A DNA stretch of 64,000 nucleotides. It comes from an uncultured Actinomycetes bacterium. Its GTDB lineage: Bacteria; Actinomycetota; Thermoleophilia; Gaiellales; JAICJC01. Both the position numbers and the translations under genes were made by a program. This document shows, one piece after another, positions 1 to 64,000 of this stretch. The stretch spans positions 24,756 through 88,755 of the forward strand of contig CAVTSO010000013.1 of the NCBI GenBank assembly GCA_963737445.1, written 5' to 3'. Under the pieces are notes generated by a model that saw only the letters and a list, made by a program, of their open reading frames with translations, had not been told where the DNA came from and ran no database searches. The number at the start of each line of letters is the position of its first letter. Position 1 is the stretch's first letter.

Positions 1-15
1 CGGCCCCAGTCACGC

Positions 16-708
16 TTGGCCTCTGACGCAAACCTCGACTCGGTCTGGGCCTCGCAGACCCATGAAGCAGTGTTGATCTGGAAGTCTGGCGTGTTTGAGA
101 CCATCAAACCCTGGGGCTGCCATTGCGACCCAACCGCGCTTCGCAAGATGCCTCACGGCTTTCGCTACCTCAACCTGAACGGCTGGCCCGCCACGACCGC
201 AGCATCCAACCCCGACCAGCGTACCTTTATCGGCCCCGAGTCCAAAGCACAGGAGAAGTACGGCGTCCCAGCCAGCGTCGAAGTCGTCAACAACGGCCTC
301 GACATTACCCTCTACCAGTACGGACGCAACGTGCAGCCGGGGCTACTGGCCGCCGCCGACACGCTGCCCAAACGACCGGCCACCGCACTGACGATCACCT
401 ACCAGCACAACGCATTCCAACACCACAAACTGGTGCTGCTGACTGGCAAACCGCTGTTCCTCTCCTGCGATCCGACAGGCGGAACAATCCCCGACCCAGC
501 GGGAGCCTGCCAGTCAATCCAGAAGAACACGGCCCGCTACGTCGGCAAGACAACCGGCGGTTGCATCGGCGGTGTGATCCGCTGGAACGTCACGATCACC
601 GGCGTCGTTGACGGCAACCCCGTCACGCGCAACTACGACATGTGCGCCAACCAAGCCCGCGCCTGGTCAGCACTTGGAGGCAGCACCGTGCCAGGCGTCG
701 CGGGTTAA
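16..708 (+). CDS. hypothetical (probably secreted) protein with C-terminal subtilisin-inhibitor (SSI)-like domain; possibly 5'-partial
   Basis: The frame stays open from nt 1 to the TTG at 16, so the gene may start left of the window. The C-terminal ~90 aa carry a four-Cys SSI-like pattern (LSCDPTGGTIPDPAGAC...GGC...DMC). By eye it is less GC-rich than the downstream genes. Confidence 0.45.
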   Translation: MASDANLDSVWASQTHEAVLIWKSGVFETIKPWGCHCDPTALRKMPHGFRYLNLNGWPATTAASNPDQRTFIGPESKAQEKYGVPASVEVVNNGLDITLYQYGRNVQPGLLAAADTLPKRPATALTITYQHNAFQHHKLVLLTGKPLFLSCDPTGGTIPDPAGACQSIQKNTARYVGKTTGGCIGGVIRWNVTITGVVDGNPVTRNYDMCANQARAWSALGGSTVPGVAG

Positions 709-944
709 CGCACCAGCCCGGCGGACACGGCAGCAGCCCCTCCGGGTATTGAATGGGGTTGGTGAGGTAGTCGTCGGAGGTGCGGTGACAAGGCTGCCGC
801 GTGGTCGGGATGTGGTAAGCAGCGGTGGGTAACGATGGCGAACCGGCAGCGCCCTACACCGACGAGAACCGCATGAGCTAGCCAAATCGGGCAACCACGG
901 CTAATAACCGAAAAGCGAGCGGGCCGCTTTACACGCAGGGGGTC

Positions 945-969
945 GGCGGTTCGATCCCGTCACCGCCCA
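945..969 (+). other. tRNA-like 3' fragment (T-arm plus 3' acceptor strand) with no matching 5' half
   Basis: GGCGG-TTCGATC-CCGTC forms a T-arm, followed by ACCGCCC and a discriminator A. I found no complementary GGGCGGT 5' acceptor, D-arm or anticodon arm within the preceding ~250 nt. Confidence 0.4.
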
Positions 970-1623
970 TCGCGAGGTCGAGATAGTGACCGCTCCCGGA
1001 CCGCGTAGGTCAGGTGGGTCACCCGCTGCGTCGGCTCCGCGCGGACCGGCTCAAGGGCCACGCGGCCCGCGTCCACGCCCTCGAACAGGCGGACTCCGGA
1101 GCCGAACAGCACGGGTGAGAGCGCGATCGAGAACTCGTCGATCAGGCCGGCGTTCACGTACTCCAGGATCGTCGCGCCGCCGCCCGCGATGCGGACGTCT
1201 CGGTCGCCGGCGGCCTCGCGGGCCCGGTCGAGCGCGGTCTCGATGCCGTCGTTGACGAAGTGGAAGGTGGTCCCGCCCGGCCGCTCCCAGGGGTCACGCT
1301 GCTCGTGCGTCACGACGAAGACCGGCGTGTGGAACGGCGCCTCCTCCGGCCACGCCTGCTCGCCGAGCGTCGAACATGCGCTTGCCCATCACGCTCGCGC
1401 CCGTGCGCTCGAACGTCTCCCGCGCGATGTCGTTGTCGCGCCCCTCCTCGCCGCCCTCGCCGAGCTTCAGGTTCTCCCGGAAGAACCGCTGCGGGAATAT
1501 CCACTGCTGCAGCTCCATCCACTGCGCCATCCAGCGCTGCCCATCCGGGTCGTCCGTGCGCTGCTCGGGCGCGATGAACCCGTCCAGCGACATCGTCACG
1601 CTGAAGAACACCTTGCCGGCCAT
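960..1623 (-). pseudogene. RibD_C-type dihydrofolate reductase family protein, split by an apparent 1-nt frameshift near 1366
   Basis: ORF 1294..1623 (MAGKVFFSVTMSLDGFIAPE...GKRMFD) continues in ORF 960..1313's frame (..LGEQAWPEEAPFHTPVFVVTHEQRDPWERPGGTTFHFV...IAGGGATILEYVNAGLIDEF). Together they make one typical RibD_C protein. Confidence 0.7.
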
Positions 1624-2136
1624 CAGTCCTCGACTCCCTTCCGAACGATCTCGGTGACGTAGGCGGCCAGGTTGCTCAGAGTCTGCTGGCCACCCTCGAT
1701 CGCGTGGTACTTCTCGACCGCCTCGTCGCGCAGCTGCTTGGTGGGGAACACCGTGCGCATCTCGATCCGGGTCGCCGCGCCGTCGGGCGCGAACGTGATG
1801 ACCGACTCGAAGGCGTTCGGGTCGCCGCGGGACTCACCGTGCAGCAGCGCGATCCGCTCCGGCGGGGCGATCTCGGTCCAGGAGATCCACTCCTGGTAGT
1901 CCGTCCCGTCCGGCCCGTGCATCACGAAGTCCCACTCCCCGCCGACGCGGAACTCGAACGCCCGCGTGGTGGTGGTGAACCCCTCCGGTCCCCACCATCG
2001 CGACAGGTGCCGGACCTGCGGTGAACGCCTCGAACACCAGCTCCCGCGGGGCGCCGATGACCCGGGAGATCACGATCTCGCGGTCGGCCGTCGCTGACTG
2101 CGCCGGCGCTCCCGTCCTGTCGCTTCCATCGGTCAC
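1623..2136 (-). pseudogene. SRPBCC / AHSA1 (activator of Hsp90 ATPase-like) family protein, apparent 1-nt frameshift near 2012
   Basis: The N-terminus (VTDGSD...REIVISRVIGAPRELVFEAFT) is in one frame. The remainder (HLSRWWGPEGFTTTTRAFEFRVGGEWDFVMHGPDGTDYQEW...) is in the frame of ORF 1623..1925. The GTG start at 2136 follows GGAGGA and overlaps the arsR stop (GTGA); the stop overlaps the next start (TGATG). Confidence 0.65.
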
Positions 2137-2501
2137 TCCTCCTGCCTTGCCTGCTTGAGGTCCTGCACGTACGCGTCCAGCCGGTCGAAGCTCTCGTTCC
2201 AGAACCGCTCGAACCCGCCGGTCCACTCGTGGACCGGTCGCAGCCCGCGGGCGTCCAGGCCGTACAGGCGCTGCTTGCCGGCCTTGCGGTCCCGCACCAG
2301 CCCGACCTCCCGGAGCACCCGCAGGTGTTTGGACGCCCCCGGCTGGGTCATCCCCAGCTCCCGGGCCAGCTCGGTCACCGGCCGCTCACCCGCCCGCAGC
2401 AGCACCAGGATCTCCCGGCGCTGCGGCTCGGCGATCGCGTTGAAGACGTCCGACGTCGTCGCTGCTCGTGCCATGGCGTCATCATATTCCGATATCGGCA
2501 T
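2133..2501 (-). CDS. ArsR/SmtB family transcriptional regulator
   Basis: Winged-HTH signature FNAIAEPQRREILVLLRAGERPVTELARELGMTQPGASKHLRVLREVGLV. The start is uncertain: ATG at 2501 or ATG at 2474. Confidence 0.85.
   Translation of the reverse strand: MPISEYDDAMARAATTSDVFNAIAEPQRREILVLLRAGERPVTELARELGMTQPGASKHLRVLREVGLVRDRKAGKQRLYGLDARGLRPVHEWTGGFERFWNESFDRLDAYVQDLKQARQEE
2489..2498. promoter_or_regulatory. 10-bp perfect palindrome CCGATATCGG in an AT-rich patch at the arsR 5' end (candidate operator)
   Basis: The palindrome was read directly. It lies upstream of the alternative ATG at 2474, or inside the first codons if 2501 is the true start. Confidence 0.3.
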
Positions 2502-2782
2502 ACGTCAAGCCGGAGGAATCAGGCGGGTGTTGTCAGATCGGTGTCCCTCGACGACCTGTCCCCAGCCCGTTGCACTCGAGCGGTCGCAACGGGGCCGAAC
2601 CGGTGCTGACGCGCAGCAGCCGGCCGCGTCCGCTGTGCGCGATCGCCTATCCGACCGCCCCGTTCGGGACGGTCACGAAGCGCTTCAACGACTTCCGAAG
2701 CGCGTACATGCAGAACCCTTGCCCGGCGGGCTAAGTTGACCTGACCGGCTGGAACCTGCGGCCCGATCACGCGAGGGCTAGG

Positions 2783-3190
2783 CTAAGCTGCCGGGTCGCG
2801 CCCGAAGTCGAGACGCCGCTTGATCAGTTCCCGCAGGTGCTCGGCCGTCTCCGGGGAGCGGCGTTCGATCGCCCACACGTCGCGCTTGAGCAGCGCGATC
2901 AGGCGTACGGGCGAGGTGGCGACGACCGTGGCCATGCGGATCCCGGCCGCCAGCACGGCCACCTCGCCGAAGACGTCGCCTGCACCCAGCGTGGCCAGTC
3001 GCTGGCCGTTCGCGCTCACCTCGACGGTGCCGCTCTCGATCGCGAACATCGCGTGACCGAGATCGCCCTGCGTCGCCAGCGTCTCCCCCTCGGCCGCCTC
3101 CACCTCGACCGCCGCGGCAGCGATCGTGGCCAGATCGGCCTCGTCGAGATCAGCAAACAGCGGGATCGCGGCCAGCCTGGACGTTTCCAT
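2783..3190 (-). CDS. cyclic nucleotide-binding domain protein
   Basis: cNMP-binding fold motifs are present: IPLFADLDEADL...GDLGHAMFAIESGTVEV...LGAGDVFGEVAVL. I chose the METSRL start at 3190. Confidence 0.75.
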   Translation of the reverse strand: METSRLAAIPLFADLDEADLATIAAAAVEVEAAEGETLATQGDLGHAMFAIESGTVEVSANGQRLATLGAGDVFGEVAVLAAGIRMATVVATSPVRLIALLKRDVWAIERRSPETAEHLRELIKRRLDFGRDPAA

Positions 3191-3300
3191 AGCGGACACG
3201 GTAGTGACCGGCCCCGGCCGCGAGGGTGTGCTCCGGTGAACAAGCGGTTGAGAAGTGGTGAAGGCACTCGATGGGATGAGCACCGCGGCTGGCTAGACTC

Positions 3301-3862
3301 GTGTGCATGGCCGACCCGGTTGCCCATCCCGCCACGTCCGCCGACCTGCGCCGGTCGGCCACTCGCCCCACCCGCGAGCAGTACTTCATGCTGCTGGCGG
3401 TGGCCACGCGCGAACGCGCCAACTGCCTGCGGCGGCACGTGGGCGCGGTGCTGGTGGCCGACCAGCGCATCATCGCCACCGGGTACAACGGAACACCCAC
3501 CGGCTTCCCGAACTGCGACGAGGGCGGCTGCCACCGCTGCTCGCACCCCGAGAGCTACGCCGAGGGCCGAGGCTACGACATCTGCATCTGCGTGCACGCC
3601 GAGCAGAACGCGGTGCTGCAGGCGGCGAAGCTCGGCTACTCCGTGCAGGGCGCAGCCTGCTACTCGACGCTGCGGCCCTGCTTCGGCTGCCTCAAGGAGC
3701 TGTACCAGTCCGGCGTCAGCGCCGTTCGCTACCTGAACGAGTGGACGCCGAGCGACCCGGTTGAGGCCGCGGCGTACGACTCGCTGCTGGGCGAGACTGG
3801 CGGGCCGCGGCGTGGTGGTCGCGCCGCTGGAGCTGCCGGCCGAGCTGCTCGATCTGCGCTGA
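3301..3862 (+). pseudogene. dCMP/CMP deaminase (ComEB-like) with apparent +1 frameshift near 3790
   Basis: Zinc motifs VHAEQNA and PCFGCLKEL are present. After ..AAYDSLLG the tracked ORF becomes Arg/Gly/Ala junk to 4008 and overlaps the convergent gene. The +1 frame reads ARLAGRGVVVAPLELPAELLDLR and stops at 3860-3862, just before the neighbour's stop at 3869. Confidence 0.6.
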
Positions 3863-3868
3863 CCGCGG

Positions 3869-4222
3869 TCAGGCGGTGCGGCGGAGCTTGCGCGGCTCGT
3901 CGCCCCAGTCGAACGAGAGCGCCTCGTCCGCGGGGATGGCGGGCTCCATGGGCACGATCGGCGCCACCTCTGCCGGCCTGGCCGGCTGATCCTCCAGGTC
4001 GACCGTGACGACGGCGCGCAGCGGCGTCATCCGCGGTCGGCGGCTGGGGGCGACCTCGCTCGCCCGCGGCGTGCGCTCGATCCGGGCCATGTGCAGGGTG
4101 TGCAGCGAAAAGCGCCAGGCCTGCAGCTCGAGCTCGGCCAGCGGCGGTGCCTGGCAGGCCGGGCAGGGCGTCAGCGGCCGCTTGTCCTGGTTGCACTGAT
4201 GACAGGCGATGGTGATCTGCAT
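3869..4222 (-). CDS. hypothetical protein with N-terminal CxxC...CxxC zinc-ribbon-like motif
   Basis: MQITIACHQCNQDKRPLTPCPACQ. The composition is unlike the shadow ORFs. I recognised no family. Confidence 0.45.
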   Translation of the reverse strand: MQITIACHQCNQDKRPLTPCPACQAPPLAELELQAWRFSLHTLHMARIERTPRASEVAPSRRPRMTPLRAVVTVDLEDQPARPAEVAPIVPMEPAIPADEALSFDWGDEPRKLRRTA

Positions 4223-4302
4223 CCCGATCCTTTCGGCATCCCGCGTCCCGACCTTGAGCCGCCGTCCTCAAGTTTGCGGCCGCGCGAGCCGACGTTTGAA
4301 GC

Positions 4303-5388
4303 ATGCACCGGGATGCCCTACGCCCGCTGCCGCGGTTGTTCGGGGTTGCCTGGGTCGCCATCCTGCTCGCGGTGTGCGCGGCGCTTGCCCACGCCGGCCC
4401 AGCCGCCGCCAACCCCGAGCTGGACCAGAAGAAGGCGCAGCTTGCGAAGGTCCGCCACGAGGTGCAGGCGCTCGACGGTCGCGTCGAGCTGCTGACCGAG
4501 CAGTACGACGGGGCGGTGGTGCGTCTGCACCAGCTGAAGGTGCAGATCAGGCGGGCGACCCGCCGCCTGCGGGCGGCCGAGATCCATCTCGCCTACGAGC
4601 AGAGCGTGCTCGCGAACCTGATGGTGGCCCGCTACAAGGGCCTCGACGCGACCACGCTCGACATCGTGCTGGGCGCGTCGTCGCTCGACCAGGTGACGGG
4701 GTCGCTCGACATCCAGGCGCGCTTCGACGCCGCGGTGACCGAGGCCGTCGACCAGATCCAGATCGCAAAGGACACGATCCAGGCCCAGCGCCTGCAGTTG
4801 ATCGCGACCCGCGTCCAGGTGCTCGCCGAGAAACGGATGATCGCCAAGCGGCGCGACAAGATCACGGGATTGCTCCGCCGCCGCCGGCGCCTGATGCGCT
4901 CGCTGGGCACGCAGGTGCGGATCGGCGAGGCCGCGGATTCGATCGGCCAGGCCCATGTCGCCTTGGAAGCTGCCGCGTGGGTGCGCCAGGACATGAAGCA
5001 GAACCAGGGCGATCCGGGCGCGGTGCTCCGCGATCAGGTGGTGCTGGACGGGCTCGGCCAGATCGGCGTGCCCTACGTGTGGGGCGGCGCATCGCCCCAG
5101 ACCGGGTTTGACTGCTCCGGCCTGGTGATGTGGCTGTGGGCCCGGCACGGCGTGGCGCTGCCGCACTTCGCCGCCTCCCAGTACCACCTCGGCCCGTTCG
5201 TCGCCAAGAGCGACCTTCGGATCGGCGACCTCGTGTTCTTCCACGAGCTCGGGCACGTCGGCATCTACATCGGCCACGGCTACGTGCTGCACGCACCGCA
5301 CACGGGCGCCACGGTGGAGATCGAGTCGTTCAACATCCCCTGGTTCCAGAACACGTACGTCGGCGCCACCCGCCCCGGCCCTCCCTGA
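4303..5388 (+). CDS. secreted NlpC/P60 (C40) peptidoglycan hydrolase with N-terminal coiled-coil (RipA-like architecture)
   Basis: A signal peptide is followed by a long heptad-rich region. The catalytic core reads GVPYVWGGASPQTGFDCSGLVMWLW...GHVGIYIGHGYVLHAP. Confidence 0.85.
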   Translation: MHRDALRPLPRLFGVAWVAILLAVCAALAHAGPAAANPELDQKKAQLAKVRHEVQALDGRVELLTEQYDGAVVRLHQLKVQIRRATRRLRAAEIHLAYEQSVLANLMVARYKGLDATTLDIVLGASSLDQVTGSLDIQARFDAAVTEAVDQIQIAKDTIQAQRLQLIATRVQVLAEKRMIAKRRDKITGLLRRRRRLMRSLGTQVRIGEAADSIGQAHVALEAAAWVRQDMKQNQGDPGAVLRDQVVLDGLGQIGVPYVWGGASPQTGFDCSGLVMWLWARHGVALPHFAASQYHLGPFVAKSDLRIGDLVFFHELGHVGIYIGHGYVLHAPHTGATVEIESFNIPWFQNTYVGATRPGPP

Positions 5389-5429
5389 GAGCGGCCCTCC
5401 CCGCCGCCGCGGTGACGTAGGCTTCGGCG

Positions 5430-6812
5430 GTGCTGTTTCGACAGGTGCTGCATCCCGACCTCGGTTGCGCCTCCTACGTGATCGCGGACACGGCCGCCGG
5501 GCTGGGCGCGGTGGTCGACCCCAAGCGGGATGTCGCCGAGTACCTCGAGCTGGCGAGCGCCCACGGCTTCACGATCACGCACGTGATCGAGACCCACAAC
5601 CATGCCGACCACGTGTCCGGTCGCGCGGGCCTGGTCGAGGCCACCGGCGCGCGATCCTGGGTGAGCCCGCTGGCCGGGGCCGGGTATCCGCACGACCCGT
5701 TCGCAGACGGTGCCGAGATCGAGCTGGGCGAGGTGCGGCTGCGTGCGCTGCACGTGCCCGGCCATCGTCCCGAGCACACCGCCGTGGTGGTGGTCGACGG
5801 TTCCCGGTCCAGCCTGCCGTGCGCCGTTCTGACCGGCGACAGCCTGTTCGTGAACGACGTCGCCCGCCCCGACCTGGCCGTCGAGAAGCACGAGGGAGCG
5901 GCGCAGCTCTACCACGCCATCGGCCGGCTGCTGGAGCTGGACGACGGGGTCGAGGTGTTCCCCGGGCACACCGGTGGATCGCTCTGCGGCAGCGCTCGCA
6001 TGAGCGAGACAACGTCCTCCACGATCGGGTTCGAGCGCGCCAGCAACCCGATGCTGCGGCTGGGCGAGGAGTCCCTGTTCGTGACGGAGCTGATCCACGA
6101 CCTGCCGCCCCAGCCGCCCAACTTCAAGGCCATCGCCGAGGCCAACCGGGCCGGGACACGCGGCGTCGCCTCAGAGGTCGCGCCGTTCCCGCCCGAGCGG
6201 CTGGCCGCGGCCCTCGCCGCCGGCGCGCTGGTGATCGACGGGCGCGCGGCACCGGAGTACGACGCCGCGCACATACCGGGCACGATCGGCATCGACGCCT
6301 CCGTCAACGGGTTCGGGACGAAGGCGGCCTGGATCGCGGAGCCCGGAGGCGAGCTGGTGCTCGTCGCAGACGACGAGCCGCCGGCGCTGCACATGCAGGG
6401 ATTGCTGGAGTCGGTCGGCCTGTCCGCGGACGGCATGCTGGCCGGCGGATTCGCGGCCTGGACGGCGGCCGGGCTCGGCGTCGAGCGGTTCCAGGTGATG
6501 GACGTGGACGAGCTGTACGCCGCCGGCGACCGGGTGCAGATCCTGGACGTGCGCGACCAGCACGAGTGGGACGAGCAGCGCATCACCGGATCGCAGCACG
6601 TGGTCTACCACGACGCCGGGCGGGTGATCCCGCCGCTCGATCGCGACCGGCCGGTGGCCGTGATCTGCACGACCGGGCGCCGCAGCGCGATGGCGGTGGG
6701 ACTGGTGCGCCGATCCGGCTTCGCCGAGGTGATCCACGTCACCGCCGGCGGCGTCGGCACCTGGGCGGCGCGGGGCTACCCGATCGAGCAGACGCAGCCG
6801 GCCGCGGTATGA
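5430..6812 (+). CDS. MBL-fold (ETHE1/persulfide dioxygenase-like) hydrolase fused to two rhodanese domains
   Basis: HNHADHVSG metal motif at the N-terminus. Two C-terminal rhodanese-like modules follow; the second has the active-site loop VAVICTTGRRS. Confidence 0.8.
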   Translation: MLFRQVLHPDLGCASYVIADTAAGLGAVVDPKRDVAEYLELASAHGFTITHVIETHNHADHVSGRAGLVEATGARSWVSPLAGAGYPHDPFADGAEIELGEVRLRALHVPGHRPEHTAVVVVDGSRSSLPCAVLTGDSLFVNDVARPDLAVEKHEGAAQLYHAIGRLLELDDGVEVFPGHTGGSLCGSARMSETTSSTIGFERASNPMLRLGEESLFVTELIHDLPPQPPNFKAIAEANRAGTRGVASEVAPFPPERLAAALAAGALVIDGRAAPEYDAAHIPGTIGIDASVNGFGTKAAWIAEPGGELVLVADDEPPALHMQGLLESVGLSADGMLAGGFAAWTAAGLGVERFQVMDVDELYAAGDRVQILDVRDQHEWDEQRITGSQHVVYHDAGRVIPPLDRDRPVAVICTTGRRSAMAVGLVRRSGFAEVIHVTAGGVGTWAARGYPIEQTQPAAV

Positions 6813-7135
6813 GTGCTCCCGAGCTGTCGGCAACCGACGTGGCGGCCGCGCTGGAGCGCGGCGAGCTGGCCGCCGTCGACGTGCGCGAGCCGGGCGAGTG
6901 GGACGCCGGTCACATTACCGACGCGCTCTGGATCCCGATGGGCGAGTTCGCCGACCGCGTCTCGGAGCTGCCGGAAGGGCGGCTGGCGATCGTCTGCCGC
7001 AGCGGCGCACGCAGCGGGGTGGTGGCAGACTGGCTGGAGCGGTCCGGGGTCGATGCCGTCAACCTGGCCGGTGGCATGCAGGCCTGGCACGCCGCCTCGC
7101 TGCCGATCGAACCGGTGGACGGCTGGATCGCGTGA
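6809..7135 (+). CDS. single-domain rhodanese sulfurtransferase
   Basis: DVREPGEWDAGHI...LAIVCRSGARSG active-site loop. The ATG at 6809 overlaps the upstream stop (ATGA). Confidence 0.8.
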   Translation: MSAPELSATDVAAALERGELAAVDVREPGEWDAGHITDALWIPMGEFADRVSELPEGRLAIVCRSGARSGVVADWLERSGVDAVNLAGGMQAWHAASLPIEPVDGWIA

Positions 7136-8040
7136 GCGTGCGGGTGGGCACCTGCTCCTGGGCGGACGAATCGCTCAGCAAGCTTTGGTACCCGCCCGGT
7201 GTCGGCTCGGCCGAGGCGCGCCTGCGCTGGTACGCGGAGCATTTCGACACGGTCGAGGTCAACTCCAGCTACTACGCCCTGCCCACCGAGGAGATGGCGA
7301 CCGCCTGGGCGCAACGTACGCCGCCCGGGTTCGTGTTCCACGTCAAGGCGTTCGGGATGATGACCCGCCACCCGGTGCGGGTCGAGCAGCTGCCGCCGGA
7401 CATGCGCTCGGAGGCCGAGTTCGACGAGCGGGGCCGGATCGACCGCCCCTCACGGGAGCTGCGAAGCGCGGTTTTCCGGCGCTTCCTGCGCGCCGTCGAG
7501 CCCCTGCGTGAGGCCGGGAAGCTGGGCGGCGTGCTGATGCAGCTGCCCCAATACGTGGTCTTCAAGCCGTCGTCGTTCGCCTATCTGGAGTGGGCGCGGG
7601 AGCAGCTCACCGATCATCACATGCTGGTCGAGTTTCGCCACCGCAGCTGGCTCACCGACGAGCACCGCGAGCAGACGCTGGCCTTCCTGGAGCGGCTGCC
7701 GGCCACCTACGTGATCGTCGACGCACCGCGGGTGACGTCGGACAACGTCGCTCCCACCGTCGTCGCGCGCACGTCGGACACCGCCTACCTGCGGCTGCAC
7801 GGGCGCAACGCGGCGACCTGGAACGCTCGTGGCGGCGGCGCCGCGAAGCGGTTCGACCACCTCTACTCGCAGGACGAGCTCGCGGAGTGGGTGGGGCCGC
7901 TGCGGGAGCTGGCCGGCTGCGCCCGCGAGGTGTTCGCGATGTTCAACAACAACGGCCGCAGCACCGACGTCAACGGCAATCCATTCGCCCAGGCACCGGC
8001 CAACGCCGCTCAGCTGCTGGAGCTGCTGAAGGAGTCATAG
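7132..8040 (+). CDS. DUF72 family protein
   Basis: VRVGTCSWADESL...WYAEHFDTVEVNSSYYALP is the typical DUF72 N-terminus. The GTG at 7132 overlaps the rhodanese stop (GTGA). Confidence 0.8.
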   Translation: MSVRVGTCSWADESLSKLWYPPGVGSAEARLRWYAEHFDTVEVNSSYYALPTEEMATAWAQRTPPGFVFHVKAFGMMTRHPVRVEQLPPDMRSEAEFDERGRIDRPSRELRSAVFRRFLRAVEPLREAGKLGGVLMQLPQYVVFKPSSFAYLEWAREQLTDHHMLVEFRHRSWLTDEHREQTLAFLERLPATYVIVDAPRVTSDNVAPTVVARTSDTAYLRLHGRNAATWNARGGGAAKRFDHLYSQDELAEWVGPLRELAGCAREVFAMFNNNGRSTDVNGNPFAQAPANAAQLLELLKES

Positions 8041-8289
8041 AGGCCGGTCGCGGCCGCCCGGTGAACCTGGGGAGGGCATACCGGGCGGCCGGAGGGAGAC
8101 ACGCCGGCCCGGTCAAGCCGGCGCTTGCGACTGGCGGCCACGGTTGTCTGCGTCGTGACCATTCGAGGGGTCTGATTCCTCGGTCGCAGCTACTGTCCCA
8201 CGCGTACTTTGGTGGAAGATTGGAGCGCCGGACCCGGTCCCTGACGGGCCTGAGGCACGGCCAAGACGACGGCCGTCGCCGATGTCTGC

Positions 8290-10311
8290 TTGACTGTCTC
8301 GATGACCGACCAGACGGTGCTGACCACCTGCCCGCGGGATTGCTACGATGCCTGCGGCATCCTCGTCACCGTCCGGAACGGCGCCATCCGGTCAGTGCGG
8401 GGCGACCCCGACCACCCGGTCAGCCGCGGCAAGCTCTGCCGCAAGTGCTCGATCGGCTACAACGGCGTGTACCTCGATCCGCAGGCGCGGCTGACCACAC
8501 CGCTGCGCCGGGTGGGCGCCAAGGGCGAGGGCCGGTTCACGCCGGTCAGCTGGGACGAGGCGATGGCCGAGATCGCATCGCGCTGGCGTGCGATCATCGA
8601 CGAGACCGGCCCTGACGCGATCCTGAACGCCCACTACACGGGCACCTGCTCGGTGATCGCGTTCGCCTTCGGCTCGCGGTTCTTCCGGCGGCTGGGTGCA
8701 ACCGAGGTCGACCCCGACTCGGTCTGCAACAAGGCCGGCCACGTCGCGCTCGACTACATGTACGGCAGCTCCGTGAACGGCTTCGATCCGCGCAGCGCGC
8801 GGGATGCGGAGTGCATCGTGGTGTGGGGCGCGAACCCCTCGGCATCGGCTCCGCATGCCCACGACCACTGGCTTCCGGAGGCGCCCGGCACGGTGATCGT
8901 GATCGACTCGATCCGCACGCCGACGGCGCAGCAGGCCGACCTGCACCTGCAGCCGTTCCCCGGCAGCGACGCGGCGCTGGCGTTCGCGATGCTGCACGTG
9001 ATCGTGCGCGACGGGCTGGCCGACCGGGAGCTGCTCGAGCGCCACGCGATCGGGTGGGACGAGCTGGAGCCGCAGCTCGAGGCGTGCACGCCGGAGTGGG
9101 CGGAGCCGGTGACCGGCGTGCCGGCGCAGCTGGTCGAGCGGGCGGCGGCGATCTACGGTCGCGGGCCGTCGCTGCTCTGGATCGGCCAGGGCCTGCAGCG
9201 CCAGTCCACCGGCGGGAACGTGATGCGGGCGGTGGCGCTGCTGCCGGCCGTGAGCGGCAACCTGGCCAAGCCCGGGGCCGGGTTCCTGTACCTCAACGAT
9301 CGCTTCGAGATCGACGAGGACTGGCTGGCGGCGCCGCAGCTGGGCGATTCGCCGGAGCCGATCAGCCACATGGACCTGGCCGCACGGCTCGAGCATCCGG
9401 CGCGCAGCCGCAGCCTCTTTTGCTGGAACATCAACATCGCCGCGTCCAACCCCGAGCAGACCAGGCTGCTGGCCGCGCTCGCCCGTGAGGACCTGTTCAC
9501 AGTGGTGGTCGACCTGTTCGCGACCGACACGGGCGACTACGCCGACCTGCTGCTGCCGGCCGCGAGCTTCCTGGAGTTCGACGACCTGGTCGCGTCCTAC
9601 TTCGACCTATCGTTGTCGGCACAGGTGAAGGTGGTCGACCCGGTCGGAGAGGCGCTGTCGAACCAGGAGATCTTCCGCCGGCTGGCGACCGCGATGGGCT
9701 TCACCGAGCCGGAGCTGCACGCTGGCGACCGCGAGATGATCGACGCTATGCTGGCCCAGTCCGGCGTGATCGAAAGCTTCGAGCAGCTGGCGGCGGTGGG
9801 CACGGTGCCGCTGGCGGCGGAGCCGGTGGTGCAGTTCGCCGACCTCGAGTTCGAGACGCCCAGCGGCCGCATCGAGATCGCCTCCGCCGCGGCCGAGGCG
9901 GACGGCCATCCGCGGCTGCCACAGCCTTGGAGCGATCCACGGCCGGCCGCCGGACGTCTGCGGCTGCTGTCGCCGGCCTCGCCCTGGCTGATGAACGACA
10001 GCTTCGCGAACGATCGCAAGATCACGAAGCGGATCGGCCGGCCGAGCGTGACGCTGCACCCGGCCGACGCCGCCAGCCGCGGCCTCGGCGAGGGCGACAT
10101 GGCGCGGCTGTCCAACGCATCCGGCGCGCTCGAGCTGGCGGTGACGGTGTCGGACATCGTGCCGCAGGGAGTGGCCTATTCACCCAAGGGCCGGTGGCTC
10201 AAGCGGGAGCAGCAGCAGGCGAACGTGAACGTCCTGAACGACGGCCGCAAGGCCGACTTCGGCGCCAGCACGTCGGTGCATGGGGTCGAGGTCACCGTCG
10301 AACGGGTTTAG
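8290..10311 (+). CDS. molybdopterin (bis-MGD) oxidoreductase, DMSO reductase superfamily, cytoplasmic type
   Basis: N-terminal Fe-S motif CPRDCYDACG, molybdopterin oxidoreductase core, and a C-terminal molydopterin dinucleotide-binding domain. I saw no Tat signal. The start may be TTG 8290 or ATG 8302. Confidence 0.85.
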   Translation: MTVSMTDQTVLTTCPRDCYDACGILVTVRNGAIRSVRGDPDHPVSRGKLCRKCSIGYNGVYLDPQARLTTPLRRVGAKGEGRFTPVSWDEAMAEIASRWRAIIDETGPDAILNAHYTGTCSVIAFAFGSRFFRRLGATEVDPDSVCNKAGHVALDYMYGSSVNGFDPRSARDAECIVVWGANPSASAPHAHDHWLPEAPGTVIVIDSIRTPTAQQADLHLQPFPGSDAALAFAMLHVIVRDGLADRELLERHAIGWDELEPQLEACTPEWAEPVTGVPAQLVERAAAIYGRGPSLLWIGQGLQRQSTGGNVMRAVALLPAVSGNLAKPGAGFLYLNDRFEIDEDWLAAPQLGDSPEPISHMDLAARLEHPARSRSLFCWNINIAASNPEQTRLLAALAREDLFTVVVDLFATDTGDYADLLLPAASFLEFDDLVASYFDLSLSAQVKVVDPVGEALSNQEIFRRLATAMGFTEPELHAGDREMIDAMLAQSGVIESFEQLAAVGTVPLAAEPVVQFADLEFETPSGRIEIASAAAEADGHPRLPQPWSDPRPAAGRLRLLSPASPWLMNDSFANDRKITKRIGRPSVTLHPADAASRGLGEGDMARLSNASGALELAVTVSDIVPQGVAYSPKGRWLKREQQQANVNVLNDGRKADFGASTSVHGVEVTVERV

Positions 10312-10486
10312 GTCGCAGGCGGGAAGAACCGGTCGCGTTCGCGCGTCTTGACCCTGTAGCCACCACCGGCCCGCGCACTCGCTTCTCCCAGACTGTCCAA
10401 GCGAAATGCGGCTCCTGCGGGCCGGTGGTGGATATGCCCAAGCTCGGTGGGGGTACCCCCTGGCGCGGAAGTACACCAGCCCGCAC

Positions 10487-10690
10487 GCCGCGTTCACGAC
10501 GCTGCTGATGTCGACCGGTCTCACTTTCGGGACGATGGCGTCGCCGTACGGCCTGCAGGCCGGCATCATCGATCGCACCCAGTTCTCGCTGTTGGGGACC
10601 GCGGTGGTGCTGTCGGCGATCATGCCGACGGCGATCGCCCGGCGCTTCTTCACTCCCACCGGGGCGAGCTCGCCGCCGCTGCGGATCCGG
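10487..10690 (+). pseudogene. C-terminal remnant of a cation:proton antiporter (CPA-type)
   Basis: Only ~65 aa (TTLLMSTGLTFGTMASPYGLQAGIIDRTQFSLLGTAVVLSAIMPTAIARRFF) resemble the last TM helices of Kef/NhaP-like antiporters. No upstream body of the gene is present. Confidence 0.5.
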
Positions 10691-10724
10691 CCGAGCGCGG
10701 CAGCCCCAGTCCGCCGCGAGAGGA

Positions 10725-11120
10725 TCATCGCCGTTGCAGCGCCCGGCGAAGCGCGGATCGTTGGTCGGCGAGCTCCACCACGGCGCAACGGAGCCGCTGT
10801 TCGCCTTCGGCCGTCAAGGAGAGCACGGCGGATCGCCGATCCGATGGGTCTTGCGCCTTTTCGACAAGGCCAGCATCGACGCAGCGGGACACAAGGTCTG
10901 AGAGTGTGTTGTGGGGCATCGCGAGGCGCTCGGCCATGGACGTTATTGTCGCCGATTCGCTTCCGTCGGGCGCGCCTTTGATCATCAGTAGCAGGAGGTA
11001 GCGCTGCGGCGTGAGCCGGCACCGGCGCACGACCTTGGCGGTGTCCGCGTCAAAATGGCGAAGGGCGGAGCGGAATCGGGCGACATCCAGAGCCTGCTCC
11101 AGATACGCCCGGTCAGACAT
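10725..11120 (-). CDS. MarR family transcriptional regulator
   Basis: LTPQRYLLLLMIKG...ITSMAERLAMPHNTLSDLVSRCVDAGLVEKAQDPSDRRSAVLSLTAEGE. Confidence 0.85.
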   Translation of the reverse strand: MSDRAYLEQALDVARFRSALRHFDADTAKVVRRCRLTPQRYLLLLMIKGAPDGSESATITSMAERLAMPHNTLSDLVSRCVDAGLVEKAQDPSDRRSAVLSLTAEGEQRLRCAVVELADQRSALRRALQRR

Positions 11121-11564
11121 CTTCTTCGCATTCCATGTCCGGGCAGTCTTACCGCATCACGACCTGCTGGACGCCGTATCGCGCGAGGCTCACCCCCCGC
11201 CTCGGTCCGGGCAGCTTGCCTGCGGCGTGCCTCAGAACGAGCGCGCCGCCTGAGCCAGAAGCCCGCCTGATGTCGGGCCTGAGCCAGAAACCGCCTGCAC
11301 GTCGGGCGCTATCGACGGGCGGCCCGCCAAGCGGTGGGAATGAGCGCACTCGCGGCGCGGCTCGCGCTCTCGAGTCGTCGTAGTCGACTGGTGCTCATCG
11401 CGGTGCATGGCTGTGTTCGAGCCAGACGACCAGCCACTTGAGAAGAGGGTTGCGATGGTCGCCTCGGACAACGGCAAGCATGCCACCCACGAATCCGCCA
11501 CACGGGTCAGCGCACCGGCTGCCGCCACCGCGACGATCACCGCGACTATGCAGTCTTCATTGTG

Positions 11565-11825
11565 TCACCAGCCCGGCACCCTGTCCGTCGACCCGTTGGC
11601 CCCCGAGGGTGCAGCCGCGCCCGCCCAGATCGCCTTTCGCCTGAATCGACCCTGGCTGATCATCACACTCGACCCACACCGGCCACAGCGCCAGGTTGGG
11701 ACGCCGCCAAGGTCACCTCCCGGCGCGAAATCTGCGTTCAGGTGCCCGCGAAGGCCGCACATCGGACAGGAGATCCGGACTTGACGTGCTGGGGACTTGC
11801 CGTCACGAAACAGGATCGTGTCCAC
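11565..11825 (-). CDS. hypothetical small zinc-ribbon protein (CPMC...CGRC)
   Basis: This is the only ORF with protein-like features in an otherwise gene-poor ~1 kb stretch. It has a GTG start and I recognised no family. Confidence 0.25.
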   Translation of the reverse strand: MDTILFRDGKSPARQVRISCPMCGLRGHLNADFAPGGDLGGVPTWRCGRCGSSVMISQGRFRRKAIWAGAAAPSGANGSTDRVPGW

Positions 11826-12107
11826 GCTCGCTCCGTTCCCGCCCGATCGCTACCGGTTAGCAGGGCGATCCAGCGACCTGATGTATCGGGTTACGCCGCA
11901 GTCTTCCCAGTATACTCCGTCGCATCACGACGCATCTCTTTGGTGTCAGCTCTGCTGCGAGCACCAGAGGCGGTGTCAAGATGAATCGGACGTGAACGGC
12001 TCGAAGTCTCGGGACCCCGCGCTTCAAGGGTGGCCGAGCAGCTCGCCACACAAGGGAGGCGCGCGCCAAACACCCGGGCGCTCCGAGGCGTGACGCGAGC
12101 GTCGGGT

Positions 12108-12998
12108 TCAGGCTCGTCGCCCAGCAGGCGGTTCCGACCGCGAAAGCAGTTCGCCGCTGCGACCGTATCTGACCGCCCGGGCGACCCGGTCCGCGGGTAG
12201 TCCGGCGTCGGTCAGCGCGTCGCCGATCTCGCCCTCTCGAAGCCATTTCAGGAACAGCCATGCGAACAGCACGATCGTGACGATGCTGCCCTCCGTCAGC
12301 ATGACGATGCCTGCCAGATTTTGATCCTCCAGCGGTCCGATGCCCCAGAGCCGTGGACGGATCGCCGCGTAGTAGGTGAAGAACACGGTGTGCGACCACA
12401 TGAACGCGAACGCCAGCACGGTGTCGATGAAGCGGACGCCGAGGATGTAGAGCAGCTTGATGCCCGAGCCGAACCACCGGGGCCCGGGGAGCGGTTCGAG
12501 CAAGGCTGACCACAGCAAGATGCCGCAGGCGATGAAGCAGCCGTGCTCGACCGCATGAATCGCATCGTTGCGAAGCGCGGCCTGGTAGGGGCCGGGAAGA
12601 TGCCACGCGTAGAGATCGGCGGCCCACACCGGCAAGGCAACCAGTGGGTGTGCGAGCGCACGCAGCCGTCCCGCCATGGGCAGGGCAAGCACCGGCCTCA
12701 AGAGGGCTCCGTCCAGCCCCGCGACGATTAGCAGGGGACCGATGTCGCCCAGCAGGATGTGTTGCACCATATGCACCATGAAGAGGCGGTGCTCGCCGAT
12801 CCAATCGATCGGCGACACCAAGGCGAGCAGCACAATCGCTAGGCCCGAGAGGAAGCAAGCAACTCGCCAGGTCGGCACGGGATGTCCGCGCGCACGGATC
12901 GTCGCCGCGCGCCGCAGATACAACATGGCGACAGCGACCGCAGGCACGACGTCGAGCGGCTGGAACGTCCACACCCAGACGGAACTCAAGAGCGCCAT
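12108..12998 (-). CDS. cytochrome c oxidase assembly factor CtaG-like (Caa3_CtaG family) membrane protein
   Basis: Polytopic membrane protein with the family-typical HMVQHILLGDIGPLLIVAGL and later HAVEHGCF segments. Confidence 0.7.
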   Translation of the reverse strand: MALLSSVWVWTFQPLDVVPAVAVAMLYLRRAATIRARGHPVPTWRVACFLSGLAIVLLALVSPIDWIGEHRLFMVHMVQHILLGDIGPLLIVAGLDGALLRPVLALPMAGRLRALAHPLVALPVWAADLYAWHLPGPYQAALRNDAIHAVEHGCFIACGILLWSALLEPLPGPRWFGSGIKLLYILGVRFIDTVLAFAFMWSHTVFFTYYAAIRPRLWGIGPLEDQNLAGIVMLTEGSIVTIVLFAWLFLKWLREGEIGDALTDAGLPADRVARAVRYGRSGELLSRSEPPAGRRA

Positions 12999-13267
12999 GA
13001 GCCGCCGCTACCCTCGGGTTGTGAGACGAGCTCGTTCCACCCGCCCCGCGTACTCACGTACGAGTGGCGACCGAATGGCCGCCAGACCTCGATACGGCGA
13101 TTCCAATGGCGTCTCATACCGGTTGGGTTCAACCCATCGCGATCAAGCCCACCCAAAGCTGGCGAACACTGATGAGCCTCACCGCGTCGGGGAGATCTTT
13201 CGCCGATACCGGTGGTCGGCCATCTCATGGCACAAGCACAGACGGGCGTGCGCTCACGTTGGCCAAG

Positions 13268-13286
13268 TATACCGTAATACGGTATA
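13268..13286. promoter_or_regulatory. AT-rich 19-bp palindrome TATACCGTA-a-TACGGTATA upstream of the CtaG-like gene
   Basis: Perfect 9-bp arms, read directly. It lies in the 330-bp gap between two same-strand genes, ~270 bp upstream of the CtaG-like start. Confidence 0.35.
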
Positions 13287-13328
13287 AATCGTCAGCTTCT
13301 CCAAGCCGGGTTGCAGATGCGATCATCA

Positions 13329-14372
13329 TCAGTGCGTCGGCTGCTCGCGGGGCGCGCGCTTGCGTGCCGCAAGATGCCGCGGGTTGACGCGCTGCTGGGG
13401 GGCAACGGCGAGGACGAAGCAGAGCATCGCGCCGATGCCGCAGGCTAGCGACACCGAGGCGGCCGACCGTTCCACCGGGGCCGGCATGGCGGCCATGACG
13501 TATCCGTGTGTGAGCGTGGGTAACAGCACCAGACCCTGGTACAGGCCGAATGCGCCGACCATGAAGCTGGTGAACGGGCGTACGTTTGACCGGACGAATG
13601 CCACCAGGGCGAGCAGCGCCAGTACCACGGTCAAGGCGAGATCCACGCGCTGCCAGGCCGATACGTCCGGATGGCCGTACAGCTCGCGACCGATCCTGCC
13701 GGCCGCCACCGCCGCCACGGTCAGCAGAGCCAGGAGCGCCCCTAGCCTCTGGATGATGCGTTGGTCGCGCGCGCGGATCAGCGCGGCCAGGCAGACCAGG
13801 CAGACCACGGTCGGCCAGAACCACAGCAGCGACGGATCGGCCGCCCGCCAGAGCTGCCCGCTGATTACGTGCTTGGCCCCATTAATCGTGAGCGGTACCG
13901 TCCATGGCCCCACGTCGCCTGCGGCGGCGTTTGGCGACGAGAGGGCCAGCGTGTGCAACCGGTCCTCGTGCCACATGTAGCTGTGTGAGTCGGTCATGTG
14001 CTTCCATGAGGGAGGCGCCGTGGCGTCGGTGCCCTTAGGCGCCGCAATTGGCGTCGCCCGGTTCAGGTAGGTAGTGGGCGAGCGGATGTTTTCGTCAACG
14101 CCGGCCTGGTTAAAGCGCAGGTACGGCTCGCCGAACCGGCCCACCACGATCACGCTCAGCACCGGGTTCACGCTCATCCACAATCGTTGATCGCCGTCGA
14201 CCACGCGCACGGCGATGCCTGGAGGAACCGCGTCGACCTTCGCGAGAAAGCTCGTGGCGACGGGATCGGTGTGTCCCGCGTGGGCGGATGCGGCCGCCGG
14301 CTCTAGCGCCGGCGCGGCGAGGATGCCCGCCACGACCGCGCAACGCAGGGTCCAGCGGGCGGCCAGACTCAA
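13329..14372 (-). CDS. membrane protein: signal peptide, periplasmic domain and 4-5 C-terminal TM helices (function unknown)
   Basis: The TTG start at 14372 overlaps the upstream stop (TTGA). Signal peptide LSLAARWTLRCAVVAGILAAPALEPAAASAHA. The tracked 472-aa ORF's N-terminal extension overlaps the upstream gene and was discarded. Confidence 0.6.
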   Translation of the reverse strand: MSLAARWTLRCAVVAGILAAPALEPAAASAHAGHTDPVATSFLAKVDAVPPGIAVRVVDGDQRLWMSVNPVLSVIVVGRFGEPYLRFNQAGVDENIRSPTTYLNRATPIAAPKGTDATAPPSWKHMTDSHSYMWHEDRLHTLALSSPNAAAGDVGPWTVPLTINGAKHVISGQLWRAADPSLLWFWPTVVCLVCLAALIRARDQRIIQRLGALLALLTVAAVAAGRIGRELYGHPDVSAWQRVDLALTVVLALLALVAFVRSNVRPFTSFMVGAFGLYQGLVLLPTLTHGYVMAAMPAPVERSAASVSLACGIGAMLCFVLAVAPQQRVNPRHLAARKRAPREQPTH

Positions 14373-15769
14373 GCTGGCTCCAGTCGTCGCACGCCGCGGA
14401 TCAAGGAGCCGACCGTGAAGGGGTAGGGGATCACCTGGCGTTCGTCCCCGTTGCGGTCGATCAGATACACCAACTCGGTGTGGGAGATCTCGTGCACCAC
14501 CTGCCCCTCCAGCGTCATCCGTTTCACCTGCACGCCGATCTTGTAGGCGCGCCACACTTGCGCCAGTTGCGCGTGCGACCCGACCGCCCAGCGCCACTGG
14601 TCGCCGACCTGCCAGTTGCGGACGTCTTGAATGAGGTGGGACTGTGCATTGCCCCAGGGATTCACGCTCACCGCCACAACGGCCGGTTTGCTTCGGGCCG
14701 GCAGTCGCCGCTCCATGTCGCCGATCAGGCTGGCTTCCAGCGGACACAGGTTTCGGCAGACGGGATCGACGAACGCCAGGATGACGACGCGGCCGCGGAG
14801 GGCGCGAAGAGAGACCGGCCGGCCTAGCTGGTCACGGAGTGTGAACGGCGGCGCTGGACGCGTTCCGGCCGGCCACGTAAACCCATCGATGCTGGAGGAT
14901 GAGGTGAGCGATCGTGACGCGCCGGTAGACATGTGCGCGGGCAAGAACACCGCTGCGGCGCCACCTGCGATCACGGCGACTGGCACCCCCACCATAAGAA
15001 AGGTCGCAAGTGGAGTCGGACGCCTCAGCTGTGCGGTGAGCCGGCTCGCGGCACGCGCCAGCCGCGCCGCCCGGGCCCGGGGCAACCAGGGCGGTGGTCG
15101 CAGGCGCAGACTGACCGTCCACGCCGCCACGATCAGGATGATGCCGACGCCGAGCACGGCGTCACGAAGCAGATTGAACCCGCCCGCCGGATTCGGCCGG
15201 CTCCGCGCCGTGTCCATTGGCGCAGCCCCGCCGGCCGGTAGCGGATGCCCAGCCGCCGAGGCCAGGGCGCGGACCGCGTTGCCCGCTGCCTTCACCAAAC
15301 CCCCCACGCCCCTGGGGATCGCGATGCCTTGCAGGGCCGCCTGCTTGCTCGTCACCGGCCGCTTTCCGTCGTAGACGCCGAACCCGTTCGGCATCACCAC
15401 CAGCAACGGACCGTGGTAGACGTATGACAACTCGGCCCCTAGGAACCGGGCATACGGCTGTGGCTTTCGCCACAGCGGTGTAATGGAGCCCAGGTCGTAG
15501 GCTGAGCTGATGACGGCGACCTTGATCGGGGCGCCAGCGCGGGTGGACATGGCCACTAGCTGGGCTAGCTGCGCACGCTCGGCCGCCGGCGCGCTGGGCG
15601 TCAGGAACACAGACTGCGAGAACAAGTAGTCGCTGGCCGGGTCGCCGTCGGCGCGTGCGACGGCAGGCGACCAAACGGCCGAAGCGGCGAGCGCGATCAC
15701 AGCGGTCACCAGCGCAAGCCCACTGGCGGCGGCGCGACGGTGCCGTCTCGATGCCGCGGCGTGGCTCAT
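14369..15769 (-). CDS. fusion protein: N-terminal exported domain of unknown function, TM segments, and a C-terminal SCO1/SenC-type thioredoxin-like domain
   Basis: I chose the start MSHAAASRRHRR at 15769. The C-terminal domain has the SCO-type motif ILAFVDPVCRNLCPLE (CxxxC) and a downstream conserved His (HTELVYLID). Confidence 0.7.
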   Translation of the reverse strand: MSHAAASRRHRRAAASGLALVTAVIALAASAVWSPAVARADGDPASDYLFSQSVFLTPSAPAAERAQLAQLVAMSTRAGAPIKVAVISSAYDLGSITPLWRKPQPYARFLGAELSYVYHGPLLVVMPNGFGVYDGKRPVTSKQAALQGIAIPRGVGGLVKAAGNAVRALASAAGHPLPAGGAAPMDTARSRPNPAGGFNLLRDAVLGVGIILIVAAWTVSLRLRPPPWLPRARAARLARAASRLTAQLRRPTPLATFLMVGVPVAVIAGGAAAVFLPAHMSTGASRSLTSSSSIDGFTWPAGTRPAPPFTLRDQLGRPVSLRALRGRVVILAFVDPVCRNLCPLEASLIGDMERRLPARSKPAVVAVSVNPWGNAQSHLIQDVRNWQVGDQWRWAVGSHAQLAQVWRAYKIGVQVKRMTLEGQVVHEISHTELVYLIDRNGDERQVIPYPFTVGSLIRGVRRLEPA

Positions 15770-15948
15770 CCGTGCCTCGGGAAGCCGTAGTTGTCGTGCG
15801 GAGGCACGAACCTGGCCACTTCGATCACGATCTCTTCGTGCTCGAACAAAACCGATGCGGGCCGGCAGCGCCACGCCGAGCCGTTCACGAAGACCCGTAC
15901 GCGGCGACGGAAACCGAGCACGCGGCGTGCCGTGAGCGCATTCCACAC
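15766..15948 (-). CDS. possible small ORF (60 aa), or the true C-terminus of the upstream DyP gene in another frame
   Basis: Its stop overlaps the ATG of the SCO-like gene (ATGA), and GC at third codon positions looks coding-like. I recognised no family. It overlaps the tail of ORF 15885..17288. Confidence 0.25.
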   Translation of the reverse strand: MWNALTARRVLGFRRRVRVFVNGSAWRCRPASVLFEHEEIVIEVARFVPPHDNYGFPRHG

Positions 15949-17219
15949 GGCGAAGAGCCGCCGCCGGCATGGGCCGGGGACCTTGAGGCATCGCTTCCCC
16001 CCACCAGAGGGAACGCCCTGTCTCTTCGCGGCGGCACCGCATAGTTTCCTCGCCGCTCCACGAAGATGAAATCATTGATGCCATTGTTGACCGTCTCGGT
16101 GATGGCCGGGTTCATGTACGGTGCCCTGGCCGCGTTCATGGCACGGCGCGTGGCCACGAAGTCGTCGATCGTCCGCTGCAGCGACACGAAGTGCAGGCCG
16201 GCCTGTCCGCCGTCAACGGTGTTGAAGTCGCGGCGCAGGATACGCGGGCGGCCATTGACTCGGGCGCGCGCCGACGCCTGGGCATGGCCGACCACGCCCA
16301 ACCGGCGCGCGGCCTCGGCCAAGCGATGGGGGTGTGAGGGGGCGTCAACGGTGAACGCGCGGGCCCGCGCCAGCGTGACCTGAGGAGCATACATGCGCGC
16401 CACCCGCCCCGGCTCGTCCAGGAGCCGGTACCAGTCGTCAAGCTGCAGCCGCATATAGCTCACGTGCATCGTGGTGCCCCCGGCCATCACGCCCTCGCGG
16501 ATCGTCACGCCAGGCTCGGTCGCCTGGTTGCGACGCAGCCCGGATCGGAAGCCCATGAACAGCGGCGCGGCCGCGGGCACGACGTTTCCGGCCGGAACGC
16601 CGGCCACTCCCTGGTGCGACGCGGGCAGTCCCGGCCCCACGAACCCGGTACGCGTCTCTCGCCAGTGCAGCACGCCACGCAGGTCGAGCTCGTCGGCCAC
16701 GCCGGCAATCGGCTCGCCCCTCACCAGTGCGGCTTCGACGGCGTCCAGTCGGCCCGGCTCGTCGCAGGCAAGGTGCAGGCAAACGTCGTACTCGTCCAGG
16801 ATGGGCAGCTCGAAGCTCGACAGCGACTCCGCCGGTGGTACTGGAGAGGGCACCCCGAGCCATGAGCGGAAGTAGTGATGCCCCCACGCGACCGCGAATA
16901 GCAGGCCCGACGGCGACCACCGGTAGCGGCGCTCGAGCGCCCGCAGCGCCTGCTCGAGGCGATCGGCTGCCGACCCTGACGGCGGGCCGGCAAGGTCGAA
17001 GAACAGGAGCCGGGCGTGGCTTGGTGGCACGACGTTCCCGTCCACGTCGCGGCGCAGCGGCGCCTCCCACGCGTGCTGTGCGGCGGGCAGGCCGTGCGGC
17101 TGGGGGCCCAACCGCACGGCCTGGCGGCGACGGCCGACGACGTCGGCGACGCCGGCACCGGCGGTCGGCGCCATAGCGGACGCGGCCGCACTCGCCAACA
17201 GCCGTCTGCGCGTCAGCAC
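15885..17219 (-). CDS. Tat-exported DyP-type (EfeB-like) haem peroxidase
   Basis: Twin-arginine signal LTRRRLLASAAAS. DyP-like C-terminal region GLHFVSLQRTIDDFV...NDFIFVERRGNYAVPP. I chose the GTG start at 17219, 4 nt after the upstream stop. The last ~45 aa look low-complexity. Confidence 0.75.
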   Translation of the reverse strand: MLTRRRLLASAAASAMAPTAGAGVADVVGRRRQAVRLGPQPHGLPAAQHAWEAPLRRDVDGNVVPPSHARLLFFDLAGPPSGSAADRLEQALRALERRYRWSPSGLLFAVAWGHHYFRSWLGVPSPVPPAESLSSFELPILDEYDVCLHLACDEPGRLDAVEAALVRGEPIAGVADELDLRGVLHWRETRTGFVGPGLPASHQGVAGVPAGNVVPAAAPLFMGFRSGLRRNQATEPGVTIREGVMAGGTTMHVSYMRLQLDDWYRLLDEPGRVARMYAPQVTLARARAFTVDAPSHPHRLAEAARRLGVVGHAQASARARVNGRPRILRRDFNTVDGGQAGLHFVSLQRTIDDFVATRRAMNAARAPYMNPAITETVNNGINDFIFVERRGNYAVPPRRDRAFPLVGGSDASRSPAHAGGGSSPCGMRSRHAACSVSVAAYGSS

Positions 17220-17223
17220 GCCG

Positions 17224-17841
17224 TCACATCCCCGGCTTCCAGTGGAAGGTGAGCCTGACACGGTGGGGATGCAGCCACACATGCGCATACTCGAGGTGCC
17301 GCGCCGATTCCGGCGGTCCTATAAGCAGGTCAAGCACGTAGCGACCGGCTCCCGGCAAGGCGACGTTGTTCCCGTAATGGACACCCATGCTACGCGACAG
17401 CATCGGCCACTGGCGTGCGTCGTAGACGATCCGGTCATCCTGGCGGATGGTCGCCCACACGGTCGCGTAGGGAATCGGCATGCCGGTTCGCGCGTCGGTC
17501 AGCATAACCATCAGGTGCATGCTGGCCTTCGCGGCGGGGTGGATCGTCCGCTCCGACGTCCCGGTCACGACCACGAACGTCGCCGGCGCGGTCGCCCGCG
17601 CCTGGATGCGCATGCCCTGCCATACCGCCTGGCCAAGCGGGACGATCGGCATGGCCGACATCCCATTCGAGCCGCCGGCGCTCGACCCGACACCGGACAT
17701 GCCGGACATGCCGGACATGCCAGCGTTGCCGGATGAGCCCAGCGACGTGTTCCCGGCCGCCGCGCCGCTGCTGCCACATCCTGCGGACAGCGCAAACAGC
17801 ACCGCCACGCACACTTCCCACCGCACGTCATTCCACCGCAT
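17224..17841 (-). CDS. lipoprotein of the P19/FetP/Tp34 periplasmic Fe/Cu-binding family, with a Met/Gly/Ser-rich linker
   Basis: Lipobox LFALSAGC. The core MHLMVMLTDARTGMPIPYATVWATI...MLSRSMGVHYGNNVALPGAGRYVLDLLIGPP resembles the PF10634-type iron transport proteins. Confidence 0.65.
   Translation of the reverse strand: MRWNDVRWEVCVAVLFALSAGCGSSGAAAGNTSLGSSGNAGMSGMSGMSGVGSSAGGSNGMSAMPIVPLGQAVWQGMRIQARATAPATFVVVTGTSERTIHPAAKASMHLMVMLTDARTGMPIPYATVWATIRQDDRIVYDARQWPMLSRSMGVHYGNNVALPGAGRYVLDLLIGPPESARHLEYAHVWLHPHRVRLTFHWKPGM
17693..17719. repeat. perfect 9-bp tandem repeat CCGGACATG x3, encoding (GMS)3 in the P19-like linker
   Basis: Read directly from the sequence. Confidence 0.9.
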
Positions 17842-17943
17842 CGCTCGACCTTTCGCTCGGCCTGGTGTCGATCACGTGGCGCGAATCGCCCAACTCCGGA
17901 CACGACCGTGTATCCGGCCGGCCGTCGCAGGGAAACGCGTGAC

Positions 17944-18522
17944 CTACAAGGAGGGCAGTGGCACCGGCGGGGCACGGCTGCGCGGCCCCCCAGCGGGTGG
18001 TCGCAGCCGGGGCTCGTGAAGACAGGGTGCGCGGCGCGCCGCGCGGGCGCCTAGGAGCAGCGCCAGGGCGCGGGCGACGGCCTGCGCGACCGCATCTGCA
18101 GCCCCGCCCACGATCCGTCCGACCAGCGCGACGACAAGCGCACCGGCGATCGCCAGCAGCAGGTGAAGCGCGAGGCTGCCCGACGACCCGGTGTGCGCCG
18201 ACACCCCCGCCGATAGCAACGCTACGTGCGCACAGGCCTGGCAGGCCAGCATGACCCCGACCAGCGCCGAGAACCGGATCTCCTCTGCGACATCCGCCGG
18301 GCCGGCCGAGAGCGCCCGCTCGACGTCCACGACGCTTCGCCACAAAGTGACCGCAAACCACAGCGCGACCATGAGTGCTGCCAGTGCGAGTACCGCGCCG
18401 ACCGCCGCCGCCGCCAGCCATCTGCGGTCGACGATACCGGCCGGCCCAGCATGAGCGAACACAGCCCCGACCGCCGACAGCCCCACGATCGCGCCCGCCT
18501 GAACGACCCTTATAAGTCGCAT
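17944..18522 (-). CDS. hypothetical integral membrane protein
   Basis: I chose the MRLIRVVQAG start at 18522, because the longer ORF would run into the tRNA-Glu gene. Several hydrophobic helices are present. No family recognised. Confidence 0.4.
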   Translation of the reverse strand: MRLIRVVQAGAIVGLSAVGAVFAHAGPAGIVDRRWLAAAAVGAVLALAALMVALWFAVTLWRSVVDVERALSAGPADVAEEIRFSALVGVMLACQACAHVALLSAGVSAHTGSSGSLALHLLLAIAGALVVALVGRIVGGAADAVAQAVARALALLLGARAARRAPCLHEPRLRPPAGGPRSRAPPVPLPSL

Positions 18523-18690
18523 CACGACGCAGTATGCCACGGGTTCACAGGCCCTCCAAGGTGGGAGCAGAGGCATGGCCGGTCGGTCGCCGGCTCCGGT
18601 AACCGCGCTGAGCGCGGCACCGCCCATCGTCAACTCGTTTACTTTCCATGCGTTCACGACTGAAGGGTTCGTGCGTGTCGTCCGGGGAAG

Positions 18691-18763
18691 TACCCCCAAC
18701 GGGATTCGAACCCGTGTTGCCGCCTTGAAAGGGCGGAGGCCTAGGCCGCTAGCCGATGGGGGC
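18691..18763 (-). tRNA. tRNA-Glu (anticodon UUC)
   Basis: The reverse complement is GCCCCCATCGGCTAGCGGCCTAGGCCTCCGCCCTTTCAAGGCGGCAACACGGGTTCGAATCCCGTTGGGGGTA. It folds into a cloverleaf with a CTTTCAA anticodon loop. CCA is not encoded. Confidence 0.9.
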
Positions 18764-18804
18764 GCGGCTCGCAGGATACGCCAGCCTGGGATCGCCGCGG
18801 ATGG

Positions 18805-18990
18805 TCAGGCCGCGGGGACGGAGCCCGACGCGGCGCGGGCCAGCATCGCTTGGAGCTGGTCCCAGGCGGCCTCTTCGACCGCGGAGTACTCCTCCGGGCC
18901 GGCATGTCGGATCGTGTCGAGGTATCGCTGCCAGGCCGCCTCGGGAGCGACCGGGAAATACCTCAGCGTGTCGAGTGTCTTCTGGTTCAT
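18805..18990 (-). CDS. small hypothetical protein (61 aa)
   Basis: The ATG at 18990 is preceded by GGAGG at proper spacing. It lies between the two tRNA genes. Confidence 0.45.
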   Translation of the reverse strand: MNQKTLDTLRYFPVAPEAAWQRYLDTIRHAGPEEYSAVEEAAWDQLQAMLARAASGSVPAA

Positions 18991-19087
18991 GGTTGCCTCC
19001 ACTCGATACTACGGACGCGAGCGGCCGTCGGTTCGGTTCCCGCCGCCGCGGCACGGCCGTCGCCGGCCGGGCCGTACAATCGCCGTG

Positions 19088-19160
19088 GGGCCGTTAGCTC
19101 AGCTGGTAGAGCAGGGGACTTTTAATCCCAAGGTCGCAGGTTCGATCCCTGCACGGCCCA
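19088..19160 (+). tRNA. tRNA-Lys (anticodon UUU)
   Basis: GGGCCGTTAGCTCAGCTGGTAGAGCAGGGGACTTTTAATCCCAAGGTCGCAGGTTCGATCCCTGCACGGCCCA. Canonical arms are present. CCA is not encoded. Confidence 0.9.
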
Positions 19161-19254
19161 TTTCCCCGCCCGATCAGGTCGAGGCGTAGAGTCCGCGGCA
19201 CCGCGCGGGTCCGGCGCGGAGGCCACCACGGCCGACCCTCCCATACGAACCGGG

Positions 19255-20691
19255 TTGAACAGCTTGAGTGACGACCCTTTCCTCCGGTCATCTTTCCCGC
19301 GTAGTCCGAGCGCCGGTGGGCTGCGACCCGGACGATTGGTCTGGGTTCCTGTGCTCGTCGCGATGCTCGCGCAGGTGCTGTCCGCGGCTGCTGCCGCTGG
19401 GCCCGACCCTGCCGCTACACCGCCGGTGAGTCCGATCCGACACATCGTCGTCATCCTGCAGGAGAACCACAGCTTCGACAATCTTCTCGGCGGCTGGTGT
19501 CACCGGCACCACCGCTGTGATGGCGTTGTGCGAGGGGAGCTCTCGAACGGGAAGCTGATTCCGTTGCGTGAGCCGGCGGATCGGGTCAGCCTCGTGAATC
19601 ACGGTAACCGGGCGCATCGGCGCTCCTGGGACAAGGGGGCGATGGACGGGTTCGATCGAGTGCCGGGTTGCGGTGCAGCGCAACGCTTCCGCTGCTACGT
19701 CCAGTATCTCCCGCGCGACATTCCGAACTTCGCCCGCCTGGCTCGGCATTTTGTGGTGGCCGACCGTGTCTTCGAGTCGGACGGCATCCCGAGCTGGGGG
19801 TCGCATCTCGAGCTCGCCACGGGCGGGGACCTGGACGGTTTCACCGGGCGAAATCCGGTGCACGTTCCCGGCATACCGCGCAACGGGTGGGGCTGCGATT
19901 CGCTGTTGGACGCGCGTTGGCGACCCGCACCGGGGGCCCCCATACAGTCGGAACCATCCTGCATCCCCGATCGAGCAGGCAATGGGCCATACCGCCCGAG
20001 TCCCGTGCAGTGGGTCCCGACGATCATGGATCGGCTCGCCGCTGCCTCGGACAGTTGGAAGCTGTACACGGTGCTGCCGAGCATGGCATCGCAGGGCCTC
20101 CCGATCGGCGGGTACGGCTGGGCGATCTGTCCGACGTTCGCTGATTGTTTGTACACCGGCCAGGCTGCGAACGACGTGCCACTGTTCGACGTCCTCCAGG
20201 ATGCGTCGGCCGGCACCTTGCCGAACTTCGCCATTGTCACCCCGACGTCCAAGCTCTCTCAACACAACGGCTACTCGATGCTCAATGGCGACAACTACGT
20301 CGGCCAGATCATGTCCGCACTCATGGACGGCCCTGAATGGGACTCCACCGCCGTCATCATCACCTACGACGACTACGGCGGCTTCTACGACCATGTGCCA
20401 TCTCCAGATGGAACCGACGCGATCAGGCTGCCGTTCATCATCGTCTCGCCCTGGGCAAAGCCCGGGTACACCGATCACTCATACGGATCACTGGACAGCA
20501 TTGATGCCTTCGTCGAGCACACGTTCGGCCTTCAGCCGCTGACTGCGCGCGATGCCACCGCCTACAACCTCCACCACGCCTTCGACTTCGCACAATCGCC
20601 ACAGCCGGCCGTGCCGATGACACGGACGCCCGTCCCGAGAGCTGAACTCCGCGCCATCCGGCGCCACCCGCCGCCGGCAGACGTCACCTAA
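19255..20691 (+). CDS. secreted phosphoesterase family protein (phospholipase C / AcpA-type acid phosphatase family)
   Basis: Family signature IRHIVVILQENHSFDNLLG and a C-terminal ITYDDYGGFYDHV. A signal-like N-terminus is present. The exact start is uncertain. Confidence 0.8.
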   Translation: MNSLSDDPFLRSSFPRSPSAGGLRPGRLVWVPVLVAMLAQVLSAAAAAGPDPAATPPVSPIRHIVVILQENHSFDNLLGGWCHRHHRCDGVVRGELSNGKLIPLREPADRVSLVNHGNRAHRRSWDKGAMDGFDRVPGCGAAQRFRCYVQYLPRDIPNFARLARHFVVADRVFESDGIPSWGSHLELATGGDLDGFTGRNPVHVPGIPRNGWGCDSLLDARWRPAPGAPIQSEPSCIPDRAGNGPYRPSPVQWVPTIMDRLAAASDSWKLYTVLPSMASQGLPIGGYGWAICPTFADCLYTGQAANDVPLFDVLQDASAGTLPNFAIVTPTSKLSQHNGYSMLNGDNYVGQIMSALMDGPEWDSTAVIITYDDYGGFYDHVPSPDGTDAIRLPFIIVSPWAKPGYTDHSYGSLDSIDAFVEHTFGLQPLTARDATAYNLHHAFDFAQSPQPAVPMTRTPVPRAELRAIRRHPPPADVT

Positions 20692-21002
20692 GGCGGGCAC
20701 GACCGGCCCGCGGGCTGGGGACTGTCGGTGCCCGCCGCCAGCTTGAGCGTCGACGGCGTGGTCGTGGTAAGCCGCAGCGGCTGCGGAACGCACCCAGAGG
20801 ATCGAGCAGGTGCGCCTCGGCCCCACCAGCGGCCTCGTCGGCGGCTCGGCCGGTGTTCTGTACTTCGACGACTTCGTCTCCACCCGCACCGCCACCATCG
20901 GACCCTGACCGCAGCGATCGGGAGAACCGATCCCGCCCCGCTTCCGAATGGGCACGCAAACCGGCGGCAGATGCCGCCCGCAGCCCTCAGAAAGGGGTCA
21001 CG

Positions 21003-21791
21003 ATGACAGACATGATGGATCGGACGCTGACGCGAGCGTCACTAATCCGAGGCGGCGCCGCCGCGGGTGTCGGGCTCGCGGTGGGTGGCCTCACGGGTGT
21101 GGCGCCGTCGTTTGCGTCGGGAGCCACCCAGGGCGACGTCGACATCCTGATCGCCGCCGAGATCGCCGAGGCACTGGCGGTCACGACGTACTCCAACATC
21201 ATCTTCAACGCGCCATTCTTCACGCGCCTTGCGGACGACGATCAGGGGTATCTGCGGGCGGCACGCCAGGAGGAAATGTCGCATTACCTGCTGGAGAAGT
21301 CGGCAACCGGCAAGGACTCGCCGTACACCGCGTTCTTCTATCCGCACCACATGTTCCACAACGCCCGCGTGACGCTCAACACGCTGGTCTCGCTGGAGGA
21401 CGCCTTCATCGCCGCCTACCTGGTCGGCGTCCGTGACTTCTCGAGTGCCGACCTGCGCGTGACCGCCGCTCGCATCATGGGGATCGAGAGCGACCATCGC
21501 ACGCTGGCACGCGTCGTCGCACCCGGCGTCGCGCCCAGGGACCGGGGCCCGATCGAGCGTGTGAAGGGCATCCAGGGCGTCCGCGAGTCCGTCGACCCGC
21601 CCAACAACAACGGCTACGAGCGCACGCTCGGCCTCACCAACATCAGCCAGGCCGTCCACGCGCTGCTCCCGTTCGTCGATGCCTCGGCCGCGGCCAAGGC
21701 CGGGTTCAACACCCGGACGGCGTTCAAGTTCCATCCGTTCACGCCCCACCTGCCCACCCAGCTGGGCGCGTTCCACAGCTTCGCCGGTTGA
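21003..21791 (+). CDS. exported ferritin-like domain protein
   Basis: The ATG at 21003 follows GAAAGGGG. An N-terminal signal-like region is followed by DVDILIAAEIAEALAVTTY...EEMSHYLLEK (Ferritin_2-like di-iron helices). Confidence 0.7.
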   Translation: MTDMMDRTLTRASLIRGGAAAGVGLAVGGLTGVAPSFASGATQGDVDILIAAEIAEALAVTTYSNIIFNAPFFTRLADDDQGYLRAARQEEMSHYLLEKSATGKDSPYTAFFYPHHMFHNARVTLNTLVSLEDAFIAAYLVGVRDFSSADLRVTAARIMGIESDHRTLARVVAPGVAPRDRGPIERVKGIQGVRESVDPPNNNGYERTLGLTNISQAVHALLPFVDASAAAKAGFNTRTAFKFHPFTPHLPTQLGAFHSFAG

Positions 21792-21852
21792 CCCCAGACG
21801 GTGCCGCGGCACGGAGCCTGACACCGTTCCGTGCCGCGGCCCGTCGTTTCGG

Positions 21853-23106
21853 TCAGGGCATCGGCGGCCGGTAGTTCGTCCGGCCCCAGGCGCGGGCTAC
21901 CGTCTTGGGATCGCTCACGCGCACGTAAGACGGGATCGCGTTCAGGATCCGCCGGTAGTCGTTCCAGCAGTACCGCTCCGCATCATCCGTCCAGTGATCC
22001 TTCCAGTGACGCGCGTTGCAGCGCCACTGCCCCTTGCGGTCGCCGGTCACGAACACGTAGCTCTGCAGCGTCAGCCACTGGTTCGGTGCCAGCCGTTGCA
22101 GCGTCTGGATCAGCGCGACCGGCGAATGGTAGGTGGTCGCGGTTTGCAGCTTCGAGCACGGCAGAGCCGGGTCGTTGCAGCGGCCGCCGCCAACCCCGGT
22201 GGTTCGTTGCCAGTGGGGAAATACCATCGCCTGTGCTCGCGTCGTGGGGCCGCCCGCGTAGCGCCTGCCGAACGCGAAGCACTTGGAGACGACGTCGGTC
22301 TCGACCTCTCCGCTCCACTTGTTGTCCGGGTAGGCGAACAACCCGTCCCCGCTCCAATGCCCGTGGCGCTCGAGATCGAGGAGGCTGCCGCAGGTCTCCG
22401 ACCACCGCTGCTTCGGCGTCATCGAAGCAAGATTGGTTGCGAACGAACGGCCGTGCGACACGAACTTCCAGCCGTAGCGGTCGCGCAGCCGTGCCAGATC
22501 GGCCCACGACCCCGTCAGTGTCCGTTTGTAGTGCACGCAGGCGCGGGTCGCGGCGCGTGTGATGCCGGTCTCGACCGAGCCGGTGGCGGCAATGCCGCGG
22601 CGCGCCAGCGCGGGTGCCACCTGCGTGATCAGGTTGACGGAGCCGGTGCGGTCGGGCCGGCAGTCCGAGGCGTTCATGATCTCCGACCGTGAGAACAGCA
22701 GGGTCAGAAACGGCGTCGCTGGGGACGGACGCTGGACGGCGTCGGCGTCGAACACCAGGCGAAACCGTGAGTGCCCGGTCGCCGCGCGCACCCGCAGCCG
22801 GTAGCGGCCGGGCCGGGCCGAGCGCAGCATCAGGTGCTTGGGGTGGGCACGGCTGACGGCCCGCGCCACCGGCACCCACGTGCCGCTGCGGGTGTGCCTG
22901 GCCAGGTACAGCCGCAGGTTGGCGTCTGCGTTCAGCCAGTGCAGCGTGGCCGTGATGTCTCGCGTGCGCTGTGTATGGAACACGGTGTCGGCCCGGCGCG
23001 GTGCGAGCACGGCGGTCGAGTCCACGCGGCCCGTAATCGTCTGCGCCTGGGCGATGCCGGTCCACGCACAGAACAGAACGAGCGCCGCGGCCAACGTGCG
23101 TCTCAT
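21853..23106 (-). CDS. secreted hypothetical protein (N-terminal PPC-like beta domain plus Cys/Trp-rich C-terminal domain)
   Basis: The ATG at 23106 follows GGAGAAGG. Signal peptide MRRTLAAALVLFCAWTGIAQA. I could not assign a family. Confidence 0.65.
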   Translation of the reverse strand: MRRTLAAALVLFCAWTGIAQAQTITGRVDSTAVLAPRRADTVFHTQRTRDITATLHWLNADANLRLYLARHTRSGTWVPVARAVSRAHPKHLMLRSARPGRYRLRVRAATGHSRFRLVFDADAVQRPSPATPFLTLLFSRSEIMNASDCRPDRTGSVNLITQVAPALARRGIAATGSVETGITRAATRACVHYKRTLTGSWADLARLRDRYGWKFVSHGRSFATNLASMTPKQRWSETCGSLLDLERHGHWSGDGLFAYPDNKWSGEVETDVVSKCFAFGRRYAGGPTTRAQAMVFPHWQRTTGVGGGRCNDPALPCSKLQTATTYHSPVALIQTLQRLAPNQWLTLQSYVFVTGDRKGQWRCNARHWKDHWTDDAERYCWNDYRRILNAIPSYVRVSDPKTVARAWGRTNYRPPMP

Positions 23107-23211
23107 GCCTTCTCCTGGGTTCAGCTGTTCGAGCGGGGACACGGAGCGGCCCGCCACGGATGTCCACCCGACGCTAGCAAGACCGCGCGCGCCAGTAAAC
23201 GGTAAAGATCG

Positions 23212-23955
23212 CTATTTCCGGGAATCGCGTTCGCCGACCATCAGCTGCTCGAGCCGCCTGGCCATCCGCGGCCCCGCGGCCGAGTCCTCGTGCTTGAAGT
23301 AGCAGTAGACGTCGCTGCCGTCGTCCAGCGCAGCCTGGATCCGCCCGGCCCACACGTCGAGCTCGGAGTCGCTGTAGGCAGCGCGTCGCAGTCGCAGGTA
23401 TCCGAACGGCTGCCACACCAGCTCGTCCCCGCGGGCAGCGGCGTCGTCTGTGTCGGCAACACAGCGTGCTATCTGCCGCTCGGCCAGGAATGGCCAGGCT
23501 GCACGCCAGCTGGGGTGGCGGAACTCCATCACCGCCCCGATCCCCGGCGGCAGCCCGTCGGCGAGCGCCGCCAGCAGCGGCTCGTCGTACTCCACGGTCG
23601 GCGGGCACTGGAACAGGACCGGTCCCAGCCGGTCTCCGAGCACGGCCGCCTCGTTCATGAACGCGCGCACCTCCCCGGCCACGCCGCGCAGCCGTCGCAC
23701 GTGCGTGATCCGCTGATTGGCCTTGAGGGTGAACCGAAACCCTTCCGGCGTCTGCTGGAGCCACGAGGTGAGCACCTTCTGCGACGGAAACTTGCGGAAC
23801 GTGTAGTTGATCTCGACCGACCGAAAGATCGTTGCATAGTACGACAACATGCGCGAGGCGGGCAGACCCTCCGGGTAGAAGACGCCGTGGCGCCACTCGT
23901 CGTACCCGAACCCGGAGGTGCCGAGGTAGAGCGTTCCGGCCATGGCTGGCATCAT
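23212..23955 (-). CDS. DUF72 family protein (second paralog)
   Basis: GTLYLGTSGFGYDEWRHGVFYPEGL...YYATIFRSVEINYTFRKFP is the typical DUF72 N-terminus. Confidence 0.8.
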   Translation of the reverse strand: MMPAMAGTLYLGTSGFGYDEWRHGVFYPEGLPASRMLSYYATIFRSVEINYTFRKFPSQKVLTSWLQQTPEGFRFTLKANQRITHVRRLRGVAGEVRAFMNEAAVLGDRLGPVLFQCPPTVEYDEPLLAALADGLPPGIGAVMEFRHPSWRAAWPFLAERQIARCVADTDDAAARGDELVWQPFGYLRLRRAAYSDSELDVWAGRIQAALDDGSDVYCYFKHEDSAAGPRMARRLEQLMVGERDSRK

Positions 23956-23963
23956 CCCACCCC

Positions 23964-24608
23964 GTGGCCGCCGATCACGATCATGAGCTGACGCTGCACC
24001 CGGCCGGAGCGACGGCGATGCTGGTGCTCGGGCACGGCGCCGGATCGTCGATGACGTCGCCGTTCCTGACCGGGTTCAGCGAGCAGATCGCCGAGCTGGG
24101 CGTGGCCACGCACCGCTTCGACTTCCCCTACATGCGGGCCGGTCGCCGGGCGCCCGACCGCGCGCCGGTGCTGATCGAGGCCTACCGGGAGGCGTGGTCG
24201 CGGGCGGTCGAGCTGGCGGCGGGGCTGCCGGTGTTCGCGGGCGGGCGCTCGATGGGCGGTCGCATCGCGTCGATGGCGGCAGCCGAGGGCATGCCTGCCG
24301 CAGGGCTCGTGTTCCTGGCCTACCCGCTGCATCCGCCCGGCCGGCCCGAGAAGATCCGCGATGAGCACCTGTACGGCCTGCGGATGCCGATGCTGTTCCT
24401 CCAGGGCACCCGCGACAGCTTCGCGCAGCCGGCCTTGCTGACCGAGGTGCTGGAGCGCCTGGGCTCGCGTGCCGAGCTCGTCTCGATAGAGGGCGGCGAC
24501 CACTCGTTCGCCCGGGCCGGCGCCAGCCGCGACGGGCGCCGCATCGGAGCGTCGCTGGCGCTGCTCGCCGCCGCCTTCGTGGAGCGCGTGGTGGCCGGCT
24601 CGGGCTGA
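23964..24608 (+). CDS. alpha/beta hydrolase (KANL3/Tex30-type, dienelactone-hydrolase-like)
   Basis: LVLGHGAGSSMTSPFL...FAGGRSMGGRIAS (nucleophile elbow)...FLQGTRDSF...GGDHSF. The GTG start at 23964 is tentative. Confidence 0.75.
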   Translation: MAADHDHELTLHPAGATAMLVLGHGAGSSMTSPFLTGFSEQIAELGVATHRFDFPYMRAGRRAPDRAPVLIEAYREAWSRAVELAAGLPVFAGGRSMGGRIASMAAAEGMPAAGLVFLAYPLHPPGRPEKIRDEHLYGLRMPMLFLQGTRDSFAQPALLTEVLERLGSRAELVSIEGGDHSFARAGASRDGRRIGASLALLAAAFVERVVAGSG

Positions 24609-24652
24609 CGGCTACCGGCGGGCGTTCGCCAGGGCTGCGGTACAGTCGGCCG

Positions 24653-26098
24653 ATGTTCAGCCTTGACACCGGCCGCGACGTGCTCACTCCCGACCAGCTC
24701 GACCAGGTGCACGAGCGGGCGATGACGGTGCTTGAGGAGATCGGCACGGACGTGCGCCACCCGGCGGCGCTCGAGATGCTGGCCGGGCTCGGCCAGAAGA
24801 TCGACGGCGAGCGTGTCCACTGGGATCGCGAGTTCGTGATGGAGATGCTGGCCCAGGCGCCGCATGCGTTCACGCTGCGGGGTCGCAACCCCGAGCGGGC
24901 GGTGCGGCTGGGCGACTCGAAGCCGGTGCTGACGCCGGTGGGCGGCTCGCCCTTCTGCTCCGACCTCGAGCGCGGACGCCGGGACGGCACGTACGCCGAC
25001 CACGTCGAGCTGATCAAGATGGCGCAGGCCGCCGACCTGATCACCTGCAACCAGAGCGGCACCGTCGAGGCCGGCGATCTCGATGAGAACAGCCGCCACA
25101 TGGACATGGACTACTCGGTGCTGCGGTACTCCGACAAGCCGCACGTCTGTTACGGCACCTCCGGGCCGAAGGCGCGGGACGCCGTCGCCCTGGCGGCGAT
25201 CGCGTGCGGCGGTCGCGAGGCGATCGAGCAGACGCCGGCGCTGATGGGGATCGTCAATCCCAACAGCCCGCTGGTCTGGGACTTCCTGATGGTGGATGCG
25301 TTGTCGGAATGGGCATCGGCAGGACAGCCCGTGGTGATCACGCCGTTCCTGCTGGCCGGGGCGACAGCGCCGATCACGATCGCCTCCGGGCTGGTGCTGA
25401 AGGTGGCGGAGGCGTTGTCTGGCGTGGCACTGGTGCAGGCGATCCGGCCCGGTACGCCCGCCCTGTTCGGATCGTTCTTCACCGCCGTGGACATGCGCAC
25501 CGGCGGTCCCGCCTTCGGCACGCCTGAGTCGGTGCTGGGGACGCTGGCCGGGGGCCAGCTGGCACGGCGGTACGGCCTGCCCTACCGGGGCGGCGGCGGC
25601 CTCTGCTCGTCGAACTCGCTGGACATGGCGTCGGCGGCGGAGACGGCCATGACGCTGTGGGCGACGATGCTGTCCGGCTCGCACCTGGTGATGCACGCCG
25701 CCGGCTGGCTCGAGGGCGGCCTGACGGCGTCGTACGAGAAGTTCGCGATCGACCTCGAGATGCTGCGGATGTTCGCGATGATCGACGAGGGCATCGACAC
25801 CAGCGAGGAGCGGTTCGCGATCGACGCGATGCGGGAGGAAGGGCCGGGCGGGATGTTCCTGGCCGCCGACCACACGCTCGCGCACTTCCGGGAGTGGATG
25901 TTCATGAGCCCGCTGTTCCGCTCGCAGGCCTACGTGACCTGGCAGAAGCAGGGCTCGGCCACCACCGCCACGCTGGCCACCGCCGAGTGGAAGAAGCTGC
26001 TCGAGAGCTACGTGGATCCCGGCATCGACCCGGCCGTCGACGAGGAGCTGCAGGAGTACATGCAGCGGCGCAGGGCCGAGATTGAGGCGGCCCTCTGA
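24653..26098 (+). CDS. MttB-superfamily methyltransferase, non-pyrrolysine type (paralog 1; glycine betaine/quaternary amine:corrinoid methyltransferase-like)
   Basis: Full-length 481-aa MttB-like sequence with no in-frame stop (...NPNSPLVWDFLMVDAL...GQPVVITPFLLAGATAPIT...FGTPES...). Confidence 0.85.
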   Translation: MFSLDTGRDVLTPDQLDQVHERAMTVLEEIGTDVRHPAALEMLAGLGQKIDGERVHWDREFVMEMLAQAPHAFTLRGRNPERAVRLGDSKPVLTPVGGSPFCSDLERGRRDGTYADHVELIKMAQAADLITCNQSGTVEAGDLDENSRHMDMDYSVLRYSDKPHVCYGTSGPKARDAVALAAIACGGREAIEQTPALMGIVNPNSPLVWDFLMVDALSEWASAGQPVVITPFLLAGATAPITIASGLVLKVAEALSGVALVQAIRPGTPALFGSFFTAVDMRTGGPAFGTPESVLGTLAGGQLARRYGLPYRGGGGLCSSNSLDMASAAETAMTLWATMLSGSHLVMHAAGWLEGGLTASYEKFAIDLEMLRMFAMIDEGIDTSEERFAIDAMREEGPGGMFLAADHTLAHFREWMFMSPLFRSQAYVTWQKQGSATTATLATAEWKKLLESYVDPGIDPAVDEELQEYMQRRRAEIEAAL

Positions 26099-28194
26099 TG
26101 GGCCGGGAGCACCGTCACGACATCCTGTTCGAGCCGGTGCGGATCGGGCCGAAGACGCTGCGCAACCGGTTCTACCAGGTGCCTCACTGCACCGGCTTCG
26201 GGGTCGAGAAGCCGTGGACGCAGGCGGCGTTCCGAGGGATGAAGGCGGAGGGCGGCTGGGCGGCGGTGTGCACCGAGTACTGCTCGATCAGCCCCGAGTC
26301 CGACGAGACGCCCTACGTGTCGGCGCGGCTGTGGGATGACGAGGACATGCGGGCGCTGCAGATGATGACCGACTGCGCGCACTCCCACGGCGCGCTGGCC
26401 GGGGTCGAGCTGTGGCACGGCGGCGTCTACGCCGAGGGCCGCGAGTCGCGGCTGCCGCAGCTGGCGCCGTCGCAGATCAGCAGCGACCTGGACAGCGTTG
26501 TGGTGCCAAAGACGATGGAGCCGGCCGACATCCGGCGCGCGCAGGGGGAGTGGGTCGCGGCCGCGAAGCGGGCACGCGGCGCCGGGTTCGACATCATCTA
26601 CGTGTACGGGTCACATACCTACCTGCCCACGCAGTTCCTGTCGCCGGTGTACAACCGGCGCACCGACGCATACGGCGGCAGCTTCGAGAACCGCGCGCGC
26701 TTCTGGTTGGAGGCGATCGAGCTGGTCAAGGAGGCGGTCGGCGACGACGTCGCGATCGCCGTGCGGATCGCCGCCGATTCCCTGGAGCTGTCCGGGGTCC
26801 CGATCGAGGAGGGGCTCGAGTTCATCCGCGCGGCCGACCCGATGGTCGACCTATGGGACGTGGTGATCGGCTCGATGTGGGGGGCGGGACGGCTCGACTC
26901 GGGCCCCTCGCGGTTCTTCGACCAGGGCTACCAGATGACCTGGTCGGGCCGGGCCCGCGAGGCGACCGAGAAGCCGATCGTGGTGGTGGGCAGGTTCACC
27001 GACCCCGACCGGATGGCGAACCTGGTGCGTGGCGGCACAGTCGACCTGATCGGCGCGGCGCGGCCGTCGATCTCGGACCCGTTCCTGCCGGAGAAGATCG
27101 AGCAGGGACGCTACGACGAGATCCGCGAGTGCATCGGCTGCAACGCCTGCTACTCGCGGTCGATCTGGGGCCGGCATCTGGGCTGCACGCAGAACGCCAC
27201 CGCAGGCGAGGAGTACCGGCGCGGGTGGCATCCGGAGCGGTTCGATCACGCCGAGAACGCCGACCGGTCGGTGCTGGTGGTGGGCGCCGGCCCGGCCGGC
27301 ATGGAGTGCACCACGGTGCTGGGCAAGCGCGGCATGGAGCTGGTGCACCTGGTGGACGGGGCCGACGACATCGGTGGCTGCATGAGCTGGATCACGCGCA
27401 TGCCGGGACTCGGGACGTGGGGCCACGTGATTGACTACCGGCGTGCACAGATGGACCGGCTGGACAACGTCTCGCTGGGGCTCGGCACGCGGCTGTCGGC
27501 GGCCGACGTGCTCGACTACGGCGCCCAGATCGTGATCGTGGCGACTGGTTCGCACTGGGCCGGAGACGGCATCAGCGGTGTCACGCGGCTGCCGATTCCC
27601 GGCGCGGATGCCACGCTGCCCCACGTGCTGACGCCGGAGCAGGTGATGGTCGAGGGCAAGCGCCCGCCCGGCAGCCGGGTGGCGGTCGTCGACTACGAGG
27701 GCTACTTCGTCGGTTCGGCGCTGGCCGAGCAGCTGCGCAGCGACGGTTACGAGGTCGAGTTCGTGACAAGCCACGAGGCGGTCGCGCCCTACTGCGATCA
27801 GACGCTCGAGGGCCGGCCGGTGCGGGAGCGGCTGAACGCGATCCGGGTGCCGGTGCACCGGGCGGTGGTGGTCGACCGGATCGACGAGGGCGGGATCGAC
27901 CTGGTGGGCGAGTTCCAGGCCACGTCGCGGCTGGCGGTGGACGGCGTGGTGCTGGTCACGCAGCGGCTCTCGGACGAGGCCCTGTACCGCGAGCTGGCGG
28001 GCGACCCGGCCGCCCTCGAGGCGGCCGGGATCGAGGCGGTCTACCGGATCGGCGACTGCGTCGCACCGCGCCTGATCGCGGACGCGATCTTCGACGGCCA
28101 CCGCCTGGCTCGCGAGATCGACTCGCCCGACCCGGAGCGTCCGTTGCCCTACCTACGCGAGCGGCCGCTGATGGCGGGAACGCCGGCCGGCTGA
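26098..28194 (+). CDS. trimethylamine/dimethylamine dehydrogenase-family (DgcA-like) FMN/4Fe-4S/ADP-binding flavoprotein
   Basis: N-terminal OYE-like TIM barrel with YQVPHC, which aligns with the Cys of 6-S-cysteinyl-FMN in TMADH. Cys cluster CIGCNACYSR...C followed by VLVVGAGPAG. The ATG overlaps the MttB1 stop (TGATG). Confidence 0.85.
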   Translation: MGREHRHDILFEPVRIGPKTLRNRFYQVPHCTGFGVEKPWTQAAFRGMKAEGGWAAVCTEYCSISPESDETPYVSARLWDDEDMRALQMMTDCAHSHGALAGVELWHGGVYAEGRESRLPQLAPSQISSDLDSVVVPKTMEPADIRRAQGEWVAAAKRARGAGFDIIYVYGSHTYLPTQFLSPVYNRRTDAYGGSFENRARFWLEAIELVKEAVGDDVAIAVRIAADSLELSGVPIEEGLEFIRAADPMVDLWDVVIGSMWGAGRLDSGPSRFFDQGYQMTWSGRAREATEKPIVVVGRFTDPDRMANLVRGGTVDLIGAARPSISDPFLPEKIEQGRYDEIRECIGCNACYSRSIWGRHLGCTQNATAGEEYRRGWHPERFDHAENADRSVLVVGAGPAGMECTTVLGKRGMELVHLVDGADDIGGCMSWITRMPGLGTWGHVIDYRRAQMDRLDNVSLGLGTRLSAADVLDYGAQIVIVATGSHWAGDGISGVTRLPIPGADATLPHVLTPEQVMVEGKRPPGSRVAVVDYEGYFVGSALAEQLRSDGYEVEFVTSHEAVAPYCDQTLEGRPVRERLNAIRVPVHRAVVVDRIDEGGIDLVGEFQATSRLAVDGVVLVTQRLSDEALYRELAGDPAALEAAGIEAVYRIGDCVAPRLIADAIFDGHRLAREIDSPDPERPLPYLRERPLMAGTPAG

Positions 28195-28438
28195 CCCGTC
28201 ACGGTTCCGTCACGATCTCGCAACGCCGCGGCCAGCCGGGGAGGTGTCAAACACCGAAACGGCGGCCGTTGCAGAGGCGGGGGGTTGCCGTTGCGAAGGT
28301 CACGGGTCTGTGACTGGTGCGCCGGTGGTTGTCACGGGCGGCGTGACCTGGCCGCGATGGTGGCGTGGTGGTTCCTGTGCCCCGGCGTTGCGAAGCGGGG
28401 CATTTCGTGCGCAACGGATCGGTCGCGGCGGCGTGACG

Positions 28439-29254
28439 TCAGCTGGGCGTGATGCCGAGCCGGATCGTGTAGCCGATCAGCATCGGCCGCGGCTCGGGCA
28501 GCCGTTCCCGGGCGATGCGCATGAGCGCGTCCATCGTCTCCTCCAGCTCGGGCGCGCGGCCGTCGAAGATCGCGGTGGGGCCGCCCAGCGAGTGGGCGAG
28601 GTCGATCACCGCTTCCGCGTGGGCCGTCGTCTTGGCGTGGCAGTGCACCTCGCGTGCGAAGGCGAACAGCCCGCTCTCGCGCAGGCGGGCCACGTGCTCG
28701 CACTTCGGCCACTGCGACGCCCCGGCGTGGATGCCCAGCCGCTCCCGCGCCGCCCAGCGCACGTCGATCACCGCCGCGAAAGCCGCGTCGACCTGCGGCT
28801 CGATCACCGGCACGACGTCGTAGTCGTACGCGCCGAACACGCCGCCGGGACGGAGCACCCGCGCAACCTCCGGCAGCACCGCGCCCGGGTCCATCCAGTG
28901 AAACGACTGCGCGCAGGTGACGATGTCGGCCGAGCCGGCCTCGAGGCCGGTCGCGTCGGCGTAGGCCTCCGCGAACGTGACGTTGGCGTCGGCGGTCGTC
29001 GATCGCGCCCGGGCCAGCATCGCCGGGTTCGCCTCCACGCCGACCACCCTCTCGGCGCGGGCTGCCCAGGCTCGGCTCGAGAGCCCCGTTCCGCTGCCCA
29101 GGTCGACAACGAGCCTCGGCCGGCCACCCGCGCAGCGTGTCAGCACGTCGAGCACGACCGCCGGAGGACTGGGACGGGCGCCGTCGTAATGGTCGGCGAA
29201 CCCCTCGTTCGCGTACCCCGACCGCCCTATCAGATCGCGCGAGAAGGTGCTCAC
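28439..29254 (-). CDS. class I SAM-dependent methyltransferase
   Basis: Motif I VVDLGSGTGLSS and post-I/II motifs (..IVTCAQSFHWMD...LRPGGVF). Confidence 0.8.
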   Translation of the reverse strand: MSTFSRDLIGRSGYANEGFADHYDGARPSPPAVVLDVLTRCAGGRPRLVVDLGSGTGLSSRAWAARAERVVGVEANPAMLARARSTTADANVTFAEAYADATGLEAGSADIVTCAQSFHWMDPGAVLPEVARVLRPGGVFGAYDYDVVPVIEPQVDAAFAAVIDVRWAARERLGIHAGASQWPKCEHVARLRESGLFAFAREVHCHAKTTAHAEAVIDLAHSLGGPTAIFDGRAPELEETMDALMRIARERLPEPRPMLIGYTIRLGITPS

Positions 29255-29284
29255 ACAGTAATGCTAGACGGCCACTAGGATCCG

Positions 29285-29572
29285 GTGATGGCGGAGTACC
29301 GGATCACCTACTGGCGCGAGATCCCCTCGATGGTGACCGCCCGCGACGGTGCGGCCACGTCCAAGGCGGCGCTGCCCGGCCGCTTCCAGGAGGCCATCGA
29401 TGAGGCCGCCATGCGCCAGGGCATGGTCGGCTCCGACGCCTACCTGGAGCAGTGGCATCATGGAGAATGGGAGCGGGCGGACGGAACGCCCGACGAGCTG
29501 GTCGCCACTCTGTCGGAGCGGCTCGACAACGACTACGACGCGGCGCGCCTGGAATCGCTGCTGGAGGTGTGA
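29285..29572 (+). CDS. small protein, probably of the 'virulence factor' (PF13769-like) family that accompanies methyltransferase operons
   Basis: YRITYWREIPSMVTARDG...FQEAIDEAAM. Its stop overlaps the next start (TGATG). The family assignment is from memory and is tentative. Confidence 0.5.
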   Translation: MMAEYRITYWREIPSMVTARDGAATSKAALPGRFQEAIDEAAMRQGMVGSDAYLEQWHHGEWERADGTPDELVATLSERLDNDYDAARLESLLEV

Positions 29573-30465
29573 TGGGACAGATCGCGACACTGCTGGGAGA
29601 CACCCGGCCGGCGCTCAGCGACGGCGCCATCGGCACCATGCTGCAGGCGGCCGGTCTCATGCCCGGCGCCTCGCCCGAGATCTGGAACGTCGAGCGCGCC
29701 GATGCCATGCGCGTGATCCACACCGCCTACGCCGATGCCGGGGCGCGTCTGCTCACCACGAACACCTTCGGCGGCACCCGCCCCCGCCTCGCCCTGCACG
29801 GCCACGAGGATCGCGTGCACGAGCTGAACGAGGCCGGAGCCCGCATCGCCCGCGACGTGGCCGACGCCTGCGGTGCGCTGGTGCTCGGCAGCATCGGCCC
29901 TACCGGCGACCTGATGGAGCCGCTGGGGCTGCTCGGCCACAACGACGCCGTCGACCTGTTCGCCGAGCAGGCCGGCGGCCTGGCCGCCGGCGGCGCCCAC
30001 ATCCTGCTGTTCGAGACGTTCAGCGATCTGGGCGAGGTGCGGGCCGGCGTCGAGGGTGCGCGCCGTGCCGCACCCGACGTGCCCGTGGCCGTGACCATGA
30101 CCTTCGACCTGAAGGGCCATACGATGATGGGCGTCAGCCCGTCGCAGGCGCTGGCCGAGATATCCGCGCTCGATGTCGAGCTGATCGGCGGGAACTGCGG
30201 CAGCGGGCCCGACGAGATCGAGGCGGTGATGGTGACCATGTCCGCCGAGCGTCCGGACGGCGTGCTGCTGCTCGCCCAGAGCAACGCCGGCCTGCCGCAG
30301 CTGGTCGGCGACGAGTTCCGCTACGGCGGCACGCCCGAGGTGATGGCCGACTACGCCCTGCGCATGCAGGAGCTGGGTGTCGATGTGATCGGCTCATGCT
30401 GCGGCAGCACGCCGTCGCACACGGCAGCGATGCGCGAGGCGCTCGGCCTGCACGTGCAGACCTAG
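29572..30465 (+). CDS. homocysteine S-methyltransferase domain protein (stand-alone MetH N-terminal-like module)
   Basis: DGAIGTMLQ...TNTFGG...ETFSDL...GGNCGSGP...GSCCGSTP. The Zn-binding Cys, Cys-Cys pattern of the Hcy-binding barrel is present. Confidence 0.8.
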   Translation: MGQIATLLGDTRPALSDGAIGTMLQAAGLMPGASPEIWNVERADAMRVIHTAYADAGARLLTTNTFGGTRPRLALHGHEDRVHELNEAGARIARDVADACGALVLGSIGPTGDLMEPLGLLGHNDAVDLFAEQAGGLAAGGAHILLFETFSDLGEVRAGVEGARRAAPDVPVAVTMTFDLKGHTMMGVSPSQALAEISALDVELIGGNCGSGPDEIEAVMVTMSAERPDGVLLLAQSNAGLPQLVGDEFRYGGTPEVMADYALRMQELGVDVIGSCCGSTPSHTAAMREALGLHVQT

Positions 30466-30481
30466 CCTGATCAACCATCTA
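30466..30481. repeat. solo copy of the GATGGTTGATC terminal motif, on the minus strand directly after the ferredoxin stop
   Basis: CCTGATCAACCATCTA matches 13 of 15 positions of the right terminus of the element at 41250-41264. Confidence 0.4.
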
Positions 30482-30667
30482 GCCCTCGATCGTGATCGAC
30501 ATGGTCGGGCACGCGTCCGCGGCCGCCTCCACGTCGTCGCGCAGCGCCTCGTCCACGTCCGCCTGATAGCGCAGTAGCTGCGGCGACACCAGCTGGAACA
30601 CCTCCGGGCACTCGATCATGCACTGCCCGTGGTGTTGGCAGGTCTGCTCGTCGACCACCACCCTCAT
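30479..30667 (-). CDS. small ferredoxin (P450-associated type)
   Basis: 62 aa, MRVVVDEQTCQHHGQCMIECPEVF...ADACP. The ATG overlaps the P450 stop (ATGA). Confidence 0.75.
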   Translation of the reverse strand: MRVVVDEQTCQHHGQCMIECPEVFQLVSPQLLRYQADVDEALRDDVEAAADACPTMSITIEG

Positions 30668-31881
30668 CCCACGACCTCCCGGTCGAACGCGATCGGCAGC
30701 TCCACCGGCCCCGTCAGCCCGCTCACCGGCCGCACCACCGGCTCCGCGGTGTAGCGCGGGTTCGGCATCCGGCGCGCGATCAGCGGCAGCGCCTCGCGCA
30801 TGTCGATCCGCGCCAGCCAGTGCCCGATGCAGTGGTGCGCGCCACCGCCGAACCCGAAGTGCGGCGGCCGCTCGGCCGTGATGTCGAACCGCCCGCCCTC
30901 GCCCACCGCCAGCGGGTCGGTGTTGGCGGGGTACGACAGCAGGTGCAGCGTCGTGCCCTCCGGCAGCGCCAGCCCGCCGAACTCCATGTCCTCCGTGGTG
31001 CGACGCGTCGCCCACATCACCGTCGGGTTCCAGCGGATCAGCTCCTCGACCGCGTTCGGCGCCAGCTCCGGCCGCTCGGCCAGAAGCGCGCACTGGTCGG
31101 GGTGCTCGACGAACAGCTGCATCGCCAGCCCCAGCTGGTTCTTGGTCGTGTCCATCCCCCCGAACACGATCAGCGACACCATCGCCAGCAGTTCGATGTC
31201 CGACAGCGACCCCTCCTCGGCGTCGTGCGCCTGCACCAAACTCGAGACCACGTCGTCGCGCGGCCGCACCCGCCGGTCGGCGATCAGCTGCTCCGACACC
31301 GCGTACAGGTTCTGCAGCGCATCCTCGATTCGTCCCTGGTCTTCGCGGATCGTGACGCCGAACGACAGCCCCAGATCGGTCGACCATCGCGACAGGTCGT
31401 GCCAGCGCGCCTCGTCCATGCCGATCAGCTTGCACAGCACCCGCGCCGCGTAGGGCTCAGCGAACTGCGAGACGAACTCGCAGCCGCCCTCGGCCGCGTA
31501 CGCGTCGATCAGCTCGTCGGCCAGCGCCCGGAACTCCGGGCTCATCCGCTCGATCAGCGTCCGCGAGAAGGCCGGGTTGGCCAGCTTGCGCAGCCGCCGG
31601 TGGTCGTCGCCCTCCTTGCTGAGCATGATCTCGGCCCACCACTCCGATAGCAGCCCGTCTTCGATGCCGTTCTGGGCCGGCCAGGCGAAGCTGCCCTGCC
31701 GCAGCCGCCGGTCCTTCAGAAGCGCGCTCACCTCGTCGTAGCGGAGCACGGCCAGGCCGAAGTTGGTGCGCGCCCACCAGCTCTGCTCGCGCGCCGCCGC
31801 CACGGCCGCGGACGAGGCGGAGAAGAAGGGATCCGAGATGTCGAACGACGGGACGTCGGCGGTGTCGATCGAGAGCGTCAT
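30664..31881 (-). CDS. cytochrome P450
   Basis: Haem-thiolate loop FGFGGGAHHCIGHWLA, an EELIRW (ExxR) motif and an I-helix-like FGGMDTT. Confidence 0.9.
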   Translation of the reverse strand: MTLSIDTADVPSFDISDPFFSASSAAVAAAREQSWWARTNFGLAVLRYDEVSALLKDRRLRQGSFAWPAQNGIEDGLLSEWWAEIMLSKEGDDHRRLRKLANPAFSRTLIERMSPEFRALADELIDAYAAEGGCEFVSQFAEPYAARVLCKLIGMDEARWHDLSRWSTDLGLSFGVTIREDQGRIEDALQNLYAVSEQLIADRRVRPRDDVVSSLVQAHDAEEGSLSDIELLAMVSLIVFGGMDTTKNQLGLAMQLFVEHPDQCALLAERPELAPNAVEELIRWNPTVMWATRRTTEDMEFGGLALPEGTTLHLLSYPANTDPLAVGEGGRFDITAERPPHFGFGGGAHHCIGHWLARIDMREALPLIARRMPNPRYTAEPVVRPVSGLTGPVELPIAFDREVVG

Positions 31882-31897
31882 GCCCCGGGATTCTGCC

Positions 31898-33337
31898 TCA
31901 GTCGCCGAGCTCTTTCCGGCGCCGGGTGACGAAGTCGGTAAGCTCCTGGCGCAGCTCCGGGTCGATCGCGGGCGGCTCGTACTGCTCCAGCCGCTCGCGC
32001 CAGATCTCGCCGGCCCGCTCCGTCGCGTCCCGCTCGCCCAGCCGCTTCCAGCGCTCGAAGTTCTCTGTCGACGACAGCAGCGGCCGGTAGAAGCAGTCGC
32101 GGAACCGCTCCAGCGTGTGCGCCGCGCCCAGGAAGTGCCCGCCCGGGCCCACCTCCTCGTGCGCCCCGAATGCGAGCGAGGCCTCGTCCACCTCGAGCGG
32201 GGTGAACTCGACCTTCAGCATCCGCAGCACCTCGATGTCGACGATGAACTTCTCGTAGCACGAGACCAGGCCGGACTCCAGCCAGCCGGCCGAGTGCATG
32301 ACCCAGTTGGTGCCGGCCAGGAAGGTCGGGATCATGGTCATGCAGGCCTCGTAGGCCGACTGCGCGTCCACGGTCTGGCTGGACGTGAAGCCGCCGCCGG
32401 ACCGCCACGGCAGGCCGAAGTGGCGGGCGATCTGGCCGGTGCAGAACAGGCCTGTCGCCGACTCCGGGGTGCCGAAGCTGGGCGACCCCGACTGCATGTC
32501 GGTGTTCGAGAGGAACGACCCGAAGATCACCGGCGCGCCCGGCCGCAGCAGCTGCGCCAGCGCGATCCCCGCCAGCGCCTCGGCCATCTGCTGGACGAGC
32601 GTCGCCGGGATCGTTACCGGCGACATCGCGCCCATCAGCAGGAACGGCGTGATCACGACCGGCTGGCCGGCGCGCACGTACTCGAACATGGCCGCCAGCA
32701 TGCGGTCGTCGTAGCGCAGCGGCGAGTTGACGTTGATCAGCCCGATCACGCCCGGCGTGCGCTCGATCGACTCGCGTCCGCCGAGCAGCATCTCGGTCAT
32801 GCGCACCGAGTCGGCCGCGTTGGGCCCGGAGGTGACGGAGCCCATGTAGGGCTTGTCGGTCAGCGTCTGCAGCGCGAACACCATGTCCAGGTGGCGGGAG
32901 TCGAGCGGCCGGTCGTTGGGCTCGCAGATGGTGCCGCCGGCCGAGTCGAGCTCGTCGAACGACTGGGACAGCATGGTCAGCCGCTCGAAGTCCTGCATCG
33001 TGGCGTCGCGGCGGATGTCGCCCTCGCGCACGAACGGCGGCCCGTAGACCGACGCGAACGCCATGTGATCGCCGCCGATGTGGATGTTGTGCTCGGGGTT
33101 GCGGGCCTGCACGTCGAACTCGTGCGGCGCCTTCGCCACCTGTTCGAGCACGAAGTCGGGGTCGAGGAAGACCTTATCGCCGTCGGTCTTCTGGCCGGCC
33201 TTGGCGAACACCTCGACCGCCTCCGGCAGGATGAACTCGACGCCGATCTCCGAGACGATGCGCCGCCAGCCCCCGTCCAGGGTGGCGATCGCCTGCTCTG
33301 ACAGAATCTCGTAGCGCGGCATCCGGTTGACGAACAT
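31898..33337 (-). CDS. MttB-superfamily methyltransferase, non-pyrrolysine type (paralog 2)
   Basis: Full-length MttB-like sequence (..NVNSPLRYDDRMLAAMFEYVRAGQPVVITPFLLMGAMSPVT..FGTPES..) with no in-frame stop. I chose the ATG at 33337, which follows GGGAGAGGG. Confidence 0.85.
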   Translation of the reverse strand: MFVNRMPRYEILSEQAIATLDGGWRRIVSEIGVEFILPEAVEVFAKAGQKTDGDKVFLDPDFVLEQVAKAPHEFDVQARNPEHNIHIGGDHMAFASVYGPPFVREGDIRRDATMQDFERLTMLSQSFDELDSAGGTICEPNDRPLDSRHLDMVFALQTLTDKPYMGSVTSGPNAADSVRMTEMLLGGRESIERTPGVIGLINVNSPLRYDDRMLAAMFEYVRAGQPVVITPFLLMGAMSPVTIPATLVQQMAEALAGIALAQLLRPGAPVIFGSFLSNTDMQSGSPSFGTPESATGLFCTGQIARHFGLPWRSGGGFTSSQTVDAQSAYEACMTMIPTFLAGTNWVMHSAGWLESGLVSCYEKFIVDIEVLRMLKVEFTPLEVDEASLAFGAHEEVGPGGHFLGAAHTLERFRDCFYRPLLSSTENFERWKRLGERDATERAGEIWRERLEQYEPPAIDPELRQELTDFVTRRRKELGD

Positions 33338-33362
33338 TCGCCCTCTCCCTAAGATCTTGGTA

Positions 33363-33382
33363 TGTGGAACAATCGTTCCACA
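33363..33382. promoter_or_regulatory. palindrome TGTGGAAC-aatc-GTTCCACA in the 45-bp divergent region between MttB2 and the IclR gene (candidate IclR operator)
   Basis: Perfect 8-bp arms, read directly. It abuts or overlaps the IclR ATG (33382) and lies 26-45 bp upstream of the MttB2 ATG. Confidence 0.5.
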
Positions 33383-34164
33383 TGATGAGTCGAAAAGCAA
33401 TGACCGGAACCCAGGCGATAGATCGTGCCGCCCAGCTGCTCGTCCTCGTCGTCGAGAACGAGTCGTCGAGCAGCGTCGGCGAGCTGGCCGAGGCCGCCGG
33501 ACTCCCCAAGAGCACCGTGTCGCGCGCCGTGTCGGCGCTCGAGCGGCAGGGCCTGGTGCAGCGGAGCAGCGCCCGCGGCAGCATCCGCCCGGGGCCGGTG
33601 CTGCTGGGCCTGGCCCGGCGGGGCGTCGGCGAGGAGGACATCGCCGAGCTGTGCCGCGAGGCGCTCGACAACCTGGCCGACGCCACCGGCGAGACCATCG
33701 ACCTGGCGGTCGCCGTGCCGGGCGGCTCCGAGCAGTACATCGCCCAGGTCGACAGCCGCCACATCCTGGGCACCACCAACTGGGTGGGACGGCGCCTGCC
33801 CCACCACTGCACCGCGGTCGGCAAGGTGCTGGTCGCGTTCGGCGCGGCGGGCCTCCAGCGGGGCGCGCTGGAGCGGCTCACCCCCGACACCATCACCGAT
33901 CGCGACGCGCTGTCGGCAGAGCTGGATACGGTGCGGGTATGCGGATATGCGACCGCCGTGGGCGAGCTGGAGCCGGGCCTGGTGGCCGTTGCGGCGCCGG
34001 TGCTTGATGCCGATGGCCGGGCCGTGGCTGCGATCAGCATCTCGGGGCCGCAGTTCCGGATACCGAGCGATCGGCTGGACGGGTTTGGCAAACTCCTGAC
34101 GAAGGAGACGGAAACGCTTTCGGCGCGCCTGGGATTCCGGCCGGCCGGGGAGGGAGCAGCATGA
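33382..34164 (+). CDS. IclR family transcriptional regulator
   Basis: N-terminal HTH (VGELAEAAGLPKSTVSRAVSALERQGLV) and a C-terminal IclR effector domain (..GELEPGLVAVAAPVLDADGRAVAAISISGP). Confidence 0.85.
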   Translation: MMSRKAMTGTQAIDRAAQLLVLVVENESSSSVGELAEAAGLPKSTVSRAVSALERQGLVQRSSARGSIRPGPVLLGLARRGVGEEDIAELCREALDNLADATGETIDLAVAVPGGSEQYIAQVDSRHILGTTNWVGRRLPHHCTAVGKVLVAFGAAGLQRGALERLTPDTITDRDALSAELDTVRVCGYATAVGELEPGLVAVAAPVLDADGRAVAAISISGPQFRIPSDRLDGFGKLLTKETETLSARLGFRPAGEGAA

Positions 34165-34829
34165 CCACCGACGAGATCCTGCAAGGGCTGTTCGACAACA
34201 CGCTGATCGGAAACGCGCCGGCCGTCAAGGACCTCACCAACGAGGGGCTGGCCATGGGCATGGATCCCGAGACGCTGCTCTATGACGCCCTGATCCCGTC
34301 GCTGGAGGAGGTGGGCGCCCGCTTCGAGCGCGGCGACTTCTTCGTCCCGGAGATGCTGATTGCCGCGCGGGCAATGCAGGGCGCCCTGGACATCCTGCGC
34401 CCATTGCTGGCCGAGACCGGCGCCAAGCCGATCGGCACGTTCGTGATGGGCACCGTCAAGGGCGACGTGCACGACATCGGCAAGAACCTCGTCAATATCA
34501 TGCTCGAGGGCGCCGGCTTCACCGTATACGACCTGGGCGTGAACGTGGCGCCCGAGAAGTTCGTGGAGCAGGTGCAGGAGCACGAGCCCGACATCGTCGG
34601 CTTCTCGGCCTTCCTGACAACAACCATGCCGATGTTCAAGGCCAACATCAACGCGCTCGAGAAGTCGGGCCTGCGCGACCGCGTGATCGTGATGGTGGGC
34701 GGCGCGCCGGTGACCCAGGAGTACGCCGACGCGGTCGGCGCCGACGGCTACGCCGCCGACGCGTCCACCGCGGTGCGCCTCGCCAAGACCCTGATCGAGA
34801 ACCGCCGATCGGCGGCGACGCCGGCATGA
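34161..34829 (+). CDS. cobalamin (corrinoid)-binding protein, cap plus Rossmann B12 domain
   Basis: B12 lower-ligand motif GDVHDIGKN plus ..SAFLTTTM.. and ..VGGAP.. The ATG overlaps the IclR stop (ATGA). Confidence 0.9.
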   Translation: MTTDEILQGLFDNTLIGNAPAVKDLTNEGLAMGMDPETLLYDALIPSLEEVGARFERGDFFVPEMLIAARAMQGALDILRPLLAETGAKPIGTFVMGTVKGDVHDIGKNLVNIMLEGAGFTVYDLGVNVAPEKFVEQVQEHEPDIVGFSAFLTTTMPMFKANINALEKSGLRDRVIVMVGGAPVTQEYADAVGADGYAADASTAVRLAKTLIENRRSAATPA

Positions 34830-35707
34830 CCCAGGCCGTCTCCGAACGGTTGCGGTCGCTGGCCGCCACGGCCAGCATCGAGGTGACGCCGCGCCACGTG
34901 GCCGCCGTGACCGAGCTCGACGGCGTGTTGCCCGCCGGGACATCGGTCTACATCACAGCGCTTCCGGGAGCCGACCCATGCGACCTGGTGACGGCCGCCG
35001 AGACCATCCGCGCCGCCGGCCACGTGCCGGTGCCGCACCTGACGGCGCGCGCTATCGCCGGCGACGAGGCGCTGGATGCGCTGCTCTCGCAACTCCGCGA
35101 GCGCGCCGCGGTCGACGACGTGCTCGTGATCGCGGGCGGAGGGGCGACGGTCGCCGGCGACTACTACAGCTCTATGGACGTGCTGCGGTCGGGCCTGCTG
35201 GAGCGACACGGCATCTTTCGCGCCGGCGTCGCCGGGCACCCCGAGGGCAGCCCCGACATCTCACCCGAGGCGATCCTCGAGGCCCTCGCCGAGAAGAACG
35301 CCTTCGCCGCCGCATCGGCGATCGAGCTGCGCATCGTCAGCCAGTTCGCGCTGGCGCCCGAGCCGTACGTGACCTGGGAGCGCGGGCTGCGTGAGGCGGG
35401 AAACCGGCTGCCGGTGGTGGCAGGCATCCCCGGCGTGACCTCGCCCCCCTCGCTGCTCAAGTTCGCGCTGGCCTGTGGCATCGGCCCCTCCGTGGAGGTG
35501 CTCCGCAAGCAGTCGGGCGGGTTGCTGAAGCTGGCAACGACCCGGCTGTGGCGGCCCGACCAGCTGGCCGAGGACATCGCGCAATCGACTGTCCACGATC
35601 CCGGCAGCCTGATCGAGGGCCTGCATCTGTTCCCCTTCGGCGGGGTCGAGCGATCGGCCCGATGGCTGGCCGAGATGCGCACCGCGCCGGCTGCGGTGCC
35701 GGGATGA
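34826..35707 (+). CDS. methylenetetrahydrofolate reductase (MetF)-like protein
   Basis: MTHFR-like barrel segments (SIEVTPR...VPHLTAR...VLVIAGG...GVAGHPEG...IVSQFA...IPGV). The ATG overlaps the upstream stop (ATGA). Confidence 0.7.
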   Translation: MTQAVSERLRSLAATASIEVTPRHVAAVTELDGVLPAGTSVYITALPGADPCDLVTAAETIRAAGHVPVPHLTARAIAGDEALDALLSQLRERAAVDDVLVIAGGGATVAGDYYSSMDVLRSGLLERHGIFRAGVAGHPEGSPDISPEAILEALAEKNAFAAASAIELRIVSQFALAPEPYVTWERGLREAGNRLPVVAGIPGVTSPPSLLKFALACGIGPSVEVLRKQSGGLLKLATTRLWRPDQLAEDIAQSTVHDPGSLIEGLHLFPFGGVERSARWLAEMRTAPAAVPG

Positions 35708-35725
35708 GAGCTGAAAGGATGCTGA

Positions 35726-36589
35726 ATGCAGACCACCATTGAGTCGCGGTCGCGCACGGTCGTGATCGGGGACGGCGCGCCGTTCTGCGTGATCGGCGAG
35801 CGCATCAACCCCACCGGCCGCAAGGCCTTCCAGGCGCAGCTGCAGGCCGGCGACCTGTCGCAGCTCGAGATCGACGTGGCCGAGCAGGTGGCCGGCGGCG
35901 CCGACGTGCTCGACGTCAACGTGGGCGATCCGCTGGCCGACGAGATCGAGCTGATGCGGGCTGCCGTGCCGATGGTGCAGGGCCTGACCGACCTGCCGCT
36001 GTGCATCGACTCCTCCATCATCGAGGCGCTCGAGGCCGGCCTCGGGGCGTACGAGGGCAAGGCGCTCGTCAACTCGGTCACCGGTGAGGACGAGCGGCTG
36101 AACCTGATCCTGCCGATCGTGGCCCGCCACGGCGCGGCGGTGATCGGCCTCGCCAACGACGACGAGATCCCGATGGAGCCGGAGCGCCGGCTGGAGGTGG
36201 CCCGCAAGATCGTCTCGGCCGCCGGCGACCACGGCATCCCGCCGCAGGACGTCGTGATCGACCCGCTGGCGATGCCGGTCGGCGCCGAGCCGCGCGCGGT
36301 CACGCTGTTCCTGGAGACGGTGCGGCTGATCCGCGACGACCTGGGCGTGAACATGACCTGCGGCGCCAGCAATACCTCGTTCGGGCTGCCCGGCCGCCAC
36401 ACCCTGGGCGCCGCCTTCCTGGCGGTCTCACAGAGCCACGGGTTGACCAGCGCCATCATGGACGCGCGCGCTCGCGAGTGCGTCGAGTCGGTGCGAGCCA
36501 CCGACTTCCTGCTCGGCCAGGACGAGTGGGGCGCGCGCTGGATCGCCGCGCACCGGGCCAAGCTGGCGGCGCAGGCCGCGACAAGCTAG
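35726..36589 (+). CDS. pterin-binding methyltransferase (methyl-corrinoid:tetrahydrofolate methyltransferase; MetH pterin domain/AcsE-like)
   Basis: VIGERINPTGRK...DVLDVNVG...LCIDSS...ALVNSV...GASNTSFGLP are typical DHPS-like pterin barrel motifs. Confidence 0.8.
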   Translation: MQTTIESRSRTVVIGDGAPFCVIGERINPTGRKAFQAQLQAGDLSQLEIDVAEQVAGGADVLDVNVGDPLADEIELMRAAVPMVQGLTDLPLCIDSSIIEALEAGLGAYEGKALVNSVTGEDERLNLILPIVARHGAAVIGLANDDEIPMEPERRLEVARKIVSAAGDHGIPPQDVVIDPLAMPVGAEPRAVTLFLETVRLIRDDLGVNMTCGASNTSFGLPGRHTLGAAFLAVSQSHGLTSAIMDARARECVESVRATDFLLGQDEWGARWIAAHRAKLAAQAATS

Positions 36590-36591
36590 CG

Positions 36592-38451
36592 GTGTCGGTG
36601 GACGCCGAGACGATCGAGCCAGGAACCGGACGCGTCCGGCTGACGTTCGCGCCCGACGGCGGCGAGGTGCGCGTCCCGGCCGGCACCACCGTGTTCGACG
36701 GGGCCAGCTGGAACGGCATCGCCATCGACTCGACCTGCGGCGGCCACGGCACCTGCAAGAAGTGCAAGGTGCGGATCACCGACGGCGAGGTGCCGGTCGA
36801 CACGCTGGATCCGCGCGCGTTCAGCCCCGACGAGCTGCGCGGCGGCTGGCGGCTGGCCTGCCGCGCGATCGCCACCCACGACCTCGCCGTCGAGGTGCCG
36901 CCGCTGCAGACCCGCCCCAAGGCGGCGCTGGTCGGCGTCGGCCGCCACGTGATCCTGCGCCCGTCCGTGCAGAAACGCTTCCTGGAGCTGGAGGAGCCGT
37001 CGCTCGAGGACCAAGCGGCCGACATGGAGCGCGTGGTGGATGCGGTCGAGGACTTCGAGCTGCGGGTTGAGCTGGGCGCCGCGCGCGGCATCGGCCGCAC
37101 CCTGCGGTCATCCAACTTCAAGGTCACCGCCGTCATCTGCGACGACGTGCTGATCGACGTCGAGCCCGGTGACACCACCGAGCGGCGCCACGCGATCGCC
37201 TTCGACCTGGGCACGACCACGGTGGTGGCGACGCTGCTCGACCTCGCCACGGGCCAGCCGCTGGCCGTGCGCTCGATGCTGAACCGCCAGCAGCCGTTCG
37301 GCGCGGACGTGATCTCGCGCGTCTCGGCCACGATGATGGACCCGGACGCGCTGGAGATGCTCCAGCAGCGGGCGCATGAGACGATGAACGGCCTCGCCGG
37401 CGAGGTCTGCGAGGAGGCCGGCCTGTCCCCGACGGAGGTGTACGAGATCGTGGTCTGCGGCAACGTCACGATGATGCAGCTGGCGCTGGGCATCGACCCC
37501 GAGCCGCTGGGCATGTCACCCTTCATCATCACCGCCCGGCGGCTGCCGCCGGCGGTTGCCTCCGACTTCGGCGTGCGCGTGCACCCGCGCGCGCCGGCCG
37601 CCGTGTTCCCGGCGCTGGGCGCCTACGTGGGCGGAGACATCGTCGCCGGCATGCTCGCCACCGGCCTCACCCGCGACCGCCGCGTGCGCCTGTTCATCGA
37701 CGTCGGCACCAACTCCGAGATCGCGCTCGGCTCGAGCGAGCGGGTGGTCGCAACTGCAGCGCCGGCCGGGCCCGCATTCGAGGCCGCCCAGATCCGCTGC
37801 GGCATGCGTGCCGCCGAGGGCGCGATCGAGGGCGTCGCGATCAGCGGCGAGGAGATGTCCCTTGAGGTGATCGGCGACGCCACGCCGGTCGGCATGTGCG
37901 GCTCCGGCCTGGTGGATGCCGTCGCCCAGCTGGTGGCGGCCGGCCTGCTCGACCACTCCGGCCGCTTCATCCCCGACGCCGCCGCCGCCGAGCTGCACCC
38001 GCAGCTGAGCACGCGTCTGGTGAAGGTGGGCGAGGAGCGGGTGTTCGTGCTGGCATGGCGCGGAGACGACCCCGCGAACTCGATCTACCTGTCGCAGCGC
38101 GACGTGCGCGAGCTGCAGTTCGCCAAGGCCTCGATCGCGACCGGCTGGCGGATCCTGATCAAGGAGCTCGGCCTCGGCGAGGACGAGATCACCCAGGTGC
38201 TGCTGGCGGGCAGCTTCGGCAGCTACCTGTCGCCTGCCAGCGCCGTGCGCATCGGCCTGGTGCCGAAGCTGGCGCTGCCGCGCATCATCTCGGCCGGGAA
38301 CGTGGCCGGTGAGGGCGCCAAGATGGCGGCGCTGTCGCTGCGGGAGCGGGCGGCGGCCGACGCGATTCTGGATGAGGTCGAGTACGTGGAGCTGTCCGGG
38401 CGGGCAGACTTCAACGACATGTTCATGGACGAGCTGGCGTTCCCGGGATGA
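36592..38451 (+). CDS. corrinoid reductive activase (RACo/RamA-like): 2Fe-2S ferredoxin domain plus ASKHA ATPase domain
   Basis: N-terminal [12 protein letters not shown] plant-type ferredoxin motif. ASKHA-like [11 protein letters not shown]...[12 protein letters not shown]...MCGSGL follows. The GTG start is 2 nt after the upstream stop. Confidence 0.8.
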
Positions 38452-39026
38452 CGACGGCCGTGATCGCATGCGGCGCGCTCGCCTTGCACGTGAACGCCAT
38501 CGCCGAGCGGCGCGGCTGGGAGATCGATGTGCACCCGCTGCCGCCGGAGCTGCACAACCGCCCGGAGCAGATCGCACCTGCCGTCGGCCGTCTGGTGGAC
38601 GAGCTGGCCGGCCGCTACCAGCGCGTGGCGGTCGCCTACGCCGACTGCGGCAGCTACGGAGCGCTCGACCACGAGCTCCGTCGCCGCGGCATCGAGCGGC
38701 TGGAGGGCGACCACTGCTACGACGTGTTCGGGAGGCCGGAGGTGGCCGAGGCGCTGGCCGAGCAGCCCGGCACCTACTTCCTGACCGATTTCCTGGCGCG
38801 CACCTTCGACCGCACGGTCTGGCGGTCGCTGGGCCTCGACCGGCATCCCGAGCTGCGCGACGACTACTTCCACTCCTACACCCGGGTGATCTGGCTGGCG
38901 CAGCGGCGAACGCCCGACCTGCTGGAGCTGGCCGAGCGGGCGGCCGCCATGCTGGGGCTGCCGCTGGAGGTGCGCGACGTGGGCGAGTCGGGGCTGGAGG
39001 CACAGCTGGAGCGCCTCGCGGCATGA
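38448..39026 (+). CDS. DUF1638 domain protein
   Basis: [11 protein letters not shown]...[11 protein letters not shown]...GDHCYDVF...YFLTDFLAR. Start and stop both overlap the neighbours (ATGA on both sides). Confidence 0.75.
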
Positions 39027-40153
39027 GCGACGCGACCTCGATGCGCGCGGCACTGCTGCCCGCTCCGGGCACGCCGCTGCGGGTGGTCGAGCTCGAGCTG
39101 GCCGCGCCCGGCCCCGGTGAGGTGCTGGTGCGTCTGCGCTCCAGCGGCGTCTGCCAGGACGACCTGAACCTGCTCGACGGCACGGTCGACGTGCCCGCCC
39201 CGGTCGTGCCCGGCCACGAGGGAGCCGGCGTCGTCGAGGCTCTGGGCGAGGGCGTGCAGGGGCTTGCGCCCGGCGATCACGTGGCGCTGTCCTGGGCCCC
39301 CTACTGCGGCAGGTGCGAGGAGTGCCTGCGCGATCTGCCGCACCTGTGCGGCACGGCCTGGCCGCTGATGCTGGGCGGCGGTCTGCTCGACGGCACCACC
39401 CGCCTCCGCTTCGGCGGGGCGGAGGTGCACCACTACTGCTTCCTGTCCACCTTCGCGGAGCGTGCGGTCGTGCCCGCCCGGTCGTGCGTCCAGATCCCCG
39501 CCGACGTGCCGTTCGAGGTGGCGGCGCTGCTCGGCTGTGCGGTGACGAGCGGCGTCGGCGCCGTCTGGCGCACCGCCGGCGTGCGGCCGGGCGAGCGGGT
39601 GGCGGTGATCGGTACCGGCGGCACCGGGCTCTCGGCTGTGATGGGCGCGGTCGCCTCGGGTGCGTCGCAGGTGATCGCCGTCGACCGCCGGCACGAGCGC
39701 CTCGAGCGCGCCCAGCAGCTCGGGGCCAGCGCCGTCGTGCAGTGGCAGGGTGAGCCGGAGCGGGTCGCCGAGGCGGTGGTGTCGGCCAGCGGCGGCGGCG
39801 TCGACTACGCCATCGACTGCACCGGACGGCCCGGTCCGATGCGGGCCGCGTTCCTGTCCACGCGCAAGCGGGGAGCCGCCGTGATGGCCGGCATCCCGCG
39901 CGCCGAGGCCGAGCTGACGGTGCCCGCGCGGTCGATCCCGCGGATGGAGCGACGGGTGCTGGGATCGATCTACGGGTCGGCCCGGCCCGACCGCGACTTC
40001 CCGCTGATCCTCGACGCCTACCGGCGCGGACGGCTGCCGCTCGACCGGCTGATCTCACACCGGCTGACCCTGGACGAAGTCGGCGCCGGCATCGACGCGG
40101 TGCGCTCGGGCGATGCCACGCGGGTGGTGCTCGACCTGGGAGGCGACGCGTGA
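39023..40153 (+). CDS. zinc-dependent alcohol dehydrogenase family (class III / formaldehyde dehydrogenase-like)
   Basis: GVCQDDL...[16 protein letters not shown]...CGRCEECL (structural Zn Cys cluster)...[12 protein letters not shown] (NAD fold). Confidence 0.8.
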
Positions 40154-40593
40154 GCGAGCCCGCGACCGGCGGCTGCCTGTGCGGCGCAGTGCGTTACGAG
40201 GTGCGGGGGCCGCTGCGCGACATCCTGATCTGCCACTGCGTCGAATGCCGGCGCTGGCACGGCAACGTTGCGGCCAGCACCGCGGCTGCCCGCGGCGATC
40301 TGGTCCTGACCGGGCAGCGCGGGCTGCGCTGGATCGCCGGCCCCGAGAGCGACGCGCACGCACGCCGGGGCTTCTGTGGCGAGTGTGGTTCCAGCCTGTT
40401 CTGGGACGCGCCTGGGCGTGACTACGTCGCGATCGCGGCCGGGTCGCTGGACGGCGAGACCGGGCTGCGCATCGCCGGCCACTGGTTCACCTCCCAGAAA
40501 GGCGACTGGTACGAGCTGCCCGACGATGGCCTGCCACACCACGAGCGCTCGGCCGCGGTCGAGGGCGGCTCGCCGAGTGGTAAAGTGATTTGA
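40150..40593 (+). CDS. GFA (glutathione-dependent formaldehyde-activating enzyme/CENP-V) family protein
   Basis: GGCLCGAVRYEV...CHCVECRRWHG...FCGECGSSLFW. The GTG overlaps the ADH stop (GTGA). Confidence 0.8.
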   Translation: MSEPATGGCLCGAVRYEVRGPLRDILICHCVECRRWHGNVAASTAAARGDLVLTGQRGLRWIAGPESDAHARRGFCGECGSSLFWDAPGRDYVAIAAGSLDGETGLRIAGHWFTSQKGDWYELPDDGLPHHERSAAVEGGSPSGKVI

Positions 40594-40599
40594 CGATAT

Positions 40600-41076
40600 A
40601 TGGAACAGGAGACGTCACAAGGGCGCTTCGCCGATGGCCTTGCAGAGCGCGAGCCGCTGGGCCCGCCGCTGATCGGGGCGCTGCTGCGCATGCCGGTCGA
40701 TGCCGTGCGGCGGCAGATGATCGAGCGGCTGCACGAGCACGGCTTCGCTGACATCGATCCGGCCCACCTGATCGTGCTGCGCTATCCCGGCCCGCAGGGT
40801 GAGCGCCCGTCCGATCTGGCCGCGCAGCTGGGCATGAGCAAGCAGGCGCTCAACTACCAGCTGGGGCAGCTCGAGCGGCGCGGCTACCTCGAGCGGCGTC
40901 CCGATCCTGAGGACATGCGTTCCCGGCGGATCGTGCTGACGCGGCGCGGCGTTGCCGCGGCCCACGTGATCCGTGACGCCGTGGCCGAGCTGGAGACCCT
41001 GTGGGAGCGGGAGCTGGGGGAGAAGCGCTACGCGCAGCTGCGCGGCCTGCTGGTCGAGCTGAATCGCGTGATCTAG
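40600..41076 (+). CDS. MarR family transcriptional regulator
   Basis: PSDLAAQLGMSKQALNYQLGQLERRGYLERRPDPEDMRSRRIVLTRRG. Confidence 0.85.
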   Translation: MEQETSQGRFADGLAEREPLGPPLIGALLRMPVDAVRRQMIERLHEHGFADIDPAHLIVLRYPGPQGERPSDLAAQLGMSKQALNYQLGQLERRGYLERRPDPEDMRSRRIVLTRRGVAAAHVIRDAVAELETLWERELGEKRYAQLRGLLVELNRVI

Positions 41077-41078
41077 CT

Positions 41079-41264
41079 GAGATGGTTGATCGGTTGTTCG
41101 CGAGCCTGGCCGCTGCGAACGGCTTGAAGTCGGAGGAGGCTGGGGTAGCTACGGCTGCGAACCGTCGTCTCCGTCCGCGATCTGCGTGATCGCAGATCGC
41201 TCATGACCGGCGCAAGGCGATGCCTTGCGCCTTGGACACCACGGAGATACCGATCAACCATCTC
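41079..41264. mobile_element. MITE-like 186-bp element, copy A: perfect 15-bp terminal inverted repeats and two internal 10-bp-stem hairpins
   Basis: The TIRs are GAGATGGTTGATCGG (41079-41093) and CCGATCAACCATCTC (41250-41264). The hairpins are GCGATCTGCG-tgat-CGCAGATCGC (41177-41200) and GGCGCAAGGC-gat-GCCTTGCGCC (41209-31). It carries no ORF. Confidence 0.6.
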
Positions 41265-43200
41265 GGTCGATCGACTCGGCCAGCAGTGTGGCCACGTCCG
41301 CCACCCGCAGCGTGCTGCCGCTGGTGCGGACGCCGTCGTCGAGCATCACGGTGCAGAACGGGCAGGCCACCGCCAGCGTCCCGGCGCCGGTCTCATCGGC
41401 CTGCCGCACCCGCTCCTCGTTGATGGCGCTGCCGCGCTCCTCCATCCACATGTGCGCGCCGCCGGCGCCGCAGCAGAACGTGCGCTTGCCGCTGCGCTCC
41501 ATCTCGACCGGCGTGCCCACCGCCGCCACCAGCTGCCGCGGATCCGCCGTCACGTCGTTGTGGCGCGCGAGGTAGCAGGAGTCGTGGTAGGTGATCTGGG
41601 TGTCCCCCGCCTTCGGCTCGATCCGGCCGTCGCGGACCAGCTCGGCCAGCAGCTCGGTGTGGTGCATCACCTCGTAGCGGCCGCCGAAGTCCGGGTACTC
41701 GTTGGCCAGCGTGTTGAAGCAGTGCGGGCAGCTGGCCACGATCTTCGTCACCCCTGAGCCGTTCAGCGTCTCGACGTTCTGCTCCGCGAAGGCCTGGAAC
41801 ACGTACTCGTTTCCCATCCGCCGGGCCGGGTCGCCGGTGCACGACTCGCGCGGGCCCAGGATCGCGAAGTCGACCCCGGCCGCCTGCAAGAGCTTTGCCG
41901 TCGACACCGCCGTCTGCCGGGCGCGCTCGTCGAACGAGGCGGCGCAGCCGACCCAGTAGAGCACCTCGGGCGCCGGGTCGCCCGGCTCGAGCACCGTCAC
42001 GCCCAGCCCCTGCGTCCAGTCGCCGCGCTCCTGCTGGGCCTTGCCCCAGGGGTTGGACGATCGCTCGACGTCCCGCAGCATCGGCTCGGCCTCCGCCGGG
42101 AACCGCGCCTCGGCCATCACCAGGTGGCGGCGCAGGTCGACGATGTGGTCGATGTGCTCGATCGAGACCGGGCACTCGTGGACGCAGGCGCCGCACGTGA
42201 CGCAGTCCCAGACCACGTCGTCGGTGACCGCGTTTGGCACCAGCGGCGGCGGATCGGCTCCCTCGGCACCGGAGAGCAGCTTCGGGCCCTGGTCGAGCAG
42301 GTGATCGCGCAGTCCCATGATCAGCAGCTTGGGCGACAGCTCCTTGCCGGTCGCATAGGCCGGGCAGACGTCCTGGCAGCGACCGCACTCGGTGCAGGTT
42401 GCGGTGTCCACCATCTGCTTCCAGGTCATGTCGGTGAGCGTGCCGGAGCCGAGCCGGATCTCGTCCTCCGGCACCTCCGGGTCGTCGAACACGAGCGGCT
42501 CGAGACGGCCGCGTGCGCGCGTTCGCCCGAAGAACACATTGACCACGGCGGTAATGATGTGCAGGTGCTTCGAGTAGGGCAGGTACGCCAGGAAGCTCAG
42601 GATCAGCAGCACGTGCGTCCACACGAACACGCGCTCGAGCACCTTCGTGCCATCGCCGCCGCCGAACAGGTTGGAGAGCGCGTTTGCGACCGGAGACCAC
42701 GACGCCGGCCACTCGTTCAGCCCCAGCGCGATCCGCGTGGCGTGCCACAGGAGCAGGGTGGTGACGATGCCCGCGATCAGGGCCAGGATGAAGTCGGCCT
42801 CGCCCATGTGGCTGCCCTCGAACCGCGCCGGCCGCTGCACCTTGCGGATGAAGAACGCCGCGCACACGCTCAGCAGCACCAGCAGCGCGAACAGGTCGAC
42901 CAGGAACGCGAACCAGCCCTGGTGGCCGAGCCAGGGCAACGTCGCGTCGCGATCGACGGCCGCGATCATCGCCATGATGATGGTCGGGAACAGCACGATG
43001 AATCCCCAGAAGATCAGCGCGTGCATCACCCCCGGGCCCAGCCGCTGCAGCAGCTTGCGCTGGCCGATCGCGACCACCGCCTCCTGGCGCAGGCGCTGCG
43101 GCACATCGTCGAACCTGGGCGCGGGCCTGCCGAGGCGCATGATCCGGACGAGCAGCCGGGCGCGACGGGCGAAGATGCCGCCGGCCACCGCCAGCGCCAC
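41254..43200 (-). CDS. membrane-anchored Fe-S oxidoreductase (EtfD/DgcB-like; heterodisulfide-reductase-related with CCG domains)
   Basis: N-terminal TM helices, two ferredoxin motifs (CTECGRCQDVCP, CVTCGACVHECP) and two CCG-type Cys-rich domains (..WVGCAAS.., ..TFCCGAGG..). The start is uncertain; I took GTG 43200. The tracked ORF's extension to 43500 overlaps etfA. Confidence 0.8.
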   Translation of the reverse strand: MALAVAGGIFARRARLLVRIMRLGRPAPRFDDVPQRLRQEAVVAIGQRKLLQRLGPGVMHALIFWGFIVLFPTIIMAMIAAVDRDATLPWLGHQGWFAFLVDLFALLVLLSVCAAFFIRKVQRPARFEGSHMGEADFILALIAGIVTTLLLWHATRIALGLNEWPASWSPVANALSNLFGGGDGTKVLERVFVWTHVLLILSFLAYLPYSKHLHIITAVVNVFFGRTRARGRLEPLVFDDPEVPEDEIRLGSGTLTDMTWKQMVDTATCTECGRCQDVCPAYATGKELSPKLLIMGLRDHLLDQGPKLLSGAEGADPPPLVPNAVTDDVVWDCVTCGACVHECPVSIEHIDHIVDLRRHLVMAEARFPAEAEPMLRDVERSSNPWGKAQQERGDWTQGLGVTVLEPGDPAPEVLYWVGCAASFDERARQTAVSTAKLLQAAGVDFAILGPRESCTGDPARRMGNEYVFQAFAEQNVETLNGSGVTKIVASCPHCFNTLANEYPDFGGRYEVMHHTELLAELVRDGRIEPKAGDTQITYHDSCYLARHNDVTADPRQLVAAVGTPVEMERSGKRTFCCGAGGAHMWMEERGSAINEERVRQADETGAGTLAVACPFCTVMLDDGVRTSGSTLRVADVATLLAESIDRDG

Positions 43201-43226
43201 CAGCAGCGCGATCAGGGCGACGGGCT

Positions 43227-44195
43227 CTATCCGGCGCCCGCCTTGCGCAGTTCGGCCGTGATCGCCGGGATCACCTCGTGCAGGTCGCCGATCACGGCGT
43301 AGTCGGCGTTGGCGATGATCGGCGCCTCCGGATCGACGTTGACCGCGATGATCCGCTTGGCGCCCTTGCAGCCGGCCATGTGCTGGGTGGCGCCGCTGAT
43401 GCCGCAGGCCAGGTACACCTCCGGCGCGATCTTGGTGCCGGTCTGACCGACCTGGTCGGTGTGCGACCGCCAGCCGGCGATAGTGACGGCCCGCGAGCAC
43501 CCGACGGCTCCGCCCAGCAGCGCCGCCAGCTCCTCGGCCGGTGCGAAGCCCTCCGGAGAGCCGGCGCCGCGCCCGCAGCTGACCACGAACTTGGCGTCCG
43601 CCAGGTTGACCCCGCCCTCGCTGCTCTGCTGCACGGTCTCGACCACCCGCACCACCAGGTCGGCTTCGCCCAGCGACGGCGAGAAGCGCTCGACGGCCGC
43701 CGGCGCACCGCCCACCTCGGCCGCCTCGACCGTGTGCGGCGCCACCGTCAGCAGCTTGACGGGGCCGTGCAGGCGCGCGTCCTCGAGCAGGCTGCCGCCC
43801 CAGCGGATGCGGGTCACGGTCAACGGGTCGCCCGCCTCTGCGGCGATGCAGTTCGCGGCCAGCGGCAGGTCGCCGATCGCCGCCGCGTGCGCCAGCACCT
43901 CGTTTCCGCGCTCGCTGCCGGCGGCCGCCACGGCCGACGGGGACAGCCGCTCGATCAGCTCGCCGATGCAGCGTGCCAATGCCACGGGCGCATGGGTGGC
44001 GAGCACCTCGTGGTCGGCGATGTGCGCGGTCGCCACCCCGTGGGCGCCCAGCGCGGCGGCGGCGTGCTCGGCGCCGGGACCGGCCAGCAGCGCGTGCAGC
44101 GGTGCGCCGCCGGCGATCTCACGGGTCAGTGCGATCGCCTGCAACGAGGCGTCGTCGGGCCGGCCGTCCTGATGCTCGACGTAGACCAGCGTCAT
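43227..44195 (-). CDS. etfA: electron transfer flavoprotein alpha subunit
   Basis: C-terminal FAD-binding signature ..VVSCGRGAG...GCSRAV...DQVGQTGTKIAPEVYLACGISGATQHMAG... The ATG overlaps the etfB stop (ATGA). Confidence 0.9.
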   Translation of the reverse strand: MTLVYVEHQDGRPDDASLQAIALTREIAGGAPLHALLAGPGAEHAAAALGAHGVATAHIADHEVLATHAPVALARCIGELIERLSPSAVAAAGSERGNEVLAHAAAIGDLPLAANCIAAEAGDPLTVTRIRWGGSLLEDARLHGPVKLLTVAPHTVEAAEVGGAPAAVERFSPSLGEADLVVRVVETVQQSSEGGVNLADAKFVVSCGRGAGSPEGFAPAEELAALLGGAVGCSRAVTIAGWRSHTDQVGQTGTKIAPEVYLACGISGATQHMAGCKGAKRIIAVNVDPEAPIIANADYAVIGDLHEVIPAITAELRKAGAG

Positions 44196-44956
44196 GCCAC
44201 CAGCCCCGCACGGCGCAGCACCTCGACGACCGCCGGCGCAGCTTCGGGCCCGTGGCCCAGGATCTCCGCCTGCTTGCCCTGCCCGGGTGGCAGCCGCAGC
44301 CGCAGCTTCTCGACGCCGGGCTCGCGGCCCGCCGGAGCGATCGTGGCCAGGGGCTTGCGCTTGGCCCGCAGCCGGCCGGGCACCGACGGATAGCGGGGCA
44401 GGTTGAGGCCCTCCTTGACGGTGACCACCGCCGGCAGCGGCACGTCGTAGACGTCGCGGCCGGAGGCCGTCTCCTGCTCGCAGCGGGCGCGGCCGTCCTG
44501 CACCGTGATGCCCTTGACGCCGGTCACGCAGGGCTGCCCCAGGGCGTGGGCGACGCGGATGCCGATCTGGTAGTTGCCGGAGTCGGCCGACTCGTTGCCG
44601 AAGAAGATCAGGTCGAACTCGACGCCGGCGGCCCGCTCGGCCTCGATCGCGGCGACGATCGCCGCGGCCGTGGCCTGGCCATCGAACTCGTCGGCCGTCT
44701 CGAGCAGGCTCGCGCGGTCGATGCCGAGCGCCATCGCGTCGCGGAGCTGCTCCTCGGCCTCGGACGGGCCCAGCGCCAGCACCACGGACTCGCCGCCGTT
44801 CGCCTCGATCAGCCGAACCGCCTCCTCGACGCCGCACTCCTCATGAGGGCTGATGGTGAAGCCGAGGTGGCGCGTCTGGATCGATTGCTCGTCGTCGGTC
44901 AGCACGATCGTGCCGCCGGTCATCGGCACCCGCTTGGCGCAGACGAGGATGTTCAC
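44192..44956 (-). CDS. etfB: electron transfer flavoprotein beta subunit
   Basis: VNILVCAKRVP...ISPHEECGVEEAVRL...DLIFFGNESADSGNYQIG...LNLPRYPS. The GTG overlaps the upstream stop (GTGA). Confidence 0.9.
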   Translation of the reverse strand: MNILVCAKRVPMTGGTIVLTDDEQSIQTRHLGFTISPHEECGVEEAVRLIEANGGESVVLALGPSEAEEQLRDAMALGIDRASLLETADEFDGQATAAAIVAAIEAERAAGVEFDLIFFGNESADSGNYQIGIRVAHALGQPCVTGVKGITVQDGRARCEQETASGRDVYDVPLPAVVTVKEGLNLPRYPSVPGRLRAKRKPLATIAPAGREPGVEKLRLRLPPGQGKQAEILGHGPEAAPAVVEVLRRAGLVA

Positions 44957-47472
44957 GACCGGATCCGCTCGTTCTCGGGGTCGAAGATCGGCGTCGAGCC
45001 TGCCACCGCGACCGTCACCGGGTAGCGCTCGTTCAGGTACTCCACGGCCAGCTCGGTGCCGACCTGCGCCTGCTCCGGCGGCAGGTAGGCCATCAGCAGG
45101 TGCTTGCCGACCGACGGCCCGGCGCCGGCGCTGGTCACGTACGACCGCCGGCCCCTGCTGTCGGTGAGCGGCTGTCCGTCGCGGGTCTGGATCGGCTCGC
45201 GGCCCAGCATGTACCGCTGCACCCCAGAGGTCGATGTGTGGTTGTCGACGGTCAGCGTGGACATGATCGTGGCCGGCTCCTGGTCGCGGTGCCGCAGGTG
45301 GGCCTGCTTGCCGACGAAGTCCTCGTCCTTCACCTTCGGCCCGGCCATGCCGGCCTCGCACACGTTGTATTCGCTCTCCAGCTCGAAGCCGTAGGCGCGA
45401 TAGCACTTCTCGAGCCGCCCGGTGGTGCCGTAGACGCCGATCCCGACCGGCGCGATGCCGTGCGGCCGGCCGGCCTCCGCGATCACGTCCCACAGCTTCT
45501 GGCCCTGCTCGATCGGCACGTACAGCTCCCAGCCGAGGTCGCCCACGTAGGAGATGCGCGAGGCCAGCACCCGCAGCGTGTCGATCTCGATCGTCCGGCA
45601 GCTGCCGAAGCGAAAGCCCTCGTGGGAGACGTCGTCGCGGGTCACCGAGCTCAGGATGTCACGCGCACGCGGCCCCCAGAGGCCGAGCGTCGTCCACGCC
45701 GAAGTAAGGTCGGCGATCTGGGCGGTACCGTCCTGCGGCAGGCGGTCGGCGAACCACTTGCGGTCGGCGGGCCCGTGGGCGCCGCCGGTGACGACCCGGA
45801 ACAGCTCGTCGTCCAGCCGCATGATCGTGAGGTCGGCCTTGAAGCCGCCGCCCGGCGTCAGCACCGGCGTGTAGACGACCCGGCCGATCGGCACGTCCAT
45901 CTGCCGCACCGCCACGCCCTGCACCGCCTCGAGCGCGCCCGGGCCGGCGACGTCGAAGATGGTGAATGCGGACAGGTCGACCATGCCGGCGCGGTCGCGC
46001 ATCGCCAGGTGCTCGGCGTTGATGATCGGAGACCACCAGCGCGCGTCCCACTCGGCCTCGCGCGGGTTGATGCGGTCGGCGTACTCCTCGAGCAGCGGCG
46101 CGTTCGACTCGTACCAGTGCGGCCGTTCCCAGCCTGCGGCCTCGAAGAAGACGGCGTCCAGCTCCTTCTGGCGGGCGTGGAAGGGCGGCAGGCGGACGTC
46201 GCGGTTGGAGGCCCACTGCTCCGACGGGTGGATGATGCCGTAGGTCTTGTTGAAGCCCTCCGAGGTGCGGGCGCGGACGTGGGCGCGGGTCTTCTGGTGG
46301 TCCCAGAAGCGGGCGATATCCGACGAGTGCAGGTCGATCTCCGACTCGCCGTGCGTCATCCACTCGGCCACCGCCTTGGCGATGCCCGGCCCCTCCTTCA
46401 CCCACACGGCCGCGCACGACCAGAGGCCGCGCACCTCGTGCGTCTCGCCCAGGAGCGGCATCCCGTCCGGCGTCAGCGACAGCAGGCCGTTGATCGCGTA
46501 CTTCACGCCCACGCTCTCGTCGCCGACGATCTCGGGCATCAGCTCCAGCGCGTCCTCCATCTGCTTGTCGAAGTCGGCCTGCGTGAAGGGCAGCTCGGTG
46601 GGCGACAGGGCGGCCTGCTCGATGGACGGGATCTCCTCCGGATCGTGCAGGATCGGCCGGTGCGCGTATGAGCCGATCTCGAGGCCGATGCCGTCCTGGC
46701 GCTCGTACATGAAGGTGTCCATGTCGCGCACGATCGGGTACTCGATGTGGCGCGTGGAGCGGGCGAAGCGCGGCACCGGCCCGATGTCGATCATCTGGTG
46801 GACGGCCGGGGTGAGCGGGATCAAGGCGCCGGCCATGTGCGCGATCGCCGGGCTCCAGACGCCGCAGGCGACGACCACGACCTCGGTCTCGATGTCGCCG
46901 CGGGTGGTGCGCACCCGGCGCACACGGCCGCGCTCGACGTCGATGCCGAGCAGCTCGGTGTTGGCCGAGATCGTGAGCGCGCCCGCAGCGACGGCCCGCT
47001 CGCGCATGATCGTACCTGCCCGCAGCGAGTCGACCACGCCCACGCCCGGCGAGCAGAACCCGCCCAGCAGGATCGTCTCGTCGATGAACGGCACCATCTC
47101 CTTGATCTCGGCCGGCGTCACCATCGAGACGCGGTCGATCCCCCAGGCGTGGGCCGACGACATGCGCCGGTGCAGCTCCTGCATGCGCTCCTCCGTGCGG
47201 GCCACCTCGATGCCGCCGCTCTCGGTGAACACGTCGAGGTCCTGATACTGGCGCACGCTGTCGAGCGTCAGCGCCGTCATCTCCTTGGAGTGGTCGACCG
47301 GGAAGATGAAGTTGGATGCGTGGCCGGTTGAGCCGCCGGGGTTGGGGAACGGGCCCTTGTCGAGCAGCACCAGGTCGCGCCAGCCCAGCTCGGACAGGTG
47401 GTAGGAGATGCTGTTTCCGACGATGCCGGCGCCGATCACGACGGCGCGGGCAGATGTGGGCAGATCGCTCAT
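44953..47472 (-). CDS. dimethylglycine/sarcosine dehydrogenase family protein (DAO FAD domain plus GcvT folate-binding aminomethyltransferase domain)
   Basis: 839 aa. VVIGAGIVGNSISYHL dinucleotide fold, GSTGHASNF (the position of the covalent-FAD His in this family) and a C-terminal GcvT-like domain. Confidence 0.9.
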   Translation of the reverse strand: MSDLPTSARAVVIGAGIVGNSISYHLSELGWRDLVLLDKGPFPNPGGSTGHASNFIFPVDHSKEMTALTLDSVRQYQDLDVFTESGGIEVARTEERMQELHRRMSSAHAWGIDRVSMVTPAEIKEMVPFIDETILLGGFCSPGVGVVDSLRAGTIMRERAVAAGALTISANTELLGIDVERGRVRRVRTTRGDIETEVVVVACGVWSPAIAHMAGALIPLTPAVHQMIDIGPVPRFARSTRHIEYPIVRDMDTFMYERQDGIGLEIGSYAHRPILHDPEEIPSIEQAALSPTELPFTQADFDKQMEDALELMPEIVGDESVGVKYAINGLLSLTPDGMPLLGETHEVRGLWSCAAVWVKEGPGIAKAVAEWMTHGESEIDLHSSDIARFWDHQKTRAHVRARTSEGFNKTYGIIHPSEQWASNRDVRLPPFHARQKELDAVFFEAAGWERPHWYESNAPLLEEYADRINPREAEWDARWWSPIINAEHLAMRDRAGMVDLSAFTIFDVAGPGALEAVQGVAVRQMDVPIGRVVYTPVLTPGGGFKADLTIMRLDDELFRVVTGGAHGPADRKWFADRLPQDGTAQIADLTSAWTTLGLWGPRARDILSSVTRDDVSHEGFRFGSCRTIEIDTLRVLASRISYVGDLGWELYVPIEQGQKLWDVIAEAGRPHGIAPVGIGVYGTTGRLEKCYRAYGFELESEYNVCEAGMAGPKVKDEDFVGKQAHLRHRDQEPATIMSTLTVDNHTSTSGVQRYMLGREPIQTRDGQPLTDSRGRRSYVTSAGAGPSVGKHLLMAYLPPEQAQVGTELAVEYLNERYPVTVAVAGSTPIFDPENERIRS

Positions 47473-47520
47473 GTGGTCTCTCCCGCGCAGGTGCGCGTGG
47501 GGGGTTGCCGGGAGGGCTCC

Positions 47521-47549
47521 GGTCTGGTAGACAACTCATATATCAGACC
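47521..47549. promoter_or_regulatory. nested palindromes GGTCTG...CAGACC and GTCT-ggt-AGAC immediately upstream of the GntR gene (candidate GntR operator)
   Basis: Read directly. It lies in the 78-bp divergent region between the DMGDH-family gene and the GntR gene and contains a GT-N-AC type core. Confidence 0.4.
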
Positions 47550-47550
47550 C

Positions 47551-48195
47551 ATGCAGACCCTGCAACTTCCCACTGAGCTGCTCTCCGAACGCGCCTATGC
47601 GGCCCTGCGCGACCGGCTGGTGTCGCTCGAGATCCCGCCCGGCGCGCCGATCGACGAGGAGGCACTGACCGGGCAGCTGGGCGTCGGGCGCACGCCCGTC
47701 CGTGAGGCGATCCGGCGCCTCGCGCTGGAGCGGCTGGTGGTCGTCTACCCGCGCCGCGGCACCTTCGCCGCGACCATCAACATCACCAGCCTGACCGACA
47801 TCACCGACGTGCGCGTGCAGCTCGAGGCGCGCGCCGCCGAGCGCGCCGCGACGCTGGCCGACGCCGACGACCGCCGCGAGGCCGGCGACCTGATCGCAAA
47901 GCTGGACGCGGCCGAGTCCGGCCAGCGGCGGCTGATCGAGCTGGACGCGGAGGTGCACCGGTTCGTCTACCGCTGCTCCCGCAACCCGTACCTGGAGCAG
48001 GATCTCGATCGCTACCTGAACATGTCGCTGCGGATCTGGCACCTCACCTGGGACCGGCTGCCGCCGTTGGAGCAGCGGATGCGGGAGCACGGCGAGCTGC
48101 TGGAAGCGATCCGGCAGGGCGACCCAGAGCGGGCGCGCGAGATCGCAGCGGCGCACGTGCTGGCGTTCGCCGAGGAGATGCGGGCGGCGCTGTGA
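47551..48195 (+). CDS. GntR family (FadR/FCD subfamily) transcriptional regulator
   Basis: N-terminal wHTH (LTGQLGVGRTPVREAIRRLALERLV) and an all-helical FCD-like C-terminal domain. Confidence 0.85.
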   Translation: MQTLQLPTELLSERAYAALRDRLVSLEIPPGAPIDEEALTGQLGVGRTPVREAIRRLALERLVVVYPRRGTFAATINITSLTDITDVRVQLEARAAERAATLADADDRREAGDLIAKLDAAESGQRRLIELDAEVHRFVYRCSRNPYLEQDLDRYLNMSLRIWHLTWDRLPPLEQRMREHGELLEAIRQGDPERAREIAAAHVLAFAEEMRAAL

Positions 48196-49088
48196 CGCTG
48201 CAGGCGGCACCGGACAGCTGGCTTCCCGGCCGCACGCTGTTCCTCAAGCGCGAGGACGGCCACGAGCTGGGCGCGTTCAAGTGGCGGGGTGCGCTGCCGG
48301 CCGTCGAGCAGTACCGCGAGCAGGGCCACGCATCCGTGGTCACCGCCTCGACCGGCAACCACGGCGCCGCCACCGCCTGGGCCGCTGCCCGGAACGGCAT
48401 GACCGCCGTGGTGTTCGTGCCCGAGCAGGCGAGCGCCGCGAAGCTGGAGCTGCTGCGCGGCCTCGGCGCCGAGCTGGTGGTGTGCGGCGCCGACCTGGAC
48501 GAGGCCAAGGCGGCGGGGATCGAACACGCCGGGGCGCAGAAGCTGCCGTTCTTCCAGGACGGCGCGGAGCCCGCCCAGTACGAAGGCTACGGCGACATCG
48601 CGGACGAGATCCTGGCCGAGGTGACGCCGGGTGCGGTGCTGGTGCCTGTGGGAAACGGCGCGCTGCTGGCTGGGATCGGCCTGCGACTGGGCGCGCGGTC
48701 GCCGGCCACGCGGCGGATCGGGGTGGTTGCCGCCGGTGCGCCGGTGATGGCGCGCAGCTTCGACGCAGGCCACGTGGTGGAGTCGTCGCACAGCGACACG
48801 TTTGCGGACGGCATGGCCGTGCGGGTGGCGATCCCCGTCGCCGTGGACGCGCTGGCGACGGCCGCCGACGAGATGGCCGAGGTCACCGATCGCGAAATCG
48901 CCGAGGCGGTGGGAGCGTTCGCGGAGGCCGGCATGCGCGTCGAGGGCTCCGCGGCGGCCGCCCTGGCGGGCGCGCGCCGGCTGGATGGTCGGCTGGAGGG
49001 CGTCGTCGTCCTGATCGTGACCGGGCGCAACATCGACGACCACCTGTGGCAGCGCGCGGTCGAGCGGCCCGAGAGCTTTCCCGGCTGA
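48192..49088 (+). CDS. PLP-dependent enzyme of the tryptophan-synthase-beta fold (serine/threonine dehydratase-like)
   Basis: PLP-lysine motif GAFKWRGA, followed by TASTGNHG. The GTG overlaps the GntR stop (GTGA). Confidence 0.8.
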   Translation: MTLQAAPDSWLPGRTLFLKREDGHELGAFKWRGALPAVEQYREQGHASVVTASTGNHGAATAWAAARNGMTAVVFVPEQASAAKLELLRGLGAELVVCGADLDEAKAAGIEHAGAQKLPFFQDGAEPAQYEGYGDIADEILAEVTPGAVLVPVGNGALLAGIGLRLGARSPATRRIGVVAAGAPVMARSFDAGHVVESSHSDTFADGMAVRVAIPVAVDALATAADEMAEVTDREIAEAVGAFAEAGMRVEGSAAAALAGARRLDGRLEGVVVLIVTGRNIDDHLWQRAVERPESFPG

Positions 49089-49117
49089 TCGTCCCCGGGC
49101 CCTGCTAGCGTCGCCGC

Positions 49118-49777
49118 ATGAGAGTCGGTTCGGCAGGCGTGGTCGTGGTGCTGCTGGCTCTCCTGAGCGCGTGCGGTGGTGGGTCGTCGGCCGGCGACCG
49201 CGTGGCCGCCTGCCAGCAACGGTATCGGGGCGGCCTGACCGACACCCCGGCCGCCCACCACGCCGTGTCCGAACTGTGCACGCAGGCCGAGCAGGCCGGC
49301 CTGCTGGACGACCACGGCGCGACGACGGCCGACCAGCTGCGCACGCTGTTGAAGTCCCATCCGGATGCGCTGTCCCCGCTCTGCCAGCTGAGCCTGCAGG
49401 CGAGCCTCGGCGCCGACACGGCGGCGGCTGCGCGCTACCTGCCGCCGGGCGGCGTCCACGCCCTCACGGCGAAGGCTTGCCAGAACCTCGGCCCCTTCCT
49501 GACCGACGACGGGCTCGACCAGCACGCGCTGTTCCGCGCCCGCGGGCGAGGGGTGCTGGTGCCGGTGTGCGTGGCCGGCTCGCTGGCGTCGCCCCACAAC
49601 CAATCGCTGCCCTACAGCGAGGCCGACACGCGCAAGCTGCTGACGCGCATCTGCCGGCAGGCCTGGTCGCACGGGTTGCTGCACGCCGACGGGTCGGTCG
49701 ACTCGGCCGCACTGGCCGCGCTGGGCACGAAGATCAGCCGCCAGATGCTGGCGTCCGGCCAGATCACCCCTCAGTAG
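49118..49777 (+). CDS. hypothetical lipoprotein
   Basis: Signal peptide with lipobox VVLLALLSAC. No family recognised. Confidence 0.55.
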   Translation: MRVGSAGVVVVLLALLSACGGGSSAGDRVAACQQRYRGGLTDTPAAHHAVSELCTQAEQAGLLDDHGATTADQLRTLLKSHPDALSPLCQLSLQASLGADTAAAARYLPPGGVHALTAKACQNLGPFLTDDGLDQHALFRARGRGVLVPVCVAGSLASPHNQSLPYSEADTRKLLTRICRQAWSHGLLHADGSVDSAALAALGTKISRQMLASGQITPQ

Positions 49778-49786
49778 GAGAGGTGC

Positions 49787-50044
49787 CTAACGAACCAGCT
49801 CAGGCTGGAACTTGCTGACCTCGACCACCTGGTCGACCGGCACGTTGGCGCGCTTGGCTGCGGCGATGATCTGATCCGGCGACGGCGCCTCGTACAGGCA
49901 GTATGACCTGCGGCGGTCGGCGCTCAGGAACGAGAACAGCCAGTTGACACCCTCGTCAGCGTTGATGTCCTCGATCACGCGTACGTCCTCGCCGGTCAGG
50001 TCGAGCTGCTCCGCGAAGCTCCGTTCGATCAAAAAGAGTGCCAT
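49787..50044 (-). CDS. DUF4242 family small protein
   Basis: MALFLIERSF...GVNWLFSFLSADRRRSYCLYEAPSPDQI is typical of DUF4242. Confidence 0.7.
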   Translation of the reverse strand: MALFLIERSFAEQLDLTGEDVRVIEDINADEGVNWLFSFLSADRRRSYCLYEAPSPDQIIAAAKRANVPVDQVVEVSKFQPELVR

Positions 50045-50066
50045 CCGCCCCCGCTTCTGGTTGGAC

Positions 50067-53051
50067 TCACCCGCGCTCCGTCAGGCCGCGCGTGTGCGCA
50101 TAGCTTGCCGCTTCAGTGCGGTTCGCGCAACCGGTCTTACGCAGAATGCTGCGGATGTGGTTTGCAGCCGTGTGCTCGCTGATGTGCAGCGTGCGGCCGA
50201 TCTCCCTGTTCGACCGGCCCTGCGCGACCAGGCGCAGGATCTCCGCTTCGCGCCCGGACAGGCCGTCGGGCAGCCGCGACACCGCCGGTCCGGCCGGCAG
50301 CAGCCCGCGGATGCGGCCCAGCAGGGCCGGCATACCGATCCGCTCGGCCAGGTCGGACGCCTCCGCCAGCGCGGCCTGCGCGGCCGCGTCGCCGGCCCGG
50401 CCCTGCGCGCCCAGCGTGCGCGCGTACTCGTAGTCGGAGTGCGCCAGCCAGGTGATCGCGCCCATGTCGCGGTTGTAGTCGATCGCGCGCTGCAGGTGCA
50501 GCTCCGCCAGCTCCAGCTCACCGTAGGCTGCCGCCAGGGTGCCCAGGTATCGCTCGGACGATCCGTAGCAGGCCACGCCGTGCCCGATCATCACGTTCCG
50601 CTCCGCGATCGACAGCAGCTCCCGGTAGACCTGCTCCGACAGATCGGCGTCGCCCACGGCGACGCAGGCGTCGGCGATGTAGGTCAGCGACCCCACCCAC
50701 AGCGCGTGCCGGTAGACATCGAGGCCGTCGCTCTGGATCAGCGCCAGCTGGGCGCGCGCCTCATCCAGCATCCCCAGCTCGGCCGTGAGCGCCGCCAACC
50801 CGGGGCGCCACGACCCGCCGCGCCGGTCGCCGCCGGCGAGCACCCGCACCACCGGCGCCAGCTCGGCCAGCCGTCCCTGCTCGCGGCGGATGCTGAACAT
50901 CTGCACGCCGTAGACCCCGGATGCGTCGCGCCCCGTCAGCAGCCGGCTCCACTCGCGTGAGCGCTCGGCTGCCTCCTCCGCCTCGGCCAGACGTCCTTCG
51001 CAGAGCGCGATCGCCGAGCGGTAGTGCTCGGCCACGTGGATGATGAACGGCTGGTGCATGCGCCGCGAGATCTCCAGCACCTCGGCCAGCTCGCGGCCGG
51101 CGGTGCGCAGGTCGCCCTTGCCGATCAGCGCCGTGATCCGCCACTCGGACGCCTCCGCCTGCGACTCGATGTCGCCCAGCTCCTCGGCGATGGTGCGGGC
51201 CTCGGCCAGCATCTCCAGCACCTCGTCGTGGGTGTTTGAGCCGCGTGCCCAGTAGCTGCGCATCAGCACCACGGACAGGCCGGGCCGGTAGTCCATGCGC
51301 CGCGCGATTGCGATCGCCTCGTCCCGCAGCTCGGCGCTGCGCTCGGACTCCCCCACGAGCGCGCGCGCCCGGGCCAACCCTGACAGCAGCAGCACGCGCA
51401 TCGTTGAGTCGCCGAGATCGAGCGCCGCCAGCGCCTCCTCCAGCAGCTCGATCGCGCCCTCGTCGAGCATCGCCACCCGCCAGCAGGCGGTCTCCACCCC
51501 GATCGCGGCGCGCGCCAGGAGATCCGGGTTGTGGAGCCGCCTCGCCGTCTCCGCGGCCGCCTGGAACGCCTCCAGCGAGTCGCCGGACTGGCCGGCCCGG
51601 TAATGGGCCGCCCCCAGCTCCAGCTCGATCTCGGCGTGCGCGGTCTCGTTGTCGACGCCCAGCTCGAGCGCAGTCTGCAGCGGGCCGACCGCCTCGCCGA
51701 ACGCCAGCGCGGCGTTGGCGGCGTCGGCCGCCCGCAGGTTGTACTCGACCGCCCGCTGGGGACCGTCGATGGGCGCGGCGGCGGCGAAGTGGTGGGCGAG
51801 GTCGGCCAGTCCGCGCGCCGTGTCGGCGGCGCCGGACGCCTCCATCGACTCCGCCACCTGCAGGTGCAGCTGCGCCCGCCGCAGGCCCGCCAGCCGGTCG
51901 TACAGGGCGCGGCGCACGAGCTCGTGGGAGAACCGGTAGCGCAGCTGCCTGGCCGGGATCTCCTCGATCATGCCGCTGCGCAGCGACTGCTCCAGCGCGG
52001 CCGACAGCGTGGCGTCGGTGAACCCGCCGCCGCGCAGCACGGACAGGTCGAACTCGGGCCCGGTCACCGCGGCCAGCTCCAGCACCAGTGCCGTCTCCGG
52101 CTGCAGCCGCGCCAGCCGCTGGTTGACCACCTCGCGCACGCTCTCGGGAGTGCCCAGGGCGCTCAGCGGCCGGGTCAGGATGGCGACGCCGTCCACGATC
52201 TCGAGCGCTCCCGTCTCCACCAGCTCCCGCCACAGCTCCGTGACCAGGAACACGTTGCCCTGGGTGAGGCTGGTGATGGCGCCCGCCAGCTCCGGTAGCG
52301 CAGGGCCCAGCGGCGCTCCGGCCGCGCGCTCGACGAACTCCGAGACCTGCTCGCCCGTGAGCGCGCCCACGCGCACCCGTACCACCCCCTCCGAGCGACG
52401 CATGTCGATCAGCGCCTCCGACAGCTCGGCCGGCACATCCGCCTCGGTGTCGCGGAACGTGGCGACCAGCAGCATGCGCGCCTCGGTGGCTCCGCCCGCG
52501 AGGTGCCGCAGCAGCAGCAGCGTCGGGGTGTCCGCCCAGTGCCCGTCCTCGAACACCAGCAGCAGCGGTCGCCGGCGACCGGCCGCCACCAGCAGGTCGC
52601 TGACGGCCGCGTTCAGGCGATGCCGCTCGGTGTCCTGGTCGGCCACGACCGGCTCCGGCAGGTCGCCGACGTGGCTGCGCAGGTCCGGCAGCAGCCGGGT
52701 CAGCTCGCCCCCGGCCGGCCCCAGGTCGTCGCGCAGCTCGGCCGGATCGCTGGCCCGCACCAGCTGGTCGAGCGCCTCCACGAACGGCCGGTAGGGGGTG
52801 CGCACCACGGCGTCGCAGGCGCCGTACAGCACCAGCGCGCCGTCCTTCGCAGCCTGGTGGGCGATCTCGCGCACCAGCCGGCTTTTGCCCGACCCGGGCT
52901 CGCCGCCGACCAGGGCGATGCGGCGGCCCTCGCTCTGCGCGCGCGGCAGCAGCGACCGCAGCGTGGCCATCTCCCTGGGACGGTCCACGAACGGGAAGGA
53001 CGGCTGCAGACGCAGCGGCCCGGGCAGCGCGGAGTGGGCGATGACGTCCAT
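50067..53051 (-). CDS. large ATP-binding LuxR-family regulator (LAL/MalT-like: AAA ATPase plus TPR-like repeats plus C-terminal LuxR HTH)
   Basis: Walker A GEPGSGKS. The C-terminal sequence LSGREAEILRLVAQGRSNREIGRTLHISEHTAANHIRSILRK. Confidence 0.85.
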   Translation of the reverse strand: MDVIAHSALPGPLRLQPSFPFVDRPREMATLRSLLPRAQSEGRRIALVGGEPGSGKSRLVREIAHQAAKDGALVLYGACDAVVRTPYRPFVEALDQLVRASDPAELRDDLGPAGGELTRLLPDLRSHVGDLPEPVVADQDTERHRLNAAVSDLLVAAGRRRPLLLVFEDGHWADTPTLLLLRHLAGGATEARMLLVATFRDTEADVPAELSEALIDMRRSEGVVRVRVGALTGEQVSEFVERAAGAPLGPALPELAGAITSLTQGNVFLVTELWRELVETGALEIVDGVAILTRPLSALGTPESVREVVNQRLARLQPETALVLELAAVTGPEFDLSVLRGGGFTDATLSAALEQSLRSGMIEEIPARQLRYRFSHELVRRALYDRLAGLRRAQLHLQVAESMEASGAADTARGLADLAHHFAAAAPIDGPQRAVEYNLRAADAANAALAFGEAVGPLQTALELGVDNETAHAEIELELGAAHYRAGQSGDSLEAFQAAAETARRLHNPDLLARAAIGVETACWRVAMLDEGAIELLEEALAALDLGDSTMRVLLLSGLARARALVGESERSAELRDEAIAIARRMDYRPGLSVVLMRSYWARGSNTHDEVLEMLAEARTIAEELGDIESQAEASEWRITALIGKGDLRTAGRELAEVLEISRRMHQPFIIHVAEHYRSAIALCEGRLAEAEEAAERSREWSRLLTGRDASGVYGVQMFSIRREQGRLAELAPVVRVLAGGDRRGGSWRPGLAALTAELGMLDEARAQLALIQSDGLDVYRHALWVGSLTYIADACVAVGDADLSEQVYRELLSIAERNVMIGHGVACYGSSERYLGTLAAAYGELELAELHLQRAIDYNRDMGAITWLAHSDYEYARTLGAQGRAGDAAAQAALAEASDLAERIGMPALLGRIRGLLPAGPAVSRLPDGLSGREAEILRLVAQGRSNREIGRTLHISEHTAANHIRSILRKTGCANRTEAASYAHTRGLTERG

Positions 53052-53182
53052 AGTCAGGATTGATCATTGCACCCGGCGATCACAGGCGCACGAAGTGGAT
53101 CAATCCCGGTCATGCGATCCCCTACCGCCTTCGATACCGTCAGCCTCCATAGGCACAAGCGATACAGACCATCGGAGGTCAC

Positions 53183-54577
53183 ATGAGCACGATCGCAACA
53201 CTCGCCGCGGAAGCTCGCTCGGCTCTTGCCGGCAGCTTCAACGGCACCCTGACGGGACCGGACGACGCCGGATACGACGAGGCGCGCTCGGTCTACAACG
53301 CGATGATCGACCGGCGGCCGGCCCTGGTGGCCCGCTGCACCTCGGCCGCCGATGTGGCGGCGGTGATCGGCTTCGCCCGCTCGCAGAATGCGCTGATCGC
53401 AGTCCGCGGCGGCGGCCACAACGGCGGCGGCCTGGGCGTCGTCGATGACGGCGTCGTCATCGACCTGGCCGGGATCAACAGCATCGACGTCGATGCCGCC
53501 GCCCGCACGGTGCGGGTCGGCGGCGGCTGCGTCTGGAAGGATGTCGACGCCGCCACGCACGAGGTGGGCGGCACCGTTCCCTGCGGCATCATCGGCACCA
53601 CCGGCGTCGGCGGGCTGACCCTGGGCGGCGGGATCGGGCACATCGCCCGCTCCGGCGGCCTGACGGTCGACAACCTGCTCGAGGCCGAGGTCGTTCTGGC
53701 AGACGGTTCGATCGTGCGCGCATCGGCCGACGAGAACCCGGAGCTGTTCTGGGCGCTCCGCGGCGGCGGCGGCAACTTCGGCGTGGTCACGGCGTTCACG
53801 TTCAAGATGCAGCCGGTGAGCATGGTCGTGGCCGGTCCCACCTTCTGGTCGCTGGACGACGCGGCTGAGGTGATGCGGGCCTACCGGGAGTTCCTCCCGG
53901 CGGCTCCGCGCGAGCTGAACGGCTGGTTCGCGTTCGTGACCGTGCCGCCCGTTCCGGTGTTCCCCGAGGAGCTGCACGGCCGCAAGATGGCGGCCATCGT
54001 GTGGTGCCACACGGGCAGCGAGGAGGAGGCCGCTGCGGCGATGGCGCCGATGCTGGAGGCGGTCGAGCCGGTGCTGCACGCGGCCGGCCCGATGCCGTTC
54101 CCGGTGCTGAACGGGTTCTTCGACGCGCTCTACCCGAAGGGCGACCAGTGGTACTGGAGGGCCGACTTCGTGCGCGAGCTGCCTGACGCCGCCATCGAGC
54201 AGCACGTCAGGTTCGCGAACGAGATGCGCCCCGGCCAGTCGACCATGCATATGTACCCGATCGATGGGGCCGTGCATGACGTCGGCGCGGGTGACACCGC
54301 GTTCAGCTACCGCGACGTGACCTGGGCGCAGGTGATCGTGGGCGTCGACCCCGACCCGGCCAACGCCGAGGCGATCAAGCAGTGGACGATCGACTACTGG
54401 GATGCCACGCACCCCTACTCGGCCGGCGGCGCCTACGTCAACTTCATGATGGACGAAGGCCAGGAGCGGGTGAAGGCCACGTACCGGGACAACTACGACC
54501 GGCTGGCCCGGGCCAAGGCGCAGTACGACCCGCACAACGTCTTCCGCGTCAACCAGAACATCAAGCCCGCAAGCTGA
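53183..54577 (+). CDS. FAD-linked oxidase (FAD_binding_4 plus BBE domain)
   Basis: ..AVRGGGHN..GGGCVW..LTLGGGIGH.. and the C-terminal ..YVNFM...YDPHNVFRVNQNI BBE tail. Confidence 0.85.
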   Translation: MSTIATLAAEARSALAGSFNGTLTGPDDAGYDEARSVYNAMIDRRPALVARCTSAADVAAVIGFARSQNALIAVRGGGHNGGGLGVVDDGVVIDLAGINSIDVDAAARTVRVGGGCVWKDVDAATHEVGGTVPCGIIGTTGVGGLTLGGGIGHIARSGGLTVDNLLEAEVVLADGSIVRASADENPELFWALRGGGGNFGVVTAFTFKMQPVSMVVAGPTFWSLDDAAEVMRAYREFLPAAPRELNGWFAFVTVPPVPVFPEELHGRKMAAIVWCHTGSEEEAAAAMAPMLEAVEPVLHAAGPMPFPVLNGFFDALYPKGDQWYWRADFVRELPDAAIEQHVRFANEMRPGQSTMHMYPIDGAVHDVGAGDTAFSYRDVTWAQVIVGVDPDPANAEAIKQWTIDYWDATHPYSAGGAYVNFMMDEGQERVKATYRDNYDRLARAKAQYDPHNVFRVNQNIKPAS

Positions 54578-54645
54578 GGCAGGCCGTGGCCGGGGGGTGC
54601 GTCGGGCACCCCCCGGCCCTTGGCCATGCGGCGTAGGCTTCCATC

Positions 54646-55716
54646 ATGGATCCCCAGCCAGCCGGCATCAGCCGCGAGGAGCTGCAGCTCGCCGCCCGCA
54701 ACCACGGCATGCTGCTGGAGGCGCTGCGGCACGAGATCACACCGGTGGGACTGCACTACCTGCTGGTGCACTACGACATCCCGGCGGTGGGCGAGGAGTG
54801 GAGGCTGCGGGTGGACGGCCGCGTGCGTCGTCCCCTGGAGCTGGATCTGGACGCCATCCGCGCCCTCCCGTCCGTGACCCTGCCGGTCACGATGGAGTGC
54901 GCCGGCAACGGCCGCGCGACGATGGAGCCGCACGTGACCAGCCAGCCGTGGATCCTGGAGGCGGTGGGCACCGGTCAGTGGACGGGTACGCCGCTGGCGC
55001 CGCTGCTGGAGCAGGCCGCCCTGCTGGACGACGCCGTCGAGATCGTCTTCGAGGGCCTCGATCGCGGCCTGGAGGGCGGCGATGAGCAGACCTACGGGCG
55101 CAGCCTCACGATCGAGCAGGCGGTCAACGACGGCGCGATCCTGGCCTACGAGCTGAACGGCGCCCCATTGCCGTCGCAGCACGGCTACCCGCTGCGGCTG
55201 TTGGTGCCCGGCTGGTACGGCATGACCAACGTCAAGTGGCTGTCATCGATCAGGGCCGTCAGCGAGCCGTTCGCGGGCTACCAGCAGGCGCAGTCCTACC
55301 GCTGGCGCCGGGAAGAGCACGAGGCCGGAAGGCCGGTCACGCGCATGATGCCGCGGGCGCTGATGGCGCCGCCCGGCATCCCCGACTTCATGAGCCGCGA
55401 GCGCACCGTTTCGGCCGCAGAGCCGGTTTCGGTGCAGGGGCGGGCCTGGTCAGGTTGGGGGCCGATCGAGCTGGTGGAGTTCTCGGCCGACGGAGGCGAG
55501 AGCTGGCGGGCGGCGGAACTGGGCGACCAGGGCAGCCCGCACGTCTGGCGGGGCTGGTCGGTCAGCTGGCACCCCGCTGGGGCGGGTCGCTACGAGCTCT
55601 GCTGCCGCGCCACCGACGCGACCGGCGCCACCCAGCCGCTGCACCCGGAGTGGAACCTGGGCGGCTACGAGAACAACGCCGTCCAGCGCGTCCCGGTCAC
55701 TGTTAAGGATGGTTGA
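54646..55716 (+). CDS. sulfite-oxidase-family molybdopterin oxidoreductase (Oxidored_molyb plus Moco dimerisation domain)
   Basis: Moco-Cys motif TMECAGNGR and ..GYPLRLLVPGWYGMTNVKWL.. The stop TGA lies inside the repeat terminus GATGGTTGAT. Confidence 0.85.
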   Translation: MDPQPAGISREELQLAARNHGMLLEALRHEITPVGLHYLLVHYDIPAVGEEWRLRVDGRVRRPLELDLDAIRALPSVTLPVTMECAGNGRATMEPHVTSQPWILEAVGTGQWTGTPLAPLLEQAALLDDAVEIVFEGLDRGLEGGDEQTYGRSLTIEQAVNDGAILAYELNGAPLPSQHGYPLRLLVPGWYGMTNVKWLSSIRAVSEPFAGYQQAQSYRWRREEHEAGRPVTRMMPRALMAPPGIPDFMSRERTVSAAEPVSVQGRAWSGWGPIELVEFSADGGESWRAAELGDQGSPHVWRGWSVSWHPAGAGRYELCCRATDATGATQPLHPEWNLGGYENNAVQRVPVTVKDG

Positions 55717-55933
55717 TTCCACGAGCTACGCGCGGCGCGCCGTCCGCGATCTGCGTCATCGCAGATCGCTCCCGACCGGCGCAAGCCATGGCTTGCGCCC
55801 AGGGGTCTGGGACACGCTGGACGCCACGATCGTCCTTGGCCAGGACATGCCCAGCCTGCCCTGCGGACGCTCTCGACGTCCAGCGCGGCCCATCCTGCGC
55901 CCCGCATCCACGCATCCCGTGGAACCAACCATC
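55706..55933. mobile_element. MITE-like element, copy B (~228 bp): imperfect termini and the same two hairpins as copy A
   Basis: The termini are GGATGGTTGATTCC (55707-55720) and GGAACCAACCATC (55921-55933). The hairpins are GCGATCTGCG-tcat-CGCAGATCGC (55746-69) and GGCGCAAGCC-at-GGCTTGCGCC (55778-99). The shared core is CCGTCCGCGATCTGCGT.ATCGCAGATCGCTC..GACCGGCGCAAG. Confidence 0.55.
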
Positions 55934-55938
55934 GATAG

Positions 55939-57126
55939 TCAGATCGCCTCGCCGGTATCCCGGTCGAAGAAGTGCAACCGGCGGTTGTCCACCTGCAGGG
56001 TGATCGGCTGTCCCCGCTGAGCTGACGTGCGGGGGTTCAGCCGCGCCACGAACGAGGTCTGCGCGCCGCCGTCGACCTCGGGCAACAGCGCGGCGTCTGC
56101 GGCCAGGTCGATCGTGTCGTCGGTGATCACCGGCGGTGCGTCCACGCCGAAGTGCACGTAGACCTCCGAGCCCATCGCCTCACGAATGTCGACGACCACC
56201 CGGATGTCCGACCCTTCCAGGCGGTCGTTGATGAACTGCGGATCCTCGATGTCTTCCGGCCGGATGCCCAGCACCACCTTGCTGCCGTCCCGGGCGGCAA
56301 GCGCCGGCCGCTGCTGGAACGTCTCCTCGGGCACGCGCAGGCTGATGCCTGCGAACTCGACCGCGCCGCCGCTCTCGGAGCGGCGCACCACAGCGTCGAC
56401 CATATTCATGGCCGGCGAGCCGATGAACCCGGCCACGAACAGGTTGGCGGGACGGTCGTACATGTCCTGGGGGGCGTCCACCTGCTGCAGGACGCCGCGG
56501 TTCATCACGGCCACCCTGTCGCCCATCGTCATCGCCTCGGTCTGGTCGTGGGTGACGTAGATCATGGTCGTGCCCAGGTCGCGCTGGATCCGCGAGATCT
56601 CGGTGCGCATCTGGACGCGCAGCTTGGCATCCAGGTTCGACAGCGGCTCGTCCATCAGGAACGCCTGCGGTTCGCGCACGATCGCGCGGCCCATCGCCAC
56701 CCGCTGCCGCTGGCCCCCCGAGAGAGCCCGTGGCTTCTTCTTGAGCTGATCCTCGAGCCCGAGCGTCCTCGCCGTCTCGCGCACGCGGCGGTCGATCTCC
56801 TTGCGCGGCACCTTGCGCAGCTTCAGGCCGAAGGCCATGTTGTCGAAGCAGGTCATGTGCGGGTAGAGGGCGTAGTTCTGGAACACCATCGCCAGGTCGC
56901 GGTTTTTGGCCTCCACGTCGTTGATGACGGCGTCGCCGAGGCGGATGCTGCCGCCGGTGATCTCCTCCAGCCCGGCCACCATCCGCAGCAGCGTGGTCTT
57001 GCCGCAGCCGGACGGGCCGACCAGCACCATCAGCGTGCCGTCCTCGATCGTGAGGTCGACGGAGCGCACGGCCTCCGTGCCGTCCTCGTAGACCTTGGTC
57101 ACCTCGTCGAAGCCGATCTGCGCCAT
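55939..57126 (-). CDS. orphan ABC transporter ATP-binding protein of the MalK/UgpC/MsiK sugar-importer type
   Basis: Walker A GPSGCGKTT, signature LSGGQRQR, Walker B FLMDEPLS and a C-terminal TOBE-like domain. No permease or binding-protein gene is adjacent. Confidence 0.9.
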   Translation of the reverse strand: MAQIGFDEVTKVYEDGTEAVRSVDLTIEDGTLMVLVGPSGCGKTTLLRMVAGLEEITGGSIRLGDAVINDVEAKNRDLAMVFQNYALYPHMTCFDNMAFGLKLRKVPRKEIDRRVRETARTLGLEDQLKKKPRALSGGQRQRVAMGRAIVREPQAFLMDEPLSNLDAKLRVQMRTEISRIQRDLGTTMIYVTHDQTEAMTMGDRVAVMNRGVLQQVDAPQDMYDRPANLFVAGFIGSPAMNMVDAVVRRSESGGAVEFAGISLRVPEETFQQRPALAARDGSKVVLGIRPEDIEDPQFINDRLEGSDIRVVVDIREAMGSEVYVHFGVDAPPVITDDTIDLAADAALLPEVDGGAQTSFVARLNPRTSAQRGQPITLQVDNRRLHFFDRDTGEAI

Positions 57127-57173
57127 TGCGCCCCCATAATACGGTCGCACCGAGTCCACGAGGAGGAGCAGCG

Positions 57174-58340
57174 ATGAGCGCACAGCCGGCCGCCGACGTG
57201 GCCGTTGTCGGATTGGGCGGCCTGGGCAGCGCCGCGGCATGCTGGGCGGCGCGGATGGGCGCGCGGGTGGTCGGCCTCGAGCAGTTCCCGCTCGGCCACG
57301 ATCGGGGCGGGTCGCACGACCATTCGCGGTTGATCCGGCTGGCCTACCACCACCCGGACTACGTGCGGCTGGCGGCCACCGCGTACGACGTGTGGGACGA
57401 GGTCGAGCGCGCCGCCGGCGAGCAGCTGGTGCACCTGACGGGAGGCATCGACATATTCGGCTCGGACGCGCCGCTGGGCCGCGACGTATACGCGGCCGGC
57501 ATGATCGAGGGCGGCGCCGAGGTGGAGCTGCTGACCGGTGCGGACGTGTCGGCCCGCTGGCCGCAGCTGGCGCCGCCCGGCGACGTGCCTGCTCTTGCCC
57601 ACGCGCGGGCCGGGTTCGTCGCCAGCGAGCGCGCCACCGCCGCCCACCAGCGGATGGCGCGGGCGGCCGGCGCGGAGCTGCTGGACGGGTGTGCCGTCAC
57701 CGCCGTGCGACCCTCCGGCCGCGACCTGCTGGTGGAGGCGGACGGGCGCACGATTCGCTGCCGGTCGGTGATTCTCTCGGCGGGAGCGTGGCTGAACGAG
57801 CTCCTGGAGCCGCTGGGCGCGAGCCTGCCGCTCACGATCAGCCAGGAGCAGATCTCCTACCTGGCCGCCGACGACCTCGATCGCTTCCGTCCCGCCCGGT
57901 TCCCGGTCTGGATCTGGCACGGCGCCCGCACGTACTACGGGTTCCCGGCATTCGGTGAGCGGGCGGTCAAGGCGGCGGAGGACCAGGGCGGTGCCGAGGT
58001 GACCGCGCGCACGCGCAGCTTCGACCCCGACCCGGACGCGACCGAGCGCCTGCACCGCTTCGTCTCGGGATTGATTCCCGGGCTGGGGCCGCCGGTGCTG
58101 ACCAAGACCTGCCTGTACACGATGACCCCCGACCGCGACTTCGTGATCTCGGCGCTGCCGCAGCACCCCGGCATCGTGGCGGCGGTGGCCGACGGCCACG
58201 GCTTCAAGTTCGCCTCGCTGCTGGGCAGGATGCTGGGCGAGATCGCCCTGGGCCGCACTCCCTCGCCGGACCTGGAGCGGTTCCGTGCCGACCGGCCGGC
58301 GCTGGCGCCCGGCCGCGACCCCAGTCCCGCCCGCGTGTAG
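57174..58340 (+). CDS. monomeric sarcosine oxidase / N-methyltryptophan oxidase-like FAD oxidoreductase
   Basis: VAVVGLGGLGSAAA dinucleotide fold. TKTCLYTMTPDRDF resembles the covalent-FAD Cys region of the MSOX/SolA family. The ATG follows GAGGAGGAG. Confidence 0.8.
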   Translation: MSAQPAADVAVVGLGGLGSAAACWAARMGARVVGLEQFPLGHDRGGSHDHSRLIRLAYHHPDYVRLAATAYDVWDEVERAAGEQLVHLTGGIDIFGSDAPLGRDVYAAGMIEGGAEVELLTGADVSARWPQLAPPGDVPALAHARAGFVASERATAAHQRMARAAGAELLDGCAVTAVRPSGRDLLVEADGRTIRCRSVILSAGAWLNELLEPLGASLPLTISQEQISYLAADDLDRFRPARFPVWIWHGARTYYGFPAFGERAVKAAEDQGGAEVTARTRSFDPDPDATERLHRFVSGLIPGLGPPVLTKTCLYTMTPDRDFVISALPQHPGIVAAVADGHGFKFASLLGRMLGEIALGRTPSPDLERFRADRPALAPGRDPSPARV

Positions 58341-58349
58341 GAGCTCGCC

Positions 58350-58748
58350 GTGCCACCACTCTTCCGCTCGCTCGACTTCCTCTACGTTCCCGCCGCCGAC
58401 GTGGACGACGCCGCCCGCCGCTACGTCGACCAGCTCGGCGCCGAGCTGGTCTGGAAGGTGCGCGGCATGGGCACCGTCGTCGCCTGCCTGCGCGTTTCGG
58501 GGTCAGGCCCGGCGATCCTGCTCAGCGGCCATCTCGAGGGATCGGCGCCGATCCTCGTCTACCGGGTCGAGAGCTACGGCCAGGCGGTGCGCGAGCTCGA
58601 GCGGCGCGGTGTGGGAGCGCTGCACCGGCTCGAGATCCCGCACGGCCCCTGCGCCAGCTTCACGGCCGCGGGCGGGCAGCGGATCGCGGTGTACGAGCTG
58701 GTGCGCCCCGGTGCGGCCGCGCACTTTGACGGCCGTATGGACGACTAG
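58350..58748 (+). CDS. VOC (glyoxalase/bleomycin-resistance fold) family protein
   Basis: 132 aa with a beta-alpha-beta-beta-beta-like pattern (LDFLYVPAADVDDAARRYVDQLGAELVW...). GTG start. The family call is tentative. Confidence 0.55.
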   Translation: MPPLFRSLDFLYVPAADVDDAARRYVDQLGAELVWKVRGMGTVVACLRVSGSGPAILLSGHLEGSAPILVYRVESYGQAVRELERRGVGALHRLEIPHGPCASFTAAGGQRIAVYELVRPGAAAHFDGRMDD

Positions 58749-60802
58749 CGCTGCCGCGCGAACGCCGCCCAGTCGCCGTACCGGAACACCTCGCGCAGGC
58801 CGGGATCGGCGGACAGCGCCGCAACCGCCCGCGGCGTCGTCTTCGTGTTCACCAACAGGTAGCGGACGTGGAAACGGTCGAGGATGGCCGCGCGCGCGGA
58901 CGGCGACGTGCCCGGCTCAAGCGCGATGTTGACCGCCCGCTTGCGCGCCACCGGCATGTTGCGCGGCTCGCCCCGTGCCCGCTCCAGCGGCAGCGCCATC
59001 GGGTCGACCGTGGCCTCGCCCGCCAGCTGGTAGCCGATGTACGCCTCCGCCAGCACCACGGGGAACGGCGCACCGTCGTGCTGGCGGAAGAACCCGATTA
59101 CCGGCTCGGGCAGCCGCGGCTGCGCCTCGCTGACGCCCGGCCCGTGCCGCAGGTCGGAACCCACTTCGGTCCGCTGCGCCCGCACGGACCCCGCGATCAG
59201 GGCGGCCGCGAGCAGGACAACAGCGCCCAGCGCGGCCGGTGCGGCGGCGTTCATCCGGGCGTTGCGCCCGCGCATCGCCGGCCAGGCCGACACCGCGACC
59301 CCCGCCACCGTCAGCGCGGCGATCGCGAAGGTGAGCGGATCGCCCTCGGGCACGTACGCCTGGTAGCCGAGTGAGGCCACCGCCACGGCCAGCGCGACCG
59401 GGACGGCCATTCTGCCGCCCGTCACGGCTGCCACCTCCACCACCACGATGGCCGCGGTCAGCCCCCAGGGCAGCCCGCTGCGCGGGAACCGCTTGACCTG
59501 GCCGTAGCCGAGCACCGAGGTGAGCAGCGCCGGCACCCACGGGAACGAACAGAGCACCAGCGCGGCGCCCATGATCGCGGCCGGCACCGCGTGGCGCCGC
59601 CGGAACAGCAGCATCAGGGGCACGACGGACAGCACCCCAAAGGCGACTTCGGGCCGGTCGTCGAGCATCCAGCCGGCCCGGGCTATGACCGGGTTCCCGT
59701 GCACCACCACGTACACGGTGTCCAGCACCGGTGGCCGCGGCAGCCTCGTCCCGCCGCGCAGTGCGACCGCCCAGATCACACCGTAGATGACGCCGGTCAG
59801 CGCGACCGACGCACCCAGCAGGCGCCAGCCCCGCAGCATCACGATCACGACCCCCGCGAGGCAGGCCAGCACCAGCACCGTGTAGCTGGCGTGGATCAGC
59901 GTGACGGCAAGCACACCGAGCAGCACCGCCCGGTTCAGCCGCCGGTCGAACCCGCCGCGGGCGCCGGCGGCGAGCAGGGCCAGAAGGGCGGGGATGAGGA
60001 CGTAGAACGTGAACTCGGGCGGCTGCTGCAACACCTCCAGCGACCCCCGCGCGAGCGCATCCCAGCAGGCCAGGAACGCGGCGGCGGCGCCGACCGGGCG
60101 GCCCGCCGCGGCCGAGCCCAGGGCGTAGGCGGCCAAGGGCAGCAGCAGCGCGCACCCGGGCGCCAGGCTGGAGTAGGCCGCCGATGGCTCCGACCCAGTG
60201 ATCCGGATCGCGACCGCCTCGATCGCGTGCAGCACCGGCACCACGTAGCCGGCGTGGGGTGAGCCGTGCCATACCGAGGACAGGCCGCTGAGCGTCAGGT
60301 GCGGCAGGTCGAGCAGCTTGCGCACGCGCCCGGCATGGAACAGCGCGTCGCCGTGCAGGACGGTCTCGTAACGCGATGCCAGCACCGCCATCAGCGCACC
60401 GGCCGCGGCCACGCCTGCCAACTGCACGCCGCTGCCGGACGTGTGGATGCGCGGGGTCGACGCGGCCAGCGCGACGGGGCAGGCCACTCCCACGAGCAGC
60501 GCCAGCGCAGTCAGCGGCAGGCCCACGATCAGCGCCGCCATCAGCGCCAGTGACCAAACGGCGCAGCCCAGCGGGATCGCCGCCGCCAGCAGCACCGGCG
60601 CCTCCAGCTGCTCGTCCACGCCCAGGACGCGCGCGCAGGCAAGGCCGGGCACCAGCAGCACACCCAGCAGGGCGACGGCCAGCGGCAGGCCCAGCGGCAG
60701 CACCTGTGCGGCGCCACGAAGCACCAAGAGGGCGGCCGCCAGCGCCGCCACCAGCAGGGCCGCTCGGATCAGGAACCCGCGGTCGGGCAGCGCCGGCCTC
60801 AT
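58745..60802 (-). CDS. large polytopic membrane protein with C-terminal extracytoplasmic domain (function unknown; glycosyltransferase-C-like architecture)
   Basis: More than 12 hydrophobic segments over ~520 aa, then a ~150-aa soluble tail. I could not assign a family. Confidence 0.65.
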   Translation of the reverse strand: MRPALPDRGFLIRAALLVAALAAALLVLRGAAQVLPLGLPLAVALLGVLLVPGLACARVLGVDEQLEAPVLLAAAIPLGCAVWSLALMAALIVGLPLTALALLVGVACPVALAASTPRIHTSGSGVQLAGVAAAGALMAVLASRYETVLHGDALFHAGRVRKLLDLPHLTLSGLSSVWHGSPHAGYVVPVLHAIEAVAIRITGSEPSAAYSSLAPGCALLLPLAAYALGSAAAGRPVGAAAAFLACWDALARGSLEVLQQPPEFTFYVLIPALLALLAAGARGGFDRRLNRAVLLGVLAVTLIHASYTVLVLACLAGVVIVMLRGWRLLGASVALTGVIYGVIWAVALRGGTRLPRPPVLDTVYVVVHGNPVIARAGWMLDDRPEVAFGVLSVVPLMLLFRRRHAVPAAIMGAALVLCSFPWVPALLTSVLGYGQVKRFPRSGLPWGLTAAIVVVEVAAVTGGRMAVPVALAVAVASLGYQAYVPEGDPLTFAIAALTVAGVAVSAWPAMRGRNARMNAAAPAALGAVVLLAAALIAGSVRAQRTEVGSDLRHGPGVSEAQPRLPEPVIGFFRQHDGAPFPVVLAEAYIGYQLAGEATVDPMALPLERARGEPRNMPVARKRAVNIALEPGTSPSARAAILDRFHVRYLLVNTKTTPRAVAALSADPGLREVFRYGDWAAFARQR

Positions 60803-61004
60803 GTCCGCGCCGGCCCCGCGCCCGGCAGGCAGATCAGCGCGGGGAGCCAGAGCAGATCAGAGGCCACGCCGCGTGACGATACAGCCACACCCGCGGGTCA
60901 GCCGAACGTGAAGGAGTAGAGCGTCGTGCCCCGCCGCCGCGACCCGCGGCCGGGCCCGGCGGCGGCGCGGCCACGAGGGCACGCCACCGCCGAGCCCGGC
61001 CTGC

Positions 61005-61388
61005 TCAGGATTCGCTTCCGATCGTGAGCCCGTAGATCACGAGACCATTGATGATCACAGCGATCATGGCTCCCAGGGGAGCGGTGAAGAGGAAGAAGAA
61101 CCACATGAACATGGCGAACGATGCGACCAGCACGCCGAGCATGTAGCCGCTCGGGTTCCCGCTGAACACCATGAATCCGGCGAACAGCTGCACGATCGCA
61201 ACGATCAGCAGCACCCAGCCCCAGAACTTCAGGTTCTGGAACAGGAATGCGGAGCTGATGTTGTTGGACTGGTGGATGGACGTGAGCCCCTCGACCAGGT
61301 TGAAGGCACCGGCAACGACCAGCCAGATCGCGGAGAACATCGACCAGCCGGTAAGTCCATTGGATCGGTCATAGGTGCTTGACGACAC
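61005..61388 (-). CDS. small 4-TM membrane protein (DUF-type, actinobacterial)
   Basis: 127 aa with four clear hydrophobic helices. The codon usage is noticeably less GC-rich than the neighbours. GTG start. Confidence 0.65.
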   Translation of the reverse strand: MSSSTYDRSNGLTGWSMFSAIWLVVAGAFNLVEGLTSIHQSNNISSAFLFQNLKFWGWVLLIVAIVQLFAGFMVFSGNPSGYMLGVLVASFAMFMWFFFLFTAPLGAMIAVIINGLVIYGLTIGSES

Positions 61389-61513
61389 GTGACACCTCCT
61401 TCCTGTCGACGTCAGCTAGGGGCCGGTTCTCCGGGCGGTGGTGAATTCCTGCGACGCCGGACATGCGATGTCACCGGGGCTCAGCCGTGTGGCAGAGTGT
61501 GGCGGTGGCAACG

Positions 61514-61912
61514 ATGGCCGACCTCGACCAGCTGGCGATGGCGATGCCGCAGACCATCAGGGAGGAGGCCGATGGCCGTCCCCGGTACCTAGTGCACGGC
61601 AAGCTCTACTGCTGCCACCGCGGCCGCCGTCCCGACGCGGTCGACCCGGAGACCGGCGAGTGCATGGACGACGTGCTGATGTTCCGCGTCGCCGACGTCG
61701 GCGTCAAGGAGCTGTTGCTGGCCGACGATCGCGGCGTGTTCTTCACAACGCCCCACTTCGACGGCTACCCGGCCGTGCTGATGCGGATCCCCGACCTCGC
61801 CCGCATCGACCGCGAGGAGCTGGCCGACACCATCGCCGAGGCCTGGCTGACGCGGGCGCAGAAGCGTGTGGCCAGGGCCTGGCTCGAGAAGCAGATGCCC
61901 GCAGACGAGTAG
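61514..61912 (+). CDS. MmcQ/YjbR-like family protein
   Basis: MADLDQL start chosen. ..FRVADVGVKELLLADDRGVFFTTPHFDGYPAVLMRIPDL...ELADTIAEAW resembles the YjbR family. Confidence 0.5.
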   Translation: MADLDQLAMAMPQTIREEADGRPRYLVHGKLYCCHRGRRPDAVDPETGECMDDVLMFRVADVGVKELLLADDRGVFFTTPHFDGYPAVLMRIPDLARIDREELADTIAEAWLTRAQKRVARAWLEKQMPADE

Positions 61913-61978
61913 CCAGCGATGAATTCGCGCGTCCCGGCGGATCTCTGTTGGTGACGAGGATCAACAGGAGGTGCTGAT

Positions 61979-62299
61979 ATGAGACGCGTGATGGTTCGCT
62001 ACACGGTCAGGCCCGACCAGGCCGAGGCCAACGAGGCGCTGGTGCGCGAGGTCTACGACGAGCTGGATCGCACGCGCCCCGACGGGCTGCGCTACGCGAC
62101 CTTCCGGCTTGACGACGGCATCAGCTTCGTACACGTCGCGTCGGTCGAGACGCAGGACGGCCAAAACCCGCTGTCGAATGTGCAGGCATTTCAGCGGTTC
62201 ACGGAGACGATCGGCGAGCGCCGCGACGAGCGCCCGGTGACCGCCGTGCTGCACGAGGTCGGCTCCTACCGCTTCCTTGACGGAGCGGGTGCCGCCTGA
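61979..62299 (+). CDS. small ABM/Dabb-like (ferredoxin-fold) protein
   Basis: 106 aa, MVRYTVRPDQAEANEALVREVYDEL...FVHVASVE. The family call is tentative. Confidence 0.5.
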   Translation: MRRVMVRYTVRPDQAEANEALVREVYDELDRTRPDGLRYATFRLDDGISFVHVASVETQDGQNPLSNVQAFQRFTETIGERRDERPVTAVLHEVGSYRFLDGAGAA

Positions 62300-62300
62300 G

Positions 62301-62666
62301 ATGGAGTCGCAGCGCCATCCGGTCGTACATCTGGAGCTTCACACCGGCGACCTCGCGGGCGCGGCCGGGTACTACTCGCAGCTCCTGTGCTGGCGCCCGA
62401 CCACGGTCGAGGCCGGCTCCGCCTGCTACACGGCCATGGAGCTGGGCGGGCGGCTGGGCGGAGGCATCGTCGAGTGCGGCACCGAGCGCCCGATGTGGCT
62501 GCCCTACGTCCAGGTCGAGAGCGTCGAGCGGGTGACCTCCTGCGCATGGGGGATGGGGGCGACCGTGCTGCTCGAGCCGCGCGAGGGGCCGGCCGGCTGG
62601 CGCAGCGTGGTGTCGGTGCCCGGTGGCGGGGAGCTGGCGCTGTGGCAGCCGAAGGGGGCGAGATGA
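62301..62666 (+). CDS. VOC family protein
   Basis: VVHLELHTGDLAGAAGYYSQLLCW...WLPYVQVESVERV...GGELALWQPK. Confidence 0.6.
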   Translation: MESQRHPVVHLELHTGDLAGAAGYYSQLLCWRPTTVEAGSACYTAMELGGRLGGGIVECGTERPMWLPYVQVESVERVTSCAWGMGATVLLEPREGPAGWRSVVSVPGGGELALWQPKGAR

Positions 62667-63694
62667 GCCTCGCGGGCGCCGAGCTGGAGCTGCTGGAGGC
62701 CGCCCGCCGCGGCGACGAGGATGCCTATGCACGGCTGATCGGGCCCCACCGCGCCCAGCTGCACGCGCACTGCTATCGCATGCTGGCGTCGGCGCCGGAT
62801 GCCGAGGACGCCCTGCAGGAGGCACTGCTGGGGGCGTGGCGGGGGCTGCCCCGGTTCGAAGGGCGGAGCTCGCTGCGATCCTGGCTCTACACGATCGCCA
62901 CCAACGCCTGCCTGAAAGCGATCGAGCGGCGGCCCAAGCGGGTGCTGCCGGTCGACTACGGGCCGGCCGCCGATCCTCACGACGGCCCGGGGACGCCGCT
63001 GGTCGAGTCGGTCTGGGTCAGCCCCTATCTCGACCGTGAGCTCGTGTCCGCCGATCCCTGGGTCGCGCCGGAGGCGCGCTACGAGCAGCGCGAGAGCATC
63101 GAGCTGGCGTTCATCGCGGCGCTGCAGCAGCTGCCGCCGCGCCAGCGCGCGACGCTGATCCTGCGCGACGTGCTGGGATTCTCGGCCCGCGAGGTGGCCG
63201 CGGCGCTCGACACCACTACCGCCTCGGTCAACAGCGCGCTGCAGCGGGCCCACCGGCTGGTCGACGAGCGCCTGCCCGAGCAGAGCCAGCAGGCGGCACT
63301 GCGGGCACTGGGCGATGATGCGCTGAGCGAGATCGTCAACGGCTACGTCGACGCCTGGGAGCGGGGTGACCTGGACGCGGTGGTGGCGATGCTGGCAGAG
63401 GACGTCAGCCTGACGATGCCGCCGATGCCGACCTGGTTCGCCGGGCGGGCGGCTGTCGCGGGCTTCTTCGGCCGTCTGCCGCTGCGGGCCGGCCGCCGCT
63501 GGCGCCTGCTGCCCGTGGGCGCCAACGGCCAGGTCGCGTTTGCCCACTACGGCTGGGACGAGCGCGCCGGCTGCTTCCTGCCGCACGGCGTGAACGTCCT
63601 GGCCCTGAGCGGATCGCGGGTCAGCGAGATCAACGCGTTCCTGTACCCGGAGGACTTCGCGTGGTTCGGCCTGCTTGACCGCCTGCCGGCTTAG
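62663..63694 (+). CDS. ECF-type sigma-70 factor with C-terminal SnoaL/NTF2-like extension (SigJ/ECF41-like architecture)
   Basis: Region 2 (DAEDALQEALLGAWRGLPRFEGRSSLRSWLYTIATNACL), region 4 (LPPRQRATLILRDVLGFSAREVAAALDTTTASVNSALQRA) and a ~140-aa C-terminal domain. The ATG overlaps the upstream stop (ATGA). Confidence 0.85.
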   Translation: MSLAGAELELLEAARRGDEDAYARLIGPHRAQLHAHCYRMLASAPDAEDALQEALLGAWRGLPRFEGRSSLRSWLYTIATNACLKAIERRPKRVLPVDYGPAADPHDGPGTPLVESVWVSPYLDRELVSADPWVAPEARYEQRESIELAFIAALQQLPPRQRATLILRDVLGFSAREVAAALDTTTASVNSALQRAHRLVDERLPEQSQQAALRALGDDALSEIVNGYVDAWERGDLDAVVAMLAEDVSLTMPPMPTWFAGRAAVAGFFGRLPLRAGRRWRLLPVGANGQVAFAHYGWDERAGCFLPHGVNVLALSGSRVSEINAFLYPEDFAWFGLLDRLPA

Positions 63695-64000
63695 AGCAGT
63701 TGCTCGTAGGTGCGCCCGCTGCGGACGCTGGCGGGCTGCTCGGCGGTGATGTCGGAGCCGGGCCGGGCCTGCTCGTCTCTGGCCTTGACCAGGATCCATC
63801 GCCGCTCACCTGTACGGGTCAGTGCAAACCCACCCGCGAGCTTGTGGCCGTGCAGCACGAACGAGAGGTGCCCGGGTTCGTTTCGCACCAGGTCGACCGT
63901 GCCCTCGTCCCAGACGATCACCGCGCCGCTGCCGCGCGCGCTCCCCTCGTGCACGCCCTCGAACTCGCCCGCGGCCATCGAGTGGTCCTCGACCGGCACC
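63691..64000 (-). CDS. LigD 3'-phosphoesterase (PE) domain protein, 5' end outside the window
   Basis: ..VEDHSMAAGEFEGVHEGSARGSGAVIVWDEGT...LSFVLHGHKLAGGFALTRTGERRWILVKARDE matches the PE-domain C-terminal half. The ORF runs off the right edge. Confidence 0.7.
   Translation of the reverse strand, partial: VPVEDHSMAAGEFEGVHEGSARGSGAVIVWDEGTVDLVRNEPGHLSFVLHGHKLAGGFALTRTGERRWILVKARDEQARPGSDITAEQPASVRSGRTYEQLL

Follow-up and report, generated by a model that had tools for sequence, protein, structure and literature searches.

Gene Content and Organization of the Locus

The window (the whole stretch of 64,000 nucleotides that was analyzed) comes from a soil bacterium of the actinobacterial order Gaiellales. 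A dehydrogenase gene, etfB, etfA, and a gene encoding a membrane Fe-S/CCG protein lie on the minus strand, divergent from a gntR-PLP enzyme gene pair (Table 1), and each feature of this arrangement is present at the coordinates originally given. The genes are tightly packed: the etfB GTG start shares GTGA with the dehydrogenase stop, the etfA ATG start shares ATGA with the etfB stop, and the GTG start of the PLP gene shares GTGA with the gntR stop. Because no sigma-70-like promoter or intrinsic terminator was detected in the region 41000-49300, the transcription units are proposed from these overlaps only. None of the six proteins reached an NCBIfam equivalog cutoff.

Table 1. Features of the dehydrogenase-ETF-EtfD locus and the divergent gene pair.
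Feature	Position	Strand	Description
Dehydrogenase, 839 aa	44953..47472	-	DAO+FAO_M+GCV_T+GCV_T_C (Pfam)
etfB, 254 aa	44192..44956	-	Pfam ETF; PDB matches to ETF beta subunits
etfA, 322 aa	43227..44195	-	Pfam ETF + ETF_alpha; PDB matches to ETF alpha subunits
EtfD-type membrane protein (predicted)	41254..43230	-	Pfam Fer4 dicluster + 2x CCG
ATAG junction etfA/EtfD	43227..43230	-	etfA TAG stop overlapping in-frame ATA codon
Divergent promoter/operator region, 78 bp	47473..47550	.	Between dehydrogenase and gntR
Conserved putative operator, 25 nt	47523..47547	-	TCTGATATATGAGTTGTCTACCAGA, consensus TCTGATATATCAGTTGTCTACCAGA
FadR-subfamily GntR regulator, 214 aa	47551..48195	+	Pfam GntR wHTH + FCD
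Fold-type II PLP enzyme, 298 aa	48192..49088	+	Pfam PALP

The Dehydrogenase and Its Likely Substrate

Homology identifies the 839-aa protein as an FAD- and folate-dependent N-methyl amino acid dehydrogenase of the DMGDH/DMGO family. Its best solved match is the dimethylglycine (DMG) oxidase of Arthrobacter globiformis (AgDMGO, 1pj5; E = 3e-161, 37% identity), with which it shares the same four domains and the catalytic residues over the full length, while human and rat DMGDH match at E ~1e-87. The flavinylation His (H51) is conserved, as are the equivalents of His225, Tyr259, and Asp552, so that both the His/Tyr dyad named for DMGDH (PMC5082570) and the folate-site Asp are retained. Two positions past the flavinylated His, the window enzyme has Ser, AgDMGO has Pro, and mammalian DMGDH has Ala. 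Augustin et al. included a Pro among the residues they named as oxidase-type, and we infer that it corresponds to this position.

At 37% identity to the DMG oxidase, DMG and sarcosine are inseparable as substrates from sequence alone. A nearby MtgB-like MttB protein matches the glycine betaine methyltransferases 2qne and 9yce (E = 1e-121), and neighboring genes encode an MtgC-like corrinoid protein, a pterin methyltransferase, RACo, a class-III ADH, and GFA. With MtgB-, MtgC-, MtgD-, and MtgE-like homologues and RACo beside the operon, the window resembles the cobalamin-dependent MtgBCD(E) demethylation systems, although these were described in Proteobacteria, whereas the present genes belong to Thermoleophilia and adjoin an ETF/EtfD-linked dehydrogenase. 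This neighborhood points to DMG as the substrate and fits the glycine-betaine pathway through MtgBCD reported for aerobic bacteria, in which genes for the later demethylations are often co-located (PMC12478193).

It is unlikely, though a serious possibility, that the same wiring serves a different substrate, which may be sarcosine or some other N-methylated amine or amino acid, for instance whatever the second MttB paralogue of the window produces. The DAO+GcvT family also covers other N-methyl substrates, for example that of sarcosine dehydrogenase, and the matches to AgDMGO (37% identity) and mammalian DMGDH (E ~1e-87) are only distant. Two cassette copies occur in some metagenome-assembled genomes (MAGs; loci L029 and L038, isolate BP_543), suggesting paralogues with different substrates. 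Two MttB paralogues lie within the window; moreover, docking failed to separate DMG from sarcosine even for human DMGDH (PMC5082570). We nevertheless favor DMG, since glycine betaine methyltransferases are the nearest matches of the adjoining MttB, and MtgC that of the corrinoid protein, which would make DMG the local product. In addition, a separate MSOX/MTOX-like oxidase (57054-58340) could take sarcosine, and at other loci the cassette lies beside GMC oxidoreductase, aldehyde dehydrogenase, OpuAC, and MTHFR genes, a choline/betaine context.

An EtfD-Type Membrane Protein

The Fe-S/CCG protein is predicted to be an EtfD-type membrane ETF:menaquinone oxidoreductase. It aligns with the cryo-EM structure of Mycobacterium smegmatis EtfD (9ojn) at 43.5% identity over 635 residues (E = 1e-143), spanning the whole ordered part of that protein, membrane domain included. 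Five hydrophobic TM segments lie in its first 215 residues and none past residue 260. The haem, quinone-site, and Fe-S ligands listed for EtfD by Courbon et al. (2026) are identical in the window protein and invariant in 12 homologues: His78/His241, Arg137/150/306, and Phe85/230; the cubane ligands of D4 (C301/304/307/422) and D3 (C311/412/415/418); the D1 ligands C503/538/581/584 with Thr539, a linear [3Fe-4S] motif; and the D2 ligands C637/672/673/709/712 with His583. The original prediction of a membrane-anchored protein of the Rv0338c/MSMEG_0690 type, rather than a soluble GlcF/LutA-type enzyme, is therefore borne out, as GlcF scores only about 26 bits.

It is scarcely credible that the protein is not an ETF:quinone oxidoreductase but an enzyme of the HdrD, GlpC, or GlcF type with a disulfide or a hydroxy-acid as its substrate. 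The weak NCBIfam similarities to TfrB, LdhH, GlpC, HdrB, and GlcF arise via shared Fer4/CCG domains and all fall far under the cutoffs, whereas the EtfD match is full-length and includes the membrane domain; the equivalents of Thr539 and His583, residues rendering EtfD clusters D1 and D2 non-catalytic, are kept, and the gene is invariably linked to etfBA.

Like mycobacterial EtfD (Rv0338c/MSMEG_0690; Beites, 2021; Courbon, 2026), the predicted EtfD combines a haem-b domain of five TM segments with two cubane [4Fe-4S] clusters and a pair of CCG domains bearing the D1 (linear [3Fe-4S]) and D2 (noncubane [4Fe-4S]) ligand sets, and it is likewise proposed to act as an ETF:menaquinone oxidoreductase. 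However, it lacks the 348-400 loop and the disordered C-terminal region (about 13-30 kDa), which docks ETF in an AlphaFold3 model of the mycobacterial protein (Courbon et al., 2026). Its gene, moreover, shares an operon with an etfBA pair of its own and a gene for an amine dehydrogenase, whereas mycobacterial EtfD stands alone and serves beta-oxidation. A similar ETF-to-menaquinone role was proposed for a membrane Fe-S oxidoreductase of Syntrophomonas wolfei (PMC5101538), a likeness by description; unlike the window system, the EtfAB:menaquinone oxidoreductases of syntrophs belong to anaerobes and function in acyl-CoA oxidation and in reverse electron transfer.

The earlier comparison with Pseudomonas DgcB stands only in part. 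For the breakdown of dimethylglycine, Pseudomonas aeruginosa has a DgcAB system with adjacent EtfAB (Wargo, 2008, cited in PMC13083937), which likewise links a DMG-demethylating enzyme to ETF genes and an EtfD-homologous Fe-S/CCG protein. The Fe-S/CCG homology holds, but DgcB, compared by description, reportedly lacks the D1-cluster cysteines (Courbon et al., 2026) that the window protein has, and DgcA is an OYE/FMN-type enzyme, whereas the window dehydrogenase is a DAO+GcvT flavoprotein of the mammalian/Arthrobacter type.

A Probable Near-Cognate Start Codon for EtfD

The gap of about 26 nt originally assigned between etfA and the Fe-S gene is probably unreal, as the EtfD frame is conserved as coding from the ATA codon 43230-43228. 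In contrast to mycobacterial EtfD, translation probably starts at this near-cognate codon, which overlaps the etfA stop (ATAG) and would be reached by termination-reinitiation, giving 658 aa and translational coupling. A start at GTG 43200, 26 nt past the etfA stop, would give 648 aa and leave the conserved upstream codons untranslated, which we consider rather doubtful. This GTG is the first canonical start past the etfA stop, downstream starts are picked by gene callers, and AUA is a very poor initiator in E. coli; on non-canonical starts, a review cites Hecht et al. (2017). Yet in 56 distinct related loci the junction is ATAG or ATAA and keeps a constant distance of 19-20 codons to the conserved FARR that follows, and the aligned position reads GTGA or CTGA in relatives. 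No canonical start precedes FARR in 18 loci, three of which lack any canonical start upstream as well, and in 12 of these 18 an in-frame stop lies 12-45 codons upstream with no canonical start between. Third-codon-position entropy exceeds the values at positions 1 and 2 by a factor of ~1.7-2, indicating coding constraint from ATA onwards, and the 10 extra residues complete TM1, which aligns with the M. smegmatis EtfD N-terminus.

Conservation of the Cassette and Proposed Electron Flow

Among the 66 Thermoleophilia genome loci with enough upstream DNA, the DMGDH-EtfB-EtfA-EtfD cassette is complete in 65, and it is likewise complete on metagenome contigs; the clade relatives are MAGs throughout. 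This constant linkage of EtfD to the DMGDH-family enzyme and etfBA supports the predicted wire from dehydrogenase to ETF, EtfD, and quinone. It does not appear dedicated to the island, as had been proposed: MttB/corrinoid genes lie within 10 kb in only 15 of the 66 loci, and the cassette is better described as an autonomous module.

Since the nearest characterized homologue is an oxidase of 37% identity, ETF dependence and DMG specificity are proposed on the basis of synteny and context. AgDMGO uses O2, whereas the gene for the window enzyme is firmly tied to ETF genes. The enzyme might itself be a DMGO-like oxidase, as its closest solved relative is, with ETF-EtfD a mere neighbor serving other dehydrogenases such as the TMADH homologue at 26098-28194 (E = 6e-218 to 1djn); TMADH is a classical ETF client. 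This is quite improbable given that start/stop overlaps join dehydrogenase, etfB, etfA, and etfD, that the four genes remain together in nearly all loci, mostly without a TMADH or MttB neighbor, and that Ser replaces the AgDMGO-type Pro at the position as we placed it.

Most likely, the operon oxidizes a methylated glycine and delivers the electrons through its own ETF and membrane EtfD to the respiratory quinone pool. The 839-aa enzyme, with its covalent FAD and GcvT-type folate domain, would oxidize an N-methyl amino acid, tertiary or secondary, with dimethylglycine the likeliest substrate and sarcosine a possible further one, and pass the methyl carbon to tetrahydrofolate, giving 5,10-methylene-THF. 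The reduced FAD would be re-oxidized by the co-encoded EtfBA heterodimer, and ETF by the co-encoded EtfD, in which electrons may run from the CCG-domain clusters (linear [3Fe-4S] and noncubane [4Fe-4S]) to the two cubane [4Fe-4S] clusters, a bis-His-ligated haem b, and menaquinone in the membrane. The mammalian chain from DMGDH via ETF to ETF-QO likewise pairs a dehydrogenase of this family, which has covalent FAD and links methyl transfer to folate, with ETF as the carrier that feeds the quinone pool (PMC5082570); here, however, the membrane acceptor would be EtfD, which is non-homologous to ETF-QO, and all components are encoded in one operon. Overall, these are known parts in a well-supported yet largely expected combination.

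For EtfB and EtfA, matches to human or Paracoccus ETF score slightly below those to ETFs of the bifurcating type (CarDE, 5ol2, 7koe). The TMADH homologue constitutes a second likely ETF client in the island of the window.

The GntR Regulator and Its Putative Operator

The intergenic region contains the palindromes GGTCTG (47521-47526)...CAGACC (47544-47549) and GTCTGGTAGAC (47522-47532), and the 25-nt putative operator consists of a 14-bp palindrome and a GTCT-N3-AGAC repeat. Among relatives, only this block and an SD-like GGGAGAG ahead of the dehydrogenase ATG are conserved in the intergenic region. The 25-nt element occurs once per locus in 20 loci with an orthologous divergent GntR, as well as once in the window, and was not found elsewhere in 1.59 Mb at ≤5 mismatches. 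Of the 66 loci, 52 have its core, TGATATATCA, no more than 200 nt ahead of the dehydrogenase, and across the class this core precedes GntR genes 37 times; the window contains a single site. In 17 genome loci, a GntR orthologue (68-97% identity) sits beside the cassette in divergent orientation. The anticipated regulatory link to GntR is thus strongly supported by the conserved putative operator, and because gene order is kept in 65/66 loci and the palindrome block forms a phylogenetic footprint, the arrangement is beyond chance.

The gntR ATG is 3 nt from the operator edge. As the sole AT-rich element between the two genes, the operator probably overlaps the -10 elements. By binding this site, the GntR protein would repress the operon together with its own gntR-PLP transcript, and some pathway metabolite would release it. 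We regard it as probable that a single operon, translationally coupled and repressed by GntR, unites the four genes of the minus strand and serves as a self-contained respiratory branch for oxidative N-demethylation.

The PLP Enzyme

The PLP enzyme belongs, by its best PDB matches (threonine deaminases and serine racemases), to the threonine/serine dehydratase or racemase family; every NCBIfam match is under cutoff. It had been suggested as a functional partner of the pathway, but an orthologue is present in only 5 of the 66 loci, all nearest relatives, and we consider it an accessory gene. An SDR gene takes its place in two loci (L002 and L003).

Gene Organization of the Operon

Homology, conserved ligands, synteny and a regulatory footprint together lend good support to the proposed electron path of this operon, in which electrons from N-methyl oxidation would pass to ETF, then to an EtfD-type protein and on to the quinone pool, with a GntR protein in control. 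In this respect the original prediction of an electron wire to the quinone pool is supported. Mammalian DMGDH-ETF, Pseudomonas DgcAB-EtfAB and mycobacterial ETF-EtfD already supply every part and the overall logic. The points of note are a tail-less EtfD with a D1 cluster and a private ETF, a class-wide operator, and a probable AUA start codon.

Features of the operon and its surroundings in the window
Feature	Position	Strand	Evidence or remark
Dehydrogenase, 839 aa	44953-47472	-	Pfam DAO, FAO_M, GCV_T, GCV_T_C
etfB	44192-44956	-	Pfam ETF domain PF01012; PDB matches to ETF subunits
etfA	43227-44195	-	Pfam ETF PF01012 and C-terminal FAD-binding ETF_alpha PF00766; PDB matches
ATAG junction	43227-43230	-	etfA stop over in-frame EtfD ATA; recurs in related loci (L007-L086)
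Fe-S/CCG protein (EtfD)	41254-43200	-	From first canonical start; 4Fe-4S dicluster domain, two CCG domains
Operator block	47523-47547		25 nt
gntR	47551-48195	+	FadR subfamily; N-terminal GntR winged HTH PF00392 and C-terminal FCD PF07729
PALP-fold (PLP) gene	48192-49088	+	Start overlaps gntR stop (GTGA)
219-aa protein	49118-49777	+	Lipoprotein-like signal peptide (…LLSACGGG…); no Pfam match
MtgBCD(E)-like set	29404-30465; 31898-33337; 33331-41076	+; -; +	Adjoins operon; BHMT/MtgE-like homocysteine S-methyltransferase, MtgB-like MttB, IclR, MtgC-like corrinoid protein, pterin-binding (methyl-THF:corrinoid) methyltransferase, RACo, DUF1638, class-III Zn-ADH, GFA, MarR
293-aa ORF	34826-35707		No Pfam match
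Second MttB-family methyltransferase	24653-26098	+	E 8e-113 to 4yyc, 4e-103 to a glycine betaine methyltransferase
TMADH homolog, 698 aa	26098-28194	+	E 6e-218 to 1djn; ATG overlaps MttB TGA (TGATG)
Monomeric sarcosine oxidase/N-methyltryptophan oxidase (MSOX/MTOX) family protein	57054-58340	+	NCBIfam NF008425, 308 bits vs. cutoff 257
tRNA-Glu	18690-18763	-	
tRNA-Lys	19088-19160	+	

The GTGA and ATGA start/stop overlaps that join the dehydrogenase, etfB and etfA genes, the GTGA overlap of the GntR/FCD gene with the PALP-fold gene, and the palindromes in the 78-bp divergent region were all found in the sequence as claimed. Matches of the ETF subunits and the GntR protein to PF01012, PF00766, PF00392 and PF07729 were above threshold, and the ETF subunits scored closely against bifurcating-type CarDE (170/93 bits) and the canonical human (141/82) and Paracoccus (126/91) proteins in the PDB. 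NCBIfam gave an equivalog-level name to none of the six operon and divergent proteins. Promoter and terminator scans of 41000-49300 found neither, with no consensus promoter; the transcription start sites and the end of the operon are therefore putative. An Rfam scan of the whole window returned only two tRNAs, and no cobalamin, glycine or THF riboswitch near the neighboring island. The window has a G+C content of about 70%, and the nearest relatives of its proteins are without exception from MAGs labeled Gaiellales/Thermoleophilia. At 10000-14000 and 20000-22000 the G+C content is 0.66-0.67 vs. about 0.71, with a weaker GC3 signal and several ORFs without Pfam matches; these two stretches flank the tRNA genes.

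An EtfD-Type Protein With a Complete Set of Cofactor Ligands

The Fe-S protein is of the EtfD/Rv0338c type, as originally predicted, judging from its structural match, its ligands and its TM segments. A search of PDB sequences gave one strong match (E 1e-143), to 9ojn, the 2026 cryo-EM structure of EtfD from M. smegmatis, an orthologue of M. tuberculosis Rv0338c, and this match covers residues 12-747, the whole ordered part of 9ojn, at 43.5% identity. The cofactor ligands of EtfD have been listed by Courbon et al., and in our alignment all of them are identical in the window EtfD and invariant across 12 homologs. In the membrane domain, which aligns to 9ojn residues 12-342, these include H70 and H224 (heme b ligands His78 and His241 in 9ojn), R129, R136 and R284 (heme-propionate Arg137, Arg150 and Arg306), and F77 and F213 (Phe85 and Phe230 of the menaquinone site). 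Two CxxCxxCxxxC motifs (C279/282/285/289 and C343/346/349/353) for the cubane [4Fe-4S] clusters D3 and D4 are likewise invariant, and Fer4_8, Fer4_9 and Fer4_10 were matched in Pfam. The CCG domains retain both the ligands of the linear [3Fe-4S] cluster D1 (9ojn Cys503/538/581/584 and the diagnostic Thr539) and those of the noncubane cluster D2 (Cys637/672/673/709/712 and His583), with C429, C464-T465, C501-P-H503-C504, C552, C586-C587 and C623/C626 all conserved in the window protein.

Hydropathy peaks at residues 3-21, 64-89, 110-128, 147-165 and 197-215 place five TM segments within the first 215 residues, and the same scan detected none after residue 260. The protein also stands apart from the soluble GlcF/LutA type, as it scored far under the cutoffs of the NCBIfam GlcF, GlpC and HdrB models. 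The likeness to DgcB in Fe-S/CCG make-up that had been pointed out does not extend to the D1 cysteines, which are reported to be absent in DgcB and FadF (PMC13083937) but present here. Moreover, DgcB pairs with the OYE-type DgcA, whereas the neighbor of the window EtfD is etfA, with no dgcA-like gene.

Unlike mycobacterial EtfD, the window protein lacks the C-terminal disordered region: it stops two residues past the match to 9ojn residue 747, whereas 9ojn runs to 1042, and the best 120 homologs are each about 590-770 aa long. This region varies among mycobacteria and is absent in FadF and DgcB, and so is not strictly defining. An AlphaFold3 model suggests that it touches ETF in mycobacterial EtfD (Courbon et al., PMC13083937), and the ETF docking site and the accepting cluster were left open by Courbon et al. 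A tail-less EtfD that keeps the linear [3Fe-4S] site would dock its dedicated ETF directly on the CCG domains, and together with the co-encoded ETF it could serve as a compact system for locating the docking site and the electron-accepting cluster.

A Conserved, Autonomous Cassette in Thermoleophilia

Scanning one genome per species turned up 587 EtfD relatives, of which the best 80 are all from Thermoleophilia MAGs save two, probably mis-binned. Sixty-six loci had upstream DNA of sufficient length, and 65 of them hold the complete co-directional dehydrogenase-etfB-etfA-etfD arrangement; in the remaining one the dehydrogenase match is split. Metagenome contigs have the same arrangement. From this linkage to etfBA, the window EtfD is a putative ETF oxidase and menaquinone reductase.

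The neighbors of the cassette vary. MttB/corrinoid/RACo genes lie nearby in 15 loci, and companions in other loci include a GMC oxidoreductase, a free-standing GcvT, MTHFR, OpuAC and aldehyde dehydrogenase. The cassette is therefore an autonomous module in one-carbon and betaine contexts rather than, as the original prediction had it, one dedicated to the island. The structural definition of EtfD dates from 2025-26 and concerns mycobacterial beta-oxidation alone; here an EtfD type that includes the unusual linear [3Fe-4S] site is firmly tied to its own ETF and to an amine dehydrogenase throughout a whole class, and EtfD appears to be a general ETF:menaquinone link in abundant, uncultured soil actinobacteria.

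Two related loci labeled Myxococcales (L016) and Burkholderiaceae (L032) carry cassettes 78-80% identical to those of Thermoleophilia, and their contigs are probably mis-binned. Two other loci (L029 and L038) belong to the same MAG isolate, BP_543, which has two whole cassettes, one of them adjoining an MttB/corrinoid cluster; these may be paralogous modules with different substrates.

The Dehydrogenase and Its Metabolic Context

All four Pfam domains of the dehydrogenase exceed their gathering thresholds, and its best solved relative is the Arthrobacter dimethylglycine (DMG) oxidase AgDMGO (1pj5), matched over its full length at 37% identity (E 3e-161), with mammalian DMGDH at E of about 1e-87. 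The flavinylation histidine H51, for 8-alpha-N3-histidyl FAD, aligns to AgDMGO His48 and to the human/rat STWHAAG motif. The folate-site aspartate, Asp552 of AgDMGO, is conserved as well, in an alignment of ‘GGFKADLT’ with ‘GGVRSDIT’. The catalytic His/Tyr dyad, documented in PMC5082570 (and its ref. 23), is conserved in alignment with AgDMGO His225 and Tyr259. Two residues past the flavinylated histidine the protein has Ser, in place of Pro in AgDMGO and Ala in the dehydrogenases, a weak pointer that stays weak given that the oxygen ‘gatekeeper’ residues are unnumbered in the text of that paper. The protein is a putative DMG dehydrogenase with ETF rather than O2 as its acceptor; its sequence would suit DMG or sarcosine, and an oxidase or a dehydrogenase. 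The case for ETF dependence is at its strongest on genetic grounds.

The MttB-family protein beside the operon matches the glycine betaine methyltransferases 2qne and 9yce at E 1e-121, vs. 1e-34 for a true TMA methyltransferase. Its island matches the MtgBCD(E) route of aerobic Proteobacteria, in which genes for the later demethylations are often co-located (PMC12478193), and on this analogy DMG is the most likely putative substrate of the dehydrogenase. Only two island neighbors reached an NCBIfam cutoff: the MSOX/MTOX-like oxidase and, with the domain model NF005719, the pterin-binding methyltransferase. Together, the operon and the adjacent cobalamin-dependent MtgB-like system outline how Thermoleophilia may respire the methyl groups of glycine betaine. 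The sarcosine step could fall to the MSOX/MTOX-like protein, a candidate whose gene lies some 8 kb past the PLP gene.

TMADH, a close homolog of which is encoded in the window, is a classical ETF-dependent enzyme. Both amine dehydrogenases lie near a gene for an MttB-type quaternary-amine methyltransferase, and the ETF-EtfD pair may here serve two tertiary-amine dehydrogenases, one DMGDH-type and one TMADH-type.

A Probable AUA Start Codon of EtfD

The gap of about 26 nt originally read between etfA and etfD is put in doubt by the conserved junction, which makes an ATA codon overlapping the etfA stop the likelier start. The annotated N-termini of EtfD homologs are ragged. In 56 distinct loci an ATA codon aligned in the EtfD frame overlaps the etfA TAG or TAA stop (ATAG/ATAA), at a constant 19-20 codons before the conserved FARR; other relatives have GTGA or CTGA at the aligned position. 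Eighteen of these loci lack any ATG, GTG or TTG between ATA and FARR. Going upstream, 12 loci reach an in-frame stop after 12-45 codons without passing a canonical start, and three of the 12 have no canonical start on either side. The stretch from ATA to FARR appears to be coding, with a third codon position about 1.7-2 times more variable than positions 1 and 2, and its peptide corresponds to the first TM helix (TM1), in alignment with the N-terminal end of EtfD from M. smegmatis.

Translation of EtfD by reinitiation at AUA in a -4 overlap is the most economical reading of these junctions, and one that we consider likely; all four genes would then be joined by 4-nt overlaps. A frameshift fusion of EtfA and EtfD was rejected, since there is no slippery site and the two genes are distinct in relatives, where they meet at ATGA/GTGA-type junctions or across small gaps. 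Under AUA reinitiation, EtfD in most Thermoleophilia would be made only by termination-reinitiation at a near-cognate AUA over the etfA UAG stop, which perhaps sets a low EtfD:ETF ratio. Two papers on translational coupling list ATGA and GTGA -4 overlaps and do not mention ATAG; if the reading is true, the ATAG overlap would exemplify, in nature and in phylogenetically fixed form, a coupling that uses a non-canonical start. Gene callers clip TM1 of EtfD at such junctions, and present annotation would, if the AUA start is real, cut it short in most genomes. The joint reading, in which EtfD is made via AUA reinitiation only, is tail-less and docks a private ETF, and forms an electron sink shared by two amine dehydrogenases, seems to us slightly better than an even bet. 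Two CTGA junctions in the window (24605 and 26095) were rejected as extra non-canonical starts, as canonical ATGs lie just downstream.

A Conserved Operator and the Divergent Genes

A regulatory link to the GntR protein, as had been proposed, is supported by a palindromic element kept at the dehydrogenase and GntR promoters. When the divergent intergenic regions of loci with GntR proteins 68-97% identical were aligned, a 25-nt block, TCTGATATATCAGTTGTCTACCAGA, was nearly invariant while the rest of the region diverged. The window copy has one mismatch, and at up to five mismatches the block occurs once in each of those 20 loci and in the window, with no further copy in 1.59 Mb. In 52 of 66 loci the palindromic core of the block, TGATATATCA, is found within the 200 nt preceding the dehydrogenase. 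Counted over all loci, 53 copies precede the dehydrogenase, 37 precede GntR genes (more distant GntR paralogs placed downstream among them) and 68 lie elsewhere.

In the window the operator is a single site, ending 3 nt before the gntR ATG, and half-site searches for more copies in the window gave only chance-level matches. It is the only AT-rich stretch of the divergent region, and by our inference the -10 elements of the two divergent promoters overlap with it. The conserved palindrome has the look of an autoregulated GntR regulon. For the putative binding of GntR to this operator, and its release by a ligand, the evidence is indirect but strong. The operator also provides a handle for regulon reconstruction, by way of the motif CTGATATATCAG and its 68 further sites in related loci. 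Many of the 68 further copies of TGATATATCA are perfect (e.g., L020:4496, L022:4922 and L027:4885, among loci L018-L086), and they often lie directly upstream of the gene preceding the dehydrogenase, a hint that the GntR regulon is larger.

The PLP protein, a putative fold-type II enzyme of the threonine/serine dehydratase and serine racemase kind, has a PALP domain (E 2e-64) and, as AFKWRG, the Schiff-base lysine motif S/A-F-K-x-R-G, and every NCBIfam model scored below its cutoff (best 173 vs. 317). It is about 20 residues shorter at the N-terminus than the family models, with no earlier canonical start in frame. Its gene is conserved only in the nearest relatives (five loci), and in contigs of 85% identity the position is occupied by an SDR; the suggestion that the enzyme removes the end product finds no support as part of the system. 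In the nearest relatives, the 219-aa lipoprotein-like gene is kept together with the PLP gene.

Follow-up and report, generated by a model that had tools for sequence, protein, structure and literature searches.

What is the short, strongly structured, apparently non-coding segment that lies between two convergent genes of an uncultured member of the Gaiellales, near position 41,080 of the 64,000-nucleotide stretch of DNA analysed here (the window)? An initial annotation had read it as a mobile repeat, either a miniature inverted-repeat element (MITE) or a REP/BIME-like sequence. Gaiellales are abundant, almost uncultured soil actinobacteria whose repeat content is undescribed in the searchable literature, in which we found no record of the termini reported below or of Gaiella repeats. 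The segment is very probably one copy of a family of small, non-coding, non-autonomous mobile elements that are bounded by terminal inverted repeats (TIRs) and lack a target-site duplication. The family is MITE-like, a new and slightly unorthodox relative of MITE- and REP-type repeats; we refrain from calling it a demonstrated MITE because neither a target-site duplication nor an autonomous partner was found.

The features recognised in the window are compiled in Table 1. A repeat search found the two ends of the segment (copy A) to be 100% complementary over 41079-41094 and 41249-41264, with a spacing of 154 nt; the perfect inversion seen initially was thus real, and its length had been underestimated (16 nt, not the 15 bp of 41079-93/41250-64). 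This inverted repeat reaches one base beyond the family-wide termini on either side, so that the repeat-bounded segment measures 186 nt (41079-41264). Both perfect 10-bp hairpins that had been described within it were recovered by the same search in their original positions. Upstream, a MarR-type ORF (40600-41076) has its TAG stop at 41074-41076, which leaves two bases to the repeat, exactly as annotated. Downstream, the right repeat had been said to supply the end of an EtfD/DgcB-like gene, and indeed the minus-strand ORF 41254-43500, encoding this Fe-S protein, takes its last two codons and its stop from the right arm (...CGA GAT GGT TGA; C-terminus ...AESIDRDG*). The statement that the segment holds no ORF was right as far as coding is concerned; taken literally it was not, as each strand has a mechanical 62-aa ORF that runs across the element (41001-41189, plus; 41073-41261, minus), and nothing favours their being coding. 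Within the class I 'arm' the near-invariant stretch 41098-41117 is predicted to pair with 41144-41166, leaving a hypervariable loop of 26 nt (41118-41143) between them. Both strands of copy A are predicted to fold very stably (z = -7.3 for the plus and -8.1 for the minus strand).

Table 1. Coordinates of copies A and B, their structural parts and related traces in the window.
Feature	Position	Strand	Description
Copy A	41080..41263	+	184 nt by the family-wide termini AGATGG...CCATCT; class I termini; single hairpin module
Copy A, left terminal inverted repeat	41079..41094	+	GAGATGGTTGATCGGT, includes the family-wide 11-mer AGATGGTTGAT
Copy A, class I 'arm'	41098..41166	+	predicted stem with hypervariable loop
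Copy A, hairpin 1	41177..41200	+	GCGATCTGCG-TGAT-CGCAGATCGC; perfect 10-bp stem (41177-41186/41191-41200)
Copy A, hairpin 2	41209..41231	+	GGCGCAAGGC-GAT-GCCTTGCGCC; perfect 10-bp stem (41209-41218/41222-41231)
Copy A, right terminal inverted repeat	41249..41264	-	minus strand reads GAT GGT TGA
Copy B	55707..55934	+	228 nt; class II termini GGATGGTTGATTCCACG ... CGTGGAACCAACCATCG
Copy B, hairpin 1	55746..55769	+	loop TCAT
Copy B, hairpin 2	55778..55799	+	GGCGCAAGCC-AT-GGCTTGCGCC
Solo terminus	30469..30480	-	GATCAACCATCT; between two convergent stop codons
Empty site	54629..54634		ATGC GGCGT AGGC; filled in L026

A second copy had been placed at 55706-55933; it exists, with its coordinates shifted to those of copy B. 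The two copies have common termini, the right one of copy B with a mismatch, and share a core of at least 46 nt at 93% identity (41171-41216 versus 55740-55785); between them, hairpin 2 differs by a compensatory change of G-C to C-G. The left tip of copy B, too, ends a gene, giving GAT GGT TGA to a molybdopterin-oxidoreductase-like gene (54646-55716). Allowing at most one mismatch, the 10-mer GATGGTTGAT occurs six times in the window where 1.5 occurrences are expected, a number reached in none of 100 shuffles, and the 32-nt core of hairpin 1 occurs twice (0.00 expected). The solo terminus, flanked by TAG at 30463-30465 (plus) and TAG at 30479-30481 (minus), provides the stop of a small ferredoxin gene; it is probably the remnant of an element, and is missing from a 90%-identical locus (L080). 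At the corresponding site of a 98%-identical contig (L079) there is an unrelated filler of 216 nt in a noisy long-read assembly, which is uninformative.

Further copies in related genomes had been proposed as a check on the initial reading, and many were found. When one genome per species was scanned with hairpin 1 as the query, 75 loci were returned, of which 71 belong to 16 Gaiellales/Thermoleophilia-type MAGs (up to about 20 element loci per MAG) and four are chance matches in other taxa. In everything searched, the family is confined to Gaiellales/Thermoleophilia-type actinobacteria. In the related loci L076-L083 and L110-L112, together about 90 kb, its termini are absent, and BLAST of copies A and B against plasmid and phage collections gave no match. 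Matches of class I and II termini to viral contigs were single, unpaired and located on contigs of 30-61% G+C, and were dismissed as unrelated. When the whole window and three elements were compared with Rfam 15, the best matches on the elements scored 14-18 bits against thresholds of 42-56, and the matches in the window were two tRNAs only.

From the loci of the scan together with the window, 61-62 complete elements of 119-377 nt could be defined, all of them with the boundaries AGATGRTTGAT...ATCAAYCATCT; the terminal A is kept at 89% and the following G at 100%, and conservation falls outside the tip. They form three subfamilies that differ in subterminal sequence and have the two-hairpin module in common, the family-wide 11-mer being lengthened to 17-22 nt inside each subfamily. 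The interior of class I is modular, composed of the core arm, zero to three hairpin-1/hairpin-2 modules and other hairpins, and modules in tandem are spaced at 82 or 107 nt. Among the Gaiellales loci, hairpin 1 was always found within a TIR-bounded element. Copies are 88-97% identical to one another, so no very recent burst is visible. The ORFs that cross the elements are mechanical and Arg-rich; a coding reading, based on lengths in multiples of three and open frames, was also considered and rejected, as the tally of 35/10/16 for all copies became 16/9/10 for distinct lengths, which is not significant.

The family is mobile. Empty sites in relatives, also suggested at the outset as a check, were found for both copies in the window. 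Site A is empty in six orthologous loci (L076, L077, L078, L110, L111 and L112) with flanks 92-96% identical, in all of which the gene ends abut with no trace of the element; copy A was inserted into the 3' end of the Fe-S gene within the lineage of the window. Site B is empty in L026, a MAG locus of 95% identity, which carries a class II element of 221 nt located 1.1 kb off, at window position 54629/54634, where the window itself is empty. Three more filled/empty pairs were recognised among the fetched loci (L032 versus L017/L024; L017 versus L032; L024/L059 versus L017/L032). The initial reading of a mobile repeat would have fallen if there had been no copies elsewhere and if relatives had carried the same sequence as ordinary intergenic DNA; with copies in other genomes and empty orthologous loci, it survives.

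Exact removal of AGATGG..CCATCT restores in-frame stops: site A then reads ...AESIDRS* at a conserved CTAG, site B ...VTVK* at the TAG that L026 uses, and L032 GAG TGA GTG. When metagenomes were scanned from an anchor in the Fe-S gene for a near-identical empty allele, three loci were obtained; each was empty, and none was nearer than the other empty alleles. The exact target of copy A is therefore reconstructed, not observed. The junctions are unclean: about 20 nt, including both stop codons, have been replaced by the element in L017, and 5 nt of the empty allele are missing in L026. With flanks diverged by 4-8% and located in gene tails that evolve fast, the exact target cannot be fixed. Some copies are retained at orthologous positions with flanks about 94% identical, and at two orthologous sites related species carry members of different subfamilies (L006/L046 and L015/L021). 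A 1.17-kb indel that distinguishes L017/L024 from L032 was considered as an insertion sequence and proved to be an ordinary beta-propeller-type gene.

The position of the elements at gene ends has a counterpart in the sequence of the tips, which carry TAG or TGA stops in up to three frames: a flanking T with AG makes TAG, AGA TGA arises if R is A, and every tip contains GAT GRT TGA. A gene hit at its 3' end therefore meets a stop within one to three codons. Of the flanking genes, about half have their stop in or on a tip; in a tally of about 120 ends, restricted to flanking ORFs with 100 codons or more, stops piled up as TAG at -1 (19), TGA at +8 (20), TGA at +4 (7) and TGA or TAA at -2 (11). 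The elements lie between convergent (13), tandem (16) or divergent (3) genes, and among the tandem contexts 10 elements point in the same direction and 5 in the opposite one (hand count), with no overall orientation bias. Survival mainly at gene ends may be explained by compact genomes that are nearly devoid of spacer at these positions, and by stop-bearing tips that would render insertions there harmless.

The hairpins are conserved in structure. Across the family, compensatory changes affect 7 of the 10 pairs of hairpin 2; the class I arm shows no covariation because both sides of its stem are invariant, and its loop is variable in sequence and fixed in length at about 26-28 nt. Mismatches in hairpin 2 comprise four of G-U type versus four of A-C type, without strand asymmetry, and are uninformative on selection at the RNA level. 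The element may, as initially suggested, double as a bidirectional terminator or an mRNA-stabilising 3' structure. No T-run follows the hairpins and the scan for terminator-like sites returned none, which speaks against a U-tract (Rho-independent) terminator. The conserved hairpins would probably take effect in read-through transcripts, whichever strand these come from, by termination or by 3'-end protection, and this is the weakest step of the proposed mechanism. If they do terminate, mobile DNA would be supplying 3'-end signals where convergent genes otherwise overlap.

How the elements move is a separate question. The absence of a target-site duplication, noted initially for copy A, was borne out there and across the family: none of five recent insertions (less than about 5% divergence) has one, and in 61 elements direct repeats of 1-6 nt at offsets 0 to +3 did not exceed the shuffle control, the sole excess being a marginal one, of 2-nt matches at offset -1 (9 versus 3.2 expected). 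An autonomous element, with termini 0.6-4 kb apart, was found neither in the window nor in about 560 kb of element-bearing loci; a lone wide-spaced pair of termini was spurious, being two neighbouring small elements. Among 381 likely genes of the element-bearing loci, multi-copy proteins were orthologues only, with no transposase. An unlinked enzyme that reads the common 11-bp tips would move the elements in trans, and the missing duplication, together with a partial preference for CT|AG at the junctions, suggests a non-DDE route, for which an HUH/Y1 enzyme, a serine or DEDD-type recombinase, or cut-and-join with blunt target cleavage are candidates. We tentatively propose, as a single joint reading and a possible one only, an undescribed kind of mobile repeat: TIR-bounded and inserted without duplication by such an unlinked, probably non-DDE enzyme that recognises nothing but the 11-bp tip, with a nested hairpin module exchanged among three otherwise unrelated subfamilies, and forming a portable cassette of stop codons and double hairpin that, in very compact genomes, would part convergent genes where they overlap and provide them with 3' structures.

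Another possible explanation, though a rather unlikely one, places the family among the REP/REPIN/BIME-type repeats, in which case a domesticated Y1 (HUH) transposase (RAYT), present as a single copy, would spread it by working on single-stranded hairpins. This route would account for the missing duplication, the conservation of the hairpins (compensatory and without strand bias) and the mosaic build with tandem modules; the extragenic position at gene ends fits, as do GTAG/CGTC-like tetranucleotides beside a small hairpin in the arm, and a single unlinked RAYT predicts that no transposase is linked. The Gaiellales family resembles REP, BIME and REPIN sequences with RAYT transposases (PMC2817692, PMC3733652) in its extragenic palindromic hairpins with compensatory change, mosaic composites, missing target duplication and lack of a linked transposase. 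REPs are units of 20-40 nt with a GTAG or CGTC tag, in which the hairpin is the mobile or recognised unit. The unit of the Gaiellales family, in contrast, measures 119-377 nt and has a boundary of its own, the 11-mer inverted repeat, and no RAYT was found in the fetched loci. The mobile unit ends in TIRs of 11-22 nt and not in hairpins, hairpin 1 stays within them throughout the Gaiellales loci, and no GTAG or CGTC head is conserved at the foot of the hairpin stems, unlike in REPs, which are imperfect palindromes that stand alone or form inverted doublets. Two genes between paired elements (L008 and L045), RAYT-like in size (about 160 aa), encode a TPR-like protein and a MarR regulator, and no RAYT gene flanked by repeats was seen among the fetched loci.

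We consider unlikely a transfer via circular intermediates, catalysed by a site-specific recombinase of the serine (IS607-like), DEDD (IS110-like) or tyrosine type. Such a transfer would join the ends into the perfect palindrome ATCAACCATCT|AGATGGTTGAT and use a short CT or TA core that is shared with the target and not duplicated. It would reconcile the missing duplication with the enrichment of CT|AG at the junctions (38 of 62 elements have CT or AG at one junction or both, and 49 of 62 do if CTG/CAG are allowed; hand count); exchange at the termini would fit the different subfamily members at the orthologous sites of L006/L046 and L015/L021, and the 11-mer is all that the ends of the three subfamilies have in common. 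Against this, no recombinase gene was seen in the loci examined, CT and AG are both missing from the immediate junctions of the recent copy A, and no conserved target motif was seen in the empty alleles. The hypervariable loop does not serve as a target guide in the manner of a bridge RNA, its longest match to its own flanks averaging 6.16 nt versus 6.13 nt for the flanks of other elements. That the TIRs are the two halves of a palindromic target was likewise excluded, as no such palindrome exists in the empty alleles.

A canonical MITE derived from an insertion sequence of the IS630/Tc1-mariner or IS5 type, inserting at TA in CTAG and duplicating TA or CTAG, is very unlikely. In the IS630 form of this reading, the duplication would consist of the flanking T and A, leaving GATGG...CCATC as the element proper. 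CTAG is regenerated at many junctions, with C at -2 in 57% and T at -1 in 50%, and stands at both ends of at least eight elements; CTAG at stop codons would also account for the position at gene ends, and since selection for stop codons explains the outside C and T only partly, the true boundary could be CTAG. This origin is nevertheless largely refuted. The terminal A is far better kept than its supposed partner T (89% versus 50%), left T and right A co-occur in 12 of 61 elements versus 13.7 in shuffled pairs, CTAG pairs are as frequent as expected (8 versus 7.3), TA is present at only 2 of the 10 junctions of the five young insertions and at neither junction of copy A, the empty alleles are not cut at CTAG, and no such transposase was seen in the loci examined. 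As a duplication is absent both from recent insertions and statistically, an IS630-type origin with TA duplication is rejected. Finally, it is scarcely credible that the repeat is immobile, representing a conserved host sequence with a regulatory or terminator function, or a family of sRNA genes, that multiplied through duplication or recombination and disappeared from relatives: structural constraint on the interior and the copies kept at orthologous sites would fit, but six independent empty alleles of site A, the reciprocal presence and absence in the window and L026, dozens of copies amid unrelated genes and the lack of a matching Rfam family all contradict it.

The preferred reading of a TIR-bounded mobile element moved in trans can also be set against other known systems. 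PATEs, derived from IS200/IS605, lack terminal inverted repeats and have two asymmetric ends, and TTGAT is the target pentanucleotide of ISDra2. The Gaiellales elements share with these the missing target duplication and the internal hairpins, and their tip includes TTGAT; unlike PATEs, their ends are symmetric inverted repeats, and no flanking tetra- or pentanucleotide or other motif is common to all copies. BOX elements of Streptococcus pneumoniae are reportedly arranged as boxA-boxB(n)-boxC, and the likeness lies in conserved, mutually pairing terminal modules around variable internal ones; the sequence is unrelated, however, the phylum is another, and the Gaiellales module is a pair of G+C-rich perfect hairpins. 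MIRUs of Mycobacterium tuberculosis are said to be direct tandem repeats inside operons, with short ORFs for translational coupling. They, too, are actinobacterial intergenic repeats whose ends overlap the stop codons of neighbouring genes, but they lack terminal inverted repeats, whereas the termini of the Gaiellales family are inverted, and a conserved ORF found no support in it.

The family resembles bacterial MITEs (PMC2229807) in overall design, in that the elements are small (well within the usual MITE limit of about 600 bp) and non-coding, have terminal inverted repeats and occur in dispersed copies, mostly intergenic at gene ends, with stops in reading frames, long and stable transcript stem-loops predicted to be closed by pairing of the ends, and insertion polymorphism among close relatives (here 71 loci in 16 MAGs, with filled/empty pairs at five sites). 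Correia/NEMIS of Neisseria, ERIC, and RUP of S. pneumoniae are A+T-rich, with 5'-TA-3' tips and target-site duplications (Delihas 2007, PMC2229807). In contrast, the Gaiellales family is G+C-rich, shows no duplication, has TA/CTAG at only about half of its junctions and has no known parent insertion sequence. The combination of TIRs, no duplication, stops in both tips and a module common to three subfamilies points to a route outside the usual model of MITEs derived from insertion sequences.

The elements rewrite the C-termini and stop codons of ordinary genes. As their insertions are polymorphic between genomes of about 95% identity, they offer a ready marker of strain-level variation, and finding the partner enzyme would make the family a tractable new system. 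The family also breaks short-read assemblies: many copies are located at contig ends, and one probable mis-join was noted.

Copy A, the 186-bp segment at 41079-41264 between convergent MarR-type and Fe-S oxidoreductase genes, represents a true insertion, specific to its lineage, from a mobile family of structured repeats. The initial annotation was confirmed as a whole: the perfect inverted repeat bracketing the segment (with arms of 16 nt), the two internal hairpins, the left terminus just past the MarR stop, the right terminus that supplies the end of the Fe-S gene and a second copy (copy B) were all recovered as described (see table). In hairpin 2, copies A and B are set apart by a compensatory change from G-C to C-G. 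The terminal 10-mer occurs six times in the window, where 1.5 would be expected; this number was reached in 0 of 100 shuffles, and one occurrence is a solo terminus (30469-30480) with two convergent stop codons around it. A sensitive BLAST search of the window with all family members found no copy beyond A and B.

Coordinates of copies A and B, flanking genes and tRNA genes in the window
Feature	Position	Strand	Description	Source
Copy A terminal inverted repeat	41079-41094 / 41249-41264		perfect, 16 nt, GAGATGGTTGATCGGT	repeat search
Copy A hairpins	41177-41200 and 41209-41231		both perfect, 10-bp stems	repeat search
MarR-type ORF	40600-41076		stop two bases ahead of copy A left arm	
Fe-S oxidoreductase ORF	41254-43500	-	copy A right arm forms last codons and TGA; C-terminus ...AESIDRDG*	
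Copy B	55707-55934		termini common with copy A; core of at least 46 nt at 93% identity	
tRNA gene	18691-18763	-	divergent from the next	sole Rfam matches in window, with the next
tRNA gene	19088-19160	+	divergent from the preceding	

The solo 12-nt terminus (GATCAACCATCT, within window 30463-30482) is flanked by the TAG of a homocysteine S-methyltransferase gene and that of a minus-strand 62-aa ferredoxin gene, whose stop codon it provides. In a 90% identical relative (L080) the stops overlap and the terminus is absent; it is probably the leftover of a deleted element.

With each bacterial species represented by one genome, a search for hairpin 1 that left the loop sequence free gave 75 loci. 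Of these, 71 belonged to a set of 16 MAGs whose labels were Gaiellales, Thermoleophilia, Solirubrobacterales or 'uncultured Actinomycetes'; the maximum was approximately 20 loci in a single MAG. The four hits in other taxa lacked the termini and were dismissed as chance palindromes. A fifth hit, on a contig of a myxobacterial MAG (Kofleriaceae, DATAHZ010000804.1; L041), is different: the contig is 99.7% identical over 3.5 kb, element included, to a locus of the Gaiellales MAG DATAHR (L023), and is probably a mis-binned Gaiellales contig.

Wherever the contig was long enough, hairpin 1 lay within a unit bounded by AGATGRTTGAT ... ATCAAYCATCT, which allowed 62 complete elements of 119-377 nt to be defined. 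Their boundary is sharp (terminal A 89% and G 100% conserved). Outside the tip, C is enriched at -2 (57%) and T at -1 (50%), and CTAG therefore often stands at the junction. There are three subfamilies, which have nothing in common beyond the 11-mer and the hairpin module: class I (AGATGRTTGATCGRTATCTC), to which the right end of copy A belongs; class II (AGATGRTTGATTCCACG followed by GAGCTACGCGG), which includes copy B; and class III, with the class II 17-mer followed by ACSCCGCACGTCTGA. Identity within a subfamily is 88-97%, in the same range within and between genomes. The smallest class I form (119-124 nt) consists of the termini and an 'arm', in which two near-invariant segments, predicted to pair, enclose a hypervariable loop of fixed length (26-28 nt). 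Longer class I members carry, between arm and right end, one to three hairpin-1/hairpin-2 modules, sometimes in tandem at a spacing of 82 or 107 nt, and two other small hairpins; copy A is built of the arm and one module.

The proposal of a mobile repeat, MITE-like or REP/BIME-like, is supported by these complete elements and by filled and empty sites in relatives; both the copies in related genomes and the empty sites it anticipated were found. Site A is empty in six relatives (L076, L077, L078 and L110-L112), with flank identity of 92-96% at the locus (88% for the L078 MarR gene). In all six the MarR gene directly adjoins the Fe-S gene, and nothing of the element lies between them; the window is the sole filled allele. 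The locus L026, 94-95% identical to window 50820-58814, lacks the element at site B, where the convergent stops overlap (GCTAGATAGCC), and carries a class II element (91% identical) at window 54629/54634, where the window is empty. Three further sites were filled in L032 and empty in L017/L024, filled in L017 and empty in L032, and filled in L024/L059 and empty in L017/L032, respectively.

At two pairs of orthologous filled sites with approximately 94% identical flanks (L006 5781-6041 and L046 620-890; L015 465-782 and L021 1-219), the elements differ in module sets and loop sequences, which reflects either repeated use of the site or in-place replacement by recombination between copies. Many elements in short-read MAGs lie at contig ends. 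In the DATNEO MAG (L024 3531-3849 and L059 1312-1543), the L017-orthologous left flank and the right flank are on separate contigs, and the contig with the right flank has an unrelated left flank, as expected after a mis-join in assembly or after a true rearrangement across the repeat. L017 (3357-4527) and L024 (6146-7313) have, between two conserved genes, a 1.17-kb gene encoding a beta-propeller-like secreted protein. This gene has no relation to the element and is cleanly missing in L032 (4132-4135). In two long-read ENA assemblies from close relatives of the window (L078, 95% nucleotide identity, 11841-11851; L079, 98% protein identity, 7159-7374), the Fe-S and methyltransferase genes seem to read past their stops, giving products of 769 and 456 aa; indel errors are the likely cause or, in L079, an unrelated 216-nt filler at the position of the solo terminus.

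The absence of a target-site duplication, already remarked in the initial annotation, held in five insertions with less than approximately 5% flank divergence (no flanking direct repeat; TA at two of ten junctions) and across 61 elements, in which, at offsets from 0 to +3, repeats of 1-6 nt were never more frequent than in shuffled controls. TA pairs numbered 12 (13.7 expected) and CTAG pairs 8 (7.3 expected). The one excess at any offset is marginal and concerns 2-nt matches at -1 (9 found, 3.2 expected). Readings as IS630/Tc1 (TA) or IS5 (CTAG) elements were therefore rejected. In silico excision of exactly AGATGG...CCATCT left sensible gene ends in three cases, each with a chance of about one in three: site A then reads ...GAC CGC AGC TAG, ending at the relatives' CTAG, site B ...GTT AAA TAG, with the same TAG that L026 uses, and L032 GAG TGA GTG, a stop with the next start directly after it. 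Gene tails and spacers diverge fast, and it is exactly there that the empty site A alleles of the six relatives disagree with one another, so these excised targets are reconstructions. Two insertions were unclean: in L017 the element stands in place of approximately 20 nt that include a small palindrome and the two stop codons, and in L026 five bases are missing alongside it.

An unlinked enzyme acting in trans, and not a classical staggered-cut DDE transposase, fits best, given the 11-bp tip common to three subfamilies, the lack of duplication and the partial CT|AG preference. Neither the window nor the element-bearing and related loci held a pair of termini enclosing a gene-sized stretch, 560 kb of loci contained no multi-copy protein, and plasmid, phage and viral collections yielded nothing related. 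Small genes between paired elements, considered as enzyme candidates, were ordinary genes. In a rough split, taken in descending order, a mover that is unknown or of another kind comes nearest to an even chance; an HUH/RAYT-like enzyme is unlikely; a site-specific recombinase working through a circle, for which the joined ends would form a perfect palindrome, and a blunt-cutting DDE enzyme are both improbable; and a TA-duplicating IS630-type enzyme is very improbable.

Read inward, the tip offers T|AG after a flank with a final T, AGA TGA where R is A, and GAT GRT TGA always, giving stops in up to three frames per strand. At 91 of approximately 120 element ends, an ORF of 100 codons or more in the flank ended between -45 and +40 of the tip; 57 of these 91 ORFs stopped on or in it, by TAG at -1 (19), TGA/TAA at -2 (11), TGA at +4 (7) or TGA at +8 (20). 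By a GC3 frame test the gene context was convergent in 13 cases, tandem in 16 and divergent in three. Convergent genes in empty alleles overlap or lie 1 nt apart, so any insertion there hits a gene end; with the stop-bearing tips, only a few C-terminal residues would then be affected. The altered C-termini in the window are RDG* for GPPG* and KDG* for AR*.

Hairpin 2 shows compensatory changes at seven of its ten pairs among 33 distinct modules, and one variant has a wholly different stem sequence at the same position; hairpin 1, as the fixed search pattern, carries no information on its own conservation. The arm stem, with several G-U pairs, was predicted from invariant columns only and for that reason has no covariation support. 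Around the class I arm loop (e.g. window 41118-41143) the stem is approximately 97% identical; the loop, constant in length at 26-28 nt, is approximately 50-65% identical even between orthologous copies. A role of this loop as target guide was ruled out, as its longest match to its own flanks (mean 6.16 nt) shows no excess over that to flanks of other elements (6.13 nt). The two strands of copy A are predicted to fold, with paired termini, at -106 kcal/mol (z = -7.3) and -101 kcal/mol (z = -8.1), much more stably than shuffled sequences; a scan for U-tract terminators and sigma-70-like promoters found neither. Hairpin-2 mismatches showed no strand asymmetry and tandem contexts no overall orientation bias; class II copies in tandem ran along transcription in six of six cases, too few to weigh. 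A role as a bidirectional 3' structure is thus plausible.

In its workings the family resembles the small structured repeats of the bacterial MITE/BOX/BIME group. It differs from MITEs in the absence of their defining target-site duplication, and does not share the TA-tipped, A+T-rich character of the bacterial MITEs listed by Delihas (PMC2229807). Unlike REPs, it lacks a GTAG or CGTC head and does not have the hairpin as its unit, and unlike PATEs its ends are symmetric. The element matched nothing in Rfam 15, and the literature searched mentioned neither the termini nor Gaiella repeats; we thus did not find the family in Rfam 15, in plasmid and phage collections or in that literature.

Elsewhere in the window, a 152-nt inverted repeat (25620-25771 and 32219-32370; 70% complementarity) appears to represent two oppositely oriented MttB-family (trimethylamine methyltransferase-like) paralogues. 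Around these, Pfam matches in related loci included corrinoid proteins, RACo activators, a DAO/GCV_T oxidase and ETF subunits, and the region looks like a methylated-amine catabolism island.

Follow-up and report, generated by a model that had tools for sequence, protein, structure and literature searches.

Two copies of a double-hairpin element

Whether a repeated double hairpin in which one base pair is reversed between copies reflects a functional RNA, a DNA structure or another kind of element is the question raised by two similar sequences in the DNA of an uncultured Gaiellales bacterium. The whole stretch analysed, 64,000 nt of contig CAVTSO010000013.1 and referred to here as the window, contains exactly two matches to a 32-nt core pattern (41171-41202 and 55740-55771), and shuffled sequences are expected to contain none. 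An earlier note had recognised a core common to both copies, here termed A and B, and this is borne out by a gap-free block of 46 nt with 93% identity. No third copy was found in the window by a covariance model run with its filters off, and the open reading frames that cross the two copies are short and due to chance. It is argued below, with a probability of about 0.62, that the copies are MITEs derived from an IS982-type insertion sequence (IS), steered by CTAG onto gene ends and equipped with a lineage-specific structured cassette whose pairing is kept by a constraint on its fold. The features are as follows, in window coordinates.

30468-30483, minus strand: solitary terminal repeat from the family of copies A and B, minus-strand sequence CTAGATGGTTGATCAG, occupying the entire spacer between two convergent stop codons
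40600-41076, plus strand: MarR-family gene, ending 3 nt upstream of copy A, with its TAG stop within CTAG
41080-41263, plus strand: copy A, a complete 184-nt subfamily-A MITE with one cassette; termini AGATGGTTGATCGG (41080-41093) and CCGATCAACCATCT (41250-41263)
41177-41200, plus strand: copy A hairpin 1, GCGATCTGCG-TGAT-CGCAGATCGC, a 10-bp stem with loop TGAT
41201-41208, plus strand: copy A linker TCATGACC, unpaired and conserved within cassette types
41209-41231, plus strand: copy A hairpin 2, GGCGCAAGGC-GAT-GCCTTGCGCC
41254-43500, minus strand: CCG/4Fe-4S oxidoreductase gene, its stop (TCA, 41254-41256) falling within copy A's right terminal repeat
54646-55716, plus strand: molybdopterin oxidoreductase gene, its stop (TGA, 55714-55716) falling within copy B's left terminal repeat
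55707-55934, plus strand: copy B, a subfamily-B MITE of 228 nt with a single cassette; termini GGATGGTTGATTCCACG and CGTGGAACCAACCATCG
55746-55769, plus strand: copy B hairpin 1, GCGATCTGCG-TCAT-CGCAGATCGC, a 10-bp stem with loop TCAT
55770-55777, plus strand: copy B linker TCCCGACC
55778-55799, plus strand: copy B hairpin 2, GGCGCAAGCC-AT-GGCTTGCGCC, folding with 9 pairs and loop CATG
55939-57240, minus strand: MalK-like ABC ATPase gene, ending 5 nt past copy B

Hairpin 1 is the same in both copies except for one base, as the earlier note had it, and that base lies in the loop. Pair 9 of hairpin 2 does differ with its pairing kept, copy A having G:C where copy B has C:G; since a 2-nt loop is impossible in copy B, the changed pair is the one that closes the loop. 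In DNA folding, the 62-nt cores of copies A and B reach -26.6 (z -7.7) and -24.7 kcal/mol (z -6.7), respectively, the entire elements fold as rods with paired termini (z -7.5 and -6.2), and the core is predicted to fold equally well on either strand.

Anatomy of the elements and their cassette

The copies belong to a family of elements of 119-377 nt that lack a transposase gene, are bounded by inverted repeats (AGATGRTTGAT…) and contain 0-3 hairpin units each; 55 elements with paired terminal repeats were found in related loci. Copies A and B represent different subfamilies. Copy A aligns with subfamily-A copies in Gaiellales MAGs at 81-87% and has perfect terminal repeats of 14-15 nt. Copy B is 88-94% identical to its counterparts in seven loci (L082, L015, L047, L039, L102, L061 and L040), and its terminal repeats of 17 nt have one internal mismatch, with both outermost bases substituted. 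The termini of copy B, which had been described as degenerate, do differ from the subfamily consensus (AGATGGTTGATTCCACG / CGTGGAATCAACCATCT) at 3 positions, but copy B, with a subfamily and arms of its own, is no decayed form of copy A. Its right arm, which had been noted as about 90 bp longer than in copy A, corresponds to what is usual for one-unit elements of that subfamily.

The repeated unit is an optional cassette of 54 nt in which an 8-nt linker joins hairpin 1 to hairpin 2, and it is shared by three or more unrelated backbones. Both terminal repeats lie within 420 nt for 86 of 103 cassettes, the others being cut by a contig end (13) or having a decayed end (4), and none of the 103 was found outside the MITE family. 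Elements of the same backbones that have no cassette (L064 4421-4544, L013 5459-5577 and copies in L065 and L084) number at least seven in 567 kb; being so common, they indicate that the cassette is not required for spread. A short conserved tag stands in front of the cassette; in subfamilies A and B it reads CCGTCC, and elsewhere CATTC, CACTC or GCTTC. Relative to the genes, 12 cassettes have the same orientation and 5 the opposite one.

The parent insertion sequence

When metagenomes were scanned with nothing but the terminal repeat, elements of 976-1216 bp with the same ends were retrieved. Most copies are 976-1023 bp long and three are 1166-1216 bp, with repeats of 17-19 nt and a single ORF of 289-316 aa in each. 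The encoded proteins score 163, 150 and 160 bits against the NCBIfam model NF033520 (IS982 family; cut-off 130) and match Pfam DDE_Tnp_1 at E 1e-17 to 1e-20. Four identical 987-bp copies lie within one 2.66-Mb contig, and at least 7826 homologues of the transposase were found at E <= 1e-30. According to ISfinder, a member of the IS982 family spans about 1 kb and has one ORF, terminal inverted repeats and direct repeats of 3-9 bp. The elements found here agree in length, single ORF, terminal inverted repeats and a transposase above the family cut-off, and differ in that direct repeats of that kind are not seen and in the terminus AGATG.

The ends of subfamilies B and C (AGATGRTTGATTCCACG) equal those of the IS982-type elements, and the 17-nt terminal repeat of copy B's subfamily accordingly matches the ~1-kb elements. 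Subfamily A has only the first 11 terminal nt in common with the IS, and no IS partner with the full subfamily-A repeat was found in the loci examined. No transposase gene was found in the window or in 73 Gaiellales loci, nor were long repeats found within a single MAG that would place IS copies among the genome loci. The small elements are MITEs of an IS982-type insertion sequence, an identity absent from the earlier reading; the link is drawn from identical ends and flanks, not from co-occurrence in one genome, and mobilisation would probably be in trans.

Base pairing across the family

Units were collected by pattern scan and covariance model from at least 16 Gaiellales/Thermoleophilia assemblies, giving at least 103 units (85 distinct) by the covariance model and at least 80 oriented units by the exact hairpin-1 pattern. 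The genomes SMAG_U6862, SMAG_U15821 and SMAG_U11270 contain at least 19, 15 and 11 loci, respectively. SMAG_U15821 is the Gaiellales genome by whose 95% synteny with the window the source organism was placed. A blastn search of a plasmid collection with copy A gave no match, and the hairpin-1 pattern had 0 matches in viral contigs. The repeat family visibly breaks short-read assemblies of Gaiellales/Thermoleophilia.

Base pairing in both stems is clearly maintained. A larger alignment had been proposed as the check for an excess of compensatory changes, and in it 98.1% of stem cells hold standard pairs, as against 27-44% when the partners are slid. Two-sided changes affect 11 of 21 pairs (8 of 11 in hairpin 2 and 3 of 10 in hairpin 1), and the covariation score was reached by none of 500 shuffles. 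A search pattern that left hairpin 2 free gave compensation at 8 of its 11 pairs and pairing in 96.7% of cells. Among the first 10 pairs of hairpin 2, mismatches are confined to single-copy variants, and compensated variants recur in multiple copies across several genomes. At pair 9 of hairpin 2, units with G:C (49), C:G (19) and U:A (10) occur. The difference between copies A and B at this pair, taken earlier for a double substitution, is one between two cassette types of two subfamilies and not a change in place. The further claim that selection acts on structure rather than on primary sequence goes too far, since hairpin 1, in both stem and TNAT loop, and the 8-nt linker hardly vary among at least 16 genomes and three backbones.

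Strong predicted folds together with covariation might suggest that the two copies represent an independent structured small-RNA gene or a cis-regulatory RNA. This is extremely improbable. The copies, dozens to a genome, are dispersed, lie inside elements bounded by inverted repeats, vary in orientation and change position between genomes about 95% identical, and neither promoter nor terminator was found, the promoter scan of copies A and B having returned nothing. Rfam 15 at gathering scores yielded only two tRNAs in the window; at E <= 10, copy A had no match and copy B two matches at chance level. Stem cells of G:U type number 6 and those of A:C type 10; because wobble pairs are no commoner than A:C mismatches, they give no specific pointer to RNA.

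Matched changes could also arise without selection, through template-switch correction of near-palindromes together with gene conversion between copies. In its strict form, this explanation dispenses with structural selection, one arm being copied to the other by intrastrand template switching and damaged copies being overwritten by conversion. Elements at the same locus in related genomes differ in whole cassette type and number while each cassette is internally perfect (L023 vs L031, L006 vs L002, L065 vs L011), and such swaps imply frequent exchange of sequence between copies. Moreover, most copies belong to only about 10 well-paired cassette types, which means few independent events, and the lack of a wobble bias suits a process at the DNA level. 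Against this, decayed single-copy variants that persist imply that correction is too inefficient to erase them. The mechanical explanation also fails to account for the near-invariance of hairpin 1, in sequence and in its asymmetric TNAT loop, and of the unpaired linker where the arms diverge, and for the free variation of the hairpin-2 loop. A purely mechanical origin of the pairing is accordingly judged unlikely, and a constraint on the fold is preferred.

Target sites and gene ends

All 19 IS copies are flanked as CT|AGATG…CATCT|AG. The C/T flanks are present at 80-89% of metagenome ends and at 50-55% of Gaiellales ends, and CTAG targeting by the MITEs themselves is probable. The window has 25 CTAG sites where 173 are expected, and a strict test places 5 of the 25 (6 gene ends) at gene stops, about 3 others being borderline. 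Direct repeats of 2-8 nt that would mark a target-site duplication were not seen beyond palindromic CTAG effects. Since CTAG is its own reverse complement, a duplication would be indistinguishable from a target half-site; a TA or CTAG duplication is disfavoured because the terminal base of the element is A in 86% and the flanking base is T in 50%. IS5 is known to insert into and duplicate CTAG (PMC11894529), and the parent IS resembles it in that all its copies are bracketed by CTAG.

The elements sit on the ends of genes. At least one gene 3' end adjoins 32 of the 36 classified elements (15 convergent, 17 tandem and 4 divergent contexts), and 55 of 56 inbound gene ends stop between -15 and +18 nt from the element terminus, 35 of them using or overlapping it. 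One related locus, L039, is about 95% identical to window positions 50820-58814 and has a subfamily-B element on the opposite side of the gene at 54646-55716, so that the window and L039 each have an empty site where the other is filled. Four additional filled/empty pairs were found. In none of the five comparisons was the insertion clean, 3-20 nt being replaced, and at empty sites the convergent stops are just 3-20 nt apart with little or no hairpin.

These surroundings raise the possibility that the cassette is selected by the host as a stable pair of stem-loops at the 3' end of transcripts, serving as a terminator-like block, an insulator of convergent genes or a shield against 3'-exonucleases. 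As the stops lie a few nt from the termini, read-through transcripts must contain the hairpins, and the proximity to gene 3' ends, the many convergent contexts and the absence of comparable hairpins from empty sites all fit such a function. Within cassette types the hairpin-2 loop is far more variable than the stem, which is suggestive only, the types being defined by their stems. REP, BOX, bcr1 and SPRITE repeats have been linked to RNA 3'-end or insulator-type roles (PMC3184786, PMC3733652). Nevertheless, neither hairpin is followed by a run of T on either strand, the balance of G:U and A:C cells is unlike that of typical structured RNAs, orientation relative to transcription is variable, CTAG targeting accounts for the location without any function, and cassette-free elements occupy the same kind of site. 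A host RNA function is possible, though on balance somewhat improbable. An intrinsic (Rho-independent) terminator as such was rejected: no terminator-like site was found at either copy, and the sequence after hairpin 2 is TTGGAC or CAGGGG and that after hairpin 1, read on the other strand, GGACGG.

A model for spread and constraint

On the preferred reading of IS982-derived MITEs with a structured cassette, an IS982-type DDE transposase acting in trans would recognise the terminal inverted repeats (AGATGGTTGATTCCACG in subfamily B, the first 11 nt in A) and insert the elements into CTAG-like sites. Because CTAG is rare at 70% G+C and a sizeable share of its occurrences are TAG stops, the elements would land on gene ends, including those of convergent pairs, where their termini would supply TAG or TGA stops. 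In one Gaiellales lineage, the MITEs carry 0-3 optional cassettes with both stems perfectly Watson-Crick; cassette variants that spread are always changed on both arms in matching fashion, and cassettes are swapped among copies by recombination or gene conversion.

What is constrained is probably an intramolecular fold that can form on either strand, as a DNA fold-back or cruciform or as RNA from both convergent transcripts, as the folding predictions, the balance of G:U and A:C cells and the two orientations of the cassettes suggest. Hairpin 1 and the linker may constitute a sequence-specific site, with hairpin 2 acting as a purely structural stem. More speculatively, and with considerable doubt, hairpin 1 and the linker could be the recognition site of a protein, for example an HUH enzyme specific for structure or a DNA/RNA-binding protein of the host. 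The hairpin pair would then be an independently selected module, whether a nested REP-like selfish unit or a host two-way transcript-end signal for tightly packed convergent genes, which entered IS982-type MITEs in a single Gaiellales lineage and is passed among them by conversion.

Comparison with known bacterial repeats

The double-hairpin MITEs are a real yet fairly ordinary kind of bacterial repeat. Like ERIC, Correia/NEMIS, RUP and bcr1 (PMC3184786), they are shorter than 400 bp and non-coding, have terminal inverted repeats, occur in many intergenic copies, fold as rods and share their ends with an autonomous IS; bcr1 likewise has compensatory changes that keep its structure (PMC3184786). 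Unlike those MITEs, the Gaiellales elements have no readable direct-repeat target duplication, sit almost exactly on stop codons and contain an optional internal double-hairpin cassette in 0-3 copies. BOX of Streptococcus pneumoniae is similar in its constant arms, its variable number of a middle module of about 45-55 nt, its stable predicted structure and its non-autonomy. There is no sequence relationship, and host phylum and presumed transposase are different, so the resemblance is one of architecture only.

REP/REPIN sequences, which are associated with RAYT and GTAG/CGTC tags (PMC3733652), are also short G+C-rich palindromes that lie at gene 3' ends, preferentially where genes converge, with a short unpaired tag beside the stem and conserved pairing. 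This likeness invites the idea that the cassette is itself a nested REP-like unit, a tagged palindrome that serves as single-stranded DNA substrate of a tyrosine (HUH) transposase and inserts at the GTCC|GGAC centre of IS982-type MITEs. The idea would account for the same cassette, in 0-3 copies, on at least three unrelated backbones and for the conserved tag that precedes it, which recalls the CGTC/GTAG tags of REPs (PMC3733652), and hairpin 1 with its linker does resemble a sequence-specific site. Yet none of the cassettes was found outside the MITE family, filled and empty cassette sites do not compare as clean insertions, and recombination between subfamilies explains the distribution equally well. 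A tblastn search for RAYT/IS200 proteins in about 630 kb, with approximate queries, found nothing at E < 0.1. A nested transposing unit is therefore regarded as very doubtful beside the reading as IS982-derived MITEs.

Two more specific identities were set aside. A CGTC-tagged REP is ruled out by its stem features, a stem of 8-9 bp starting with A/T and a CCA tail, which are absent here. Free-standing REP/REPIN elements with a constant tag do not apply either, because the Gaiellales hairpins never occur alone, being found only within MITEs bounded by terminal repeats, and their tag is inconstant.

Implications for Gaiellales genomes

The analysis provides a name and a probable transposase for a repeat family that is abundant in Gaiellales/Thermoleophilia, common but barely cultured Actinomycetota of soil. 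Strong covariation within a mobile DNA repeat also calls for caution, as covariation alone does not identify an RNA gene. Finally, targeting of CTAG at high G+C would direct the elements to TAG stops, and their ends would provide replacement stops, so that repeats may build up harmlessly between convergent genes.

Two Copies of the Element and Their Predicted Folds

The 32-nt core pattern matches the window at exactly two places, 41171 and 55740, and has no match in shuffled sequence, which bears out the earlier note's claim of a core shared by two copies. With its filters switched off, a covariance model detected no third copy in the window. The features concerned are:

41080–41263: copy A, a 184-nt subfamily-A element; an Fe-S oxidoreductase gene stops within its right repeat
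55707–55934: copy B, a 228-nt subfamily-B element; a Mo-oxidoreductase gene stops within its left repeat
30468–30483: solo terminal repeat of the same family, CTGATCAACCATCTAG

Copies A and B have a gap-free block of 46 nt in common (93% identity). Hairpin 1 has a 10-bp stem in both and, as had been described, differs by a single loop base (TGAT versus TCAT). Hairpin 2 pairs GGCGCAAGGC with GCCTTGCGCC in copy A and GGCGCAAGCC with GGCTTGCGCC in copy B; as reported, the ninth pair is G:C in the former and C:G in the latter, and in the predicted fold of copy B this pair closes a 4-nt loop. Folded as DNA, the 62-nt cores reach -25 to -27 kcal/mol (z -6 to -7.7), with both strands folding equally well, and the entire elements are predicted to form rods whose termini pair with each other.

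Conservation of Pairing Across the Family

The family was scanned in one genome per species using the exact hairpin-1 pattern, with hairpin 2 left unconstrained. At least 109 loci were retrieved; among those listed, 73 contain the hairpin-pair unit (hairpin 1, an 8-nt linker and hairpin 2), and these span 16 or more Gaiellales/Thermoleophilia assemblies. One contig of the Gaiellales assembly SMAG_U15821 is syntenic with the window at about 95% identity. Across 49 distinct units, 96.7% of hairpin 2 cells are paired, with both-side changes in 8 of 11 pairs. A covariance model recovered 103 units (85 distinct), including hairpin-1 variants beyond the reach of the exact pattern. Here 98.1% of stem cells are paired, versus 27–44% when partners are slid, and the wider alignment that the earlier note had called for shows compensated changes in 11 of 21 pairs, with a covariation score matched by none of 500 shuffles. 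The ninth pair of hairpin 2 is G:C in 49, C:G in 19 and U:A in 10 units, while hairpin 1 shows GC>CG, CG>UA and UA>CG changes. At L137, a metagenome locus picked by its terminal repeat alone, a divergent unit shows compensation in both stems.

Most copies belong to about ten perfectly paired cassette types, and variants with a mismatch anywhere in pairs 1 to 10 of hairpin 2 each occur just once. The hairpin-1 stem, the TNAT loop and the linker TC(A/C)(T/C)GA(C/T)C are near-invariant; the hairpin-2 loop is free to vary, although the comparison of stem and loop diversity is suggestive only. At L025 (7464–7524), hairpin 2 is kept and hairpin 1 is gone exactly between two short CCGG repeats, a slippage deletion inside the cassette.

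Element Anatomy and the Parent Insertion Sequence

All units sit within elements bounded by inverted repeats starting AGATGRTTGAT: in 86 of the 103 both ends fall within 420 nt, 13 are truncated by contig ends and 4 have one decayed end. The arms of at least three backbones cannot be aligned with one another, and copies A and B lie on backbones of different subfamilies; therefore copy B is not a worn version of copy A. Elements carry 0, 1, 2 or 3 units, so the hairpin pair is an optional 54-nt cassette; copy B represents the single-unit version of a backbone also known with two.

Searching metagenomes with nothing but the terminal repeat of subfamily B/C gave 120 loci. About 22 are elements of 976–1216 bp, or fragments, with the same ends as subfamily B/C; the long elements encode a DDE transposase of 289–316 aa scoring 150–163 bits against the NCBIfam IS982 model (cut-off 130). 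The others are MITEs of 52–382 nt (mode about 165 nt), rods with a central hairpin. This transposase clade is very common, with at least 7826 environmental homologues at E <= 1e-30, and one 2.66-Mb contig holds four identical 987-bp copies. The hairpin cassette has only two weak matches in the 463 kb of this sample, indicating lineage-specific cargo and not a part of the IS.

In the wider IS982-type MITE family, the central hairpin is very variable in sequence and set between the conserved motifs GGACGCAGGG and CCGAGGACGC (L115, L129, L152, L165, L172, L174, L207 and others among metagenome MITEs; L005, L006, L013 and others in Gaiellales). It is a second case of sequence changing while structure is retained. 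Minimal elements of 52–67 nt (L119 1663–1714, L150 1681–1747, L204 3466–3519) amount to hardly more than their two terminal repeats with a short loop between, and CT/AG flanks are still present.

The elements are classed as MITEs with high confidence; they agree with the published definition (PMC3184786) in all but a readable target duplication. Their modular build recalls BOX elements, and their compensatory changes recall bcr1; identity with REP sequences (compared with PMC3733652) was rejected. No Rfam family matches them, and the literature search found no published description.

Insertion Sites and Gene Context

Full IS copies are flanked as CT|AGATG…CATCT|AG in 19 of 19 cases. CT/AG flanks occur at 80–89% of metagenome and 50–55% of Gaiellales ends, and the terminal A of the element at 86–99%. 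IS5, a relative, inserts into CTAG and duplicates it (PMC11894529); at the element flanks here the palindromic site masks how long any duplication is, and no other direct repeat was found. CTAG occurs 25 times in the window where 173 are expected, a seven-fold shortfall; 5 of the 25 sites lie at gene stops under a strict test (6 gene ends), with about three further borderline. In keeping with this, 55 of 56 inbound gene ends stop -15 to +18 nt from an element terminus, and 16 of them end in a TAG whose T is flanking sequence and whose AG belongs to the element. The contexts are convergent in 15, tandem in 17 and divergent in 4.

The solo repeat takes up the whole 13-nt spacer that separates the TAG ending ORF 29452–30465 (+) from the stop of a convergent small ferredoxin gene (-); it is either the remnant of an element since lost or an isolated end. 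Ten of the 25 CTAG sites cluster at 12839–18749, in a stretch of slightly lower G+C (0.66–0.70) that also carries two tRNA genes, 18691–18763 (-) and 19088–19160 (+), and may be evolving differently or have been acquired.

Mobility, Exchange and the Constraint on Pairing

Relative to the Mo-oxidoreductase gene, the subfamily-B element is upstream in L039 and downstream in the window, and the site filled in one genome is empty in the other. Four further filled/empty pairs were found; none is a clean insertion, 3–20 nt between stops being replaced. At the same locus in related genomes, elements differ in cassette number and in cassette type, each type internally perfect, indicating that copies exchange sequence. 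Many short-read MAG contigs end inside the repeats (L002, L011, L017, L019, L021, L026, L084, L090, L091), so the family often interrupts the assembly of Gaiellales MAGs. One Kofleriaceae bin (SMAG_U6870) includes a contig, L060, that matches L034 of Gaiellales SMAG_U6862 over 3.5 kb at 99.7% identity and was probably mis-binned.

Matched changes could arise without selection, through correction of near-palindromes and gene conversion; nevertheless, these processes leave the invariant hairpin 1, loop and linker unexplained. The earlier proposal of selection on structure rather than primary sequence holds in part: pairing is kept across the family, but the sequences of the hairpin-1 stem, loop and linker are near-invariant too. 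Cassette-free elements also spread, hence the cassette is not required for IS982-type transposition. There is no U run after either hairpin, and an intrinsic terminator was rejected on that ground. Cells of G:U type (6) do not outnumber those of A:C type (10), and the cassette occurs in both orientations relative to genes (12 versus 5). Taken with the missing U run, these make the pairing constraint look strand-symmetric. A structural constraint on the hairpin pair is accepted with fair confidence; its level of action could be the DNA itself or transcripts of both convergent genes.
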